This document shows, piece by piece, positions 1-20,232 of a stretch of DNA of 20,232 bases. The stretch lies in IMG/VR virus record IMGVR_UViG_2728369554_000020; one strand, 5' to 3'. A model generated the notes under the pieces. That model was not told where the DNA came from and did not search any database. It saw only the letters and a list, made by a program, of their open reading frames with translations. Origin of the DNA: a virus (lineage: Duplodnaviria > Heunggongvirae > Uroviricota > Caudoviricetes). Every line of letters begins with the position of its first letter. Positions within the stretch are counted from its first letter, which is position 1. The position numbers were made by a program, and so were the translations under genes.

Positions 1-282
1 TCATTTACTGGTATGAGTTCTGCATCGGGCTATTTCATTCCGGGCCTTACTGTCACCGCGACAGATACAACGCACCGTGTCTCCGGTCAGCGTGGTAATG
101 TAAGCCTCATCCTCTTTTTCTACCGAAATACATGGAATATCCCAGCCCCGGCAATACTCAATTTTTGCTGCCAAGTGAGTGTCACGCGGATAGAACTCCA
201 GACGATACATATCCCCCAGGACATGCACTTCCTCAACCTGACGGCCATCTTTAGTTACCGTTATTTTTTTCAGTGCGTACAT
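1..282 (-). CDS. hypothetical protein (93 aa) downstream of the endolysin
   Basis: ATG at 282 preceded by GGAGG (288-292) with 5-nt spacer; stop TGA at 3..1. No TM segment or lipobox seen, so not an obvious spanin. The track ORF starts further upstream at 360 but that extension overlaps the endolysin 3' end. Confidence 0.45.
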   Translation of the reverse strand: MYALKKITVTKDGRQVEEVHVLGDMYRLEFYPRDTHLAAKIEYCRGWDIPCISVEKEDEAYITTLTGDTVRCICRGDSKARNEIARCRTHTSK

Positions 283-312
283 ACGTACCTCCGTTCTTTC
301 GTTTTTTGAGTA

Positions 313-337
313 ATAAAAAAGGCCGCCACAGCGACCT
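313..337 (-). terminator. candidate intrinsic terminator after the endolysin gene
   Basis: Minus-strand RNA GGUCGC-UGUG-GCGGCC (6-bp stem with one G-U pair) followed by UUUUUU, between endolysin stop (350) and next start (282). Confidence 0.4.
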
Positions 338-349
338 TTGCCAGTACGT

Positions 350-895
350 TTACAAACCAACGCGCGCTTTCATCCAGCCATAGACAAACGACTCATTGGC
401 CTCGCGTTTCTCTGCCAGCTCCAGATAACGCTCGCCCTGCGTACAGTTCAGGGCTTTCACCAGTACCAGTTCACCATCCCTGCTGCGATTTTTCAGATAT
501 GCCCGTAACGCATTAAGAGTACGCGGCCCGATGCGTCCATCTGCATCCATATCCGGATAGAGTTTCCCGCGCAGGTTGAAAACGTTCAGCCAGCGTTGAA
601 GCATTCTGGACGCCACAGTTGGCCCCATGTTCACGCCCGTATCGCACAACTCTGAGGCAATATCCGGAGACAGGTTCGCAACCAGGTCGAATCGTGGTCC
701 GTACCAGTAGTCCGCCTCGAGTATTTCCAGCGCCTGCTCACGCGTCAGGTCACGCATATCGCCATGATAACCGTGTGCGCGGGCAACTTTTTCAGTAATG
801 CCCCATCTGGTCGGTCCACCTTTATCATCCGGATGATTGATGTAACCGCCCTCTTTTCCCAGAATTTCGTCAAAAATTTCATCTTTCGACTTCAT
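350..895 (-). CDS. endolysin, glycoside hydrolase family 108-like with C-terminal peptidoglycan-binding region
   Basis: N-terminal GGYINHPDDKGGPTRWGIT signature typical of GH108 lysozymes; ATG at 895 lies 1 nt after the TGA (899..897) of the upstream membrane protein gene (coupled). Alternative start at 916. Confidence 0.85.
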   Translation of the reverse strand: MKSKDEIFDEILGKEGGYINHPDDKGGPTRWGITEKVARAHGYHGDMRDLTREQALEILEADYWYGPRFDLVANLSPDIASELCDTGVNMGPTVASRMLQRWLNVFNLRGKLYPDMDADGRIGPRTLNALRAYLKNRSRDGELVLVKALNCTQGERYLELAEKREANESFVYGWMKARVGL

Positions 896-896
896 A

Positions 897-1175
897 TCAG
901 CGCCTTCGTAATACAAGGATTTTTGATACGTTCCCGCGTGCTCGTATCACCAGCACGCAGAACACCAGGTTAATCAGGACAACCAGCCAGTTACCTGGTG
1001 GGAAGCGACCACACAGATAACAAAGCGGTGCAAAAGCATAAAGCAGCATCAACAGCCAGGCCAGCCACGACATCAGCGGTTTATATCTCGACTCACCGCG
1101 ACGATAAAAAAAGAGCGTCAGCACGATAACCGAGCTTAACACCACATTCAGTAATCCGGGAAGGTTACTTAACAT
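897..1175 (-). CDS. small membrane protein with three hydrophobic segments, putative holin/antiholin
   Basis: ATG at 1175 preceded by GGAGG (5-nt spacer); 92 aa with three hydrophobic stretches and a basic C-terminus (RRR); sits immediately upstream of the endolysin. Confidence 0.55.
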   Translation of the reverse strand: MLSNLPGLLNVVLSSVIVLTLFFYRRGESRYKPLMSWLAWLLMLLYAFAPLCYLCGRFPPGNWLVVLINLVFCVLVIRARGNVSKILVLRRR

Positions 1176-1554
1176 TACCGCCTCCACCCCGCAGACGGGA
1201 GAACAGCCCGGATACCAGCGATGCGATATCCTGCTGGTGGATGAATGAGAGAATCTTCACCGACACCACCGATACCAGTACCGCGCAAAGCGCGTCGAGA
1301 GATGTGCTGTGGAGATTCAGTTTTTCGACCAGGTAAGACGCCATCACATCCGCCCCCAGTACGCCAACAATGAACGACACCAGAAAATGCGCTGCCACAC
1401 GCCAGACAGAAATCTTCTGTGGTATCGTGGCCACAAACAGCGCCCCTGCGAATGCGCCAAACACAATCCCGAAATTCGTTCCGGTAAACAGTCCAAATAT
1501 CGTCGCCCCGCCGAGTGCCGCAGCCGTGCCGGAACCGGATAAGGGTTCAGACAT
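1165..1554 (-). CDS. glycine-rich multi-TM membrane protein, putative holin
   Basis: ATG at 1554 preceded by AGGAG (9-nt spacer); 129 aa with several hydrophobic Gly/Ala-rich segments; first gene of the lysis cluster. The track ORF extension to 1971 has no RBS and crosses two terminators. Confidence 0.6.
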   Translation of the reverse strand: MSEPLSGSGTAAALGGATIFGLFTGTNFGIVFGAFAGALFVATIPQKISVWRVAAHFLVSFIVGVLGADVMASYLVEKLNLHSTSLDALCAVLVSVVSVKILSFIHQQDIASLVSGLFSRLRGGGGNVK

Positions 1555-1570
1555 ACTTTTTCTCCTGTAA

Positions 1571-1594
1571 ATAAAAAAGGGCCTCTGTCGGCCC
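1571..1594 (-). terminator. intrinsic terminator about 20 nt upstream of the lysis cassette
   Basis: Minus-strand hairpin GGGCCGACAGAGGCCC followed by TTTTTTATTT. Confidence 0.5.
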
Positions 1595-1721
1595 GTAAAA
1601 AAACACCCCGTCAAAGGCACCCGCAGATACCTTTTGTGTGGTGTTATCTGGTGTTTTCTGATGTGATGTGTACAGGACACAGATGTGAAAAAGGTCCGCC
1701 GGTACGAACCCTGTGCATGGA

Positions 1722-1749
1722 TAAAAAAAATGCCCGTCAGGAGACGGGC
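1722..1749 (-). terminator. intrinsic terminator (second of a tandem pair upstream of the lysis genes)
   Basis: Minus-strand hairpin GCCCGTCTCCTGACGGGC followed by TTTTTTTT. Confidence 0.5.
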
Positions 1750-1802
1750 TAAAACATTCATCATGCAAGAGTTAAGCAGGATTACTTGTATCGAATTATC
1801 GG

Positions 1803-1881
1803 TATCAGAATGAGTCGTCAACCTGCAACCGCAATTCTGACGAATCGTAGGCCCCGGTACAGGCGACGACTCATTCTGATA
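1803..1881. repeat. 17-bp perfect inverted repeat (TATCAGAATGAGTCGTC / GACGACTCATTCTGATA) with 45-bp spacer
   Basis: Arms at 1803-1819 and 1865-1881 are exact reverse complements; the spacer holds a partial third copy (AATTCTGACGAATCG). Confidence 0.8.
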
Positions 1882-2031
1882 ACGCATACCATTAACAATG
1901 TAAAAAACACAGCACTGAAACTGTAACCGCCGGCCAGGCATTACAGAATGAAGAAAATAAAGTGTCCGCAACCAGATTCTTCACGAAAATTCGCCAGTGC
2001 TGATAATAAAGCTATGACTCATCAGTTTTAC

Positions 2032-2107
2032 TGGAGAGCGGTGGCGGGAATCGAACCCGCATCATCAGCCTGGAAAGCTGAGGTAATAGCCATTATACGA
2101 TACCCGC
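2032..2107 (-). tRNA. tRNA-Gly(UCC)-like element, probably degenerate at the 3' acceptor strand
   Basis: Hand fold of the minus strand: acceptor 5' GCGGGTA, 3-bp D stem, anticodon stem TCAGC/GCTGA with loop TTTCCAG (anticodon UCC), T arm GCGGG-TTCGATT-CCCGC; the following CACCGCTCTCCA does not pair canonically with the 5' acceptor strand. The 5' ~65 nt closely match my recollection of E. coli glyT. Confidence 0.5.
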
Positions 2108-2324
2108 ATACTGTACTGGCTTCCGGAATCACACGAATTACCAGGAAAGCCAGCACTGGTCCTTCAGACGGTAGTAACGCCCCTGTGAACACAAAAATAA
2201 CCGTCTTCCGGACCAGTCAGAATACTAACGACAGTTTTTCAGACATCAAAAATATATTTGGTGTTCAGTTTTAAATATGTGTATACATCTGTATCAGAAA
2301 TATACAACTTATATCATCACTGAA

Positions 2325-3371
2325 TTAAAAATCTTTCGTTATTTCTCTGACCGTCTGATTAAAACGTTCCTCTTCCAGTTCCACGCCAATCGCCCTGCGT
2401 TCCAGCGACAGTGCTGCTTTTATTGTCGACCCCGACCCCATAAAAAAATCTGCGACCAAATCGCCTGGACGGCTGCTGGCAGTAATTATCTGACGCAACA
2501 TATCCGCCGGTTTTTCACAGGGATGTTTGCCCGGATAATACTGCACGGGCTTGTGCGTCCAGACATCCGTATAAGGAACGACAGCCGATACGGAAAAATA
2601 ACGCCGCAGTGATTTGTATTCCTCCAGCAGGCTGGCATATTGCCGGTTCAGTTCGCTGTATGTGCTGACCAGCTGGTGGTGTGGCTGCTCCAGTTCACCG
2701 CGCTGGTGTTTTTCTGCCGCCACACGTGCAAACAGCGCCTGCAGTTTACTGTAATCGGCCTCATTCGGTAACTGCCACTGACTGGTACCAAACCAGTGCG
2801 AAGCCATGTTTTTCTTTCCGGTGGCTTCTGCTATCTGTTTTGACGTTATCCCCAGTGATTCACGCGCATCACGGAAGTAAGAAATCAGCGGGGCCATCAC
2901 GTGCTGTTTAAGCTCGTGCCCCTTTGCCGCATAGCCGTCATTTTTTGGCTGGTATGGCCCCTGATAATGTTCAGCAAACAGAATGCGCTCTGTTGCCGGG
3001 AAATATGCCCGTAAACTTTCCTTATTGCACCCGTTCCAGCGTCCGGACGGCTTCGCCCAGATAATGTGGTTCAACACATTAAAACGTTCACGCATCATGA
3101 GTTCAATATCTGATGCCAGTCGATGGCCACAGAACAGGTAGAGACTTCCGGCAGGTTTCAGTACCCGCCAGAACTGCGCCAGACACTGAGCCAGCCATTT
3201 CAGGTAATCATCGTCCCCCTTCCACTGGTTATCCCAGCCCTCGGGCTTCACTTTAAAGTATGGCGGGTCTGTGACTATCAAATCGACAGAGTTTTCCGGT
3301 AAGGTCCGGATAAATTCCAGGCAATCAGCGTTGATTAACTCACAACTGGATATTTTTACAGTATTAGCCAT
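2325..3371 (-). CDS. DNA methyltransferase (N6-adenine/N4-cytosine type, beta-class motif order)
   Basis: 348 aa; DPPY motif (LIVTDPPYF) near the N-terminus and FxGxG (DFFMGSGST) near the C-terminus; no adjacent restriction endonuclease ORF. Confidence 0.85.
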   Translation of the reverse strand: MANTVKISSCELINADCLEFIRTLPENSVDLIVTDPPYFKVKPEGWDNQWKGDDDYLKWLAQCLAQFWRVLKPAGSLYLFCGHRLASDIELMMRERFNVLNHIIWAKPSGRWNGCNKESLRAYFPATERILFAEHYQGPYQPKNDGYAAKGHELKQHVMAPLISYFRDARESLGITSKQIAEATGKKNMASHWFGTSQWQLPNEADYSKLQALFARVAAEKHQRGELEQPHHQLVSTYSELNRQYASLLEEYKSLRRYFSVSAVVPYTDVWTHKPVQYYPGKHPCEKPADMLRQIITASSRPGDLVADFFMGSGSTIKAALSLERRAIGVELEEERFNQTVREITKDF

Positions 3372-3469
3372 AGATCAGTAAGCACTTCTCTGATAGGCTC
3401 ATACCGCTTTTGCGCAAAGCAGATGGCTGGCAGGTGCCGCTAACACCCACCAGCCGCCCATTACCACAA

Positions 3470-3496
3470 ATAAAAAAGCCTTCACTGCGGAAGGCG
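3470..3496 (-). terminator. intrinsic terminator at the end of the small winged-helix gene
   Basis: Minus-strand hairpin GCCTTCCGCAGTGAAGGC followed by TTTTTTATTT, overlapping the stop codon at 3482-3484. Confidence 0.45.
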
Positions 3497-3679
3497 TCTG
3501 TAACAACCGAACTGATAATCTGCCAGACCCGCCATAACAAGCTGGGTCAGTATTAACTGGCAGCGTTCGCGTGAAAGGTAAGTATTCTGCGCAATTTCCC
3601 CGACGGTCGCCGGTTCGGTGACGCTTAATTCATTAAACACCACTCTGGCGGTTTCGGTCATATCCTGCTGTTTTAGCAT
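3482..3679 (-). CDS. small winged-helix-like protein (65 aa), putative DNA-binding regulator
   Basis: ATG at 3679 with AAGGA about 10 nt upstream; segment PATVGEIAQNTYLSRERCQLILTQLVMAGL resembles a winged HTH. The track ORF start at 3772 has no RBS. Confidence 0.45.
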   Translation of the reverse strand: MLKQQDMTETARVVFNELSVTEPATVGEIAQNTYLSRERCQLILTQLVMAGLADYQFGCYRRLPQ

Positions 3680-3800
3680 GTCTTTTTTCCTTTTCTGGTT
3701 AACGTGACATACCAATAACTCTTGTCCAAAAAGCCAGCAAGCTGAAAGACCAGTATTAATAACCACCAGCACATTTAACGCACTGCGCTACTTTGCGGGC

Positions 3801-3827
3801 ACAAAAAACCCGCTCAGAGGCGGGTTC
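3801..3827 (-). terminator. intrinsic terminator downstream of the CPBP gene
   Basis: Minus-strand hairpin AACCCGCCTCTGAGCGGGTT followed by TTTTTTGT. Confidence 0.5.
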
Positions 3828-3965
3828 AGGCTATGAGGTGAAATAACCACTCTTAAAAGCATACATGATTTTTTACGTACGTAAATGCTTTGCCGTGCAT
3901 ATTTCTCATGCAAATGTCACATCCTGTTATTTTTCAGTGTTATAAATTTAAAGCCATAGAAAAAA

Positions 3966-4784
3966 TCAATTATGTTTTAAGAATGGATAGGTAAAGAATA
4001 ACAAGTGACACAGATTCAGACCAAAATGGAAAAGGGTTGCCACCCACAAGCGCCCACTCCACATCCATGACAATCCATACACAACACCAGATAACGTGGC
4101 AAATAATACAAGTAAAGCACCACCTGAATAGTGAAAAAAACCAAACAACAAAGACGCCACAATTAACGCAATCAATGGAGACGTTACTTCTGATAGCCGT
4201 GATTGAATATACCCTCTAAATAATGATTCCTCTGCCAGAGACACAAAAAACAAATTAGCCAATATAAACTCTGGCAACCACTCAGGAAAATGAATCTCTG
4301 GTTTTAACCCACCAAAAAAAACAGCCAAAAACAGGATAAGAGGAACAGAGAGCAACAGAGCCCCCCATTTCCACAAAGACACTTCTGATTTCACTTCTTT
4401 TTTAAACAAAGAAGCTGTACACAGGACTAACAAAAATGGCACCAGCGCTTTATCAAAATTAAAATACATTGTATAGGGAGTGCTTTGAGGTCCGACAGTA
4501 ACAGACTTTAGCACTACAGGATTGTGAAACCCTGGCCATAAATGGAAAGATAATGCTATGGCTGATAAAACTATGCCAGCTTCATATATGGATTTAGCCC
4601 AGGCGTTATATTTCCAGTTGAACTTCAAAATAATAAAAAAAACGATTGTAGAAACAAAAAACAACACAGGCCAATCAATAATATCATTAAGCATAGCCAG
4701 GACAACAGACACCGTTAACAATGAAAAAGCCACTACCTTATGCCAACTGAGAGTTGACAGTGCCAGTGCTAACACAATCCACAT
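3966..4784 (-). CDS. CPBP-family intramembrane metalloprotease (Abi / CAAX-protease-like)
   Basis: 272 aa multi-TM protein with EExxxR (EESLFRG), FxxxH (FGFFH) and HxxxN (HFGLN) motifs in the expected order; ATG at 4784 preceded by AAGGAG; clearly AT-rich relative to flanking phage genes. Confidence 0.8.
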   Translation of the reverse strand: MWIVLALALSTLSWHKVVAFSLLTVSVVLAMLNDIIDWPVLFFVSTIVFFIILKFNWKYNAWAKSIYEAGIVLSAIALSFHLWPGFHNPVVLKSVTVGPQSTPYTMYFNFDKALVPFLLVLCTASLFKKEVKSEVSLWKWGALLLSVPLILFLAVFFGGLKPEIHFPEWLPEFILANLFFVSLAEESLFRGYIQSRLSEVTSPLIALIVASLLFGFFHYSGGALLVLFATLSGVVYGLSWMWSGRLWVATLFHFGLNLCHLLFFTYPFLKHN

Positions 4785-4815
4785 AAACACTCCTTTTATT
4801 TAATGATGAAGCTTG

Positions 4816-4844
4816 ATTATCAATATTTTCAATTCACCTGACAA
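4816..4844 (-). promoter_or_regulatory. candidate sigma70 promoter between Q and the CPBP gene (possible late promoter pR' analogue)
   Basis: Minus-strand TTGTCA (4844..4839), 17-nt spacer, GATAAT (4821..4816); about 30 nt upstream of the CPBP start. Confidence 0.3.
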
Positions 4845-4936
4845 CATTTTGTTTACTTTCCATGGGATTTACGATCACAAAAAATAAACACATTGATTAT
4901 AAACACAGAAAACATAACCATAGTCACTATATATCC

Positions 4937-5311
4937 CTACCGCATATCCATATCTAACCTAACATTCAGAGCCATAAGCATTCCTTCAATAATACCTTCC
5001 GCTTTATAAAGTCTTTTACCAATAAACCCATCAGAACATCTATGCTTACGTGCAAGAGCCATAAATGTCATTCCACCTACGTAATAATCCACCAACAAAT
5101 CGTGCAAATACTGATTATTCTTGTTTAATCGTGCCATACAGCCACAAATTATCATGGCGTCATCATCAGAACACTGAGGACGTGATTTCACTTTAGTCGG
5201 GATTAATCCTTTAAAACCAGCAGCTATCGAGGGCCATGTTACATCTTCATGATTATTTGCTGCCCATGCTCCCCACCGCTCCATAACCAGCTGAATATCA
5301 CGCAACATCAT
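4937..5311 (-). CDS. late-gene antitermination protein Q (phage 82 / QuuD-like family)
   Basis: 124 aa; N-terminal [23 protein letters not shown] and central [14 protein letters not shown] match my recollection of the Q82/QuuD family; lies upstream of the late/lysis region and overlaps the end of rusA. Confidence 0.75.
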
Positions 5312-5675
5312 TACATCCTCTTATTACGAATATATTCACACCCAGTCGCCCACCGCAAACAGGCAAACCACGCACAATATTGATTTCATCAAACTGCTCG
5401 TCGTCTATGAGTAATCCGGCATGGGTCAGTGCATCCAGTGGTGCTTTCAGGATATTGTCCAGGTCACGACGGCGCTTATCCGGTGGCTCTGCAATAATCT
5501 TTATCGCCAGCCTTCCGGACAGGTTTAATTTCAGCCGCTGCTGGCGAACAATTAGCGCCACATCACGGCGATAACGCTCACCGACTTTTGATACAAAATA
5601 TGTGCTGCCACGACGTCGCCAGTAGGTGTTCACCGTTGGCGGGTAAGGCAAAACAAATTCTATGCGTTCAGTCAT
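5298..5675 (-). CDS. rusA: RusA-family Holliday junction resolvase
   Basis: 125 aa; [15 protein letters not shown]-terminus and acidic core [16 protein letters not shown] typical of RusA; ATG at 5675 directly follows the DUF968 gene stop. Confidence 0.85.
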
Positions 5676-6734
5676 TCATGCTTTCCACTTCAGGACACCC
5701 GAATTTCTCGCGTGCATTAAAAAACGAATCAGCAACAACAGCTGGCTGCCGTGTTTTTCTTCAAAATCTTTTACCCCGGCGTGTAGTTCGTTATGGCATT
5801 TACGGCACAGCGGAATAACAAACAAATCGTCAGCCTTTGTCCCCATTCCTCCCAGTCCATGACCAATGATGTGATGCGGATCATCTGCCTGAGCGCCACA
5901 CGTCATGCATTTCTGCGTTTTTACCCAGCGCGTGTATACGGGCATCTCTTCCCGTTGTGGTTTCTGGCGCTGGAGATACTGAGCAGGTGCCTCCGGATCA
6001 ACGGCGATGCTTACTACCGCCTTTTCCTGTGGTGGGGTTTGTTGCTGGTGGGTGTGAGGCAACGGCACAAGATTTTTTGTGCGCTGCTTCAATATGCTGG
6101 TTGCGGTCTGCTCTCCCGGTACGATGTCGCTTTCGCGGTAAACCGAGCGGATTTTTTCCGCACGCAACCCCAGAGAACGACGTAATACTGCCTCCGGTAG
6201 CGCGTCCGCCACCTGATTGCAGACCGCCCACCAGGATAATTCAGCCAGCGATAATTCCCGTTCCTGTGTACCGTTCATTGCATGACGTATGACGTCAATC
6301 ATCCAGGCTGTCAGATTTTGTTGAGCAAGCTGCCCGAGTGATTCGGATGTCTGGTCACGCAGCTGGTTGTCGCAGTGCCAGCACAACACCATTGCGCCGG
6401 TACCGTAACGATGTATGACGATTTCACTGTGATGATAGTCACCATGAGGCCACTGGCAGGATTTGACATGACGCAACAGCCAGTCAGACAGTGCCCCAGC
6501 GCCGCCAGCAGCACGAATCACCCGCTCATCGCTGAAAAATGGCAGTAATGATTTATCCTCCGCCAGCGGCTGGCGAACGGCAGGGACGACTCCGGATGGC
6601 AGGCCGCACATGCTTTTCGGTTCCGGCTCCACCAGCACTCGAGGATTGTGAAATACCTGCATGGATTCACGACCTGGCTTAAGGACCACCAGCCCGAGTT
6701 CCGGTACCAGAACAGGTCGAAGTAATACCCGCAC
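5676..6734 (-). CDS. DUF968-like protein with C-terminal Cys/His zinc-binding motif (YdfU-like)
   Basis: GTG start at 6734 with GGAGG 4 nt upstream; C-terminal CMTCGAQADDPHHIIGHGLGG...LCRKCHNELH motif. Confidence 0.7.
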   Translation of the reverse strand: MRVLLRPVLVPELGLVVLKPGRESMQVFHNPRVLVEPEPKSMCGLPSGVVPAVRQPLAEDKSLLPFFSDERVIRAAGGAGALSDWLLRHVKSCQWPHGDYHHSEIVIHRYGTGAMVLCWHCDNQLRDQTSESLGQLAQQNLTAWMIDVIRHAMNGTQERELSLAELSWWAVCNQVADALPEAVLRRSLGLRAEKIRSVYRESDIVPGEQTATSILKQRTKNLVPLPHTHQQQTPPQEKAVVSIAVDPEAPAQYLQRQKPQREEMPVYTRWVKTQKCMTCGAQADDPHHIIGHGLGGMGTKADDLFVIPLCRKCHNELHAGVKDFEEKHGSQLLLLIRFLMHARNSGVLKWKA

Positions 6735-6735
6735 G

Positions 6736-7008
6736 TTACCTCCAGATCCGTTGCTGGAATGTGCGGGACGGACGCGGTGGGCGTTCGGAGTAAGGAAGCC
6801 TGACGTAGATTATCCAGTGACGATAATCGAGGGTGAGGGCTTTCCTAAACTCATACCCGCGTCTGCGGTAGTTCTGAATCAGCCATTCGGCCTGTTCTTC
6901 AGTGCAGGGGTCATGCTGATACCAGTCATATTTGAATGTGTGAGAACGCCGCCCGTATCTGCTGGCAGGGGCGGCATCAGAATTGTTAATTTTCTTGTAA
7001 TGCACCAC
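6736..7008 (-). CDS. hypothetical phage protein (90 aa)
   Basis: GTG start at 7008 with GAGGA 7 nt upstream; stop TAA 1 nt before the DUF968 start (coupled). Confidence 0.45.
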   Translation of the reverse strand: MVHYKKINNSDAAPASRYGRRSHTFKYDWYQHDPCTEEQAEWLIQNYRRRGYEFRKALTLDYRHWIIYVRLPYSERPPRPSRTFQQRIWR

Positions 7009-7074
7009 TACTATCCTCGTAATGGTGCGACAGACGCCAGTTGTTCAGGCTGGCTTTAACTACAACATTATAAT

Positions 7075-7269
7075 CTAGTCTTTCTTAATGCTGAAGTGAC
7101 TGACCGAATCCGCATGCGATTCTTTGGTGATCAGAATAACATCGGATGGCAATGGCATTACGATAAACTCACCATTCTCAAGAACTATTACTTCATAATT
7201 ACCTGGTATAGAAAGCGCAGCAATTAATTCCTTATCGTTCATAACCAAAATCCCGTGAACTTTAAACAC
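7075..7269 (-). CDS. hypothetical small protein (64 aa; start uncertain)
   Basis: ORF with GTG at 7269 immediately after an AAGGGGAG motif, or ATG at 7242 with no RBS; no recognisable motif. Confidence 0.35.
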   Translation of the reverse strand: MFKVHGILVMNDKELIAALSIPGNYEVIVLENGEFIVMPLPSDVILITKESHADSVSHFSIKKD

Positions 7270-7400
7270 CTCCCCTTAAGGGGACCATCCTTATTCTCCC
7301 TGCGCGCCAATCAAGTAATGAGATTCTATTTCCCCCGTAATTAGCCTCAAGAACAACAAATCACAAAAACACAAAAAGCCTGTTTGATTAAAAATAATCG

Positions 7401-7427
7401 TAACAAAAAACCCGCCGAAGCGGGTTA
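7401..7427 (-). terminator. intrinsic terminator downstream of the hok-like gene
   Basis: Minus-strand hairpin AACCCGCTTCGGCGGGTT followed by TTTTTTGTTA. Confidence 0.5.
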
Positions 7428-7494
7428 AGTGCGGGTGCGTTGAGGATGCCTGACACATCAGAGGTGGCGAGGGATTTCTCCCCCGCCAGGTCTC

Positions 7495-7680
7495 TTACTC
7501 CTCAGATTCGTAAGCTGTGAAGACAGCGACCTCCGTCTGGCCGGTTCGGATTCGTACCTCGCAGAGGTCTTTCCTCGTTACCAGNNNNNNNNNNNNNNNN
7601 NNNNNNNNNNNNNNNNNNNNNNNNNNNNNNNNNNNNNNNNNNNNNNNNNNNGCGATTAACATCGCCTTTTGCTGCTTCAT
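7495..7680 (-). CDS. hok: Hok/Gef-family type I toxin, interrupted by a run of N
   Basis: N-terminal MKQQKAMLI and C-terminal LVTRKDLCEVRIRTGQTEVAVFTAYESEE flank the N run and match the Hok family as I recall it; ATG at 7680 with AAGGAG upstream. Confidence 0.6.
   Translation of the reverse strand: MKQQKAMLIXXXXXXXXXXXXXXXXXXXXXXXLVTRKDLCEVRIRTGQTEVAVFTAYESEE
7575..7651. other. run of 77 N (masked or unresolved sequence) inside the hok-like gene
   Basis: Literal n characters at 7575-7651. Confidence 1.
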
Positions 7681-8018
7681 AGCCTGCTTCTCCTTGCCTT
7701 TCGGCACGTAAGAGGCTAACCTACGTTTGTGTAGCATAGATTGGGCCTCAGATTAATGTTAAGCGTCTTGCCGGACGCGTAATGTTAACTGGGGCTTTTC
7801 TCTGTCTGCCTTACAGTGGCATGCCCGAGGCAGACAGCCTCAAGCACCCGCAACAATCTTACCGACACCGATAAGAAAACGCTATTTTTTATTGCCAGAA
7901 CCTTCTGCCCAGGCTAATGTATCCGCGTCAGAACGGCGCAATGCGCTCGCCTGAGATACGTTTACTTGTCATTGGTGGCAACAGATAACGGCAATTGTTG
8001 TTTCTGTTTGTTTCCTTC

Positions 8019-8052
8019 AAAAACCCCGGACCGTCAATCCGGGGTTTTTGTT
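8019..8052. terminator. bidirectional intrinsic terminator
   Basis: Hairpin CCCCGGA-ccgtcaa-TCCGGGG flanked by an A-run on one side and a T-run on the other; downstream of the 288-aa gene. Confidence 0.55.
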
Positions 8053-8134
8053 TGTTATCCCCAGCGGCAAATCGAATACACCACCAGCGCCACCGCCATT
8101 GCGATTCCTGCCGTTGTAAATGCCTCAGGCCAGG

Positions 8135-9001
8135 TCATCGTAAAACATCCTCCACACCAACCAGTCCGTTCTGCTTCAGATATTCCATCGCCTTATCAGG
8201 TAGATTGCTTGATTTATTGACGCTTTTTAACGAACTGGCTAATCGCTTAACCAACATTGTTAATTCGTTAACCTGTTTTCCGGATGCTTGTGGATTGTCA
8301 GTTTTACCAGAAGTGGCGGTACAGTCGGCGTTCCCACTCTTCTCCTCCTGCGACGGTTTTGCTGCAATCTGACTGGCATGTTTGTTAATGGTAACGATCA
8401 GCTCTTGCTCAGCCTCATCAAGACAATCACTGATACCTCGCCTGTCACCGTCAAAATCATCGAAATCGGCGCGAACCTTGGCAAACTTCAGGATTGCAGA
8501 CAACACCTCACCAGGAATTACCGGAGAGTTGGTTGACGTTTCCGAGATTTTCCGAAAATTATTGGTTGACGAATCCTTGTTTTCCCGAAAGCTTCCTGAC
8601 TGAAGCATGGCTTCGCGGCAATCGTTCCATCCTTCAGCATAATCACTATACGCAAGAGGCCAACCTCTTATGTATTCACGCGGCAACTTATCAGGCACTA
8701 CCAGCGCTGGCGATGCTGCATAAAGTGGTGTTATTTCTGCCCGAAAGTCACCTACTTTATGCAGTCGCACCCACCGTTTGGCTTCTGCTTTGTCAGAATA
8801 CATAGCGGTGAACGTATTATATTCATGGTCAATTTGCGTGAAGGTTGCCTTCCACGCCACCGGCTCAGCTTCCAGCGATGCCAGTGCAATTTTGAATAAC
8901 TCACCCTCTATCCGTGCCATCCCTGAATTGGGGTGACATTTCGTAATCGCTATTTTTAATTTGGCCTCTTCGATTAATTGTTCTTTGGTTAATTCAGCCA
9001 T
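8135..9001 (-). CDS. hypothetical protein (288 aa), uncharacterised
   Basis: Long ORF with ATG at 9001 and an in-frame stop just upstream; own upstream region of 131 bp with two hairpins; followed by the bidirectional terminator. No catalytic motif recognised. Confidence 0.6.
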   Translation of the reverse strand: MAELTKEQLIEEAKLKIAITKCHPNSGMARIEGELFKIALASLEAEPVAWKATFTQIDHEYNTFTAMYSDKAEAKRWVRLHKVGDFRAEITPLYAASPALVVPDKLPREYIRGWPLAYSDYAEGWNDCREAMLQSGSFRENKDSSTNNFRKISETSTNSPVIPGEVLSAILKFAKVRADFDDFDGDRRGISDCLDEAEQELIVTINKHASQIAAKPSQEEKSGNADCTATSGKTDNPQASGKQVNELTMLVKRLASSLKSVNKSSNLPDKAMEYLKQNGLVGVEDVLR

Positions 9002-9132
9002 TTTTCATTACCGCCCTTTCGGGCGGCCTCCTGATGTTTTGAGGGTGCAGAAATCCCTCCGGTTAAGGATTTAATAAAATTCACTTCTGATTTAAATTTT
9101 TCAGTGTTTTGTTGTCAGGTGGTTTATCGCCT

Positions 9133-9444
9133 TTATGCTTCAGCCTTATTTCTCAGCCATACACAAACAGGACCATCTTCAGTGTCATGAATGGAACCAA
9201 TGAACCAGCCTTCACCTTCCGGGCGCTCCGGTTTCCAGGAGGCAATATCGGGACCATCTGCGTCCAGATTAAAATCATCTTCATCCATAGTTCTGATGGT
9301 CCATTGAAGATTATTTTCCTCCATCCATGCGTTAAACTCTTCCGTTGAAATATGTTCTCTACCATCACAGAAATTTTCATATTCAGGATGCGTCCAGCAG
9401 CCATATGCATCACGTTCTACCGGCGTTTCTTTGATTTCGTTCAT
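9133..9444 (-). CDS. strongly acidic small protein (103 aa), uncharacterised
   Basis: ATG at 9444 with GGAG about 9 nt upstream; hand count 26 D/E versus 8 K/R, several Trp. Confidence 0.6.
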   Translation of the reverse strand: MNEIKETPVERDAYGCWTHPEYENFCDGREHISTEEFNAWMEENNLQWTIRTMDEDDFNLDADGPDIASWKPERPEGEGWFIGSIHDTEDGPVCVWLRNKAEA

Positions 9445-9457
9445 AACATTAACTCCA

Positions 9458-9640
9458 TTAAAATAATGAAAAACAAATTAACCACACCACTACAACCGAT
9501 GCTATTAACACCCTGATTGCAAACAGTGGACTGATATGTCGAAAAGGATTTTCCCAGATAATAAAAGCCGCTGCCAGAAATGCACTGATCAGGAATACAA
9601 TAACAAACAGCTCAATTTTGATTATCCAGAACATATTCAC
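9458..9640 (-). CDS. small hydrophobic membrane protein (about 60 aa)
   Basis: Two hydrophobic stretches; GTG at 9640 overlaps the upstream stop (TAGTG), alternative ATG at 9634. Confidence 0.4.
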   Translation of the reverse strand: MNMFWIIKIELFVIVFLISAFLAAAFIIWENPFRHISPLFAIRVLIASVVVVWLICFSLF

Positions 9641-9933
9641 TACATCGCCTTCTGTAAAATAACCGCATGCCCCAGCTTCTCCGCCAGTGCCAGTTCTGCC
9701 TTAGCACCTGCCGACCGCTGCCAGCCATTCAGCATATAAATCGCATCCACGCAACGTATCATCGCCATGCAGATATCCATGTACTGCAACTGAGTCAGGC
9801 CGTCCGGAAGTACTGCCGGATTTAAGACTGTGTGCCCCTCCCGTTTCAGTTCCTCTTCTGCCTTGTGGAACGCCTCACGGTTGAAATTTTTATACCCGGT
9901 CATAGGACCGGCGATATAAACCCTCACCCTCAC
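9640..9933 (-). CDS. nucleoside 2-deoxyribosyltransferase-like (DUF4406-like) protein
   Basis: GTG start at 9933 with AGGAGG 7 nt upstream; N-terminal VYIAGPMTG motif typical of that fold. Confidence 0.6.
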   Translation of the reverse strand: MRVRVYIAGPMTGYKNFNREAFHKAEEELKREGHTVLNPAVLPDGLTQLQYMDICMAMIRCVDAIYMLNGWQRSAGAKAELALAEKLGHAVILQKAM

Positions 9934-10322
9934 TCCATCACCTCCTGAAAATTACCCCGATAGAACGCCAGTACACGTTGCATTGATTCGCTGTTACGGC
10001 ATTCCCGACAAATTATGTTCATGTCTCTGTCGTAGCGACGGATTTCACCATCAGGTAACTTCCGGACCAGTGCCGGGTCAGCTTTCTTCGGAGTTTTACA
10101 CCACGCCTGATACGCCTGTTCTGATACAAAAACACCGTATTTACCGGATATGTACAAATCACCACAAGCAACCACATCCACAAGACAACGTCTGACCGTA
10201 TGCCAACCCGCCCCCGTTGCCCTCTCCAGTTGCGACATCGTCATGCGTTTGTTCCTGTGTACCAGCCCGATAATTCGTGCCTTCAGTTCTTCCCGCTGTT
10301 CAGGTGTAAAAACGCTTGCCAT
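9930..10322 (-). CDS. hypothetical phage protein (130 aa), possible HTH
   Basis: ATG at 10322 with AGGAGG upstream; segment MSQLERATGAGWHTVRRCL looks HTH-like. Confidence 0.55.
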   Translation of the reverse strand: MASVFTPEQREELKARIIGLVHRNKRMTMSQLERATGAGWHTVRRCLVDVVACGDLYISGKYGVFVSEQAYQAWCKTPKKADPALVRKLPDGEIRRYDRDMNIICRECRNSESMQRVLAFYRGNFQEVME

Positions 10323-10336
10323 GAGTCCTCCTGAAA

Positions 10337-11083
10337 TTACTTCACAACCCTTAAATGACTGACATTTGAACGCCAGCTCTCCCAGTTAAAATTCACCCAG
10401 CGACCACCGTTCATGGTCATGCGGTCCATCACGCGCTCACCAAGCAGCGTATTCATTGCCGTATGGTTCAGGTTCGTCAGCATCCCGACGCTGTGCATCG
10501 AGGCTGTTCTGCGATCGACTATCTGGTTCAGTGTGACCTGTTCGTTACGCGTATCCCGCTGCATACCAATTTCATCCAGGACAAGCAGGTCAACTTCACA
10601 CAACCCCTGCAAAAATTTTTCGCCCGAGTTTTTGTTGTCGTAGTTGCCGTGTAACGCCAGCATCACATCCGCCACCGTCACCACAATCACGCTGCGACCT
10701 TTCGCCAGAAGATGGTTGCCAATGGCTGCTGCCAGATGATTCTTTCCGGTACCCGGCTTACCGCTGAACACGAAATTTGTGCATCCGGTCATCATTTCTT
10801 CCGCGATGGATTTTGCCTGGCTCAGCGCGTGGCGTTGGCCATCGTTCTTCACCTGGTAATTCGCAAACGAACACTTCTGGTGCAACAGTTGGATACCGGA
10901 ACGCTTCATAATTTTCTCCACCCGGATCTGGCGATTCTGGCGGTTAATTTCCTCACTACGCTTTCGCCCTTCTGCAAGCTGCCACTCTCGCCACTCGTCC
11001 ACTGTCCGGTACGGCGCGGTTACATGCTGCGGGGCCAGCTTACGGATGCGTTCAAGAACACCACCTGCCGCAATATTTTTCAT
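10337..11083 (-). CDS. DnaC-like helicase loader (AAA+ ATPase)
   Basis: 248 aa; Walker A GKPGTGKNHLAAA and Walker B LLVLDEIG; follows the initiator gene. Confidence 0.85.
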   Translation of the reverse strand: MKNIAAGGVLERIRKLAPQHVTAPYRTVDEWREWQLAEGRKRSEEINRQNRQIRVEKIMKRSGIQLLHQKCSFANYQVKNDGQRHALSQAKSIAEEMMTGCTNFVFSGKPGTGKNHLAAAIGNHLLAKGRSVIVVTVADVMLALHGNYDNKNSGEKFLQGLCEVDLLVLDEIGMQRDTRNEQVTLNQIVDRRTASMHSVGMLTNLNHTAMNTLLGERVMDRMTMNGGRWVNFNWESWRSNVSHLRVVK

Positions 11084-11089
11084 AACCCG

Positions 11090-12199
11090 TTACCCCCTGA
11101 ATCCCGGCGGAATTTCGGTGTCCGGTTCAGAAATGTGATTCACACAACGCTGGTTGTTCGTGCCGCTTACCGGGAGCAACCAGGGGTTTTCAAAATTCCG
11201 GTCCGGTCCAAAAAACGTCGTCGCTCGCTGAACAAATTCCGTTCCCGCTTTCCCGGTAGCAGCCAGGTATCTTGTGTAACGCCTCACACCATCCAGCATG
11301 GCCTCTGGTGGCACCCCCTCGCGCAATCTGGCCTTCCAGGCACTGAATGCGGATTTCTTCGGGTTTGCCCCGGCACGCAACGGGTATTCCCGCCAGACCT
11401 GTTCGAACACATCCGGATAATCCACTCGTCCCACAGGCCGCCCGGTGTTTTCCGGGACTACCCGATCGGCTTCCCGCTGAATGGCGGAATCGGCTTCAGG
11501 CTGCTGCAGTTGGTGTGATTGCTCCGACCCTGCGGTCATCGCCTGCTGCACAGCGCCCGAATCGGCTTTCAGCGCATACGCCGAATCGGCTTCCGGTGTC
11601 GTGCCTGCTGGCTGACCAGAATTTACGGTCTGAACATCCCCTGCCTGGTTCATGGTGTTTTTTTCGCCATGAACCATAGTGTTTTTGTCCTGTTCCTGTT
11701 CTTTCTCCTGCTCCTGTTCTTGGCTTCGAAGCCCCTTAAAAGCCCCTTCGAAGCCCCTTACCGAATTTCGGCTATTATTCCGCCTCACATCCAGATGGAA
11801 ATCCGTTTTATATCTGTCGTAAAACGCTGACAGAAAAGCGTTTTCAGGTAATGATGCATACTCATTCCTGACACCTGCACAACGGTTATCGCCGGGCTTC
11901 AACGTTTCCCCAACCTGCCAGGCTGCCATTTCATGGACCCAGACCATCTCTGCATCATGGTCATAGCTACAAAAACCAGCTTCAACAGCCCTTTTAAGCC
12001 CCTTTGAAGCCCCTTCCAGACCAAGCCCGGTTTCATGAGCAAGGTATAAAACTGGCAGGTAATACAAACCCAGCATATTTGCGTGAGGGGATGTCATCAG
12101 GTAAAAAGCAACAACTTGCGCTTCTGCACCCGCCTTTCTAAGTTCTCTCCCCGTTTCTCCCAGCCAGAATCGCGGAGAAACTTTTGCGTAATCACGCAT
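11090..12199 (-). CDS. replication initiator / replisome organiser (lambda O analogue, YdaU-like)
   Basis: ATG at 12199 preceded by GAGGT; the track start at 12310 has no RBS. Central acidic Q/E-rich linker and repeated EADSA segments; gene contains iteron-like DNA repeats. Confidence 0.7.
   Translation of the reverse strand: MRDYAKVSPRFWLGETGRELRKAGAEAQVVAFYLMTSPHANMLGLYYLPVLYLAHETGLGLEGASKGLKRAVEAGFCSYDHDAEMVWVHEMAAWQVGETLKPGDNRCAGVRNEYASLPENAFLSAFYDRYKTDFHLDVRRNNSRNSVRGFEGAFKGLRSQEQEQEKEQEQDKNTMVHGEKNTMNQAGDVQTVNSGQPAGTTPEADSAYALKADSGAVQQAMTAGSEQSHQLQQPEADSAIQREADRVVPENTGRPVGRVDYPDVFEQVWREYPLRAGANPKKSAFSAWKARLREGVPPEAMLDGVRRYTRYLAATGKAGTEFVQRATTFFGPDRNFENPWLLPVSGTNNQRCVNHISEPDTEIPPGFRG
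11727..11759. repeat. three tandem 11-bp iteron-like repeats (cgAAGCCCCTT / aaAAGCCCCTT / cgAAGCCCCTT)
   Basis: Core AAGCCCCTT at 11729, 11740 and 11751. Confidence 0.8.
11987..12015. repeat. second cluster of the same 11-bp period repeat (AGCCCTTTT / AAGCCCCTT / AAGCCCCTT)
   Basis: Copies at about 11987, 11996 and 12007, roughly 250 bp from the first cluster, inside the same gene. Confidence 0.75.
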
Positions 12200-12277
12200 G
12201 GCTACCTCATCTGGTGCCGAACCTTCCTCCGGATATAATCTGTGGTTCCCAATCGACAGAACCAGAGGAGGTTCGAC

Positions 12278-12733
12278 ATGTATTTTTTGAAAAGCCTTTA
12301 TCAGGCTCATGTATTAAATGTTGCAGCAACAAACCGCTGGTGTAACAGCCCCGAAATGCTCCCGGATTACAGAGCCTGGCTGCGCGCCGAAACATACCTT
12401 CGTCTCGACATATTGATTAGCGAACTTCAAAAAGAGACTGCATCCATTCATAACCTTCAGGGTATCGACGCTGTTCGCATTCTGGTATCGCGCCATAGTG
12501 CTCTCTCAATAATTGAAGTGCGTCATCTCTCTTTTTCTGAACTGATTTTCTTGCTTCAACCAGCTCTGGAATCAGCGAATATCCCACAGGAAGTGATCCA
12601 ATACCCACCTCATGTTGACGAGCAGTTACAAGATGTGCCATACAACCAGCGTGCTGGATTGACTCCCTGCTCAGAGGCTGAATGGGATCACTCTCTGCTG
12701 AAGAAATACCAAGATTTGTATAATCCTCAATAA
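12278..12733 (+). CDS. alternative antisense ORF (151 aa) with strong RBS
   Basis: ATG at 12278 preceded by GGAGG (12266-12270) with 7-nt spacer; overlaps the minus-strand ORF for 317 nt. Hand-counted GC by codon position is about 63/32/40%. Confidence 0.3.
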   Translation: MYFLKSLYQAHVLNVAATNRWCNSPEMLPDYRAWLRAETYLRLDILISELQKETASIHNLQGIDAVRILVSRHSALSIIEVRHLSFSELIFLLQPALESANIPQEVIQYPPHVDEQLQDVPYNQRAGLTPCSEAEWDHSLLKKYQDLYNPQ

Positions 12734-12926
12734 GCCCGGCACACGCTTCTGCATCAGCCAGCTTTATTCTGGTTTCCTTGCGCTGTTCTCTGGCTGACAA
12801 ACGCCAGAGCAGCGCATTAGCTTTATGTATCAACCACTCTGCCAGCTCCACATCAGATAAACCGCCACGCCAGATGTGCGGACTGTTTTCGTAAACGCTC
12901 AGTGTCAATTTTTTGTCATTACTCAT
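12417..12926 (-). CDS. hypothetical protein (about 170 aa) between the YdaT-like and initiator genes
   Basis: Co-oriented with the operon; ATG at 12926 ten nt after the upstream stop; weak RBS. In the overlap with the plus-strand ORF its frame has G at codon position 1 in about 35% of codons (hand count). Confidence 0.45.
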   Translation of the reverse strand: MSNDKKLTLSVYENSPHIWRGGLSDVELAEWLIHKANALLWRLSAREQRKETRIKLADAEACAGLIEDYTNLGISSAESDPIQPLSRESIQHAGCMAHLVTARQHEVGIGSLPVGYSLIPELVEARKSVQKKRDDALQLLREHYGAIPECEQRRYPEGYEWMQSLFEVR

Positions 12927-12939
12927 ATTTATTACCCAA

Positions 12940-13365
12940 TTAATGCACAGCCAGAGTGTTTCCTGCCGGGCCACCACGATTCATCTGGTTGAAACCAGCA
13001 ATCGCCACTGCGACAAAATCATCAGCGTCTCTCACCAGTCGTTCCCGCGTCTCCACCAGTTCCCGAAACCAGGCTGAACTGTGGCTGCGCATTCGGGCCA
13101 CCAGCAGAGGTGGCATTGCTTTTTCGATCGCTGGTAACAACGCCTGAATTTTTTCAACAGCATCAGGGGTGTCTTTCTCTACCCAGCGGAAAATTTTCTG
13201 GGTATTACGAGCCAGGGCTTCCGGATGGCTGTCGTCATACAGTTCAGGGAACGTCATACCCAATTCGAAATACGCTTTGGTAATTTTCGCAGCCGGTACT
13301 TTTTCGCCGTCCGGATGCGCCCAGGCATTCATCGCCATGCGGATGTGTTCATGCCTGATTTTCAT
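12940..13365 (-). CDS. YdaT-like protein (141 aa) in the cII-equivalent position
   Basis: ATG at 13365 with GGAG 8 nt upstream; N-terminal MKIRHEHI resembles my recollection of Rac YdaT; overlaps the Cro-like gene end. Confidence 0.6.
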   Translation of the reverse strand: MKIRHEHIRMAMNAWAHPDGEKVPAAKITKAYFELGMTFPELYDDSHPEALARNTQKIFRWVEKDTPDAVEKIQALLPAIEKAMPPLLVARMRSHSSAWFRELVETRERLVRDADDFVAVAIAGFNQMNRGGPAGNTLAVH

Positions 13366-13624
13366 GAATCAACTCCGGTTCATCTTGTGTGTTAGCCTTA
13401 CATCCAACAGATAAACCGTCGGTTGGATCCGGGTATAAATCCGGCCGTAATTCATGAGGAGTCACCCCAGTTGCAAGGTAAATTTGACGGACCCGTTCCC
13501 CTGTCGGCACCCGTCCATTGTATTCATTTGCCCATTTGTGTATTTGAGACGGCCAGGCCCCTATCGCGCGCCCTAGTGGGCGAATACCACCGGCAATCTT
13601 TATTGCTTTGTCCAAAGCAGTCAT
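13349..13624 (-). CDS. Cro-like HTH regulator (YdaS/DicC-like)
   Basis: ATG at 13624 with GGAGG 5 nt upstream; 91 aa; divergent from the repressor gene. Confidence 0.65.
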   Translation of the reverse strand: MTALDKAIKIAGGIRPLGRAIGAWPSQIHKWANEYNGRVPTGERVRQIYLATGVTPHELRPDLYPDPTDGLSVGCKANTQDEPELIHENQA

Positions 13625-13654
13625 ACAACCTCCACGTCAATTAAACACAACAAT

Positions 13655-13673
13655 TGTTCACCAAAAAAGAACA
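13655..13673. promoter_or_regulatory. operator-like palindrome TGTTC-N9-GAACA in the repressor/cro intergenic region
   Basis: TGTTC at 13655-13659 and GAACA at 13669-13673; a second partial site GTTCAcTGAAC lies at 13702-13712. Confidence 0.45.
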
Positions 13674-13727
13674 TAAGTCAACACCCTGAGGAATTGTTAG
13701 TGTTCACTGAACGGTTATAATTGCCAA

Positions 13728-14117
13728 ATGGATATGAGAAAAAAGCAATACGACACCCCGCTGGCGGAGAGATTAGATGCGATCTCGCAACAGCATCATT
13801 TAAGCGGTTCAGATTTAGCGCGCATCGCTGGAGTGGGCCGTTCGTCAGTTAATGCCTGGAAAAAGAGAGGGACAATCAGCAAAGATTCCGCGGCCAAAAT
13901 AGCGGAAGCCACAAATGTTTCCCTTTCCTGGCTACTGACGGGAAAGGAGGATACGAGCAGGGAAGTGCTTGATGATGATGAGAAAGCCCTGCTTGACGTT
14001 TACAGAAACCTACCTCCTGTAGAACGCAGAAATATGCTTGCAGCTTTTCAAATGCGACTTCAAAAATTGACTGAATTTTACTCGGAATACGTTGATCCGA
14101 TAACACGTCAAAAATAA
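13728..14117 (+). CDS. prophage repressor (DicA/cI-like, XRE-family HTH)
   Basis: 129 aa; N-terminal HTH (SGSDLARIAGVGRSSVNAWKKRG); no SD; TATAAT at 13716-13721 only 6 nt before the ATG. Confidence 0.8.
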   Translation: MDMRKKQYDTPLAERLDAISQQHHLSGSDLARIAGVGRSSVNAWKKRGTISKDSAAKIAEATNVSLSWLLTGKEDTSREVLDDDEKALLDVYRNLPPVERRNMLAAFQMRLQKLTEFYSEYVDPITRQK

Positions 14118-14137
14118 TTCTTTATTTTACAAAATCA

Positions 14138-14163
14138 TACCGCCGGAAGGCGGTTTTTTTTTA
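14138..14163 (+). terminator. intrinsic terminator after the repressor gene
   Basis: Hairpin ACCGCCGGAAGGCGGT followed by a run of 9 T. Confidence 0.6.
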
Positions 14164-14182
14164 CCTTTATGGATTCATTGTG

Positions 14183-14211
14183 TTGACATATGTTCATCTA
14201 AATAGAACAAT
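14183..14211 (+). promoter_or_regulatory. candidate promoter for the ydfA-dicB-like operon, overlapped by a second TGTTC-N9-GAACA site
   Basis: TTGACA at 14183-14188, 17-nt spacer, AACAAT at 14206-14211; palindrome TGTTC (14191-14195) ... GAACA (14205-14209) lies within the spacer and -10. Confidence 0.4.
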
Positions 14212-14285
14212 GTATTCCATCAAAGCACAGCGGTGCGACAGGTCTTAGTTCCGCTACCCCGGCGTTAAGGGGAAATGAGGTCAAC

Positions 14286-14438
14286 ATGGATACTATCGAT
14301 CTTGGCAACAACGAATCTCTGGTATACGGCGTGTTTCCCAACCAGGACGGCACATTCACCGCGATGACGTATACCAAAAGCAAAACATTTAAAACCGAAG
14401 CTGGCGCGCGTCGCTGGTTAGCCAGAAGCACTGACTGA
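14286..14438 (+). CDS. ydfA: small protein (50 aa), YdfA-like
   Basis: ATG at 14286 with GAGGT upstream; translation MDTIDLGNNESLVYGVFPNQDGTFTAMTYTKSK... resembles my recollection of Qin YdfA. Below the 60-aa cutoff of the ORF track. Confidence 0.55.
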   Translation: MDTIDLGNNESLVYGVFPNQDGTFTAMTYTKSKTFKTEAGARRWLARSTD

Positions 14439-14449
14439 TGAGGTTGACG

Positions 14450-14608
14450 ATGGAATTTAAAGATTTACCTCCAGACACTCAGAAAATCGCCGCAGAAACA
14501 CTGAAATCTCTCATTTTGGACGGGGGGACAGAAAAGGTAGAGCCAGCTAAAAAACTGGCTCAAGAAATCAGAGAAGCCTTTATTGCTCTTTATCAGTCTT
14601 CTCCATAG
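14450..14608 (+). CDS. small protein (52 aa), YdfB-like position
   Basis: ATG at 14450 with GAGGT 5 nt upstream; 12 nt after the upstream stop. Confidence 0.45.
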   Translation: MEFKDLPPDTQKIAAETLKSLILDGGTEKVEPAKKLAQEIREAFIALYQSSP

Positions 14609-14765
14609 CGGCTTGTTTTTCTTCTTTCAATATATTGCGAATTGTAATAACTGAATTGGCCGCCTCTGAAGGGGATGACATTTTGCCAGCCCGAATTAAC
14701 TCAACTGTTAAGTTCAAAGCTGCAACAGATGGATAGGTAAATGGGTTAATTAACTTGTCTGACAT
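14580..14765 (-). CDS. small hydrophilic protein (61 aa) encoded antisense to the kil operon
   Basis: ATG at 14765 preceded by GGAGGA with 5-nt spacer; G-rich codon first positions; convergent with and overlapping the last 29 nt of the YdfB-like gene. Confidence 0.35.
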   Translation of the reverse strand: MSDKLINPFTYPSVAALNLTVELIRAGKMSSPSEAANSVITIRNILKEEKQAAMEKTDKEQ

Positions 14766-15094
14766 TTTATCCTCCATTGAGGTTACTGGTTGAGAATGGA
14801 GACCACACGTGACAGCGTGTTGTCGTGCGCCGGACACGGATAAGAATCCGGCACTGACAGTTTACTGAAAGGATATATCCCTGAAAAGTCAGGGCATAAC
14901 GCGAAAGCGCACGGCGAAATTGGTCTCTCTGTACGGTGTCTTTAAATTTAATTCGACCGTGCGCTTCCGGTTGTGGCACTCCGCGAAATGGCGCGGCGGT
15001 AAGTATGGCGGGGTTATTCCTTACCCCCATTGGTAGCACCGGGTTGTCAGGTTGACCATACGCCTGAGTGACAACCCCGCTACAACACTCCATG

Positions 15095-15150
15095 TTGATT
15101 TGTACCTTTGGCGGCATCAGTTTCATTGCTGGCTGATGTCCGCCCTTTTT
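15095..15150 (+). ncRNA. dicF: DicF-like sRNA candidate (5' end uncertain)
   Basis: CTTTGGCGGCATCAGTTTCATTGCTGGCTGATGTCCGCCCTTTTT: stem GGCGGCATCAG/CTGATGTCCGCC plus T-run; the core resembles my recollection of K-12 DicF; sits directly upstream of the dicB-like gene as in Qin. Confidence 0.5.
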
Positions 15151-15326
15151 AAAGTGAATTTTGTGATGCGGTGAATGCGGCTAAGCGCACGCGGAACAGT
15201 TAAAAGCGTATTAAAGCATCTGTGTTATGGGTGGATTCTCTGTATCCGGCGTTAATTGTTAACTGGTTAACGTCACCTGGAGGCACCAGGCACCGCATCA
15301 CAAAATTCATTGTTGAGGACGCGATA

Positions 15327-15515
15327 ATGGAAACATTATTACCAAACGTTAATACGTCTGAAGGTTGTTTTGAAATTGGTGTCAGTATCAGTAACCCTGC
15401 ATTTACTGAAGATGCCATTAATAAGAGAAAACACGAACGGGAGTTATTAAATCAAATATGCATTGTTTCAATGCTGGCCCGTTTACGTCTGATGCAAAAA
15501 GGATACTGGCAATGA
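15327..15515 (+). CDS. dicB: cell division inhibitor DicB
   Basis: 62 aa; METLLPNVNTSEGCFEIGVSISNPAFTEDAINKRK... matches my recollection of DicB; GAGGA 8 nt upstream of ATG at 15327. Confidence 0.8.
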   Translation: METLLPNVNTSEGCFEIGVSISNPAFTEDAINKRKHERELLNQICIVSMLARLRLMQKGYWQ

Positions 15516-15715
15516 ATACAGCATTCGCACTCGTTCTGACAGTTTTTCTTAATACAGGCGAACCACTTGACCTTATTGTTGATATACGTGACTCAATGGA
15601 AGAATGCATGGCTGCCGCAGATGAACAGAAAATTCCCGGTAACTGTTATCCGGTCGATAAAGTTATTCACCAGGATAATAACGAAATCCCGGCAGGACTT
15701 AAAACAGCGCCGTAA
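15512..15715 (+). CDS. ydfD: YdfD-like small lysis protein
   Basis: ATG at 15512 overlaps the dicB stop (ATGA); hydrophobic N-terminus MNTAFALVLTVFL followed by CYPVDKVIHQDN, resembling Qin YdfD as I recall it. Confidence 0.7.
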   Translation: MNTAFALVLTVFLNTGEPLDLIVDIRDSMEECMAAADEQKIPGNCYPVDKVIHQDNNEIPAGLKTAP

Positions 15716-15792
15716 TTGATATTCGGTTTCATTTTTATATGTCAGCAATGACAGGGATTTGTTCACCCTTAAATCTGTAATGAGGTTTATCA

Positions 15793-18270
15793 ATGAGCAC
15801 TGATAAAGAAGAATTTGCATTATATTGTGAAGCAAAAAATGACAAAGTCAGAAAACGCCTTGGAATTAAAGGTGGTTTTTACTGGACTACAGCAAAAAAA
15901 TTATCTGTTGCCATCTCCCGCTGCATTACCGCAATGGATGACAACGATTATGATGAAGACGACTTTAAAAAACCCGTCCGCGTCCATTTACCCGTTGTGA
16001 ATGACCTTCCTCCGGAAGGCGTGTTTGATACCGAATTCTGCAACCGATACGAAAAAGGCGGGGAAGATGGTATCACAATGGTACTTATCGCGCCCTCGCC
16101 CTCTGTTCAGGATAAACCAGCCAGCACTGACAATACCAACGTCAACGGCGAAGACATGGCTGAGATTGAGGAGAACATGCTCCTGCCGGTTTCAGGTCAG
16201 GAACTGCCCATTCGCTGGCTTGCTCAACACGGCAGCGAAAAACCAGTAACGCACGTTTCGCGGGGCGAACTGCGCGCATTACATAACGCACAGGATGAAA
16301 AACTTCCCGCCGTTACCGCGCTGGCCATCTCAAATAAAGCAGCGCAACTCGAACCGCTGGAGATTCGCGATCTCCACAAACTGGTGCGAGACACTGACAA
16401 AGTTTTCCCCGCCCCCGTAAATTCGGACCTGGGACTGATAACCTCTTTTATCGAAGCATACCTGGACGCCGACTACACCGATCGCGGTCTGCTGACAAAA
16501 GAGTGGATGAAAGGAAATCGTGTTTCGCGTATCACCCGCACGGCTTCCGGTGCTAATGCCGGTGGCGGGAACAAAACCGATCGCAATCCGAATTTAGTAC
16601 ACACCTTCGATACGCTGGATGTGGAGATTGCAGCAGCCACACTTCCGATGGATTTTAATATTTATGAAATTCCGGGCAGCGTTTATCGTCGCGCAAAAGA
16701 AATCGTCCTGAAAAGAGAAAGTCCGTTCAAAGAATGGTCCGCAGCACTTCGCGCAACCCCGGGTATTCTGGATTATTCCCGCGCCGCGAATTTTGCACTT
16801 ATCCGGAGCGCTCACCCTGAACTTTATCTCTACCCGGGACGCCTTCAGGAGTATATCAACGCCCACTTAACGGAGACTGATCACGAGAACCCCAGCAAAG
16901 AAACTCTCGCTGCTGCACGACATACACCGGAAAAAGATATCCTGGAAGAAGTTAACCGCGAACTGGCTGCTGAACGCGAAACAGAAGAAGAAAAAAATAA
17001 TGAGGAAAAATCACAACCGTCTGACGCAATGGCAGATGAACAGGCAACGACTGAAGCAATGGGACAGGATACAACTGAACATCGCCAGGACACACAATCG
17101 CTGGATACTCAGGCACAGATAAATCCGGTTAATCAGGTAAAAGTTACCGCTGGCGAAGTAAACAAAATTATGCAGGCAGCCAATATCAACCAGCCTGATG
17201 CCGACAAAATACTGGCAGTCCATCGCGGTGAGTTCGTTGACGGAATTAGCGACCCGAATGATCCGAAATGGGTTAAGGGGATTGAAACCCGCGATTCTGT
17301 GAACCAGAACCAGCCCGAATCGGAACAAAACGACCAGAAAGCGGAACAAAACAGCCCAAATGCGTTACAAAACAGCCCAAATGCGTTACAAAACGAGCCA
17401 GAAACGAAACAGCCTGAACCAGAAGAGCAACAAGAACCGGAAAAAGTCTGCACCACCTGCGGTCAGACCGGCGGCGGCAACTGTCCTGACTGTGGCGCGG
17501 TGATGGGCGACGCAACATACCAGGAAACATTCGATGACGAGAATCAGGTTGAAGTTCGGGAAGACGATTCGGAGGAAATGGAAGGCGCTGAACATCCACA
17601 CAAGGAGAATGCTGGCAGCGCTCAGGACCACGCCAGCGATAGTGAAACTGGCGAGACGGCAAATCCCTTAATTGCGGTGAACGGTCATCACGTTATCACA
17701 TCCACCAGCAGAGTATGGAATCACCTGTCGGTCGACCTTGAAACCATGGGAAAAAATCCCGATGCCCCGATTATCTCAATAGGTGCAATATTTTTCGATC
17801 CGCAAACCGGAGATATGGGGCCGGAATTTAGTAAGACCATCGATATAGATACTGCTGGCGGAGTCATTGATCGTGACACCATTAAGTGGTGGCTTAAGCA
17901 ATCACGTGAGGCGCAATCTGCCATTCTGACCGACGAAATCCCGTTAGATGATGCACTGCTGCAATTGCGGGAATTTATAGATGAAAACTCCGGTGGATTT
18001 TTTGTTCAGGTCTGGGGAAATGGAGCCAGCTTCGACAACGTGATTTTACGCCGTTCATACGTACGACAGGAGATCCCCTGCCCGTGGCGCTACCACAACG
18101 ATCGCGATGTACGCACAATCGTTGAGCTGGGGAAAGCCATAGACTTCGATGCCAGAACGGCTATTCCATTCGAAGGTGAGCGCCATAATGCACTTGATGA
18201 CGCCCGTTACCAGGCAAAATACGTTTCAGCTATCTGGCAAAAACTGATCCCGAATCAGGCTGATTTTTAA
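15793..18270 (+). CDS. large exodeoxyribonuclease VIII-like protein with C-terminal DEDDh 3'-5' exonuclease domain
   Basis: 825 aa; GAGGT upstream of ATG at 15793; C-terminal motifs DLETMG, WGNGASFDNV and HNALDDARYQAKY; central acidic low-complexity linker with a CxxC...CxxC zinc-ribbon-like motif (CTTCGQTGGGNCPDCG). Confidence 0.8.
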   Translation: MSTDKEEFALYCEAKNDKVRKRLGIKGGFYWTTAKKLSVAISRCITAMDDNDYDEDDFKKPVRVHLPVVNDLPPEGVFDTEFCNRYEKGGEDGITMVLIAPSPSVQDKPASTDNTNVNGEDMAEIEENMLLPVSGQELPIRWLAQHGSEKPVTHVSRGELRALHNAQDEKLPAVTALAISNKAAQLEPLEIRDLHKLVRDTDKVFPAPVNSDLGLITSFIEAYLDADYTDRGLLTKEWMKGNRVSRITRTASGANAGGGNKTDRNPNLVHTFDTLDVEIAAATLPMDFNIYEIPGSVYRRAKEIVLKRESPFKEWSAALRATPGILDYSRAANFALIRSAHPELYLYPGRLQEYINAHLTETDHENPSKETLAAARHTPEKDILEEVNRELAAERETEEEKNNEEKSQPSDAMADEQATTEAMGQDTTEHRQDTQSLDTQAQINPVNQVKVTAGEVNKIMQAANINQPDADKILAVHRGEFVDGISDPNDPKWVKGIETRDSVNQNQPESEQNDQKAEQNSPNALQNSPNALQNEPETKQPEPEEQQEPEKVCTTCGQTGGGNCPDCGAVMGDATYQETFDDENQVEVREDDSEEMEGAEHPHKENAGSAQDHASDSETGETANPLIAVNGHHVITSTSRVWNHLSVDLETMGKNPDAPIISIGAIFFDPQTGDMGPEFSKTIDIDTAGGVIDRDTIKWWLKQSREAQSAILTDEIPLDDALLQLREFIDENSGGFFVQVWGNGASFDNVILRRSYVRQEIPCPWRYHNDRDVRTIVELGKAIDFDARTAIPFEGERHNALDDARYQAKYVSAIWQKLIPNQADF
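17351..17392 (+). repeat. perfect tandem duplication of a 21-bp unit (ACAGCCCAAATGCGTTACAAA x2)
   Basis: Copies at 17351-17371 and 17372-17392, in frame (QNSPNAL repeated) within the large exonuclease gene. Confidence 0.9.
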
Positions 18271-18331
18271 TGTTCAACTGTCGCCAGTTGTAGTTGGTAT
18301 TCTGCAACTGGCGCGTTCCGGAGTGATAGCC

Positions 18332-18601
18332 ATGAGCGAACAGTACCTGATAACGCTCGACGAGTGGAAACCCAAACGGTTCAGTCTCCCAATAACAAAC
18401 ACTACCCTGGTGAAATACGGAAAACTAGGATACATCGTTCCAAGACCACAAAAAATTCGTGGGCGTTGGCTGATAGATCGCCGGGCAGTATTTGTTGGAC
18501 CTGGTGAAACGGGAATTGCGCCGGAAATTCATACTGGCGATGATGATGCACTGAAGGAGATTTTAACTCATGTCACCGAGGCCACGAAAAAACAGCACTG
18601 A
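18332..18601 (+). CDS. xis: excisionase (lambda Xis-like)
   Basis: ATG at 18332 with GGAG 8 nt upstream; YLITLDEW...VPRPQKIRGRWLIDRRAVFV resembles lambda Xis; overlaps the integrase start by 32 nt. Confidence 0.65.
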   Translation: MSEQYLITLDEWKPKRFSLPITNTTLVKYGKLGYIVPRPQKIRGRWLIDRRAVFVGPGETGIAPEIHTGDDDALKEILTHVTEATKKQH

Positions 18602-19688
18602 CGTAGCCGGACTTTACGAAAAATTTGATCGCAGAACTGGCAGAGTTTACTACCAGTATAAAAACCCTGTGACTGGAAAATTTCACGGGCTCGGAACAGA
18701 CAAAGGTAAGGCAGAAAAAATCGCTTCCACAGCCAATCAGCGAATAGCTGCAGCAGAGGCTGAATATTTCATGCGCAAAATTGATGAAAGTCCGTCAGCA
18801 ACAAAGCGTCGGGGTATCAGATTAAAGGCATGGGTTGATCGATATCTGAAAATACAGGACACGCGACTGAAAAATGGAGATATTGCAGCTACAACTCACA
18901 AAGAAAAAGCCCGAATGGCTGCATACCTGGTTTCCCGTCTGGGAAACCACCCATTGAAAGAACTGGAAGTAAGAGACTTTGCATTAATACTGGATGAGTG
19001 GCTGGATAAAGACATGGTCAGCACAGCGAGAGTAAATCGTGGATTATGGGTTGATATTTATAAAGAAGCACAGCATGCAGGGGAAGTTCCTCCTGGATGG
19101 AATCCTCCGGAGGCTACCCGTAAACCGATCCCTAAAGTAACCAGAGCCAGGCTCACCCTGGAAGACTGGCAAAAAATTTACAACGCAACGCCTGAAAAAC
19201 ACTTTATCCGTAACGCAATGCTTCTTGCGATTGTTACTGGTCAGCGCCGTGATGACATTTGCCACATGCGTTTTTCAGATGTGTGGAACGAACACTTGCA
19301 TATCACCCAGGGAAAAACCGGAATGCGTCTGGCGTTACCGCTTACACTACGCTGTGATGCCATTGGGATAACGTTAAAAGAAGTTATTGATGGGTGCCGA
19401 GACAGAATATTAAGTCCATATCTAATCCATAGTCGGCACCAGAAACAACCAAAGCCGATGAGTAAAGACAACCTGAGCGACTACTTTGCCAAAGCACGGG
19501 ATCTGGCTGGGATAACTCCACCAGCAGGAAAAACTCCGCCAACATTTCATGAACAACGCTCCCTGTCAGAACGACTGTACCGCGCGCAGGGTATTGATAC
19601 AAAAACATTACTGGGACATAAAGTCCAGGCAACCACCGATCGTTATAACGATACTCGTGGTCAGGAATGGGTTAAATTGGTTGTTTGA
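18570..19688 (+). CDS. int: tyrosine integrase (lambda Int family)
   Basis: 372 aa; AAGGAGA upstream; C-terminal catalytic region TGQRRDDICHMRFSDV ... HEQRSLSERLY ... LLGHKVQATTDRYND colinear with lambda Int. Confidence 0.9.
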   Translation: MSPRPRKNSTDVAGLYEKFDRRTGRVYYQYKNPVTGKFHGLGTDKGKAEKIASTANQRIAAAEAEYFMRKIDESPSATKRRGIRLKAWVDRYLKIQDTRLKNGDIAATTHKEKARMAAYLVSRLGNHPLKELEVRDFALILDEWLDKDMVSTARVNRGLWVDIYKEAQHAGEVPPGWNPPEATRKPIPKVTRARLTLEDWQKIYNATPEKHFIRNAMLLAIVTGQRRDDICHMRFSDVWNEHLHITQGKTGMRLALPLTLRCDAIGITLKEVIDGCRDRILSPYLIHSRHQKQPKPMSKDNLSDYFAKARDLAGITPPAGKTPPTFHEQRSLSERLYRAQGIDTKTLLGHKVQATTDRYNDTRGQEWVKLVV

Positions 19689-19732
19689 CGAAGTAAATAC
19701 AGCTGAAAAATGTTGATATTGCTTTGCTAGTG

Positions 19733-19757
19733 TAAAAACCCCGGCATCAACCGGGGT
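19733..19757 (-). terminator. intrinsic terminator for the convergent gene beyond int
   Basis: Minus-strand hairpin CCCCGG-ttgatg-CCGGGG followed by TTTTT, 8 nt after the stop at 19765. Confidence 0.45.
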
Positions 19758-19764
19758 TCGGAGA

Positions 19765-20232
19765 CTAATCTTGATCAGGTTCCTGCTTAGAATAATGTTT
19801 TCCAACAATAAATGCCGTAACCAATGCAACAAGATCTATTGAAACGAGAGTTCCGGCAAGAACTGTCTCCCCCATGACGCCAAAGACAGTGGCAGCTAAG
19901 ATGATCAATATTGCCAACCAAAAAGCCTTTGTTTGACCATCTCTGGCAATATCAATGCTATCAGCCACTGTTTTATGGCGATGAGCCTGCTCTTTTTCGG
20001 TCAACTCAACAAGTCGATTTGCAAGCCCAGGCACCAGTTGATCATACTTTTTAAGCATTGAAGGTGGCGGAATAGGCCCCTGAAAATGCTGGCAAACAAT
20101 AGCCCGCACCTGCGGACTATCCAAAACCCTGTTTAAGACCTCTGGATTTTCGATTACTCGAGAAACCAGTTCATTATCCTTTTGTTCTTCACAAGTGAGT
20201 TTGGTGTTCTCACTTTCTTTTTGATCTGGCAT
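19765..20232 (-). CDS. membrane-anchored protein (155 aa in window; start coincides with window edge)
   Basis: ATG at 20232..20230 is the last codon in the window, so the true start and RBS may lie outside; C-terminal hydrophobic segments; convergent with int, so either flanking host gene or phage cargo. Confidence 0.5.
   Translation of the reverse strand: MPDQKESENTKLTCEEQKDNELVSRVIENPEVLNRVLDSPQVRAIVCQHFQGPIPPPSMLKKYDQLVPGLANRLVELTEKEQAHRHKTVADSIDIARDGQTKAFWLAILIILAATVFGVMGETVLAGTLVSIDLVALVTAFIVGKHYSKQEPDQD

Follow-up and report, generated by a model that had tools for sequence, protein, structure and literature searches.

The tRNA-Gly(UCC)-like element carried by this lambdoid prophage is very probably a pseudogene, that is, a phage-borne paralogue of the host gene glyT that is decaying in this prophage. 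The window, by which we mean the whole stretch of 20,232 nt that was analysed, is 100 per cent identical to the chromosome of the bovine isolate Escherichia coli KS-NP019 and represents most of a lambdoid prophage adjoining potC. The element is encoded by the minus strand (window 2107..2032, GCGGGTATCGTATAATGGCTATTACCTCAGCTTTCCAGGCTGATGATGCGGGTTCGATTCCCGCCACCGCTCTCCA) and falls short of a functional E. coli tRNA gene in three defining respects: its acceptor stem does not have 7 bp, its cloverleaf is not predicted to be stable, and its CCA is not adjacent to the discriminator. The initial annotation, made from the sequence alone, had reported a tRNA-Gly(UCC)-like element at this place, and the Rfam model and the alignments described below bear it out and assign it to the minus strand. 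Three readings of its aberrant 3′ end had been offered, namely a decaying phage-borne tRNA, a homopolymer sequencing error and a recombination junction of the integrase type. The first is supported by the existence of intact homologues in the same slot and by a graded series of alleles in the Rfam scores; the other two are not supported. The features of the region are listed in Table 1.

Table 1. Features of the tRNA-Gly region and of the surrounding prophage, in window coordinates
Feature	Position	Strand	Basis or remarks
tRNA-Gly(UCC)-derived element	2032..2107	−	Rfam RF00005, RefSeq, alignment to K-12 glyT and phage copies
Landmarks of the element	G1 at 2107; anticodon TCC 2074-2072; T loop TTCGATT 2055-2049; terminal CCA 2034-2032 (final A at 2032)	−	
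5′ acceptor strand GCGGGTA	2101..2107	−	Same as in canonical phage copies; host glyT has GCGGGCA
Anticodon loop TTTCCAG	2070..2076	−	Sublineage changes C32T (2076) and A38G (2070)
3′ acceptor strand, defective (CACCGC), followed by the discriminator T	2037..2043	−	Alignments; gap and non-standard pairs in the RF00005 match
Extra TC between discriminator T (2037) and CCA (2032-2034)	2035..2036	−	TCTCCA instead of TCCA
Stub of another tRNA, in much more advanced decay	2111..2154	−	BLAST and MAFFT alignments, RNAalifold hairpin; directly upstream of tRNA-Gly
Conserved hairpin with 18-nt arms	2155..2217	−	Inverted-repeat search, alignment fold; between methylase gene and tRNA relics
Terminator-like hairpin GCCCGTC-TCCT-GACGGGC plus T8 run	1722..1749	−	Between tRNA and holin gene; hairpin at 1749-1732
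Second terminator-like hairpin GGGCC-GACAGA-GGCCC plus T run	1569..1594	−	Just upstream of the holin start; hairpin at 1594-1579
Holin gene, first of the lysis cassette downstream of the tRNA	1165..1554	−	Pfam PF16931; RefSeq
DNA methyltransferase gene (N6_N4_Mtase)	2325..3371	−	Pfam PF01555, E = 2e-44; RefSeq; directly upstream of the tRNA region
Small hypothetical gene	3482-3679	−	Pfam and RefSeq gene order
CPBP protease gene	3966-4784	−	Pfam and RefSeq
Antiterminator Q gene	4937..5311	−	Pfam PF06530, E = 8e-51; marks the start of the late region
Lambda-type integrase gene	18570..19688	+	Pfam PF09003 and PF00589; 16.5 kb from the tRNA

When the whole window was searched with the Rfam tRNA covariance model, RF00005 matched positions 2107..2037 with 41.4 bits (E = 7e-6), above its gathering score of 29 bits. 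The D, anticodon and T arms align well to the model, and the deviations fall in the acceptor stem, where one position is deleted and two pairs are non-standard. All three arms are free of non-standard pairs except U13·U22, the T loop is of the GTTCGAnTC type and the anticodon loop has 7 nt. The D stem consists of 3 bp and the U13·U22 mismatch, exactly as in K-12 glyT; this mismatch is not a defect, since the host gene carries it too. The anticodon stem is perfect (TCAGC/GCTGA), and C35 and C36 of the anticodon are both present. The arm details given in the initial annotation (a 3-bp D stem, a perfect anticodon stem, a UCC anticodon and a TTCGATT loop) thus all hold. Through the T arm the body of the element departs from intact phage-borne tRNA-Gly at positions 32 and 38 only, a resemblance far beyond chance. 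Comparison with the host gene had been suggested as a check, and the similarity is clear: in a global alignment 69 of the 75 glyT positions are identical. A tRNA scanner had been suggested as well; ARAGORN, run on the full 20-kb window, called no tRNA. In the identical record of KS-NP019, RefSeq annotates 2037-2107 (71 nt) as a tRNA-Gly and does not flag it as a pseudogene.

The 3′ end of the element, CACCGCTCTCCA, pairs with GCGGGTA at only four of the seven in-register positions, one of them through a G·U wobble, in agreement with the earlier claim that the two acceptor strands cannot pair. Three differences separate it from the canonical TACCCGC-T-CCA: T66C (window 2043), the loss of one C (CC at 2040-2041 where the canonical and intermediate alleles described below read CCC) and the inserted TC. 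These are not the product of a single event. A seven-bp acceptor stem is absent, and the best alternative includes a bulged G and an A·C mismatch. The CCA does not directly follow the discriminator either; the window reads T-CT-CCA, whereas glyT and the canonical phage copies read T-CCA.

Folding was predicted with ViennaRNA, a thermodynamic approach in which base modifications and proteins are ignored. The cloverleaf lies 0.9 kcal/mol above the minimum free energy (MFE) for both K-12 glyT and the canonical phage allele and 2.7 kcal/mol above it for the intermediate allele. For the window allele the distance is 8.1 kcal/mol in the best (bulged) register and 12.5 kcal/mol in register. The predicted MFE structure of this allele is a misfold in which the 5′ GCGGG pairs with the T-stem strand CCCGC to give a long non-tRNA hairpin. 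As GCGGG occurs both in the 5′ acceptor strand and in the 5′ strand of the T stem, the CCCGC that partners the latter is also a competing partner for the 5′ end. According to these predictions, the cloverleaf would not be the stable fold of the window-allele transcript.

Could the gene nevertheless be working? With one G of the 5′ strand bulged, three plus two Watson–Crick pairs would form in the acceptor stem, the CUCCA trailer would be trimmed, and CCA would be added by the host nucleotidyltransferase, the enzyme that provides CCA to those T4 tRNAs whose genes lack it. The identity elements of E. coli GlyRS are G1-C72, C2-G71, G3-C70, U73 and the anticodon positions C35 and C36. In the window allele the three acceptor pairs with U73 depend on the bulging of a G in the 5′ strand, and are absent in register; some charging may be conceivable, as the modelled bulged register keeps these first three pairs and the U discriminator. 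The Rfam score above the gathering threshold, the intact D, anticodon and T arms and the RefSeq entry as tRNA-Gly are also compatible with a working tRNA. However, the bulged cloverleaf is predicted to be 8.1 kcal/mol less stable than the misfold, and its acceptor/T-arm helix would be one step short and interrupted by the bulge and the A·C mismatch. The element is rejected by ARAGORN, none of the 126 canonical copies listed tolerates an indel at this place, and the sole other allele with the C deletion, that of PapRG-04-4, went on to mutate C72. We consequently regard a still-working tRNA-Gly as unlikely.

The genes around the element follow one another on the minus strand in the order Q, CPBP protease, hypothetical protein, methylase, tRNA, holins, GH108 endolysin and terminase (Pfam and RefSeq), with a second holin gene and the endolysin gene coming after the holin gene of Table 1. 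The element thus occupies the tRNA slot of the late operon, between Q and the lysis cassette and on the same strand, a slot that is homologous in other lambdoid phages. The excisionase and integrase genes together span 18323-19688 on the plus strand, in accordance with the initial description of the element as lying inside the prophage and far from int. In related phages this slot is filled by one to three tRNA genes. Q is followed directly by tRNA genes for Asn, Thr and Gly in phage JLK-2012. In the LT-IIb phage SerU-LTIIb two pairs, Arg-Gly and Thr-Gly, lie between the methylase and holin genes, and an intact tRNA-Gly is found in the same slot of the E. coli prophages GF31, WAT, CEA224S and K_EC180. 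The prophages GF31, WAT and CEA224S also share the upstream tRNA stub and the methylase with the window. The element descends from these tRNA modules of lambdoid late operons.

A scan of IMG/VR with the 5′ 48 nt of the canonical phage gene matched at least 120 contigs, and the whole comparison included about 140 related copies, at least 126 canonical and 15 belonging to the sublineage of the window element. The lambdoid phage-borne tRNA-Gly(UCC) found in at least 119 IMG/VR contigs is of the same family, lies in the same slot and has the same 5′ acceptor strand GCGGGTA as the window element. Another intact tRNA directly precedes it in 104 of the 119 canonical copies among the IMG/VR matches listed. 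The 3′ half (CGGGTTCGATTCCCGC-TACCCGC-T-CCA) is identical in 111 of the 126 canonical copies listed, and the remaining 15 contain one or two substitutions in it; indels in the 3′ half were found in none of the 126. In every one of them (126/126) CCA directly follows U73, despite the many differing downstream flanks. Unlike the window element, the canonical phage tRNA-Gly has an intact TACCCGC-T-CCA end, is recognized by ARAGORN and scores 55-66 bits.

The only difference between the canonical phage gene and K-12 glyT (b3978) is the compensatory change from C6-G67 to T6-A67. The window element has the same anticodon, D arm (U13·U22 included), anticodon stem, variable loop and T arm as glyT. It differs by T6/A67, T32, G38, C66, one C fewer and TCTCCA, whereas glyT has C6-G67, C32 and A38, pairs all 7 bp of its acceptor stem and carries CCA directly after U73. 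Their genomic settings are also distinct, glyT being part of the thrU-tyrU-glyT-thrT-tufB operon and the window element part of a prophage.

A second scan of IMG/VR, with the anticodon arm of the window, retrieved ten contigs, which together with E. coli loci make up the sublineage of 15 copies. This sublineage is present in 13 of 5,426 complete E. coli genomes, mostly of bovine isolates. Four derived states are common to all 15 copies: C32T, A38G, T66C, which creates an A7·C66 mismatch at the base of the acceptor stem, and the extra TC before CCA, which occurs in 0 of the 126 canonical copies listed. The alleles can be arranged in three stages, from the canonical CCCGC-TACCCGC-T-CCA through the sublineage to the window allele, which is the sublineage form minus one C. 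The founder-like form of the sublineage, CACCCGC-TCTCCA, scores 54.3 bits and is called by ARAGORN. The Rfam scores are 65.6 bits for the canonical allele, 54.3 and 46.8 bits within the sublineage, 41.4 bits for the window allele and 36.4 bits for that of PapRG-04-4. ARAGORN calls the canonical and intermediate alleles and neither of the two alleles with the C deletion.

The C deletion is the sole difference between the window and RM11911 over about 700 nt and appears to be recent. Three complete genomes, those of KS-NP019, NS-NP030 and BCE049, have the exact window allele, with an identical stretch of 81 nt; their prophages share 100, 91 and 61 per cent of the window, respectively, and are different mosaics. 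In PapRG-04-4 the same deletion is accompanied by a C>T change at C72, the position facing G1. This copy lies on another flank haplotype, and the deletion arose at least twice, because the sister copy L022 on that second haplotype keeps CCC.

These data bear directly on the suggestion that the C was lost through faulty assembly or base calling and that the true sequence is the intermediate allele, CACCCGCTCTCCA. The loss of one base in a CCC run and the otherwise complete identity of the intermediate allele over the same 700 nt or so would be expected of such an error. A run of three bases is, however, a weak error context, and the shared 81-nt stretch comes from separate projects, in which three complete genomes with different prophage mosaics were assembled independently. 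In PapRG-04-4 this loss recurs on a different haplotype. CCC is read in six other assemblies, whose prophages are near-identical, and a systematic miscall at this site can therefore be set aside. As the other two lesions of the 3′ end are shared by 15 of 15 sublineage copies, we consider the homopolymer error of the initial annotation highly improbable.

Other copies of the sublineage have accumulated changes of G-C to G·U in the T stem, and one copy carries G53A. The allele diversity of the 3′ half (H) is 0.76 in the sublineage (15 copies, six alleles) versus 0.22 in the canonical group (126 listed copies, six alleles), a contrast for which the Fisher test (p = 9e-6) is descriptive only, the copies not being independent. 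This higher diversity suggests a relaxed constraint on the sublineage sequences. Nucleotide diversity (pi) within the sublineage is 0.018 for the tRNA versus 0.085 and 0.114 for the flanks, but it is not a clean measure of constraint, because the flanks vary as recombined haplotype blocks. Two of the five variable sites in the sublineage merely turn G-C into G·U, and for this reason the intermediate allele may still be functional.

Decay of a phage tRNA-Gly would have proceeded as follows. After induction, the intact gene would be expressed as part of the late operon and its tRNA excised from the transcript, and its presumable role would be the extra decoding of the glycine codons GGA and GGG. 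Codon compensation is presented as the most widely accepted role of phage tRNAs in the abstract of PMC10264068. In line with such a role, GGA and GGG are heavily used: in the 33 CDS examined from the BCE049 prophage, which shares 61 per cent of the window, they represent 47 per cent of glycine codons. In E. coli genes overall these two codons represent about a quarter of glycine codons. An older sublineage would have gained C32U, A38G, U66C with the resulting A7·C66 mismatch, and the TC insertion that displaced the encoded CCA. The window allele would next have lost one C of the CCC run, after which the 7-bp acceptor helix could no longer form and the 5′ GCGGG is predicted to be captured by the T-stem CCCGC in a non-tRNA hairpin. 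Its position suggests that the element would be transcribed with the late operon, and the window allele most probably yields a transcript that is neither processed nor charged as a tRNA. The Rfam score above the gathering threshold, the RefSeq entry without a pseudogene flag and the lower pi of the tRNA relative to its flanks are among the observations that speak against decay.

The neighbouring stub provides a precedent for decay in this very slot, a second tRNA being already reduced there to a remnant. It comprises paired acceptor-like strands, GCTGGCT and AGCCAGT, around a degenerate T arm, and has lost the D and anticodon arms. An alignment places its final 23 nt at the 3′ end of the tRNA-Thr or tRNA-Arg that precedes tRNA-Gly in JLK-2012 and SerU-LTIIb.

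Integrases commonly target the 3′ halves of tRNA genes, and the homology between prophage lineages stops right after the 3′ end of this tRNA. It could thus be imagined that the 3′ end is a scar of site-specific recombination, left by integrase action or by an element that inserted there and replaced the end of the tRNA. However, the sequence downstream of the tRNA differs in every lineage, including those with intact copies, which show the same flank breakpoint. On the basis of these differing flanks, the 3′ end of the tRNA is a mosaic boundary between phage modules, and the break in homology after CCA reflects ordinary mosaic exchange at a conserved tRNA. The integrase and excisionase genes are 16.5 kb away at the potC-proximal end, and no gene lies in the 480 nt that separate the tRNA from the holin gene. 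The point changes are dispersed over positions 32 and 38, position 66, the CCC run and the tail, were gained in at least two steps and leave a nearly whole tRNA. Neither the aberrant nor the canonical tRNA 3′ end recurs in the window when up to three mismatches are allowed, and the displaced canonical end, TACCCGCTCCA, was not found as a direct repeat bounding a downstream insert in this or related prophages. A recombination junction of the integrase type, as envisaged in the initial annotation, is therefore extremely improbable.

Two related candidates were examined and rejected. The element is not an att-site fragment of a tRNA: it does not lie at the boundary next to int, and its end pattern matches once in the window. 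Neither is it a hybrid of two tRNAs, which would need the 5′ strand GAGCGGT; no such strand is present, and one and the same 5′ half is found in all ten IMG/VR copies that have the T32/G38 loop. To our knowledge, no E. coli tRNA end matches the 3′ end of the element when it is read as acceptor strand, discriminator and CCA. An insertion of 2 nt and a deletion of 1 nt explain this 3′ end more simply than a tRNA hybrid.

Fixation of the four sublineage changes in 15 of 15 copies over several flank haplotypes raises the question of whether the sublineage was repurposed. The tRNA-like RNA, together with the adjacent hairpins and the minihelix-like stub, could help to process or stabilize the late transcript (for instance as a signal for RNase P or RNase E), or else as a decoy for, or a variant insensitive to, host anticodon nucleases. 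If this were true, the one-base deletion of the window allele would be tolerated because competence in translation would no longer be selected. Two of the fixed changes are located in the anticodon loop, and mutation of this loop has been proposed as a means of nuclease evasion in the abstract of PMC10264068, a paper that does not mention tRNA-Gly. The element also sits among conserved hairpins with compensatory changes. In the one at 2155..2217, the pairs 40-77 and 41-76 are changed on both sides in three of six sequences, the changes being compensatory between haplotypes. Disruptive changes (G53A, the C deletion and C72T) nevertheless build up in individual copies, and a decoy would need the tRNA fold that the window allele is predicted to lose. 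Repurposing seems to us quite improbable.

In the literature search, neither this tRNA-Gly of lambdoid or LT-II prophages nor ileZ, argN or argO was found described. PMC6266700, which deals with the pR′ region, makes no mention of tRNAs. Several known systems can be compared with the window element. The first is the tRNA cluster ileZ-argN-argO, which Shiga-toxin phages carry downstream of Q. The likeness lies in rare-codon tRNA genes placed in a Q-dependent late transcript upstream of the lysis genes, but those genes specify other tRNA species and are intact, whereas here a single degraded tRNA-Gly is found with a neighbouring stub. The ends of the K-12 prophages DLP12 and CPS-53 carry pseudo-tRNA fragments derived from argU and argW at the attachment sites, which are likewise tRNA-derived prophage sequences and not working tRNA genes. 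They are, however, short 3′ pieces at the boundary by int, duplicated as core repeats of att, whereas the window element is an almost complete, single copy in the interior of the prophage, 16.5 kb from int. Finally, the intermediate and window alleles resemble the CCA-less tRNA genes of the T4 type in having no CCA right after the discriminator, and any maturation of these alleles would thus need trimming and CCA addition. The tRNAs of T4 have intact acceptor stems and a known maturation; in the present case, the CCA was displaced by a 2-nt insertion, and the relatives of the element (126 canonical copies listed) encode CCA.

The locus is already public as a tRNA-Gly, and eroded prophage tRNA genes are commonplace. 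The present results matter little beyond an annotation correction and an example of stepwise decay. The allele annotated by RefSeq as tRNA-Gly in KS-NP019, NS-NP030 and BCE049 has very probably lost its function, and a pseudogene flag would suit it better; the number of phage-supplied tRNAs in these strains would therefore be slightly overstated. As an example of tRNA erosion in the slot between Q and holin, the allelic series is a tidy one, leading from the canonical form through a displaced CCA and a mismatch at the base of the stem to a broken acceptor stem, with the older stub beside it. The repeated GCGGG/CCCGC motifs of tRNA-Gly would make a one-base loss recurrent and misfolding easy.

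A hammerhead-like CUGAUGAG motif at about 2016-2023 of the window (minus strand) was also considered and is attributed to chance, an Rfam scan of 1700-2400 with E values up to 10 having returned no ribozyme match. Two ORFs overlap the tRNA, one of 108 aa at 1948-2274 on the plus strand and one of 54 aa at 2028-2192 on the minus strand, and RefSeq includes neither. Considered as protein-coding alternatives, both were rejected as read-throughs of the tRNA sequence.

Automated annotation does not register the defect in the tRNA-Gly element. The allele of the window, in which one C of a CCC run is lost, is given in RefSeq as a plain 71-nt tRNA-Gly in all three records carrying it (NZ_AP024123.1, NZ_AP024126.1 and NZ_CP042250.1), each time without a pseudogene flag, and the copy of strain PapRG-04-4 (36.4 bits), which has the same deletion on a different flank haplotype, is likewise annotated as tRNA-Gly. 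Normally invariant tRNA positions are altered in other phage copies as well. In the tRNA-Gly of phage JLK-2012 (positions 3002-3076 of its sequence; 55.4 bits), position 8 is C rather than U and a C32-G38 pair is present; the copy on an IMG/VR contig (L018) carries G53A. The annotated tRNA-Thr of JLK-2012 is not called by ARAGORN. Among tRNAs of this slot, erosion seems to be common.

A minihelix-like remnant of a second tRNA lies immediately upstream of tRNA-Gly. Its acceptor-like strands, GCTGGCT and AGCCAGT, are paired around a degenerate T arm, while both the D arm and the anticodon arm are missing. In JLK-2012 and SerU-LTIIb, tRNA-Gly is preceded by a tRNA-Thr/Arg, and the 3' end of the stub aligns to the end of that tRNA. 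Every methylase-linked prophage examined has kept the stub, including carriers of an intact tRNA-Gly.

Between the methylase stop codon and the tRNA relics there is a hairpin with 18-nt arms. Compensatory changes between haplotypes (GACGG/CCGTC versus GGTGG/CCACC) suggest that this hairpin is a conserved RNA structure of the late transcript. Further compensatory changes are found in the outer stem in strain EC11, where the hairpin is retained though tRNA-Gly is wholly absent. Downstream of the tRNA are two more stems, with arms that co-vary across prophage haplotypes and loops that differ.

Features of the prophage window and their coordinates
Feature	Position	Strand	Description
Terminator-like hairpin	1569-1594	minus	intrinsic type, strong, with T run
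Terminator-like hairpin	1722-1749	minus	intrinsic type, strong, with T run
Inverted repeat	1800-1819/1865-1884	minus	20 nt, 95% complementary, 45-nt spacer
Two stems	~1925-1995	minus	GAAGAA..TTCTTC and CTGTAA..TTACAG
Second tRNA stub	2111-2154	minus	
Hairpin	2155-2217	minus	
sok antisense RNA	7675-7849	minus	full-length; Rfam RF01794, 116 bits

The presence of two terminator-like hairpins in the interval from the tRNA to the start of the holin gene suggests that expression of the lysis genes depends on Q-mediated read-through from far upstream. The arrangement also suggests that the CPBP protease gene, the methylase gene and the tRNA relics all lie within a putative antiterminated leader.

Comparison of EC11, WAT and JLK-2012 downstream of the tRNA slot revealed a TerB-family/DUF3927 (tciA/tciB) gene pair in the tRNA-to-holin interval of some prophages and a porin gene upstream in others. 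This interval is a probable hotspot of cargo-gene exchange, which would account for the loss of homology exactly where the tRNA ends on its 3' side.

Elsewhere in the prophage, a Hok/Gef toxin gene (hokD-type CDS) adjoins the sok RNA, with which it forms a predicted type I toxin-antitoxin module.

Follow-up and report, generated by a model that had tools for sequence, protein, structure and literature searches.

A gene for a CPBP-family intramembrane protease between antiterminator Q and the predicted late promoter pR' of a lambdoid prophage

In this study we analyzed a stretch of 20,232 nucleotides of viral DNA (IMG/VR record IMGVR_UViG_2728369554_000020, hereafter the window), with a focus on a gene for a putative membrane protease that follows the antiterminator gene Q. 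The account that we regard as probable, though with clear reservations, is that the window belongs to a lambdoid prophage which carries an accessory inner-membrane CPBP protease in a cargo slot between Q and the late promoter pR'. Public annotation already contains both the gene and its assignment to the family, which are therefore already known. What our analysis adds is the predicted regulatory anatomy, comprising the slot upstream of pR', a terminator belonging to the late operon and a Q-CPBP pairing that appears to be old and fixed.

Layout and composition of the locus

The features used below are listed in the direction of transcription. As the earlier note on this DNA had stated for those it described, they are found on the minus strand.

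5676-6734, minus strand: DUF968
5298-5675, minus strand: RusA
4937-5311, minus strand: antiterminator Q gene of the Q21/Q933W family (PF06530, Pfam E=8e-51), 122-124 aa
4816-4844, minus strand: candidate sigma-70 promoter, TTGTCA (4844-4839), 17-nt spacer, GATAAT (4821-4816)
4790-4795, minus strand: Shine-Dalgarno sequence AAGGAG, 5 nt ahead of ATG 4784, read from the sequence
3966-4784, minus strand: gene for a CPBP (Rce1-like) intramembrane glutamic endopeptidase, 272 aa
3844-3885, minus strand: pR' homologue, TTTACG (3885-3880), 16-nt spacer, TATGCT (3863-3858)
3801-3827, minus strand: hairpin with T-run, predicted late-operon leader terminator, about +25 to +49 of the predicted pR' transcript
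3482-3679, minus strand: hypothetical ORF of 65 aa (phrog_331, PHROG E=1.2e-37; PGAP WP_000917767.1)
3495-3478, minus strand: terminator-like site after the 65-aa ORF, from the terminator scan
2325-3371, minus strand: DNA methyltransferase
2037-2107, minus strand: tRNA
350-1554, minus strand: two holins, then a GH108 endolysin

Positions 1-6967 were 99.4% identical to a prophage of E. coli BCE049, and the remainder of the window was mosaic relative to it. The 65-aa ORF is the first gene of a shared downstream module, which 2,288 of the 5,426 complete E. coli genomes contain behind differing Q genes. An assignment of Q to the phage-82 type was dropped in favour of the Q21/Q933W family, to which Pfam, a PDB search (phmmer against the Q21 structures 6P18 and 6JNX, E=1.3e-7) and the definition in bioRxiv 10.1101/651190, the source of the family name, all pointed. 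The protein shares 78-81% amino acid identity with the Q proteins of Sakai Sp5 (an Stx2a phage) and H-19B, and it lacks the 20-aa C-terminal extension found in the Q proteins of Stx phages.

The G+C content of the CPBP coding sequence is 38.5%, compared with 47.6% for the window. Two hand counts given in the earlier note (21/60 in 4081-4140 and 35/60 in 6001-6060) were exact. Its description of an AT-rich gene just after Q stood in so far as the G+C content is lower than that of the neighbours, but the low-G+C stretch (about 3600-5300) is not confined to the gene and takes in Q itself (40.5% G+C, GC3 35%).

The CPBP protein

In the ORF listing the minus-strand ORF 3966-4790 opens with GTG, and the ATG at 4784, which has the Shine-Dalgarno sequence ahead of it, leads to a product of 272 aa. 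The same start was called by PGAP in E. coli BCE049, where identical DNA encodes WP_050940011.1. The EExxxR, FxxxH and HxxxN motifs that had been reported for ORF 3966-4784 were located as EESLFR at residue 185, FGFFH at 214 and HFGLN at 253, and the proposed CPBP/Abi family was recovered by profile search, as Pfam PF02517 (Rce1-like) matched with E=1.4e-19 and 70.6 bits (gathering score 22.4) over profile positions 3-92 of 93. Across 40 aligned homologues the residues E185, E186, R190, F214, H218, H253 and N257 did not vary. The same was true for H81, G85, N88, N109, D111 and K112 in the N-terminal half, which are specific to the subfamily. Moreover, the protein has a polytopic alpha-helical membrane fold like that of the solved CPBP members; when the family alignment was used as a profile against PDB sequences, no significant relative emerged, and relatives were obtained by fold comparison alone. 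Every feature that can be tested in silico is thus in agreement with the family, and by profile, motifs and fold the window protein is a CPBP/Abi-family intramembrane protease, proteolysis itself being predicted.

The CPBP/type II CAAX family includes Rce1 of Methanococcus maripaludis (4CAD), SpdC/LyrA of S. aureus (6U0O), MroQ, the myxosortases and the lactobacillal Abi immunity proteins. With the solved CPBP structures the window protein shares 15-18% sequence identity, and unlike these named relatives it possesses a subfamily-specific N-terminal half with invariant residues of its own. It did not fall into the bacteriocin-immunity 'Abi' group, the catalogued defence systems or any named CPBP subfamily. 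The subfamilies compared were MroQ, the myxosortases MrtP/MrtC/MrtX/MrtZ/MrtS/MrtJ and the ABC-permease/CPBP fusions; no NCBIfam equivalog cut-off was reached (best score 45.9 bits versus a cut-off of 435; MroQ model 17.2 versus 270; MrtP 35 versus 250), and PADLOC had no family for the protein at E<=0.1.

Comparison with the allele of E. coli O157:H7 Sakai revealed 18 synonymous and 13 non-synonymous differences in the coding sequence, and the resulting dN/dS of 0.21 indicates that the gene is maintained. We therefore describe the product as a CPBP-fold protein with intact catalytic motifs that is under purifying selection. It could still be argued that the gene is a neutral passenger or a decaying remnant, as it has no known phenotype and both PHROG families that match the protein (13291 and 26389) are of unknown function. 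This is hardly credible given the dN/dS value, the invariant catalytic motifs and the full length of the gene in 572 genomes, and among the alleles examined no frequent frameshifts or losses of motifs were seen.

The predicted late promoter lies downstream of the CPBP gene

For the Stx phages of Sakai, Sy et al. mapped the start of the pR' transcript by dRNA-seq and the 3' end of its RNA 258 nt downstream by Term-seq (PMC7547250). At the Sakai Sp5 locus (L007 coordinates) the promoter block consists of TTTACG (712-717), 16 nt and TATCAT (734-739). The T-run of the second terminator ends at 1003, so that an RNA of 258 nt would start at 741-747, directly after TATCAT; this placement follows from the RNA length, since the published coordinates are offset from NC_002695.2. 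The same spacing is present in the window. Here the spacer holds the invariant CGTAAA, the predicted start is A3851, and it is accompanied by the conserved initial transcribed block AGAGTGGTTA. The whole block lies 81 nt downstream of the CPBP stop codon.

The consensus TTTACG-N2-CGTAAA-N8-TATxxT-N2-TAAGAGTGGTTA matched the window at a single place and was absent from 100 shuffles. Among the fetched loci it occurred once in each of the 10 that span the interval from Q to pR' of this Q group and in 0 of the 96 others. The 434B/DLP12 locus (L006) was left out of the ten, because its close Q is followed by nmpC/IS5; the fetched stretch held no match. In a seven-way alignment the -35 element, the CGTAAA of the spacer, the -10 element T-A-T---T and the initial transcribed AGTGGTTA were invariant, and a hairpin with T-run followed the block in all seven sequences. 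A search of the literature with the literal sequence of the block returned nothing relevant.

Judged by its homology to the mapped promoter, the predicted late promoter of the window's Q family is thereby shown to be located downstream of the CPBP gene. This places the gene between Q and pR' and not in the pR'-to-lysis interval. The earlier note had assigned it to the Q-to-lysis interval as a classic site for morons, a view that has to be revised, as stx-type cargo sits between pR' and the lysis genes whereas the CPBP gene is upstream of pR'. For prophages with this Q family we suggest placing pR' at the TTTACG...AAGAGTGGTTA block and not at the first promoter-like site after Q.

A string just after Q, 'GATCGTAAA', prompted the idea that the CPBP gene had inserted into pR' with duplication of the -35 element and spacer. 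This was rejected: the local alignment score was 18 compared with 14.5 +/- 2.2 for shuffled sequences, 50 of 500 shuffles reached 18, and the segment is not conserved in Sakai.

The hairpin behind pR' belongs to the late operon

The hairpin and T-run at 3801-3827, previously regarded as the terminator of the CPBP gene, are present. In the minimum-free-energy fold the stem GAACCCGC/GCGGGUUU (3827-3806) is followed by a U-run to 3803. The consensus terminator scan missed this structure, probably because the stem extends into the T-run and shortens the tail. Ownership by the gene, on the other hand, was not upheld. A hairpin with T-run occurs at the same position, with a different stem, in two CPBP-less prophages which carry a 273-aa 'antitermination protein' (L003) or a DUF1133 protein (L004) together with the module of the 65-aa ORF and the methyltransferase; their homology to the window begins at the T-run. 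At the matching position it is likewise found in Stx phages. Since the hairpin is kept in prophages without CPBP and with an unrelated Q, it is best read as the leader terminator of the late operon and not as part of an insert.

Between the CPBP stop (3966) and the pR' block (3885) neither reading of the sequence nor the terminator scan revealed another hairpin with T-run, and the hairpin at 3801-3827 is the first terminator that CPBP transcripts would meet. In Sakai Sp5 the homologous hairpin (about +25 to +50) is read through and the mapped RNA ends at +258. The hairpin in the window may therefore be leaky as well, in which case the next terminator-like site would be that at 3495-3478.

Candidate promoter and expression of the CPBP gene

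TTGTCA-17-GATAAT, put forward earlier as the promoter of the gene, was the top sigma-70 match within 1900-5400 (10/12), with a predicted transcription start near 4807-4812. A match of equal quality arose on the same strand in 7% of the shuffles of the 152-nt spacer between Q and CPBP and on either strand in about 50% of the shuffles of the whole AT-rich segment. The site is the best and a plausible one, but it exceeds chance only modestly, and taken alone the match is weak evidence. In Sakai Sp4 the -10 element GATAAT is kept while the -35 element reads TTGCCT and is weaker. Diverged CPBP alleles have promoter-like sites of their own upstream, for example TTGACA-19-TATAAT in a Shigella flexneri prophage (L015).

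The sole lysogen data that we found come from Affymetrix arrays of EDL933, sampled uninduced at early stationary phase as wild type and as an rpoS mutant (PMC2907692). According to these data the uninduced lysogen seems to express the gene strongly, about as much as bor. If correct, this fits a promoter belonging to the gene itself, and together with the sequence upstream it suggests that the CPBP gene probably has its own candidate promoter.

These expression data also bear on another reading, in which TTGTCA-17-GATAAT serves as pR' and the hairpin as tR'. This would put the CPBP gene inside a constitutive leader, in the position of lambda 6S RNA or StxS, and its expression in the lysogen would be a by-product of the antitermination design. 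The site is located about 95-120 nt past the Q stop, the usual place of pR'; in lysogens pR' fires constitutively and its transcript stops at tR' (PMC7547250), and high uninduced expression would fit. Nevertheless, we consider this reading quite improbable, as the homologue of the mapped pR' follows the gene and is invariant in ten loci. Moreover, 4816-4866 is the most variable part of the alignment between the window and Sakai, the -35 element differs, and the upstream regions of L015 and of an E. coli prophage with the same gene order (L016) share no conserved block with the site at 4816-4844.

Under the preferred account, with the late promoter behind the gene, the gene's own sigma-70 promoter at 4844-4816 would drive transcription of CPBP in the lysogen, and the transcript would cross pR' and end at the leader terminator. 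The terminator scan found no terminator-like site between Q and CPBP, hence early transcription of Q should continue into the CPBP gene. After induction the N-antiterminated early transcript, from which Q is made, would accordingly also include the gene at its tail. The gene would lie outside the Q-dependent late operon and be independent of Q antitermination, and genes in the Q-to-pR' slot would in general escape Q control.

The space between Q and pR' in other prophages

Each of the 572 genomes that matched the segment from Q to CPBP over at least 80% of its length carries the CPBP gene. The remaining matches (84-87% identity) cover most of Q, and three that were inspected (L002, L008 and L009) hold a gene with an ORF6N domain in the place of CPBP, after which the pR' block follows. 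The order Q-CPBP-pR' was also observed in the prophages of Shigella flexneri (L015) and E. coli (L016), whose CPBP proteins are 58-61% and whose Q proteins are 78-80% identical to those of the window. In Stx phages the space is empty, and Q, with 20 additional residues, extends into the -35 element. The space between Q and pR' is therefore a cargo slot which is empty in Stx phages, contains CPBP here and is filled with ORF6N elsewhere. Within it, the pairing of Q and CPBP appears from these comparisons to be old and fixed.

In being accessory, of atypical composition, near Q and apparently expressed without induction, the gene resembles the morons bor and lom as well as stx cargo. Nevertheless, stx and most cargo of the late region are found downstream of pR'-tR' and depend on Q, whereas the CPBP gene precedes pR' and lacks a terminator of its own. 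It does not have the position downstream of pR' and its terminator that marks Q-dependent late cargo. Of the two elements in the moron definition of Juhala and Hendrix, a terminator that arrived with the insert was not found, and the promoter is represented by the 10/12 sigma-70 match, which is in the right place and modestly above chance.

The earlier note had proposed a self-contained, recent moron of promoter, gene and terminator in the Q-to-lysis interval, coding for a bacteriocin-immunity or abortive-infection factor with its partner elsewhere. The promoter-like site and the hairpin do flank the gene on the same strand, and the coding sequence has the low G+C content given above. In Gram-positive bacteria, CPBP proteins reportedly confer self-immunity to bacteriocins (Kjos et al. 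2010). We regard this proposal as improbable. The hairpin is found in relatives without the gene and pR' separates the two, so the unit is not self-contained; the low-G+C island includes Q; and prophages with the same Q allele were never without the gene, as none among 5,426 genomes had this Q and the pR' block while lacking just the promoter-to-hairpin segment. Within its lineage the gene is not a variable insert. Presence of the same gene in all related prophages, combined with host-like composition, had been named beforehand as evidence that would count against the proposal; the gene was indeed always present, while its composition was not host-like. The immunity or abortive-infection role likewise gained no support, with no match in PADLOC and no bacteriocin or toxin neighbour in the contexts examined, as described below.

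The strict linkage to Q might alternatively reflect a function of the protease during the lytic cycle. Early transcription would then yield the protease along with Q, and before lysis it would process a membrane protein of the phage or the host, such as a holin, antiholin or spanin, or else a receptor or a component of entry. The two genes share a strand, the stretch between them shows no terminator-like site, and their linkage (572/572) survived deep divergence. All the same, we rate a lytic-cycle protease as an unlikely explanation compared with an accessory gene of the lysogen in the Q-to-pR' slot.

Chromosomal relatives and possible function

A search of 5.8 billion proteins yielded 370 homologues of the CPBP protein. 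Those from outside E. coli were full length with about 45-54% identity, and the genera included Enterobacter, Salmonella, Citrobacter, Providencia, Dickeya, Pantoea, Hafnia, Serratia and Photorhabdus. A relative is encoded in 243 species-representative genomes. In the best 80 of these 243 loci a Q gene was never nearby, and modF adjoined CPBP in 39, 28 of which also had modE and gpmA; the G+C content of the gene there equals that of its flanks. The other chromosomal contexts were unrelated single-gene placements. Orthologues at modE-modF-CPBP-gpmA/galE were found in Providencia, Proteus, Photorhabdus, Xenorhabdus and Hafnia, those at other sites in Enterobacter, Salmonella and Dickeya. They resemble the window protein in length (270-276 aa), in their 45-54% identity to it and in the same invariant residues in both halves; they differ in being resident genes of host-like composition that have no phage neighbours. 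The prophage alleles are 56-65% identical to one another and at most 55% identical to any chromosomal copy.

The best 80 of the 243 chromosomal loci revealed no toxin, bacteriocin, peptide or regulator gene as a conserved neighbour. Besides, linkage to a bacteriocin or peptide toxin was seen neither in the window, where, as predicted, no partner gene is present, nor beside the prophage alleles, nor in eight chromosomal contexts with gene calls. This pattern points to a resident envelope function in other Enterobacterales, captured long ago by a phage lineage, and speaks against one half of a toxin-immunity pair.

With respect to the mechanism, the enzyme might cleave a membrane-proximal substrate in the inner membrane by a glutamate- and histidine-dependent reaction and might in this way alter the envelope of the lysogen. 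The partnerless chromosomal relatives suggest that the substrate is a conserved part of the envelope, and not that the gene belongs to a dedicated toxin-immunity pair. The most plausible pay-off, which we offer only tentatively, would be protection of the lysogen from a membrane-acting peptide toxin or from the entry of another phage. A more specific version, in which the protein is an uncatalogued defence factor of lysogenic conversion that cleaves a membrane component of an incoming phage (e.g. an ejection or tape-measure-derived channel) or a peptide toxin, seems doubtful to us. If it were true, the fixed position between Q and pR' would guarantee that the protein is made in the lysogen and also soon after induction. 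The gene would then also shape the susceptibility of EHEC to phages and bacteriocins, because it is present in almost every O157:H7, O55:H7, O111, O26, O103, O121 and O145 match.

Occurrence and previous annotation

The CPBP gene corresponds to ECs1085 of prophage Sp4 in E. coli O157:H7 Sakai, annotated as 'phage CAAX amino terminal protease family protein'. The 1.17-kb region was matched in 572 of 5,426 complete E. coli genomes and at full length every time. With few exceptions there is one copy, on the chromosome, and PGAP almost always labels it 'CPBP family intramembrane glutamic endopeptidase' beside 'antiterminator Q family protein'. Most matches are 90-95% identical, in strains of O157:H7, O55:H7, O111, O26, O103, O121 and O145. 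Among 50,697 free phage genomes neither megablast nor tblastn detected the gene, and the element is known as a prophage only. In the literature searched we found no functional tests of ECs1085 or of the window copy. Nothing here overturns current understanding. The gene is present in about one tenth of complete E. coli genomes, major EHEC serotypes included, and is apparently strongly expressed from a cryptic prophage; it represents a cheap and well-defined candidate for a screen of phage and bacteriocin phenotypes.

Sakai Sp4 is similar to the window in carrying the same gene (13 of 272 residues differ) in a region of 94-96% DNA identity and with the same order Q-CPBP-pR'-hairpin. The cargo further downstream differs: Sp4 continues with ECs1086, psrA (ECs1087) and then tRNAs, whereas the window has the 65-aa ORF, the DNA methyltransferase and one tRNA.

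The slot between the antiterminator gene Q and the conserved late promoter block (pR'; TTTACG...TATxxT) is a site of alternative cargo, such as the CPBP intramembrane protease gene, as in the window, or an ORF6N-domain gene. The latter was found at this place in three prophages whose Q is 81% identical:

L002 2145-2708, ORF6N-domain gene (prophage of EC12)
L008 3157-3717, ORF6N-domain gene
L009 3171-3731, ORF6N-domain gene

The EC12 prophage additionally carries a promoter-like TTGACC-18-TATATT with a hairpin and T-run immediately 3' of Q (L002 ~3060-3190, minus strand), and the conserved TTTACG block is also present 3' of the ORF6N-domain gene. Together, these give two candidate pR'/terminator pairs.

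Q itself is AT-rich (window 4937-5311, minus strand; G+C 40.5%, GC3 35%). Therefore, the low-G+C island comprises Q, the CPBP gene and the pR' region rather than the CPBP gene alone.

Leader hairpin and downstream genes

In both Sakai Sp5 (L007 770-796) and H-19B (L005 2985-3012), the pR' transcript has a strong hairpin followed by a T-run, spanning roughly +25 to +50. Despite a hairpin at this position, the published RNA 3' end maps 258 nt from the pR' start (PMC7547250). In these Stx phages the hairpin may allow readthrough, or it may serve some other function within the Q-loading region.

Downstream of the late leader the window holds:

3482-3679, minus strand, 65-aa ORF (phrog_331, a PHROG without known function), followed by a terminator-like hairpin at 3478-3495
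2325-3371, minus strand, DNA methyltransferase (PF01555; PADLOC MTase_II, E=4.5e-153)
2037-2107, minus strand, tRNA (Rfam RF00005, 41.4 bits)

The module headed by the 65-aa ORF was present in 2,288 of 5,426 E. coli genomes, where the Q genes preceding it are of three or more unrelated types. The methyltransferase gene is placed between the lysis genes and the late leader, and no restriction partner for it was in view. In contrast, Sakai Sp4 has no annotated methyltransferase in this region and carries ECs1086 and the T3SS regulator gene psrA (ECs1087) 3' of its CPBP gene and leader region. An ARAGORN scan of the whole window reported no tRNAs. PGAP calls the Rfam-matched one tRNA-Gly in the near-identical prophage of E. 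coli BCE049.

Exchange of the late module

The late/Q module has been exchanged among prophages differing in their early regions. Compared with the BCE049 prophage, window 6968-20232 is mosaic, with patches of 84-96% identity. This part contains:

7675-7849, minus strand, sok antisense RNA (Rfam RF01794, 116 bits)

The RNA marks a hok/sok-type toxin-antitoxin locus in the prophage early region, and a Hok/Gef CDS occupies the equivalent position in BCE049.

Homologues outside prophages

Chromosomal orthologues of the protease lie directly 3' of modF in L021, L022, L025, L026 and 39 further loci among L027-L106. The order modE-modF-CPBP-gpmA/galE was seen in Providencia, Proteus, Photorhabdus, Xenorhabdus and Hafnia. 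The Hafnia CPBP gene starts only 6 nt past the modF stop, which suggests co-transcription. Besides, full-length copies with 50-51% identity occur in three Helicobacter species (L035, L055, L084), suggesting horizontal transfer of an otherwise enterobacterial protein.

Follow-up and report, generated by a model that had tools for sequence, protein, structure and literature searches.

A strongly acidic alpha/beta domain of phages and conjugative plasmids, carried as an early gene by an Escherichia coli prophage, as a candidate inhibitor of host nucleic-acid-handling or immune proteins

The minus-strand CDS at positions 9133..9444 of the window (the whole 20,232-nt stretch analyzed here, IMG/VR record IMGVR_UViG_2728369554_000020) raises the question of what a small, strongly acidic protein contributes to the mobile element that carries it, and in particular whether it is a DNA mimic or other anti-defense factor, as a preliminary description had proposed from composition and context. 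The CDS starts with ATG, encodes 103 amino acids, is identical to RefSeq WP_061336537.1 (annotated as a hypothetical protein) and is a member of PHROG 1372. A Shine-Dalgarno-like GGAG can be read from the sequence at 9453..9456 (minus strand), 8 nt 5′ of the ATG, and the start position matches the N termini of homologues (alignment A1). The 26 Asp and Glu against 8 Lys and Arg residues previously counted by hand proved exact, as did the several Trp and Phe (six and four, respectively); two Tyr and three Cys complete this inventory. With a pI of 4.17 and a net charge of −0.175 per residue, the protein stands out in charge from the rest of the window, whose second most acidic gene reaches −0.076, in line with the strong acidity claimed for it. 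Of 1048 mechanical ORFs (≥80 amino acids) from loci that were mostly picked for carrying the acidic family, just 10 had a charge of ≤−0.17 per residue, and all 10 were PHROG 1372 members.

That the frame is a chance or decaying ORF without function has a single point in its favor, the missing annotation, and next to no probability. The gene is an annotated CDS in E. coli NS-NP030, 124 homologues were identified at E ≤ 1e−3 in a search of 5.8 billion proteins, and the start and Shine-Dalgarno site are conserved. The median dN/dS across 37 distinct E. coli alleles (623 pairs) was 0.11, indicative of purifying selection, and the frame is therefore translated and constrained. Together with the 1088 representative clusters of the family and a confident structure prediction, these conservation data lead us to regard the chance-ORF reading as already refuted.

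The PHROG 1372 profile matched the protein over its full length (E value, 3.5e−53; residues 1 to 102 on profile positions 55 to 158 of 194). An exhaustive profile search at E ≤ 1e−3 recovered 1088 representative clusters (50% identity), 583 of them at E ≤ 1e−10. The hosts are beta- and gammaproteobacterial phages and conjugative plasmids. Phage carriers include lambdoid phages, the N15-like PY54, the P1-like D6 and phages of Burkholderia, Vibrio, Pseudomonas, Erwinia, Klebsiella and Acinetobacter, and genome carriers were found in Enterobacterales, Pseudomonas, Marinobacter, Massilia, Duganella and Herbaspirillum. The family was present in 887 of 5426 complete E. coli genomes (16%) and in 2026 plasmid records, of which 1755 were conjugative and 1496 came from Klebsiella. 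Acidity is a trait of this whole family and not an accident of the window copy: across 148 diverse domains, the median net charge was −15 and the median pI 4.26, with a pI below 5 in 97%, and 11 alignment columns held at least ∼60% Asp or Glu.

PHROG 1372 is without functional annotation, and belonging to it therefore gives no clue to what the protein does. No Pfam family was identified at E ≤ 0.1, NCBIfam likewise gave no match, and no family among the PADLOC models of anti-phage defense was matched at E ≤ 0.1; thus, no enzyme family is indicated for the protein. Sequence and profile searches of the PDB gave chance Strep-tag II matches alone. The conserved G-x-W-T/S-H-P-x-F/Y-E motif of the family (WTHPEYE in the window copy) resembles Strep-tag II (WSHPQFEK), and these searches consequently return only tagged constructs. 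The resemblance (residues 15 to 20; 9385-9402) is probably coincidental, and the protein could cross-react with Strep-Tactin reagents. A fold search with the AlphaFold model identified no solved structural relative. All public names of family members were either "hypothetical" or "Prophage protein", and the searchable literature contained no mention of PHROG 1372, its motif or its member accessions. Homology to a characterized family that is not a mimic would have spoken against the original proposal; it was sought in Pfam, NCBIfam, PDB, PADLOC and among folds, and none was found. The family is real, large and uncharacterized, and is unrelated to any characterized family or solved fold.

Column conservation was computed over 147 family representatives. 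Approximately 25 of the 103 positions were near-invariant (75 to 99% conserved per position) among representatives of no more than 50% identity, namely R11, D12, G15, W17, H19, P20 and W40 in the N-terminal half, followed by W70, P72, P75, G77, G79, W80, F81, S84, I85, H86, D87, T88, E89, D90, G91, P92, W96 and R98. These give the family signature RDxxGxWTHP ... WxPxxPxGxGWFxxSIHDTEDGPVCVWxR. AlphaFold predicted a compact single alpha/beta domain (pLDDT, 88; pTM, 0.79). The N-terminal motif, residues 9 to 20 (V-E-R-D-A-Y-G-C-W-T-H-P; 9385..9420, minus strand), was delimited from column conservation and alignment A1; R11, G15, H19 and P20 are each conserved in at least 90% of representatives, and the motif is modeled with a pLDDT of 86 to 93 despite having no regular secondary structure. 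An acidic linker follows at residues 53 to 79 (9208..9288, minus strand), with 10 Asp or Glu in 27 residues. Its length and sequence differ between subfamilies, with insertions visible in alignments A1 and A6, while it remains acidic throughout (acid fraction per column, 0.3 to 0.9), and its pLDDT is lower, at about 79. It overlaps the C-terminal core of residues 70 to 98 (W-x-P-x-x-P-x-G-x-G-W-F-x-x-S-I-H-D-T-E-D-G-P-V-C-V-W-x-R; 9151..9237, minus strand), defined by conservation and AlphaFold secondary structure, in which a beta-hairpin (80 to 88 and 91 to 99) with a D-T-E-D-G-P turn is predicted. Motif conservation this strict suggests that a specific site is involved, which could be an interface for binding or a pocket for a ligand. 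A metal site of fixed His and Cys residues is unlikely, as H86 and C94 vary: H86 is replaced by Tyr or Phe, and C94 by Trp or Ala, in 20 to 30% of representatives.

An E. coli lambdoid prophage of the Rac/Qin type makes up the window, and the 5.4 kb around the acidic gene (7000-12400) are 100% identical to the cattle E. coli strains R1 and NS-NP030. On the minus strand, the gene order begins with YdaT-family and regulator genes, the replication initiator (11090-12310), a DnaC-like loader (10337-11083), a DUF977/Ren-like gene (9930-10322) and a DUF4406 gene (9640-9933; Pfam E value, 2e−37; PHROG 355), all on that strand. It continues with a 60-amino-acid membrane ORF, the acidic gene, a 288-amino-acid modular gene, hok/sok, DUF968, RusA, Q and the lysis genes. 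The early region to which the gene had been assigned was borne out, with the replication genes (initiator and DnaC-like) on one side of it and RusA/Q on the other, all on one strand. This position is the delayed-early, nin-type portion of the rightward operon, and the gene is by position early-transcribed. A promoter or terminator of its own, which would mark a moron, was looked for, and none was convincing.

The gene immediately upstream, DUF4406, encodes a relative of nucleoside 2-deoxyribosyltransferases and may be an accessory gene for nucleotide modification. Between DUF4406 and the acidic gene lies the 60-amino-acid ORF (9458-9640, minus strand), which is unannotated, starts with GTG, encodes two hydrophobic helices and stops 13 nt short of the ATG of the acidic gene. 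Membrane-anchored fusions in Achromobacter and Pseudomonas prompted an assessment of this ORF as a partner of the acidic protein; it was rejected, as just 10 of 80 close loci have the ORF and other phages carry unrelated genes upstream. It is nonetheless a curious feature, given that some distant family members bear a fused N-terminal two-helix membrane anchor. Downstream lies the intact 288-amino-acid modular gene (8135-9001, minus strand; PHROG modules 660/5117, 14306 and 924), at which RefSeq shows just a 93-nt "DUF551 partial pseudogene". A modular gene of this DUF551 type is the usual downstream neighbor, common only in close E. coli relatives. The middle module of the 288-amino-acid protein (…KFAKVRADFDDFDGDRRGISDCLDEAEQELIV…) also occurs fused to the acidic domain in protein P0161.

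Gene neighborhoods were surveyed for 333 family genes, 268 of which represent distinct loci, from viral contigs, genomes, phages and plasmids. No single conserved neighbor gene was found across the 268 loci, which argues for a host factor as the target, rather than a partner encoded alongside. The position of the gene varies between genomes, and it is often missing in closely related phages, which is typical of an accessory rather than a core function; the acidic gene is an early module that mobile elements carry as an accessory. The antiterminator gene N was found directly 5′ of the family gene in 16 distinct lambdoid loci, where the family gene is the first of the leftward operon after N, and in 4 distinct N-linked loci an ea10/DUF2528 homologue was present further on. 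The lambda interval after N holds sieB, orf28 and ral (gene table, PMC10695390). A Ser/Thr phosphatase (metallophosphatase) gene lay directly 3′ in 18 distinct loci, phage D6 included, and occasional neighbors encoded methyltransferases, ASCH, HD phosphohydrolase or reverse transcriptase. In PY54, mEp213 and Vibrio phage R20L, the family gene was near genes for RecT/Erf, RdgC, exonuclease and clamp proteins. In one viral contig (L171, 2572-3570), a homologue of the anti-CBASS sponge Acb2 (Pfam Acb2_Tad1_hairpin, 5.7e−18; PDB 8h2j/8ixz, E value ∼1e−22) was located directly 5′ of a gene for a 192-amino-acid fusion form of the family protein.

On conjugative plasmids, family genes were located within the tra operon or at its distal end, outside the leading region. 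The Klebsiella IncFII(K) homologue, WP_004152383.1, has ∼37% identity to the window protein and is fixed between finO and repA in ∼1500 Klebsiella records. The gene order there is traX, finO, a PIN gene, a hypothetical gene, DUF2726, the family gene, a PLD nuclease gene and repA, as in plasmid pKPC-DD01665 (locus L091, 11351-12961; also L094 and L095). The start of the family gene overlaps the stop of the DUF2726 gene, an arrangement of translational coupling. The fold of DUF2726 is that of a restriction endonuclease (PMC3424549, PMC3710099). Pantoea F-type plasmids carry the family gene between traW and traU, and the copy on Yersinia ruckeri pYR7 overlaps an HNH endonuclease gene at the stop of the latter. 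The tra operon of the F plasmid enters the recipient last, and anti-restriction genes sit in the leading region; location in the tra operon is at odds with anti-restriction on entry.

Free-standing copies accounted for 189 of the 268 family proteins examined for fusions. The remaining 79 (∼30%) carried an extension of at least 50 residues, N-terminal in 43 and C-terminal in 36, and the PHROG 1372 profile matched all 60 fusion proteins tested. The commonest partner, in 17 proteins, was a module of ∼95 amino acids predicted to be all-alpha (for example, P0173, P0265, P0240 and P0161; alignment A3), with the invariants ERxRQ…HDD…WPW…WKP…LVKAGALILAEIERLDR; neither Pfam nor the PDB gave a match, so this module provides no functional lead. 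Lar_restr_allev was fused to the acidic domain in three clusters (P0145, P0237 and P0231), and an Rv2179c-like 3′-5′ exonuclease in two proteins, one of which is RefSeq WP_313135628.1. KTSC, DHH/DHHA1, winged-helix and Tad2-like modules were found in one fusion protein each; the Tad2-like match (80 bits) is a separate C-terminal module in P0153, and the Tad2-like and DHH fusions each come from one metagenomic assembled contig. Several subfamilies (P0105, P0111, P0113 and P0118) have an N-terminal two-helix membrane anchor. The acidic domain forms a terminal module joined through coiled-coil linkers to many unrelated modules. It is a mobile module, of which the window protein is a free-standing copy.

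Resemblance to known anti-defense proteins was assessed on this basis. Like Ocr (T7 gp0.3) and ArdA, the window protein is a small, very acidic, early protein of a mobile element, its acidity is conserved in the family, and its charge of −0.175 per residue falls within the range of ArdA. It has no sequence match (Pfam, PDB) or fold match to either, with neither an ArdA Pfam profile match (E ≤ 0.1) nor structural similarity to ArdA. Its model is an alpha/beta domain with a beta-hairpin core, whereas Ocr is an all-helical, elongated, DNA-shaped dimer. The sequences of Ocr and ArdA drift while the charge pattern is loosely kept; in contrast, the present family keeps its ∼25 near-invariant positions. 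Its plasmid members are placed between finO and repA or traW and traU and do not occupy the leading region typical of ArdA. The structure prediction suggested earlier as a check returned a confident model, but one related to neither Ocr, ArdA nor any solved mimic fold. Two links tie the family to the restriction alleviation proteins Ral (lambda) and Lar (Rac): the post-N position in 16 distinct lambdoid loci, which in lambda is the slot of sieB, orf28 and ral, and the fusion to a Lar domain in three clusters. Ral and Lar are not strongly acidic and modulate methylation, and the acidic domain itself has no homology to Lar, with no Pfam match to the Lar_restr_allev zinc ribbon, Lar being present only as a separate fused module; the fusion indicates association, not the same activity. 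Similarity to Acb2, Tad1 and Tad2 extends to size, accessory early position, the one Tad2-like fusion and the one Acb2 neighbor. The acidic domain has no sequence or fold match to these sponges, and the strong negative charge of the family is unfavorable for nucleotide signals. Barstar, colicin immunity proteins, lambda Gam and T7 gp5.9 are likewise small acidic proteins, and the likeness to nuclease inhibitors is extended by plasmid copies coupled to genes of the restriction-endonuclease fold or HNH type and by fusions of some family proteins to exonucleases. The family has no homology to any of these four, and adjacency or coupling to a nuclease gene, seen in IncFII(K) plasmids and pYR7, is absent in the window and in most of the 268 loci.

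Many small phage proteins are acidic, and composition alone is weak evidence. With the further data, the first reading, a DNA mimic or anti-defense factor, is plausible and partly supported. In its favor are the family-wide acidity, the accessory early gene, the Lar and Tad2-like fusions, the post-N slot in 16 lambdoid loci and the Acb2 neighbor in one locus; the lack of relation to Ocr or ArdA, the ∼25 near-invariant positions and the tra-operon location on plasmids weigh against it. The narrower version, in which the protein mimics B-form DNA to block type I restriction-modification (or BREX-like) enzymes in the manner of Ocr or ArdA, would accord with the charge density, the early-operon position, the fusions to the Lar restriction-alleviation module and the occupation of the N-to-ea10 interval where lambda has ral. 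Classical anti-restriction is a less fitting function given the strict motifs, the membrane-anchored variants and the tra-operon location, and we consider this version unlikely. A role as an adaptor in DNA metabolism, whereby the domain docks on a replication or recombination protein (SSB, a recombinase or a helicase) with no part in defense, is somewhat more probable, while still on the unlikely side. It would suit the replication genes nearby in the window, the recombination genes near the family gene in PY54, mEp213 and R20L, the attachment as a terminal module on coiled-coil linkers to unrelated modules, as expected of an adaptor, and the presence in tra operons, which fits a DNA-processing role. 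However, the variable position and absence from close relatives mark the gene as accessory and not core, and the survey revealed no consistent replication or recombination neighbor.

The arrangement on plasmids raises a further alternative, that of a pseudo-substrate regulator or inhibitor, akin to an immunity protein, of adjacent or fused nucleases and phosphoesterases of mobile elements. The overlap with DUF2726 followed by a PLD-family nuclease in IncFII(K) (about 1500 plasmids), the overlap with the HNH endonuclease gene in pYR7, the fusions to Rv2179c-like exonuclease and DHH/DHHA1, and the metallophosphatase gene directly 3′ in 18 distinct loci could all be accommodated. The Klebsiella arrangement is, however, essentially one plasmid backbone counted repeatedly, and the neighbor survey gave no consistent nuclease partner. 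In the window, the gene is flanked by DUF4406 upstream and the DUF551-type gene downstream, with no adjacent nuclease, and free-standing copies dominate (189 of 268). We judge this alternative a little less probable even than DNA mimicry of the Ocr or ArdA kind. Least probable among the functional readings, and very unlikely, is a small-molecule or metal binder, whether a sponge or a small enzyme, with a ligand site composed of R11, D12, H19, S84, H86, D87, T88, E89, D90 and R98. For a domain of 100 amino acids, polar residues are conserved to a very high degree, and family members are fused to or encoded beside modules that sequester signals or process nucleotides (Tad2-like, Acb2 and DHH/DHHA1), with the nucleoside-deoxyribosyltransferase-like DUF4406 as the neighbor in the window. 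Against this, ligands of the nucleotide type would be repelled by the net charge of −15 to −18 in the absence of a bridging metal, the replacement of H86 and C94 in 20 to 30% of representatives makes a fixed His/Cys site unlikely, and there is no likeness to any enzyme or sponge fold.

The best explanation, held tentatively, is that the compact alpha/beta domain binds and blocks a host nucleic-acid-handling or immune protein. This inhibitor reading draws on the acidity of the family, its small size, the lack of a match to an enzyme family, the absence of a fixed neighbor, and the association with Lar, Tad2-like, Acb2 and the post-N position; the confidently modeled single domain, the early-operon position, the wide distribution and the strong purifying selection also count in its favor. 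We infer protein binding, with electrostatic mimicry as the mode of binding and counter-defense or host takeover as the outcome. The domain would be a mobile one, carried by beta- and gammaproteobacterial phages and conjugative plasmids as an accessory early function, and would most likely act through stoichiometric binding and not catalysis. Its negative surface (about −15 to −18, predicted mainly on the helix at residues 34 to 43 and the linker at 53 to 79) may occupy the positive surface with which a conserved protein, of the host or of a competitor, binds nucleic acids. Specificity could come from the invariant Trp/His/Arg/Asp cluster (RDxxGxWTHP and SIHDTEDGP), and a defense or DNA-processing factor would be neutralized soon after the early operon switches on. 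Several features run counter to the inhibitor reading: the conservation of His19, Ser84, His86, Asp87, Thr88 and Glu89 could equally mark a ligand or metal site, the Tad2-like and DHH fusions are each known from a single contig, the plasmid genes sit in or behind the tra operon, and a membrane anchor, as in several subfamilies, would not be expected of a DNA mimic in solution.

Inhibitors of host proteins that are small, acidic and made early form a known kind, to which this family would add an apparently structurally new member if the explanation holds. A more far-reaching proposal, possible but doubtful, is a phage and plasmid inhibitor of new fold, directed at one conserved proteobacterial DNA-handling or immune protein, deployed from early and tra operons and used as a building block of polyvalent counter-defense. 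The protein inhibited might be, for example, a nuclease, a nucleoid component or a restriction component. Phage copies would act from early operons and those of F-type plasmids, Klebsiella resistance plasmids included, from transfer operons, and the fusions to Lar, Tad2-like, exonuclease and other modules would constitute polyvalent counter-defense proteins. A counter-defense or host-takeover inhibitor of this kind would occur widely (16% of complete E. coli genomes, ∼2000 plasmid records and >1000 clusters) and would explain a recurrent module of multidomain phage accessory proteins; the identity of its target would offer a tool or marker for predicting the success of phages and plasmids against bacterial immunity. 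A DNA-metabolism adaptor only would be of routine interest. Composition, conservation and context are what define the window protein as a candidate, and its family, also present on Klebsiella resistance plasmids and in enterohemorrhagic E. coli (EHEC) prophages, is widespread enough to merit testing.

Two further features of the window were recorded. A hok/sok type I toxin-antitoxin locus is located at 7495-7849 (minus strand; Pfam HOK_GEF, 1.7e−14; Rfam sok, 116 bits), and a run of 67 N at 7585-7651 hides part of the hok reading frame. ARAGORN reported no tRNA in the window, while Rfam (41 bits) placed one at 2037-2107 (minus strand), and RefSeq has a tRNA-Gly at the matching place.

Follow-up and report, generated by a model that had tools for sequence, protein, structure and literature searches.

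The described systems closest to the locus considered here are two phage origins embedded in the genes for their own initiators. In lambda, ori-lambda comprises four iterons, which are 18-bp hyphenated palindromes forming one array, together with an AT-rich tract of 38 bp, all within O (PMC3349717; PMC6022878); in SPP1, gp38 binds the direct repeats of oriL within gene 38, beside an AT-rich unwinding element (PMC6316719). We analysed a stretch of 20,232 bases (termed the window) in which a gene of an E. coli lambdoid prophage, at 11090..12199 on the minus strand, encodes a 369-residue replication initiator and contains two clusters of short repeats. The locus resembles lambda in placing its candidate origin inside the initiator gene, at the border of the N-terminal DNA-binding and C-terminal recruitment domains; in having putative repeated sites followed by a candidate for a readily melted tract (GC 0.45); and in the helicase-loader gene lying immediately downstream, within a lambdoid early-right operon after cro/cII-like genes. 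It differs in that the repeats are 9-mers recurring every 11 bp and divided between two clusters, 256 bp from each other, rather than one array, the loader is DnaC-like where lambda's is P, and the tract is made of hexamers of GC 0.45 where lambda's is a 38-bp high-AT sequence. The initial annotation had called the ORF "O-like", a description that stands by analogy and fails as homology: the initiator has no Pfam match and is not a homologue of lambda O, Phage_rep_O being absent from the Pfam search of both the initiator and its distant homologues.

SPP1 shares with this locus direct repeats in the initiator's own gene, bound in SPP1 by G38P, and a loader/helicase pair (PMC6316719), but repeat sequence and spacing are unlike, and neither the initiator nor its distant homologues matched the replisome organiser family Phage_rep_org_N in the Pfam search. 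No second origin equivalent to oriR was seen in the 20,232-base window. The initiator also lies outside the sequence families of the iteron-binding plasmid initiators RepA, pi and the multiresistance-plasmid RepA (PDB 4pta). NZ_CP069825, the sole plasmid-labelled near relative examined, was rejected as a plasmid relying on this module, since it is a linear, mis-binned chromosomal or prophage contig. Plasmid iterons are typically about 17-22 bp. The lambda-type arrangement seen here sits in an uncharacterised initiator family.

Repeat clusters and the initiator gene that encloses them

The motif (AAGCCCCTT on the plus strand, AAGGGGCTT on the coding strand) occurs in five exact copies in the window, at 11729, 11740, 11751, 11996 and 12007, all on the plus strand and all within 287 bp. 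Only 0.12 exact copies are expected, and none of 100 dinucleotide-preserving shuffles gave five; significance was taken from this exact count and the clustering, not from the one-mismatch count, which is uninformative (6 versus 4.8 expected). Tandem Repeats Finder (TRF) returned a period of 11, with 2.9 copies at 11729-11760 and 2.5 copies at 11989-12015. The two 11-bp-period clusters that the initial annotation had placed inside the initiator gene are therefore real. Cluster A (11729..11759) comprises three exact copies at precisely the positions and period first given, in the same orientation here as cluster B. Cluster B (11985..12015) opens on the plus strand with the degenerate in-phase unit ACAGCCCTT (7/9 matches) at 11985, slightly off the "about 11987" of the first description, and continues with the exact copies at 11996 and 12007 already listed there, again with an 11-bp period. 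The clusters are mutual direct repeats, 256 bp apart, and their six in-phase units fall within the initiator's own coding sequence in the manner of a lambda-type embedded origin. A degenerate in-phase fourth unit (11718..11726; coding strand AAGCCAAGA) forms part of a box, CGAAGCCAAGAA, which comes after cluster A in nearly all homologues, and in this region the homologues use AGC for S159 in 29/30 cases and CAA for Q160 in 25/28.

Since each step of 11 bp shifts the reading frame, the copies of one cluster are read in three frames: R-G-F, E-G-A and K-G-L in cluster A, encoding RGFEGAFKGL (residues ~148-157), and E-G-A, K-G-L and (K)-R-A in cluster B, encoding EGASKGL (residues 62-68). The earlier statement that the repeats are read as KGL is thus correct for one copy in each cluster and not for the others. 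Four copies of G(A)ATCGGCTT (coding strand AAGCCGATTC), in two pairs at 11464, 11487, 11559 and 11583 (11464..11592), occupy the linker/C-module and possibly constitute a second class of sites. One such copy is retained in PhiR5_2 in another reading frame, and these copies accompany the C-terminal module in phage Tritos.

The gene start at 12199 is that of RefSeq and of the homologues. No Pfam-A family was found for the 406-residue ORF at E up to 0.01, and no Pfam or NCBIfam family for the initiator or its distant relatives; PHROG gave a weak match to phrog_6251, "replisome organizer DnaA-like" (E 4.4e-4). The predicted model establishes, as a prediction, a winged-helix fold for the N-terminal domain (residues 1-~142), with alpha1-beta1-alpha2-alpha3-beta2-beta3 topology and structural matches to solved wHTH proteins. 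The opening residues of the predicted recognition helix (H61-73 in the model) are encoded by cluster B, and cluster A codes for a linker predicted to be disordered (pLDDT <50 for residues 143-160). The last ~70-90 residues, including the tail ISEPDTEIPPGFRG, resemble the C-terminal domain of DnaT (PDB profile match to 6aep, E 3.6e-4), while the N-terminal two thirds are unrelated to it. The protein was rejected as a DnaT orthologue, its NCBIfam DnaT score lying far under the cutoff (E 0.0019, 17.8 bits versus 201) with only residues 346-369, the last 24, aligned; the resemblance is one of domain. Some phage records name the gene "primosomal protein I".

Immediately downstream, at 10337..11083 on the minus strand, lies a gene for a DnaC-like helicase loader (Pfam IstB_IS21 / Bac_DnaA ATPase; PHROG 50, DnaC-like loader; NCBIfam PRK12377, E 1.9e-147, and DnaC, E 1.5e-93), with which the C-terminal domain of the initiator is presumed to partner. 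Downstream of distant homologues we found DnaB-like helicases at six loci and a DnaC-like loader at one Acinetobacter locus. With a winged-helix N-domain, a disordered linker, exchangeable C-domains and DnaC-like or DnaB-like genes downstream, the family has the make-up of a two-domain initiator. Many differing C-domains were found behind one N-domain.

Conservation of the motif across homologous loci

Homologous loci were collected from genomes through protein patterns and not through the motif, yielding 36 loci; the fetched set spans 41-68% GC and includes Enterobacteria, Acinetobacter, Burkholderiales, Acidobacteria, Pirellulaceae and others. A survey of viral contigs is biased, because there the motif itself served as seed. 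At the 36 loci the density of the exact motif is 3.84/kb over the gene's first 600 nt versus 0.04/kb in the flanks (~96-fold), and 67 of 78 neighbour spacings equal 11 bp. The copies recur at nt ~185/196 (cluster B) and ~440-463 (cluster A) of the homologues. Within cluster B the codons are frozen as GAA GGG GCT TCN AAG GGG CTT, with G63 as GGG in 32/33, A64 as GCT in 27/33, K66 as AAG in 35/35, G67 as GGG in 27/29 and L68 as CTT in 31/40, while other conserved Gly, Leu, Ala and Lys columns of the same genes have mixed codons and the codon of the 2-bp spacer varies. Comparison of these sequences establishes purifying selection on the repeats at the level of DNA. The initial annotation had named loss of the repeats from homologous initiator genes of conserved protein sequence as one observation that would tell against an origin; the opposite was seen, the motif being kept beyond what the protein needs.

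Cluster A has 1-5 copies in homologues, in either orientation (plus at 8 of the 36 loci, minus at 23, mixed at 5). In the Stx phages 75/02 and PhiR5_2 (77% identical DNA) it is inverted relative to the window. Such a flip turns the peptide EGASKGL into EAPSKPL. Cluster B is absent from 5/36 distant loci, and two clusters are therefore not obligatory.

These patterns bear on two readings in which the DNA sequence would have no role as a site. Many enterobacterial homologues keep EGASKGL twice, and cluster B falls within a predicted helix of the folded domain, as would be expected if the repeats were a by-product of a needed duplicated peptide with no role at the DNA level. That reading is strongly disfavoured already, and we give it very little credence: the frozen GGG, CTT and GCT codons are uncommon at other conserved Gly, Leu and Ala columns across 41-68% GC, the 11-bp period spreads the copies over three frames, the segment encoded by cluster A is predicted to be disordered and its peptide changes to EAPSKPL on inversion of the motif, and in Acinetobacter copies occur also in non-coding DNA upstream of genes. 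Equally improbable is a motif acting in RNA, whether through long-range pairing in the mRNA between AAGGGGCUU of cluster B and AAGCCCCUU of an inverted cluster A or because it belongs to a known class of structured RNA. The clusters are complementary and could pair where cluster A is inverted, which is the majority arrangement (23/36 genome loci), but the window and 8/36 loci have direct repeats that are unable to pair and are conserved equally, and a signal specific to one RNA strand would be lost on inversion. Neither strand matched any Rfam family at E up to 1.

The motif is near-invariant across far-diverged initiators, including those of a low-GC subfamily barely detected by profile. Iteron-initiator pairs normally co-diversify, and near-invariance of this degree is unusual for them and is compatible with the site having another reader.

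Flanking elements and the exchange of modules

Beyond cluster A, at 11680..11721, lies a hexamer tract, (CAGGAR)n on the coding strand (TRF period 6/18), read in the window as QEQEQEKEQEQ. Its coding strand is purine-rich, with GC 0.45 and an AT skew of -0.64 to -0.70, and it is a candidate unwinding or loading region. Copy number is polymorphic among homologues, some of which read the same hexamer DNA in other frames, and across loci it appears as QE, GT, EK, KQ, AV or AG; a strict scan for exact period 6 is too stringent for this tract and returned "none" at 85/121 loci. Averaged over 39 loci the tract is a local stability minimum, and cluster A is flanked on either side by such a mean minimum (z about +1); in the window, three other 40-mers of the gene are less stable than the tract, which takes fourth place. 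Of the adjoining AT-rich unwinding element that the initial annotation had proposed to look for, we found this modestly AT-rich tract and no strongly AT-rich element adjoining cluster A. Some 52 nt past cluster A, at 11646..11676, is a hairpin whose perfect stem of 10 bp (12 pairs if G-T is counted) closes an A-rich loop of 11 nt (-9.8 kcal/mol as DNA; z -3.2), and unrelated hairpins occupy the same relative place elsewhere, with stems of >=8 bp in 11/39 loci versus 0.7 expected. Between 10800 and 12600 there are no DnaA boxes (TTATCCACA, <=1 mismatch) of the kind a DnaA-dependent origin would carry, and the 4 matches elsewhere in the window are not above chance. Promoter-like and terminator-like matches inside the gene are at chance level only.

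In Acinetobacter prophages two or three extra copies of the motif lie just upstream of the start codon and overlap the ribosome-binding site, suggesting that the sites may also, or instead, serve autoregulation, which is common among iteron-binding initiators such as plasmid Rep proteins. On this account the sites would be operators, for the initiator or another repressor, acting in autoregulation or copy-number "handcuffing" with initiation elsewhere, and the lack of strong AT-richness in the adjoining tract would fit. We regard it as unlikely, though the least unlikely of the alternatives weighed here. No copy in the window is near any promoter, all five lying deep in coding sequence; the placing of the sites where the two domains meet, with a low-complexity tract and a hairpin after them, mirrors the mapped origins of lambda and SPP1; and the replication module showed no further repeat-rich stretch that might be an origin. 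The autoregulatory and origin roles are, moreover, not mutually exclusive.

The exchange of whole domains provides a further comparison. Phage Tritos shares the C-terminal half of its initiator with the window (95% DNA identity) and has a different N-domain; it lacks the window motif, and repeats of ATGTCACG take its place, forming two clusters that are positioned equivalently. Its ATGTCACG clusters lie in the N-terminal half and are followed by a low-complexity tract of the hexamer type and then by the same hairpin. Initiators of this type in E. coli phages are annotated "N-terminal phage replisome organiser"; they match the window in C-terminal half, hairpin and layout and differ in the N-domain and the repeat (ATGTCACG versus AAGGGGCTT). 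Because the repeat differs when the N-domain differs, the two appear to form a specificity pair.

Identity between the window and the Tritos type begins at window position ~11685, where the hexamer tract ends. The DNA at and after cluster A (iterons, CGAAGCCAAGAA box and hexamers) might accordingly be mainly a recombination joint between N- and C-modules, made uniform by frequent phage-phage exchange and not by binding. C-terminal modules swap exactly here, one N-domain precedes many C-domains and the hexamer copy number is polymorphic, all of which such a joint would accommodate. It would leave unexplained, however, the strict 11-bp phasing, cluster B with its frozen synonymous sites in a folded domain, and the different repeats of Tritos at the same two positions; the motif, furthermore, is retained on inversion, yet inversion destroys the homology on which recombination would depend. 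We consider this explanation improbable.

A candidate origin and its implications

We favour, as probable, the interpretation that the clusters are iterons of an origin embedded in the initiator gene, bound by the N-domain, with melting and loading assigned to adjacent elements. The 9-bp sites (AAGGGGCTT, coding strand), phased at 11 bp or about one helical turn, would form iteron arrays, and these together with the (CAGGAR)n tract and the hairpin would make up a prophage replication origin, as lambda ori does in O and SPP1 oriL in gene 38. Most likely, clusters A and B are where the initiator itself binds at the phage origin of replication, and the N-terminal winged helix most likely binds the 9-bp sites of its own gene. 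The iteron reading of the initial annotation gains support from the comparison with homologues, the frozen synonymous sites, the orientation flips, the N-domain swap, the replication-module context and the hexamers and hairpin that come after cluster A; the repeats, their co-variation with the N-domain and their setting among replication genes are established from sequence. From these we infer binding, bridging, a melting site, helicase recruitment and origin activity. At each cluster, initiator monomers would align along the same face of the double helix; the clusters, 256 bp apart, would be bridged or wrapped into a nucleoprotein complex; the low-stability tract adjoining cluster A would open; and the DnaT-like C-terminal domain would recruit host DnaB via the phage DnaC-like loader encoded just downstream.

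The N-domain family comprises 4,113 clusters at 50% identity (phmmer, E up to 1e-3), with hosts from Proteobacteria to Acidobacteria and Planctomycetes, and is found also in low-GC phage contigs. Of 5,426 complete E. coli genomes, 477, O157:H7 included, have prophages with a member of the family, and further members are found in the Shiga-toxin phages 75/02 and POCJ13 and in phages of Acinetobacter, Klebsiella and Ralstonia. Pfam offers no model for the family, whose members usually carry the annotation "hypothetical" or "DNA-binding protein". Full-text literature searches for the 9-mer retrieved unrelated papers only, those for double-iteron strings or the peptides EGASKGL, EAPSKPL and SQEQEQEQ retrieved nothing, and general searches returned only work on lambda/Stx O-type and SPP1 systems.

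More tentatively, the window may hold one copy of a very widespread and undescribed type of phage origin, in which the DNA of the recognition helix is itself a site array. If so, the DNA encoding the initiator's recognition helix (EGASKGL) would double as its own binding-site array, tying reader to site, and this self-reference could explain the near-invariance of AAGGGGCTT in proteins otherwise so diverged that they are hard to detect. Together, the frame-independent (CAGGAR)n tract and the positionally conserved hairpin would then constitute a dedicated melting or helicase-loading track, and (CAGGAR)n is possibly, by analogy with DnaA-trios, a trinucleotide-periodic single-strand binding element.

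A large family thereby gains a concrete candidate origin/initiator pair, and the motif array offers a simple signature with which putative replication origins of such prophages may be annotated, with possible use in origin-decoy interference with these phages. In its frozen synonymous sites, its reading in three frames and its flips, the locus presents an unusually clear natural case of a second, DNA-level code within coding sequence.

Phased repeats within the initiator gene

The exact motif AAGCCCCTT occurs five times on the + strand, at 11729, 11740 and 11751 (cluster A, 11729-11759) and at 11996 and 12007, where ACAGCCCTT at 11985, in phase but degenerate, forms the third unit of a second array (cluster B, 11985-12015); no further exact copy was present on either strand of all 20,232 bases. 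This count compares with 0.12 expected, and 0 of 100 shuffles reached five. Tandem Repeats Finder called a period of 11 for both clusters, and a repeat finder paired 11723-11764 with 11979-12020, direct repeats separated by 256 bp. Counts allowing one mismatch were uninformative; what carries the signal is the exact copies and the way they cluster and keep phase. These results confirm the initial annotation in placing two clusters of iteron-like repeats inside the initiator gene. That annotation had also read the repeats as KGL tripeptides, which holds for one copy per cluster and fails for the rest: with a period of 11, copies within a cluster fall in three reading frames, yielding the peptides V-R-G-F-E-G-A-F-K-G-L-R-S (cluster A) and L-E-G-A-S-K-G-L-K-R-A (cluster B). 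Such a period, not divisible by three, in itself suggests a feature of the DNA.

All copies lie within a - strand ORF (11090-12310), in which the initiator gene (11090-12199, -; 369 aa) is taken to start at 12199, as in homologues and RefSeq. Among PHROG families, the product matches those labelled replication initiation or DnaD-like loader (E 1e-144), and its last ~70-90 residues resemble the DnaT C-terminal domain (PDB 6aep, E 3.6e-4), its NCBIfam DnaT match falling far below cutoff. A gene for a DnaC-like AAA+ loader (10337-11083) lies directly downstream, followed by a DUF977/Ren-like gene; cII/YdaT-like, cro/YdaS-like and cI-like genes are located upstream. A lambdoid prophage beside potC in E. 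coli strain R1 matches the window at 100% identity, and close alleles occur in 477 complete E. coli genomes out of 5,426, O157:H7 among them. This places the gene in a lambdoid prophage's replication module. The initiator is O-like by analogy only, without homology to lambda O, and no Pfam family was found for it.

At 12242-12977 two long antisense ORFs overlap each other: one on the + strand (12278-12733; NCBIfam ECs1072 family, E 1e-30), which RefSeq annotates, and one on the - strand (12417-12977; PHROG 8304, E 5.5e-120). Probably only one is a real gene; if it is the former, it would be convergent with the cro/cII-like operon and lie between that operon and the initiator gene. An insertion of the IS66 family (tnpA, tnpB, ISEc8 transposase; about 6266-8578, positioned from the annotation of locus L166) separates the replication module from the Q/RusA region and may have left this copy of the prophage defective. 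At 17321-17394, a large exonuclease-like ORF (15793-18270) contains 3.5 tandem copies of a 21-bp unit, CGGAACAAAACAGACCAAAAG, which have no relation to the iterons.

Conservation of the repeats as DNA

In the Stx phages 75/02 and PhiR5_2, whose initiator gene shows 77% DNA identity, cluster B retains two exact copies in the orientation of the window. At cluster A the 9-mer is inverted, reading AAGCCCCTTCAGAGCCCCTT on the coding strand, and the peptide is IEAPSEPLSS where the window has VRGFEGAFKGLRS; there the DNA motif is retained and the protein sequence is not. Distant homologues, sought in one genome per species with two protein patterns outside the repeats (NMLGLYYL and [EK]AGFCSYD), comprised 40 loci from Enterobacteria, Acinetobacter, Burkholderiales, Steroidobacteraceae, Acidobacteria, Pirellulaceae, an Elusimicrobia MAG and others (GC 41-68%), their N-terminal ~140-160 residues being 43-66% identical to the query. 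Across the 36 scorable loci, the first 600 nt of the gene have 3.84 exact motifs per kb and the ~174 kb of flanks only 0.04; neighbouring copies are spaced by 11 bp in 67 of 78 cases. The cluster B zone holds two or three copies in 27 loci; that of cluster A holds at least one in all 36 and two to five in 28, oriented + in 8 (peptide EGASKGL), - in 23 (EAPSKPL) and mixed in 5.

A codon-threaded alignment of 40 distinct N-terminal domains showed motif columns to be near-monomorphic at synonymous sites (E62 GAA 28/30, G63 GGG 32/33, A64 GCT 27/33, K66 AAG 35/35, G67 GGG 27/29, L68 CTT 31/40), and the S65 codon, on the 2-bp spacer, to vary freely. Control columns were mixed (G58 GGC 16, GGA 12, GGG 8, GGT 4; L59 six codons; K6 AAG 17, AAA 13). 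Normalised synonymous entropy was 0-0.47 at motif columns and mostly 0.6-1.0 at other conserved columns of the same amino acids, a contrast that is not an artefact of relatedness, since one phylogeny is common to all columns. The comparison indicates purifying selection on the DNA sequence of the motif itself. An explanation by coding constraint alone is excluded by the inverted cluster A with its changed peptide, the phasing at distant loci and the frozen codons. A role at the RNA level is unlikely, as the motif tolerates inversion and the window clusters, being direct repeats, could not pair; no Rfam match was found at E up to 1 on either strand. Conservation in homologous initiator genes, on which the initial annotation had made its reading depend, was found across the 36 loci, with 11-bp phasing and frozen synonymous sites, and the repeats are almost certainly functional sites in DNA.

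A probable reader with a predicted winged helix, and its family

An AlphaFold2 model of residues 1-160, built from 41 aligned sequences (mean pLDDT 84; most of residues 10-140 above 90), predicts the topology H25-36, E45-47, H50-57, H61-73, E77-80, E85-88, that of a winged helix; the predicted recognition helix is encoded at cluster B. About 95% identity in the C-terminal half of the gene links the window to Tritos and several other E. coli phages, which carry a different N-terminal domain. Tritos has no AAGGGGCTT-like site; instead it bears ATGTCACG(A/C) repeats in two clusters (nt ~136/157 and ~386-430), then a (GATAAAGATACA)n tract and a hairpin identical to that of the window. Because N-domain and repeat both differ in Tritos, the repeat pairs with the N-domain, not with the C-domain or loader, as would be expected of a binding site and its reader. 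The sites are probably bound by the initiator (11090-12199).

The N-domain alone retrieved 4,113 clusters at 50% identity (E up to 1e-3; 925 at E up to 1e-30), with varied C-terminal halves. Downstream, the window and Acinetobacter have a DnaC-like loader and six distant loci a DnaB-like helicase, in keeping with the two classical types of lambdoid module. Scanning viral contigs for the DNA pattern of a triple array gave at least 120 loci, a motif-seeded set that shows spread, not frequency. Profiles detected the N-domain in 108 of the 120 listed; most of the others belong to a very diverged low-GC subfamily, barely detected by profile, that shares the 9-mer and 11-bp phasing and also has two clusters and a hexamer tract (contigs L113, L129, L142, L164, L106, L080 and L046). 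In the first four of these contigs the first cluster lies near codons 15-25 (e.g. FVRGLQGAYKGLY), outside the recognition-helix codons, and the hexamers differ (GGTAAT, GAAAAG, AGTAAT). Only 22 GenBank phage records contain the domain, none of them a model phage. That the 9-mer hardly varies between such diverged proteins is unusual and speaks against a simple iteron system.

Surroundings of cluster A and a likely origin

In almost all loci cluster A continues into the box CGAAGCCAAGAA, a degenerate in-phase unit (codons AGC 29/30, CAA 25/28), and then a (CAGGAR)n hexamer tract (11680-11721; coding strand purine-rich, GC 0.45). The tract usually reads QEQEQE, with GTGTGT in a Pirellulaceae, AGAGAG in a Binatia and RARAGAG in a Rhodoferax locus, and related hexamers elsewhere read QKQK or AVAV; it is conserved irrespective of frame. 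Copy number differs between close alleles: an IMG/VR copy of the same gene (L078) has one extra CTGTTC relative to 11680-11721, and PhiR5_2 and 75/02 (L001 and L002) differ by one hexamer. Module exchange occurs exactly at this tract, making a recombination joint a plausible role for it, one that leaves cluster B, the phasing and the inversions unexplained.

Averaged over 39 loci, stability within the gene is lowest on either side of cluster A (-140 to -60 and 0 to +60; z about +1). Some 50 nt after cluster A, a hairpin (11646-11676) with a perfect 10-bp stem and A-rich loop folds as DNA at -9.8 kcal/mol (z -3.2), and PhiR5_2 retains it with a compensating change. Perfect stems of at least 8 bp turn up in the 170 nt beyond cluster A at 11 of 39 loci, where shuffles predict 0.7 and a control region gave 2. 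Most lie at about +48 to +68 nt, as at L010, L015, L016, L017, L020, L027, L028, L034, L036 and L040; the position is conserved, and the sequences are unrelated between lineages. Between 11464 and 11592, in the linker/C-terminal module, G(A)ATCGGCTT (coding strand AAGCCGATTC) occurs four times, in two pairs with members 23-24 bp apart; PhiR5_2 retains one copy in another frame (GKPIG versus READR), and in Tritos they accompany the C-terminal module. A second type of DNA site is one possible reading of them.

Placing an origin in the initiator's own gene, as repeats that the protein binds, is a classical design. Lambda carries, at 39034-39160 inside O, four 18-bp iterons and then a 38-bp AT-rich tract (PMC3349717, PMC6022878), and SPP1 gp38 binds oriL direct repeats inside gene 38, beside an AT-rich unwinding element (PMC6316719). 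The order of iterons, low-complexity tract and hairpin resembles these mapped origins; the modest AT content of the tract adjoining cluster A is unusual and speaks against a simple iteron system. The repeats, selection on them as DNA, their pairing with the predicted winged-helix domain and the replication-module context are established, and the region is likely to be a replication origin. N-domain monomers would bind successive 9-mers on one helix face, and the arrays, 256 bp apart, would be joined in a higher-order assembly; beside cluster A, the region of hexamer tract and hairpin would open, and the DnaT-like C-domain would deliver DnaB via the phage DnaC-like loader.

Autoregulation is the serious alternative, or a further role. 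It is suggested by two or three extra copies that Acinetobacter prophages have in the non-coding DNA just ahead of the initiator start codon, overlapping the ribosome-binding site (L008:2460-2500, L015:2470-2500, also L012, L013 and L022). The phage-origin interpretation is supported, with corrections as to reading frames and lambda O homology. A literature search for the motif arrays or peptide signatures found none. What is new is the family itself, which is without a Pfam model, and the format of its sites: a 9-mer, repeated with an 11-bp period, in two clusters.

Follow-up and report, generated by a model that had tools for sequence, protein, structure and literature searches.

A probable case of long antisense double coding in a two-gene cassette of lambdoid prophages

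Whether long antisense overlaps in bacteria can encode two functional proteins is still disputed. The antisense overlapping ORFs of E. coli O157:H7 are evolutionarily young and narrowly distributed. In phage lambda, the oop unit begins beside the replication genes, at that end of the cII-O interval, and is transcribed towards cII, antisense to the early rightward operon; its product is a non-coding RNA of 77 nt that has a terminator of its own. In coliphages 186 and P2, the lytic and lysogenic promoters are convergent, and transcriptional interference between them results in mutually exclusive expression.

Antisense overlapping genes of O157:H7 (ano, asa, pop and others) are described in passages of PMC5960689, PMC6294744, PMC7103648 and PMC9927249, and the PaQ antisense transcript and CII in passages of PMC9986795. 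The opposite outcome is also documented, in that large surveys judged most long antiparallel ORFs to lack selection, and shadow ORFs opposite dnaK have been filed as the protein family PF10712 (bioRxiv 10.1101/724807).

We analysed a 20,232-nt stretch of viral DNA (the window) containing the immunity and early region of a lambdoid prophage, which reads leftward on the minus strand. The initial annotation had pointed out two mutually antisense ORFs overlapping by 317 nt between ydaT and the initiator gene, and this layout was borne out, with the overlap at 12417-12733. The features of the locus are as follows:

13728-14117, plus strand: CI-type repressor
13349-13624, minus strand: ydaS/cro-like gene
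12940-13365, minus strand: ydaT, cII-like regulator (PF06254, 39.2 bits, and phrog_163), the operon gene that immediately precedes minus
12417-12926, minus strand: minus gene, phrog_8304 protein of 169 aa, co-oriented with the ydaS-ydaT-replication operon
12734-12926, minus strand: first 64 codons of the minus gene, outside the overlap, intergenic in RefSeq
12417-12733, both strands: putative dual-coding segment of 317 nt (257-323 nt in relatives), phase constant
12278-12733, plus strand: plus gene, ECs1072-family phage-associated protein of 151 aa, running against the early operon
12278-12416, plus strand: first 46 codons of the plus gene, outside the overlap, lying between the stop of minus and the start of the initiator gene
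12267-12271, plus strand: GGAGG Shine-Dalgarno in the plus leader
12218-12232 and 12262-12275, plus strand: inverted repeat in the plus leader
12234-12239, plus strand: TATAAT, a -10-like box in the plus leader
12212-12222, plus strand: invariant block TGGTGCCGAAC in the plus leader
12200-12277, plus strand: non-coding leader conserved across relatives, probable promoter of the plus gene
11090-12199, minus strand: replication initiator/helicase-loader-like gene, start at 12199 rather than 12310
10337-11083, minus strand: DnaC-like loader

Alignment to relatives set the ends of both ORFs (plus, ATG at 12278 and stop at 12733; minus, ATG at 12926 and stop at 12417). Sharing 317 nt on opposite strands (257-323 nt in relatives), well over 90 nt, they form an antiparallel pair. 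As had been claimed, the minus ORF lies on the same strand as ydaS-ydaT and the replication genes. The two ORFs had been presented as alternatives, to be decided by finding purifying selection in only one frame; instead, the analysis of conservation and synonymous substitution in each frame found constraint in both. On comparative sequence evidence we consider it quite likely that both ORFs are genuine protein-coding genes, and we put the probability that they are genes with real double coding at roughly 0.7. The plus ORF had also been called an antisense-embedded gene, should it prove real. It is very probably a real antisense gene, judging from its NF033230 match, its RefSeq annotation, its predicted fold and its conserved initiation region, but it is not embedded, the overlap being partial.

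The pair resembles the O157:H7 overlapping genes in that coding ORFs lie opposite an annotated gene, in the same group of organisms, and are of a kind that annotation pipelines typically miss. The O157:H7 ORFs, as described in the passages cited, lie inside an annotated gene or antisense to one, and their support comes mainly from RNA-seq and Ribo-seq. Here, in contrast, neither gene contains the other and the evidence is entirely comparative, spanning seven genera and protein identities down to about 30%, with a private, strongly selected N-terminal half in each gene. The plus unit occupies the same place and has the same orientation as the oop promoter. Unlike an oop-type antisense RNA, however, it comprises a selected 151-aa ORF, no terminator for it was found before 13097, and its opposite-strand target is not cII but a dedicated gene. 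Nor did Rfam return an accepted match, the single hit being a sub-threshold snoRNA match. The pair also recalls 186 and P2, temperate phages in whose early control region transcription likewise converges from two sides, but there the overlap consists of short 5' leaders, whereas here it covers 260-320 nt of two coding sequences, and a switch is only proposed. Finally, the dnaK shadow ORFs are likewise long open frames antisense to a gene and present as protein-database families. They leave selection on the host gene unaltered, whereas here both frames appear to be selected, and a control ORF elsewhere in the window (see below) behaves as they do. Because surveys usually find no selection on long antiparallel ORFs (bioRxiv 10.1101/724807), this pair stands out. 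Among bacteria it would be a rare example of double coding by a long antisense overlap, and one that is easy to test.

A homology search of both translations placed each in an existing family. The plus ORF matched NCBIfam NF033230 with 106.7 bits (E 1e-30, residues 4-145 of 151; curated cutoff 70 bits) and the minus ORF matched phrog_8304 over residues 1-169 of 169 (E 3.9e-120). Distant minus-type proteins from two viral contigs, L038 and L040, matched phrog_8304 at E ~6e-21, and distant plus-type proteins matched phrog_5286. The products of the pair thus belong to families that carry neither a function nor any record of overlapping one another; PHROGs lists the two genes as unrelated. In E. 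coli genomes identical over this sequence, PGAP/RefSeq calls the plus ORF, leaves the minus ORF without annotation and shows 12734-12939 as empty, and in a large protein collection gene callers choose plus in some cases and minus in others. In Pfam, neither of the two window proteins had a match at E <= 0.1. PADLOC gave none at E <= 0.1 for plus, minus or their distant relatives, so that neither was placed among defence or toxin-antitoxin systems, and a PDB sequence search with both proteins returned only chance-level matches (E 0.015-0.08). Among 50,697 deposited phage genomes, tblastn with the plus and minus proteins detected neither gene, and two scans of GTDB genome contigs found nothing.

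The window-identical sequence is present in E. coli strain R1, and the segment occurs over at least 80% of its length in 455 of 5426 complete E. coli genomes (~8%), nearly always at 99% identity or more and mostly in EHEC. More distant relatives came from other E. coli prophages (L082-L085, protein identity 74-89%), Salmonella prophages (L077-L081 and L086-L090, ~50%) and IMG/VR viral contigs (L037-L040, L075 and L125-L187, 30-45%). The ECs1072 (plus) family, which has members in seven genera, extends to Klebsiella, Enterobacter, Serratia, Raoultella and Yokenella, and the minus family comprises 22 clusters at 50% identity among 1.84 billion representatives, almost all of 146-197 aa.

The phase of the overlap sets plus position 1 against minus position 1, plus position 2 against minus position 3, and plus position 3 against minus position 2. 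Each frame's wobble base therefore faces the second codon base of its partner, which makes it easy to tell the hypotheses apart by substitution pattern. Base composition has no such power. Our recount of GC by codon position in the plus frame of the overlap (62.5/32.7/40.4%) and of G at minus codon position 1 (34.6%) agreed with the earlier hand counts (about 63/32/40% and 35%), but the view drawn from them, that composition slightly favours the minus ORF, did not hold: because position 1 is common to both frames, codon-position composition is unable to separate the ORFs.

Since the overlap is only partial, each gene carries an internal control region under ordinary purifying selection. Substitutions within the E. 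coli group, sorted into the classes P1M1/P2M3/P3M2, numbered 12/7/22 in the plus-only part, peaking at plus position 3, and 9/23/7 in the minus-only part, peaking at minus position 3; in the overlap they numbered 21/23/31. Divergence between E. coli and Salmonella by codon position was 0.37/0.23/0.60 in the unique part of plus and 0.34/0.27/0.54 in that of minus, the usual pattern of position 3 > position 1 > position 2, and was near-equal by position class in the overlap (0.36/0.35/0.38). By the NG86 method, dN/dS in the unique parts was 0.06-0.4 for plus and 0.06-0.34 for minus; the apparent values in the overlap were 0.2-0.9 and 0.5-1.6, respectively. In both frames pS was lower in the overlap than in the unique parts; between the window and the Salmonella lineage L086, for example, it was 0.36 against 0.92 for plus and 0.26 against 0.78 for minus. 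Similarly, the codon differed at 60% (plus) and 50% (minus) of conserved residues in the unique parts, but at 37% and 33% in the overlap. The equal position classes, together with the lowered pS and codon change, indicate that each frame slows the silent sites of the other. A mutation-class comparison of the Wei-Zhang type on close pairs, which are not independent of one another, gave omega_plus of 0.44-0.64 and omega_minus of 0.60-0.86. Together these patterns point to purifying selection on both frames of the overlap, of moderate strength on plus and weak to moderate on minus. For most of the shared stretch, plus is under the tighter constraint. The exception is 12698-12727, where conservation favours minus, with an invariant Y-x-x-L-G-x-S motif opposite a variable plus C-terminus.

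Both ORFs are intact, with constant relative phase and overlaps of 257-323 nt, in 14 lineages with protein identity down to ~30%. To ask how often this would arise by chance, we held one protein fixed, shuffled its synonymous codons and scored whether the antisense frame remained open in the overlap. For the window this happened in 0.1% of shuffles with plus fixed and in 1.9% with minus fixed; across lineages the ranges were 0.1-36% and 0.1-14%. Combined by Fisher's method, which assumes an independence of lineages that is only approximately true, p = 4.6e-7 if plus alone codes, counting the four lineages with a broken minus ORF as p = 1, and p = 1.2e-11 if minus alone codes. As a control we used the ORF at 10712-11518 on the plus strand (268 aa), antisense to the DnaC-like and initiator genes. 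Its frame was open in 26% of shuffles, and the DnaC codon pattern beneath it was unchanged (0.07/0.11/0.42 versus 0.12/0.10/0.41), as expected of a shadow ORF. The gene pair does not fit that definition, its position classes being equalised and its pS reduced. The control thus fails the tests that the pair passes, indicating that these tests can separate a shadow ORF from such a pair.

The alternative that survives best accepts two genes but shortens the double coding. In this case the functional part of minus would be its N-terminal 65-120 residues, and the remainder a tail under little or no selection. We consider this improbable, although several properties of the minus C-terminus fit it. 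Mean pairwise identity is 0.63-0.69 over 12818-12907 (15 lineages) and 0.01-0.23 over 12417-12517, and the last ~35 residues are hardly conserved. The ends of the protein are variable (147-178 aa in relatives), its AlphaFold2 model (pLDDT 57, pTM 0.27) consists of long helices with low pLDDT past residue 70, and the omega_minus values above, with overlap dN/dS of at least 1 in some pairs, are those of a weakly constrained frame. However, Y69, L72, G73, S75, P113 and L122 of minus all lie inside the overlap and are conserved. Moreover, the minus stops are not random in position but form two classes, giving overlaps of 257-269 or 317-323 nt, and the avoidance of stops is significant. Since the conserved residues run from Y69 to L122, constraint reaches to at least ~12560, and we infer double coding over at least ~170 nt and probably over the entire 260-320 nt.

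A less probable alternative still is that plus alone is a gene, with minus a shadow frame and 12734-12939 a conserved intergenic region. This would agree with the PGAP annotation, which calls only the plus ORF, with the low-confidence minus model (pLDDT 57), and with probabilities of an open frame as high as 0.24-0.36 in three lineages. It would also agree with the minus defects seen in four lineages (a frameshift in L037 and L088, a missing N-terminus in L132/L133, and absence in L080) and in three complete E. coli genomes that have in common a 1-nt deletion, which frameshifts minus at codon 12. Furthermore, near-identical E. coli copies differ by 3 synonymous and 13 non-synonymous changes in minus, and by 8 synonymous, 6 non-synonymous and 2 nonsense changes in plus. 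The minus polymorphisms and the deletion suggest that recent constraint on minus is weak, as might be expected in decaying prophages. Against a shadow frame, the stretch 12734-12926, which has no open frame besides minus, shows three-base periodicity in the minus frame (the 9/23/7 pattern above) and the low dN/dS already given. It also encodes the motif S15-P16-x-I18-W19-x-G21-G22-L23, of which S, P, I, W, G, G and L are invariant. In most lineages an AGGAG- or GGAGG-type Shine-Dalgarno precedes the minus start. The weak ribosome-binding site noted initially is indeed weak in the window (GGGT-type, 13 nt past the ydaT stop), but most relatives have a proper Shine-Dalgarno, so the weakness is peculiar to the E. 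coli lineage. Synonymous sites of plus are slowed solely where the minus frame runs, and minus has stayed open in 14 lineages in the face of eight positions at which a stop in minus would be silent in plus (p = 4.6e-7).

That minus alone is a gene and plus its shadow is very improbable: it would suit the orientation of minus with ydaS-ydaT and the replication genes, its phrog_8304 match and the lack of a called sigma-70 promoter for plus, but it is contradicted by the dN/dS of 0.06-0.4 in the unique part of plus, by a plus fold predicted with confidence through the overlap, by a nearly invariant plus Shine-Dalgarno and leader, by the shuffle test (p = 1.2e-11), by a curated NCBIfam model with members in seven genera, and by a plus ORF that is intact in every locus retrieved with the private N-terminal motif of minus, where minus is broken, and in all lineages examined but one contig (L085, W34*).

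With both ORFs taken as genes, we turn to the plus product and its leader. AlphaFold2 modelled plus from 10 sequences with nine helices (pLDDT 88.6, pTM 0.85), confident across the overlapped part, and a structure search with the model returned no structural relative. The product is therefore predicted to be a compact all-helical protein with a fold of no known relative. The motif PDYRAWLRAETYLRLD is conserved in its unique part, and E135 and W136 are conserved motif residues inside the overlap. Upstream, the plus ATG is preceded by AGGAGGTTCGAC in almost every lineage. The Shine-Dalgarno had been described as GGAGG followed by a 7-nt spacer; the element itself stands (AGGAGG, 12266-12271), but the spacer is 6 nt (TTCGAC), leading to the ATG at 12278. 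The ~75-nt leader has 28 columns invariant across 16 sequences whose encoded proteins are just 30-50% identical. Its -10-like box contains ATA (TATAAT in the window) and is unconserved outside some lineages, and a simple sigma-70 scan of the leader called no promoter. Across the 16 sequences, the 13-bp inverted repeat is 87% paired, compared with 31-57% when the partner is slid, but this pairing reflects conserved sequence, with only one covarying pair; such a repeat could sequester the plus Shine-Dalgarno. Folding z-scores for the leader were -3.2 and -4.1, and RNAalifold retained a 5-bp hairpin alone, without covariation, so that a structured RNA in the leader is at most a candidate. On inspection, TGGTGCCGAAC had no support as a sigma-54 or tRNA-like element. 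A candidate YdaT operator at 12413-12430 was also rejected: it has 2 mismatches, the window holds 5 such sites against 2 expected, and it is unconserved in the E. coli group.

Literature on plus is sparse. On a Sakai array, uninduced cultures showed an ECs1072 signal that depended on growth phase (PMC2241611), which is weakly suggestive of plus expression in lysogens. A full-text literature search for ECs1072 matched this array paper alone, and the sequences of the pair were not found in the supplements of an EHEC transcription start site paper or a translatomics paper.

The cassette occurs in differing prophage backbones. In E. coli it follows ydaT and stands ahead of three unrelated replication modules, and in Salmonella it is flanked by Cox-type early genes on one side and by Ash/derepression/exonuclease VIII genes on the other. 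A minus-type gene follows the early operon everywhere but in L088, in which the cassette is on the repressor side. A sharp mosaic joint falls just beyond the cassette, within ydaT. The pair is best read as a portable cassette of two convergent genes, whose 3' halves occupy opposite strands of the same DNA in fixed phase. A second antisense pair in L080 was considered as a possible homologue of this one and rejected (hhalign probabilities 0.2% and 3%).

These observations suggest a model whereby minus would be expressed as part of the early rightward transcript (PR-type), as the gene that follows ydaT and precedes the initiator, and plus would have a promoter of its own within the conserved 75-nt block, next to the initiator gene. 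Over 260-320 nt the two transcripts would be perfect complements, so that reading either gene should repress its partner, both by colliding polymerases and by the formation of duplex RNA. Plus protein would then be made while the early operon is silent, in the lysogen, and minus protein during lytic development. We propose such mutually exclusive convergent expression only tentatively, as somewhat less than an even bet. The role that we favour, itself unlikely, is that of an antagonistic pair, an effector expressed by the prophage and its lytic-phase counterpart. Equally speculative is a self-contained bistable module, in which antagonistic proteins would have their exclusion hard-wired by 3' halves on opposite strands and the 75-nt leader would act as shared control. 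If such a module were real, neither gene could be transferred, expressed or mutated without the other. Lying between a cII-like regulator and the replication genes, the cassette could influence prophage induction. The arrangement and its phase are kept across seven enterobacterial genera, and the cassette is carried by a prophage of the genetically tractable E. coli. Since single-base changes can stop one frame and remain silent in the other, double coding is directly testable.

The conserved leader also bears on the replication initiator, for which a start at 12199, with a ribosome-binding site, had been set against one at 12310, without. We regard 12199 as settled by comparison: PGAP starts the gene there, PHROG alignments of the long (406-aa) version start only at its residue 38, and 12200-12277 is conserved as non-coding sequence beside unrelated downstream genes. 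Upstream of the pair, YdaT of CP-933P has been characterised in PMC9986795 and PMC8630535, whose keyword-matched passages make no mention of genes downstream of ydaT. The YdaT operator OM is recognisable in the window at 13355-13372.

The overlapping gene pair, comprising the plus gene (12278-12733, ECs1072 family) and the minus gene (12417-12926, phrog_8304), does not stay in one place. In L088, a Salmonella prophage, the cassette (3001-3705) is found on the immunity region's repressor side, with integrase-proximal genes on one flank and an HTH repressor on the other; this location shows that it moves between positions. The minus gene of this copy is frameshifted. The complete E. coli genome L188 (NZ_CP027582.1) is 99.7% identical to the window over 12200-12940, with dense divergence from 12988 on, inside ydaT. 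Seen against L188, window 12926-12990 is a mosaic recombination joint, and the cassette thus travels independently of that gene.

L188 is also one of three matches (H51-H53) whose alignments span 740 bases, compared with the 741-base query. Among these, the site of the missing base was located in L188 (H51) alone, at 12893, within a short stretch of T residues. The deletion shifts the minus frame at codon 12 and leaves the plus protein identical; it could reflect either genuine allelic variation or a sequencing error in the homopolymer. The plus gene has nonsense alleles (window 12378 and 12569) in single contigs: W34* is present in the E. coli prophage L085 and in another contig, from IMG/VR, while a single IMG/VR contig has E98*. 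At residue 104 the window carries a minority allele, Q104: among 36 related loci, L001-L036, most of them contigs from IMG/VR, 30 have P104.

Conservation of the non-coding block at 12200-12277 far exceeds that of the flanking proteins. It contains:

12212-12222, invariant TGGTGCCGAAC
12234-12239, TATAAT
12218-12232 / 12262-12275, 13-bp inverted repeat

The inverted repeat would sequester the Shine-Dalgarno sequence of the plus gene; covariation in the block is almost nil. On either of the two strands, the block may serve as a promoter, as an operator or as an RNA element. A plus transcript could end about 365 nt downstream of the plus-gene stop, inside ydaT, at the following feature:

13097-13114, plus strand, terminator-like hairpin GCCACCAGCAGAGGTGGC with a run of T residues after it

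A single site of this kind is within chance expectation. At the ydaS end and ydaT start, CTGATTTTCATGAATCAA (13355-13372) matches the YdaT operator TTGATTN6AATCAA with one mismatch, and its position corresponds to that of OM in CP-933P (PMC9986795).

Two Salmonella prophages carry a second antisense ORF pair:

L080, 3554-4009 (plus) and 3771-4250 (minus)
L081, 719-1174 / 936-1415

Its members (151 aa and 138-159 aa) overlap by 239 nt, and the minus member matches phrog_37051. The pair directly adjoins an ECs1072 homolog that is itself without its former partner. Sequence similarity between this pair and that of the window was not detectable, and homology is unsupported (hhalign probability 3% or less); it may be an analogous cassette.

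One further antisense frame lies opposite the DnaC-like and initiator genes:

10712-11518, plus strand, antisense ORF of 268 aa

This ORF behaves as a compositional shadow, since the host-gene codon pattern beneath it is unaltered and synonymous shuffling leaves the frame open in 26% of cases. A comparable long antisense frame is also present in the homolog on the IMG/VR contig L040.

Follow-up and report, generated by a model that had tools for sequence, protein, structure and literature searches.

Paired 19-bp palindromes as probable operators of the immunity repressor at the switch and the ydfA-dicB operon of a Qin-like Escherichia coli prophage

[quoted passage not shown] The question is raised by a stretch of 20,232 bp of tailed-phage DNA (the window, in what follows), in which a sequence-only reading had noticed the same TGTTC-N9-GAACA palindrome in the intergenic region between the repressor gene and the divergent cro-like gene and again over the promoter of the downstream operon. 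One repressor was proposed to control both targets, as described for DicA and dicB. Our analysis supports the core of this proposal by the composition of the immunity cassette, the invariance of the half-sites and the covariation of operators with immunity type, while the identification with DicA itself could not be upheld. Most likely the two palindromes are the O_R and O_L operators of one immunity repressor, which would govern both the switch and the ydfA-dicB operon.

The window carries the immunity region of a Qin-like lambdoid E. coli prophage, in a heteroimmune variant. Over this region it is 100% identical to a prophage adjoining potC in E. coli strain R1 and two other cattle isolates. 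At least 80% of the segment 13300-14300 is present in 82 of 5426 complete E. coli genomes, and the repressor cluster was found on more than 1000 contigs. The features discussed below are listed in Table 1.

Table 1. Features of the immunity region and of the two operons flanking it (positions in the window; promoters and operators are predictions)
Feature	Position	Strand	Details
CII-like / YdaT-family gene, second in leftward operon	12940-13365	-	Pfam YdaT_toxin 9.9e-10; PHROG 163 (CII-like activator) 5.5e-45
cro-like gene, 91 aa, YdaS family	13349-13624	-	Pfam YdaS_toxin 6.2e-10; PHROG 35 (transcriptional repressor) 5.5e-23
Leftward promoter, cro-like gene	13653-13681	-	TTGACT (13681-13676), 17-bp spacer, AACAAT (13658-13653); scan 9/12
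Candidate operator O_R	13655-13673	.	TGTTC-N9-GAACA = TGTTCaccaaaaaaGAACA; exact match; covers spacer and -10 of cro promoter
Repressor promoter	13694-13721	+	TTGTTA, 16-bp spacer, TATAAT; scan 10/12
Third, degenerate site	13701-13719	.	perfect left half TGTTCAC, poor right half TTATA; contains GTTCAcTGAAC
Immunity repressor gene, 129 aa	13728-14117	+	Pfam Phage_CI_repr 1.8e-12, HTH_3 2.5e-8
Intrinsic terminator 3' of repressor gene	14139-14163	+	ACCGCCGGAAGGCGGT then T9
Rightward promoter, ydfA-dicF-dicB operon (P_L / dicBp equivalent)	14183-14211	+	TTGACA, 17-bp spacer, AACAAT; scan 10/12
Candidate operator O_L	14191-14209	.	TGTTC-N9-GAACA = TGTTCatctaaataGAACA; exact match; covers spacer and -10 of rightward promoter
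Conserved operon leader	14216-14285	+	homology with heteroimmune prophages resumes here
ydfA-like gene (DUF1391), first in operon	14286-14438	+	Pfam DUF1391 6.6e-29
DicF-like sRNA	15097-15145	+	RF00039 38.7 bits vs gathering score 48, E = 8.8e-7; in block homologous to K-12 dicF
dicB, cell-division inhibitor, kil function	15327-15515	+	Pfam DicB 2.4e-38, full length; annotated dicB in strain R1

That the two sites have identical half-sites and spacing had been claimed from direct reading, and a pattern search of the whole window on both strands agrees, as TGTTC-N9-GAACA has exactly two exact matches there. The mean expectation is 0.03, and none of 100 dinucleotide-preserving shuffles reached two matches. 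When two mismatches were allowed, 10 sites were found and 10.6 were expected, so that this relaxed search is at chance level and only the perfect copies are remarkable. Near the promoters, the only further site within two mismatches was the overlapping sequence TGTTA-N9-GAACG at 13695-13713, which was rejected as an operator because it is not kept in the Lelliottia or Salmonella relatives. In the searchable library, a full-text search found no paper with these operator sequences.

Promoters and transcription starts were predicted by consensus scan, which gave three promoter-like sites in the immunity region and no others. Read along the direction of transcription, the cro promoter and the rightward promoter, both sigma-70-like and near consensus, align as GTGTTGAC-N-TATGTTC-N9-GAACAAT, with the palindrome in the same register in both. 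The downstream palindrome had been described as lying between a TTGACA -35 and the -10. The -35 is indeed found at 14183-14188, but the palindrome is not strictly confined between the two elements: it occupies the 17-bp spacer, and GAACA, its right half, runs into the -10 hexamer AACAAT (14206-14211). A dyad-symmetric sequence is thus common to the promoter of the divergent switch and to the equivalent of the leftward-operon promoter, as in lambdoid operators. There is one full operator per promoter, and the operators are not arranged as tandem triplets.

Both palindromes belong to a cassette that has been exchanged as a unit. An immunity cassette of about 860 bp (approximately 13377-14238) shows no homology to K-12 Qin or phage Tritos, whereas its flanks are 92–94% identical to them, up to 13376 on one side and again from 14239-14247 on the other. 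The Tritos homology stops beside the CII-like gene. The cassette reaches from the cro-like gene through the intergenic region and the repressor gene to the terminator and the palindrome-bearing downstream promoter, so that both palindromes lie inside. This is exactly the set expected if proteins encoded by the cassette read both sites, and it ties the sites to the repressor. The operators are therefore inherited together with the repressor and cro genes and change with the immunity type, again as in lambdoid phages.

For the analysis of conservation, six loci from at least four genera were compared whose repressors are 77–100% identical. Besides the window these were another E. coli allele, about 89% identical at the DNA level, and loci from Lelliottia, Salmonella, Klebsiella aerogenes and one further assembly. 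The half-sites of O_R are invariant in 10 of 10 columns against a noncoding background of 51% (hypergeometric P = 8e-4), those of O_L in 9 of 10 columns (P = 0.012). By comparison, the spacers at O_R and at O_L each have just 4 invariant columns out of 9. Together, the 12 sites yield the consensus TGTTC(A/T)(C/T), a T-rich/A-rich centre and (A/T)GAACA. The GTCAAC and ATTGTT blocks of the leftward cro promoter, as well as the stem and T-run of the terminator, are also invariant in the six loci.

More distant homologues, with repressors 31–74% identical to that of the window, keep the same scaffold, namely divergent genes, a terminator, a TTGACA promoter and a 19-bp element 2–3 nt after the -35. 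These repressors have other recognition helices, and each type has its own, different palindrome, which is common to its two promoters. In detail, the palindrome is TGTTAGC-N5-GCTCACA in locus L013 (14/14 outer positions identical between the promoters), TGTCAG-N7-CTGACA in L029, GTTGA-N7-TCAAC in L030, TTAGC-N5-GCTCAA in L031 and L005, TAAACA-N3-TGTTTA in L011 (14/14) and TGTTAG-N7-CTAACA in the Salmonella group. Over the outer 7+7 positions the mean identity was 11.1/14 within a locus vs 7.0/14 between immunity groups, and the true within-locus pairing was the best of 5040 permutations (P = 2e-4; seven groups, one representative each). The Salmonella loci of the TGTTAG type are the weakest cases, with 8–11/14 positions shared by the downstream and upstream operators, and owing to this mismatch the rule is not perfectly clean.

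The Salmonella-type loci L026, L027 and L032 have TCGAATA or ACAAATA, not CTAACA, as the right half of the downstream operator, and carry an extra TAGCC/TAGCT half-site just 5' of the -35. These sequences suggest a somewhat different O_L layout in the Salmonella-type loci.

In the repressor, an HTH of the Cro/CI type precedes a helical hairpin at the C-terminus. Pfam gives HTH families only, and the S24 (LexA-like) autocleavage domain is lacking. By sequence, the closest solved relative of the HTH is the N-terminal domain of phage 186 CI (2fjr, E = 2.8e-6). The AlphaFold model (pLDDT 82) shows a five-helix HTH domain at residues 11-71 and the hairpin at 83-121; its best full-length analogue in the PDB is SinR (1b0n), a weak match with E = 4.6e-4 and TM 0.40–0.50. 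Distant homologues of the HTH in Pantoea (L016, L017) and Serratia (L015) carry a long LexA/S24-like or other C-terminal domain in place of the short hairpin. The fusion of the HTH to differing C-termini indicates that one DNA-binding module is used in cleavable and non-cleavable repressor formats.

Covariation fits the repressor, the cro-like protein or both as readers of the palindromes, because both proteins are encoded in the cassette and both covary with the operator. It could be imagined that the cro-like YdaS-family protein alone binds them, while the repressor reads another sequence, for instance the GTGTTCACT...GGTTATAAT element or a longer motif. Indeed, the HTH and putative recognition region of the cro-like protein switches with the operator type, reading AWPSQIHKW in the TGTTC loci and KPSSLSKW in the TGTTAG loci, and in K. 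aerogenes L033 a G-to-S substitution beside the repressor's recognition helix leaves the operator unchanged. We nevertheless regard this possibility as unlikely. Repressor and Cro act on common operators in every lambdoid switch that has been characterised, and likewise in Qin (PMC10448788), where DicC ChIP overlaps the DicA site (PMC11430063). In addition, a lysogen must keep dicB off and needs a maintenance repressor at the 14191 site, and the promoter of the repressor gene itself conserves a half-site of identical sequence, TGTTCAC.

The G or S in GV[G/S]RSS beside the recognition helix had itself been considered as a determinant of specificity and was discarded, as L033 has S and yet has TGTTC operators.

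Considerably less probable still is that the two sites are alike only because they descend from one promoter module or arose by its duplication, without any operator function. The likeness of the two promoters does extend beyond the palindrome (to GTGTTGAC, TA and AAT). A promoter, however, needs no dyad symmetry, and in six lineages the spacer has changed between half-sites that have not. Heteroimmune relatives, moreover, keep the promoter scaffold and swap the palindrome at both promoters in step. The least credible source of the sites is a host regulator, LexA or another chromosomal dimeric factor, despite the precedents of YjdC acting on DicA targets and OxyR on Rac (PMC11430063, PMC11879457), since the window has no match to the LexA (SOS) box CTGT-N8-ACAG, from which the palindrome differs in half-sites and spacing, and the operator tracks the cassette within one host species (TGTTAG-type in E. 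coli Qin, TGTTC-type in this prophage), which would not be expected of a host factor.

The preferred reading is thus that both 19-bp palindromes are very probably operators of a prophage repressor in the style of Qin/DicA, silencing the cro-like gene and the dicB operon. From the sequence comparisons we infer the following scheme. A dimer of the 129-aa HTH repressor would bind each 19-bp site. Because the operators fill the spacer and overlap the -10, the bound repressor would exclude RNA polymerase both from the leftward promoter of the cro-like, CII-like and replication genes, the last of which are found farther along that operon, and from the rightward promoter driving ydfA, the DicF-like sRNA and dicB. 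Probably the cro-like YdaS-family protein acts at these sites as well, giving a bistable switch. The repressor promoter has only the half-site TGTTCAC, suggesting that it would be occupied weakly or at high repressor levels, in the manner of autoregulation. Since the repressor has no self-cleaving peptidase domain, an antirepressor or some other signal would be required to lift repression, as with DicA and Rem.

The repressor's own promoter contains the sequence GTTCAcTGAAC (13702-13712), which had been taken for a related palindromic site. It exists as written, but it is not a conserved palindrome: its right arm TGAAC reads TGCGA, TGAGA, TGAGT and TACGA in four TGTTC-type loci outside E. coli, and GTTCAcTGAAC was accordingly dropped as a palindromic site. 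What is conserved is the left half-site TGTTCAC and its register to the repressor's own -10, and the blocks GTGTTCACT and GGTTATAATTGC around the site are invariant in the TGTTC-type loci. A 19-mer counted from TGTTC (13701) has its last base at position 4 of TATAAT, the register of the full operators. At this place the heteroimmune relatives have a good copy of their own operator, e.g. TGTTAGCCGGTGGCTTATA (TGTTAGC-CGGTG-GCTTATA) in L013 and TTAGCC-AGT-GGCTTA in L005. The best reading of these sequences is that 13701-13719 is a degenerate operator whose right half is dictated by the -10, suggesting a weakly occupied, autoregulatory site.

The repressor ATG (13728) follows the -10 TATAAT by 6 nt, and all relatives examined share this distance, including those whose protein has a shorter or longer N-terminus. 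The constancy of the distance suggests that the repressor mRNA is probably leaderless, and it favours the start at 13728 over that at 13734.

The claim that the rightward promoter feeds ydfA, dicF-like and dicB genes is supported by the Pfam matches to DUF1391 and DicB and by the DicF-like RNA. The latter is a sub-threshold match only, as the Rfam gathering score is not reached. A small ORF lies between the ydfA-like gene and this RNA. Just upstream of dicB there is also a sub-threshold match to STnc100 (15157-15304; 38.2 vs 47 bits).

The leader of this operon is kept across heteroimmune prophages of E. coli, Salmonella, Enterobacter and Cronobacter, with the conserved blocks ATCAAAGCACA..GGTGCGACAGGT..GTTCCGC..CCCGGCGTTAAGGG, and from 14247 on it is 93.6% identical to the K-12 Qin ydfA leader. 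RNAalifold gave just two 4-bp hairpins with little covariation, and an Rfam search of the immunity region and of the conserved leader returned nothing meaningful. A kinship with HK022 P_L/putL was rejected, as only chance words of 7–10 nt are shared. Possibly the leader is a nut- or put-like element.

The closest known system is Qin. There, the site bound by DicA is Oc (TTGTTAGTCATAACTAACAA), an inverted repeat of 20 bp that lies between dicC and dicA; DicA represses dicC and dicBp and activates its own gene, while two further operators predicted from sequence showed no DicA binding in vivo (PMC3441716). [quoted passage not shown] The likeness to DicA and dicB that had been proposed for the window holds for the gene layout. 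Here as in Qin, cro-like and repressor genes are divergent, the repressor is short (129 aa here, 135 aa in DicA) and consists of an HTH and a helical C-terminus without cleavage domain, and a terminator is followed by a promoter that has the operator in its spacer and -10 and feeds ydfA...dicF...dicB. K-12 dicBp, TTGACC-gata-TGTTAGTCATGGCTAATCT, has the same architecture as 14183-14211, and the downstream operon is homologous, with 86–94% DNA identity from 14247 on.

The likeness does not extend to the regulators and their site. The repressor is a distant homologue of DicA and not its orthologue (25% identity over 110 aa, E = 2e-6, aligning over the HTH and the C-terminal LPxxE...helix region), and the YdaS-family cro-like protein gave no significant alignment with K-12 DicC. 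The operator is the 19-bp TGTTC-N9-GAACA here and the 20-bp TTGTTAG-N6-CTAACAA in Oc (PMC3441716), that is, the outer pentamers are 9 bp apart here vs 8 in Oc, and the half-site is TGTTC vs TGTTAG. The repressor promoter is near-consensus here (TTGTTA-16-TATAAT), whereas the dicA promoter has been described as not obvious (PMC3441716). Finally, no homologue of Rem was found in the window by BLASTP or tBLASTN. As repressor, cro-like protein and operator sequence and spacing all differ, the window is not the DicA system itself.

Like lambda, P22 and 434, the window has the same operator at both early promoters, overlapping the contacts of RNA polymerase, and its operators are exchanged jointly with the repressor in one immunity cassette. 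The probably leaderless repressor mRNA likewise resembles lambda cI transcribed from P_RM. For lambda and for Qin, three operators per side had been proposed from sequence. In contrast to the three tandem sites of the lambda, P22 and 434 type, one full operator per promoter plus one half-site is present here; the repressor has no S24 domain, and no N gene follows P_L. The racR-ydaS-ydaT region of Rac is comparable insofar as the leftward operon starts with YdaS-family and YdaT-family (CII-like) proteins (PMC11879457), but RacR is not the repressor here, and both the operators and the dicB operon downstream follow the Qin type. In its HTH and helical hairpin the AlphaFold model of the repressor resembles SinR of B. 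subtilis, although the resemblance in structure is weak and the sequences are related in the HTH only. The helical hook of SinR serves in oligomerisation and is also the part through which the antirepressor SinI captures the protein. A parallel with SinR in antirepressor control is, on the basis of the model, only a lead.

In concept, the arrangement goes nowhere beyond the known paradigm of Qin and lambda and is an ordinary lambdoid design. If the proposed scheme is correct, it would account for the silencing of the dicB/DicF inhibitors in this widespread E. coli prophage type, and would assign a specific 19-bp operator to a repressor that databases annotate just as a helix-turn-helix protein or, mistakenly, as DicA. 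The graded set of related repressors with differing operators on one promoter scaffold could serve to work out rules of HTH-DNA recognition and to obtain orthogonal repressor/operator parts.

A wider reading joins these observations, and we put it forward as speculative. The operator specificities, at least seven, might form a natural allelic series on one scaffold (TTGACA, 2 nt and a 19-bp operator ending in the -10) that is used three times per phage, and the short SinR-like repressor might in addition bridge O_R and O_L via its C-terminal hairpin. The centres of O_R and O_L are 536 bp apart (about 51 helical turns). If such a loop formed, it would replace the tandem cooperative operators of lambda.

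Some features outside the immunity region may be added. The R1 prophage contains an IS66-family element (ISEc8; L001 6967-9279) that is absent from the window (at about 8100-9000); this difference was deduced from the coordinate offsets of the tRNA gene and the immunity region, the prophages being otherwise identical. The tRNA gene (2037-2107, minus strand, 41.4 bits) lies in the late/Q region and is a tRNA-Gly by the annotation of strain R1. A sok antisense RNA (116 bits) adjoins a hokD-type toxin gene (7675-7849 and about 7495-7650, both on the minus strand), and the two form a type I toxin-antitoxin pair inside the prophage.

Follow-up and report, generated by a model that had tools for sequence, protein, structure and literature searches.

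The window (the whole stretch of DNA analysed, 20,232 nucleotides of the Caudoviricetes record IMGVR_UViG_2728369554_000020 in IMG/VR) is 100% identical to a prophage of E. coli R1 and KS-NP019, two strains from cattle. The element studied here has its home at the dicF position in the dicB operon of this lambdoid prophage. The genes around it follow the order CI/DicA-like repressor, ydfA-like gene, small ORF, dicF, dicB, ydfD-like gene, recE-like gene, xis, and int, which matches the dicB operon of the Qin prophage in E. coli K-12, where dicF (b1574) is annotated. The repressor gene (13728-14117, + strand) encodes a DicA/CI-like HTH protein (Pfam Phage_CI_repr/HTH_3; RefSeq annotation of the identical R1 locus). 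Judged by sequence, it and the divergent YdaS/Cro-like gene (13349-13624, - strand; Pfam YdaS_toxin) make up the immunity region that precedes the dicB operon, in a layout like that of K-12 dicC-dicA. The repressor gene has its terminator at 14139-14154. Between this terminator and the ydfA-like gene, a consensus scan picks out a promoter-like site (TTGACA-17-AACAAT, 14183-14211, + strand), a candidate dicB-operon promoter whose position matches the K-12 dicB-operon promoter region. The ydfA-like gene (DUF1391; 14286-14438, + strand; Pfam 99.7 bits and annotation) is the first of the operon and is followed by the small ORF (14450-14608, + strand). dicB (15327-15515, + strand; Pfam DicB, 130 bits, and annotation) encodes a cell-division inhibitor of 62 aa. 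Downstream are the ydfD-like gene (DUF1482; 15512-15715, + strand; Pfam and annotation) and, by annotation, the recE-like exonuclease gene (15793-18270), xis (18332-18601), and int (18570-19688). As in K-12, dicF lies between ydfABC-type genes and dicB, downstream of dicA/dicC-type genes. In RefSeq, no RNA gene is annotated at the dicF locus.

In place of K-12 ydfC there is a small opposite-strand gene (14580-14765, - strand; 61 aa, WP_001305873.1), which has a strong GGAGG ribosome-binding site and no Pfam match. It overlaps the end of the + strand ORF at 14450-14608 and would run convergent to the dicB operon. Another antisense reading frame (14767-15126, - strand, 119 aa), which begins within the DicF loop and extends across the conserved leader, was rejected as spurious because an 8-nt indel would shift its frame in K-12; it is unannotated, and the region is non-coding in K-12.

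The RNA of 14955-15330 folds (z = -4.2) into upstream stem-loops, a largely unpaired linker, a terminator hairpin, and a 21-bp long-range stem. The leader (14957-15083, + strand) is a conserved structured non-coding region with several stem-loops, among them a 9-bp stem (15041-15049/15069-15077), and is 90% identical to K-12 Qin. The linker (15084-15109, + strand) is mostly unpaired in the minimum free energy (MFE) structure of 14955-15330; the MFE structure has a weak 4-bp helix (15084-15087/15093-15096) there that the centroid lacks. The linker consists of the conserved ACUCCAUGUUGA, a variable 5' seed UUUGU (15099-15103), and a constant ACCUUU (15104-15109). The positions first given for the element are correct: CATGTTGATTTGTACC is located at 15091-15106 and TTTGGCGGCATCAG...CTGATGTCCGCCCTTTTT spans 15107-15150.

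The earlier note on this DNA, made by reading the sequence, described the 3' half as a terminator hairpin, and folding bears this out. The hairpin (15110-15144) has a stem of 15110-15122 with 15131-15144 and an 8-nt loop (15123-15130). Its stem is built from a GGCGG/CCGCC clamp and an 8-bp inner stem, CAUCAGUU/GGCUGAUG, with one bulged U; a C and then UUUUU (15146-15150) follow. Of 200 dinucleotide shuffles, not one matches its folding energy of -21 kcal/mol (z = -3.8). A terminator scan picks up the same element (15110-15150, + strand); the 3' end is a Rho-independent terminator with GC clamp and U-tail, as in DicF. The hairpin is more stable than that of K-12 dicF (-21 vs -15.9 kcal/mol).

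The spacer between dicF and dicB (15153-15311, + strand) is also conserved, being 92% identical to K-12, and a perfect long-range stem of 21 bp (15153-15173 with 15291-15311) closes it. Going by this predicted fold, the spacer probably serves as a substrate of RNase III and as the leader of dicB. In K-12, DicF is released on the 3' side by termination or RNase III and on the 5' side by RNase E, and a 72-nt DicF species has its 3' end about 19 nt beyond that of the 53-nt form (PMC9438474). By analogy, the 3' end of a 72-nt species would fall within the 5' arm of the 21-bp stem here. The spacer also matches the Rfam family STnc100 (RF02076) at 15157-15304 (model positions 21-154 of 206), at 38.2 bits, short of the gathering score of 47. 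Comparable sub-threshold matches are found at this position of the spacer in 13 related loci, and the STnc100 family and the dicF-dicB spacer may be one and the same element.

The element was compared with DicF by covariance model and by direct alignment. The Rfam DicF model (RF00039) has a gathering score of 48 bits. In a permissive scan of 601 nt (14800-15400), the full model matches 15097-15145 on the + strand with 38.7 bits (E = 6.6e-7 for the 601-nt scan). The covariance-model search proposed in the earlier note therefore gives a significant match in a local scan, though one below the curated cut-off, and for this reason the allele is missed by a standard scan: run on the window with default settings, the Rfam scan returns sok and a tRNA-like match only, and no DicF. 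Direct alignment to K-12 Qin gives 90% identity in the upstream and 92% in the downstream non-coding flanks, 76% in the hairpin, and 46% with an 8-nt deletion in the linker/seed (15083-15109). From synteny, the 90-92% identical flanks, and the significant covariance-model match, it follows that the element is the dicF of this prophage, strongly diverged; on these sequence grounds homology to DicF is near certain.

K-12 DicF and the window allele share the GGCGG...CCGCC clamp, the UUUUU tail, the 5' stem arm GGCGG-YAUCAG-UUU, a single-stranded A/U-rich 5' arm, and the downstream 21-bp stem. They differ in the 5' seed, which is UUUGUACCUUU in the window and UUUCUGGUGACGUUU in K-12, the former being 8 nt shorter; GGUGACGUUU of the K-12 5' arm is absent from the window allele. 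The loop and 3' arm are replaced as well, with loss of CUCCG (an anti-Shine-Dalgarno motif) and of ACUGCUCUGCC. The alignment thus agrees with the earlier note that the 5' portion diverges from K-12. The likeness of the 3' half to DicF, also put forward there, holds for the 5' stem arm and the GC clamp but not for the loop and the 3' arm. The idea of a variant seed is right in that the element is a DicF homologue with a different target-recognition sequence; since the loop and 3' arm are also altered, the change exceeds that of a seed alone.

RNase E cleaves by the rule RN↓WUU, where the arrow marks the cut. The K-12 5' end (AU↓UUUC) and GA↓UUUGU in the window both fit this rule, and on this basis a cut is predicted between 15098 and 15099 (GA↓UUU). 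The predicted mature DicF-variant sRNA, UUUGUACCUUUGGCGGCAUCAGUUUCAUUGCUGGCUGAUGUCCGCCCUUUUU, would then extend from 15099 to 15150 (+ strand, about 52 nt), its extent resting on the Rfam match, the K-12 alignment, and these putative ends. The linker with GA↓UUU and the downstream 21-bp stem would offer a context compatible with RNase E processing at the 5' side and RNase III processing at the 3' side. Of the features that suggest an Hfq-type sRNA, the sequence shows only generic ones: a terminator ending in a U-tail and, 5' of the hairpin, a stretch rich in U.

Four targets of K-12 DicF were used as a reference. In K-12 DicF, the 5' end pairs with xylR and the 3' region with the ribosome-binding site of ftsZ, and pykA is contacted through the same central region as ftsZ, the DicF23 mutation affecting both (Balasubramanian et al. 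2016, PMC5069750). manX is contacted by the DicF 3' end, within the manX coding region (Azam & Vanderpool, PMC5861419). The 5' portion is therefore not the ftsZ-pairing region that the earlier note took it for: it pairs with xylR, and ftsZ, pykA, and manX pair with the central/3' part (PMC5069750, PMC5861419).

The best duplex at each validated site was compared with shuffles of the target segment, and the fraction of shuffles pairing as well was recorded. At the xylR site, K-12 DicF reaches -20.3 kcal/mol (0/300 shuffles), and the window allele -11.7 (fraction 0.12), so that the 5' complementarity of DicF to xylR is missing from the window allele. The same is found for the complementarity of the central/3' part: at the ftsZ ribosome-binding site (-32 to +3) the energies are -27.9 kcal/mol for K-12 DicF (0.017 of shuffles) and -18.9 for the window allele (0.50), at the manX coding-region site -35.1 (0/300) and -20.6 (0.45), and at the pykA ribosome-binding site -22.3 (0/500) and -10.1 (0.76). 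In silico, pairing of the window allele is at chance level at all four validated sites.

Duplexes of sub-windows were also ranked by an accessibility-corrected score over 46 translation-initiation regions, namely those of the four targets and of 42 genes of a 50-kb K-12 segment. The score is a home-made approximation of IntaRNA that ranks K-12 DicF's own target ftsZ only 6th of 46; it places xylR 1st and pykA 2nd for K-12 DicF. For the window allele, xylR is 32nd, pykA 27th, manX 7th, and ftsZ 6th with only -4.8 kcal/mol. No convincing target for the window allele is found in the 46-region panel; the best are leuO (-9.4) and murD (-7.9), both with unremarkable scores at SD-like AAGGUAC sites. 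The accessibility-corrected score replaced whole-molecule RNAduplex and suboptimal-duplex scoring, which gave long duplexes riddled with loops and did not recover xylR for K-12.

The locus was next compared across prophages in two samples of IMG/VR prophage contigs, one collected by exact conserved flanks and the other, independent, by DicB protein similarity only. Among 61 distinct dicB-upstream sequences, the majority-base fraction is 0.86-1.0 at 15037-15086 and 15147-15206 and 0.56-0.79 at 15087-15136. In the leader (14957-15083) it is mostly 0.8-0.96, falling to 0.69 at a variable island (15027-15036). Variation is concentrated in 15087-15140, with near-invariant flanks on either side, and the linker is the most variable stretch of the region. 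Besides the dicF stretch itself, two small variable islands exist in the non-coding flanks (15017-15036 and 15207-15226; majority fraction 0.55-0.81), the second of which includes a 7-nt insertion relative to K-12. No complementarity of these two islands to the dicF seed is seen.

The dicF cassette combines a constant GGCGG/CCGCC terminator clamp with at least 10 5' seeds and at least four hairpin bodies, in mosaic combinations. Type I, that of K-12, has the seed UUUCUGGUGACGUUU and the hairpin body GGCGGUAUCAG…CUGCUCUGCCGCC. Type II, that of the window, has GA↓UUUGUACCUUU and GGCGGCAUCAG-UUUCAUUGCUGG-CUGAUGUCCGCC (hairpin II), and type III has GA↓UUACCUUUU and GGCGGGUAUC…GAUACCCGCC. Type IV carries a K-12-like seed (CUUUUCUGGUGAUUC) on a short hairpin. 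Types III and IV and the mosaics have flanks, clamp, and U-tail as in the window allele; hairpin II recurs identical or near-identical beneath other seeds, and each allele differs in seed and/or hairpin body. Hairpin II is found with at least eight seeds, each after a conserved …CAUGUUGA: UUUGU (window), UUGGU, UU, UUAGC, GUAUUG, GGCUUGUGUGAG, and forms with CAAUGGCAGUGGU and with GUGUUAACGACGGAG. Nearly all of these seeds have ACCUUU next. The seed GAUUGGUACCUUU of another allele is one base off that of the window. Conversely, the K-12 seed stands on a hairpin II-like body in L013, L108, and L132, the last from E. albertii.

Loci whose DicB is 100% identical to that of the window carry three dicF alleles (L138/L140, L136/L141, and L137), namely type II, a type III seed on hairpin II, and a short type IV. 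Three dicF alleles beside an identical DicB imply recombination within a few hundred bases, and the putative breakpoints between modules may be GUUGA↓ and UUUGGCGG. L136-L141 imply recombination between dicF and dicB themselves, over a distance of less than 250 nt. The recurrence of the identical allele, the concentrated variation, the combination of hairpin II with at least eight seeds, and the three alleles beside an identical DicB disfavour a one-off decay product.

Every allele forms a stable GC-clamped terminator hairpin, and the GGCGG/CCGCC clamp is invariant in all 16 allele types. Across the 16 alleles, 91% of stem cells are paired, against 29-70% in slid controls. A manual structure count over these alleles gives one compensatory pair (C-G to U-A), which amounts to weak covariation support, and RNAalifold, since the inner stems differ from allele to allele, retained nothing beyond the invariant 5-bp clamp. 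The argument for a conserved structure rests mainly on each allele folding on its own.

The 5426 complete E. coli genomes searched include 3947 with canonical (type I) DicF, 153 with type III alleles, and 84 with hairpin-II alleles. The exact window allele occurs in about 9 of 20,395 records, mostly from cattle, and in several IMG/VR prophage contigs (17 loci, some of them repeats of one contig); it is absent from 50,697 deposited phage genomes. The RF00039 score, 76.7 bits for type I and 38.7 for the window type, is 34-45 for mosaics, and types III and IV are undetected by this model at E <= 0.05. No description of seed-variant DicF alleles was found in the literature searched, and an earlier description is possible.

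Taken together, the element is best read as a divergent type II allele of dicF, carried by a lambdoid prophage of ruminant-associated E. coli, that specifies a detargeted or retargeted trans-acting sRNA with new targets, and we give this reading a probability of about 0.6. By analogy with K-12, the operon transcript would start downstream of the DicA-like repressor gene and would either terminate at the hairpin (15110-15150) or be cut in the downstream 21-bp stem. Trimming in the single-stranded linker, probably at GA↓UUU, would then yield the Hfq-type sRNA of about 52 nt. The scaffold, that is, the GC-clamped terminator, the U-tail, and ACCUUU, is kept and the recognition sequences are changed. 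As these recognition sequences are replaced, repression of xylR, ftsZ, pykA, and manX through the validated K-12 sites is not expected. The sRNA would instead pair with other mRNAs, most likely through an anti-Shine-Dalgarno-like 5' seed.

A broader form of this reading, which we put forward tentatively and at somewhat less than even odds, is that the dicF locus as a whole is a modular hypervariable seed cassette and that the window allele has been retargeted away from ftsZ, xylR, pykA, and manX. Recombination would shuffle interchangeable seeds and hairpin bodies, while the processing site (…AUGUUGA↓) is conserved and the scaffold, made up of ACCUUU, the GC-clamped terminator, and near-invariant flanks, stays constant. 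With interchangeable seeds on one chassis, different prophages would aim the same sRNA at different host or competitor-phage mRNAs. If this is true, most such alleles are invisible to Rfam-based annotation.

Among the other explanations, the one that survives best, though it is unlikely, is that the element acts in cis only, as an intrinsic terminator or attenuator limiting read-through into dicB, its 5' sequence being an unconstrained spacer and any trans function being gone. The clamp and U-tail are indeed the sole invariant parts across alleles, with seed and loop varying freely, and the 46-region panel yields no standout target. If the element is only a terminator, the finding is ordinary. 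Such a spacer would be expected to drift; the dicF stretch, however, is swapped in discrete modules next to non-coding sequence that is 90-100% conserved, and the variable seed is framed by conserved sequence, which extends up to GUUGA on one side and includes the ACCUUU box on the other. In K-12, moreover, Hfq-dependent action in trans is proven for the homologous sRNA (PMC5069750).

It is more doubtful still that the window allele remains an ftsZ inhibitor through another contact, in which a longer RNA with its 5' end near 15085 would pair CUCC and GAUUUGU with the Shine-Dalgarno sequence GGAG of ftsZ and with ACAAAUC immediately upstream of it. Such a duplex, ftsZ -23 to -7 with ACUCC...GAUUUGUACC, has a hybrid energy of -14.7 and a total of -10.7 kcal/mol, similar to the -9.3 of K-12 DicF with ftsZ in the same scoring, and CUCCAUGUUGA is conserved in many hairpin-II alleles. 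The contact nevertheless ranks only 7th of the 46 regions, with a shuffle fraction of 0.66 at the ftsZ site, no better than shuffled targets, and it needs a 5-nt bulge and an RNA that begins upstream of the predicted cut. In type III alleles, CCC stands in place of CUCC, and GAUUUGU is absent. Least probable of all is a decaying, non-functional dicF remnant in a degenerating prophage: rarity, absence from deposited phage genomes, and a score below the Rfam cut-off would fit it, but the K-12 hairpin is the less stable of the two, independent strains and contigs carry the allele with 100% conservation, the prophage around it has intact int, xis, recE, dicB, and immunity genes, and the differences are clean module replacements common to other alleles with no scattered mutations.

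Returning to a trans-acting sRNA with changed targets, DicF is the textbook example of a prophage sRNA blocking cell division. To our knowledge, everything known of DicF comes from the type I sequence of K-12 and EHEC, with ftsZ, xylR, pykA, and manX as targets, plus pchA in EHEC. If alleles of this kind (hairpin II and type III) are expressed, what is called "DicF" would be, in a few percent of E. coli genomes, a different regulator with a different regulon. Near-invariant flanks with a swapped 5' seed would exemplify natural sRNA retargeting by module exchange, and the alleles would be ready-made seed-swap variants for testing how prophage sRNAs gain host targets.

Multiple prophage-borne dicF copies are reported in EHEC O157:H7 (Melson & Kendall 2019, as cited in PMC7873438 and PMC9438474). 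Like the window allele, these copies lie in lambdoid prophages of ruminant-associated E. coli. Two of the O157 copies were examined, one from EDL933 and one from strain 9234. Both belong to type I and depart from it by single-base changes (GACG to GACA; GUGA to GUGG); they retain the K-12 seed and loop, whereas the window allele does not. Another system comparable in concept is the C4 antisense RNA of P1/P7 (RF01695), which is also an immunity-region RNA with a constant scaffold and with recognition that differs between related phages. The specificity of C4 shifts with a few bases, and it has no similarity in sequence or structure to the dicF variant. C4 acts on sites in its own transcript. 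A C4-like cis system was considered for the dicF variant and rejected: the search of the 20-kb window for a complementary, co-varying site returned only the element's own antisense strand and unremarkable GC-rich matches. In one IMG/VR contig (L161, 1400-1875), isrK (65.4 bits) and a C4 antisense RNA (77.6 bits) come within 300-400 nt after a canonical dicF (76.7 bits), so that the dicF region is linked there to an immunity RNA module of the P1/P7 type.

Several minor observations concern the contigs and the rest of the window. The contig L131 (JAGZPX010000007.1) is labelled as a Veillonella parvula MAG and carries an E. coli-type dicF/dicB locus with a DicB 85% identical; the Veillonella label is most likely due to a binning contaminant. 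An Rfam tRNA call at 2037-2107 (- strand, 41.4 bits) has several non-canonical acceptor-stem pairs, and ARAGORN finds no tRNA across the window; the call may correspond to a degenerate phage tRNA gene. In strain R1, an ISEc8 element (IS66 family, about 2.4 kb) is inserted at a position corresponding to about 8616-8625 of the window. The window is without the insertion and so derives from a close relative of R1 and not from that strain. The sok antitoxin RNA (RF01794, 116 bits; 7675-7849, - strand) adjoins the hokD toxin gene, and the two form a type I toxin-antitoxin module within the prophage.
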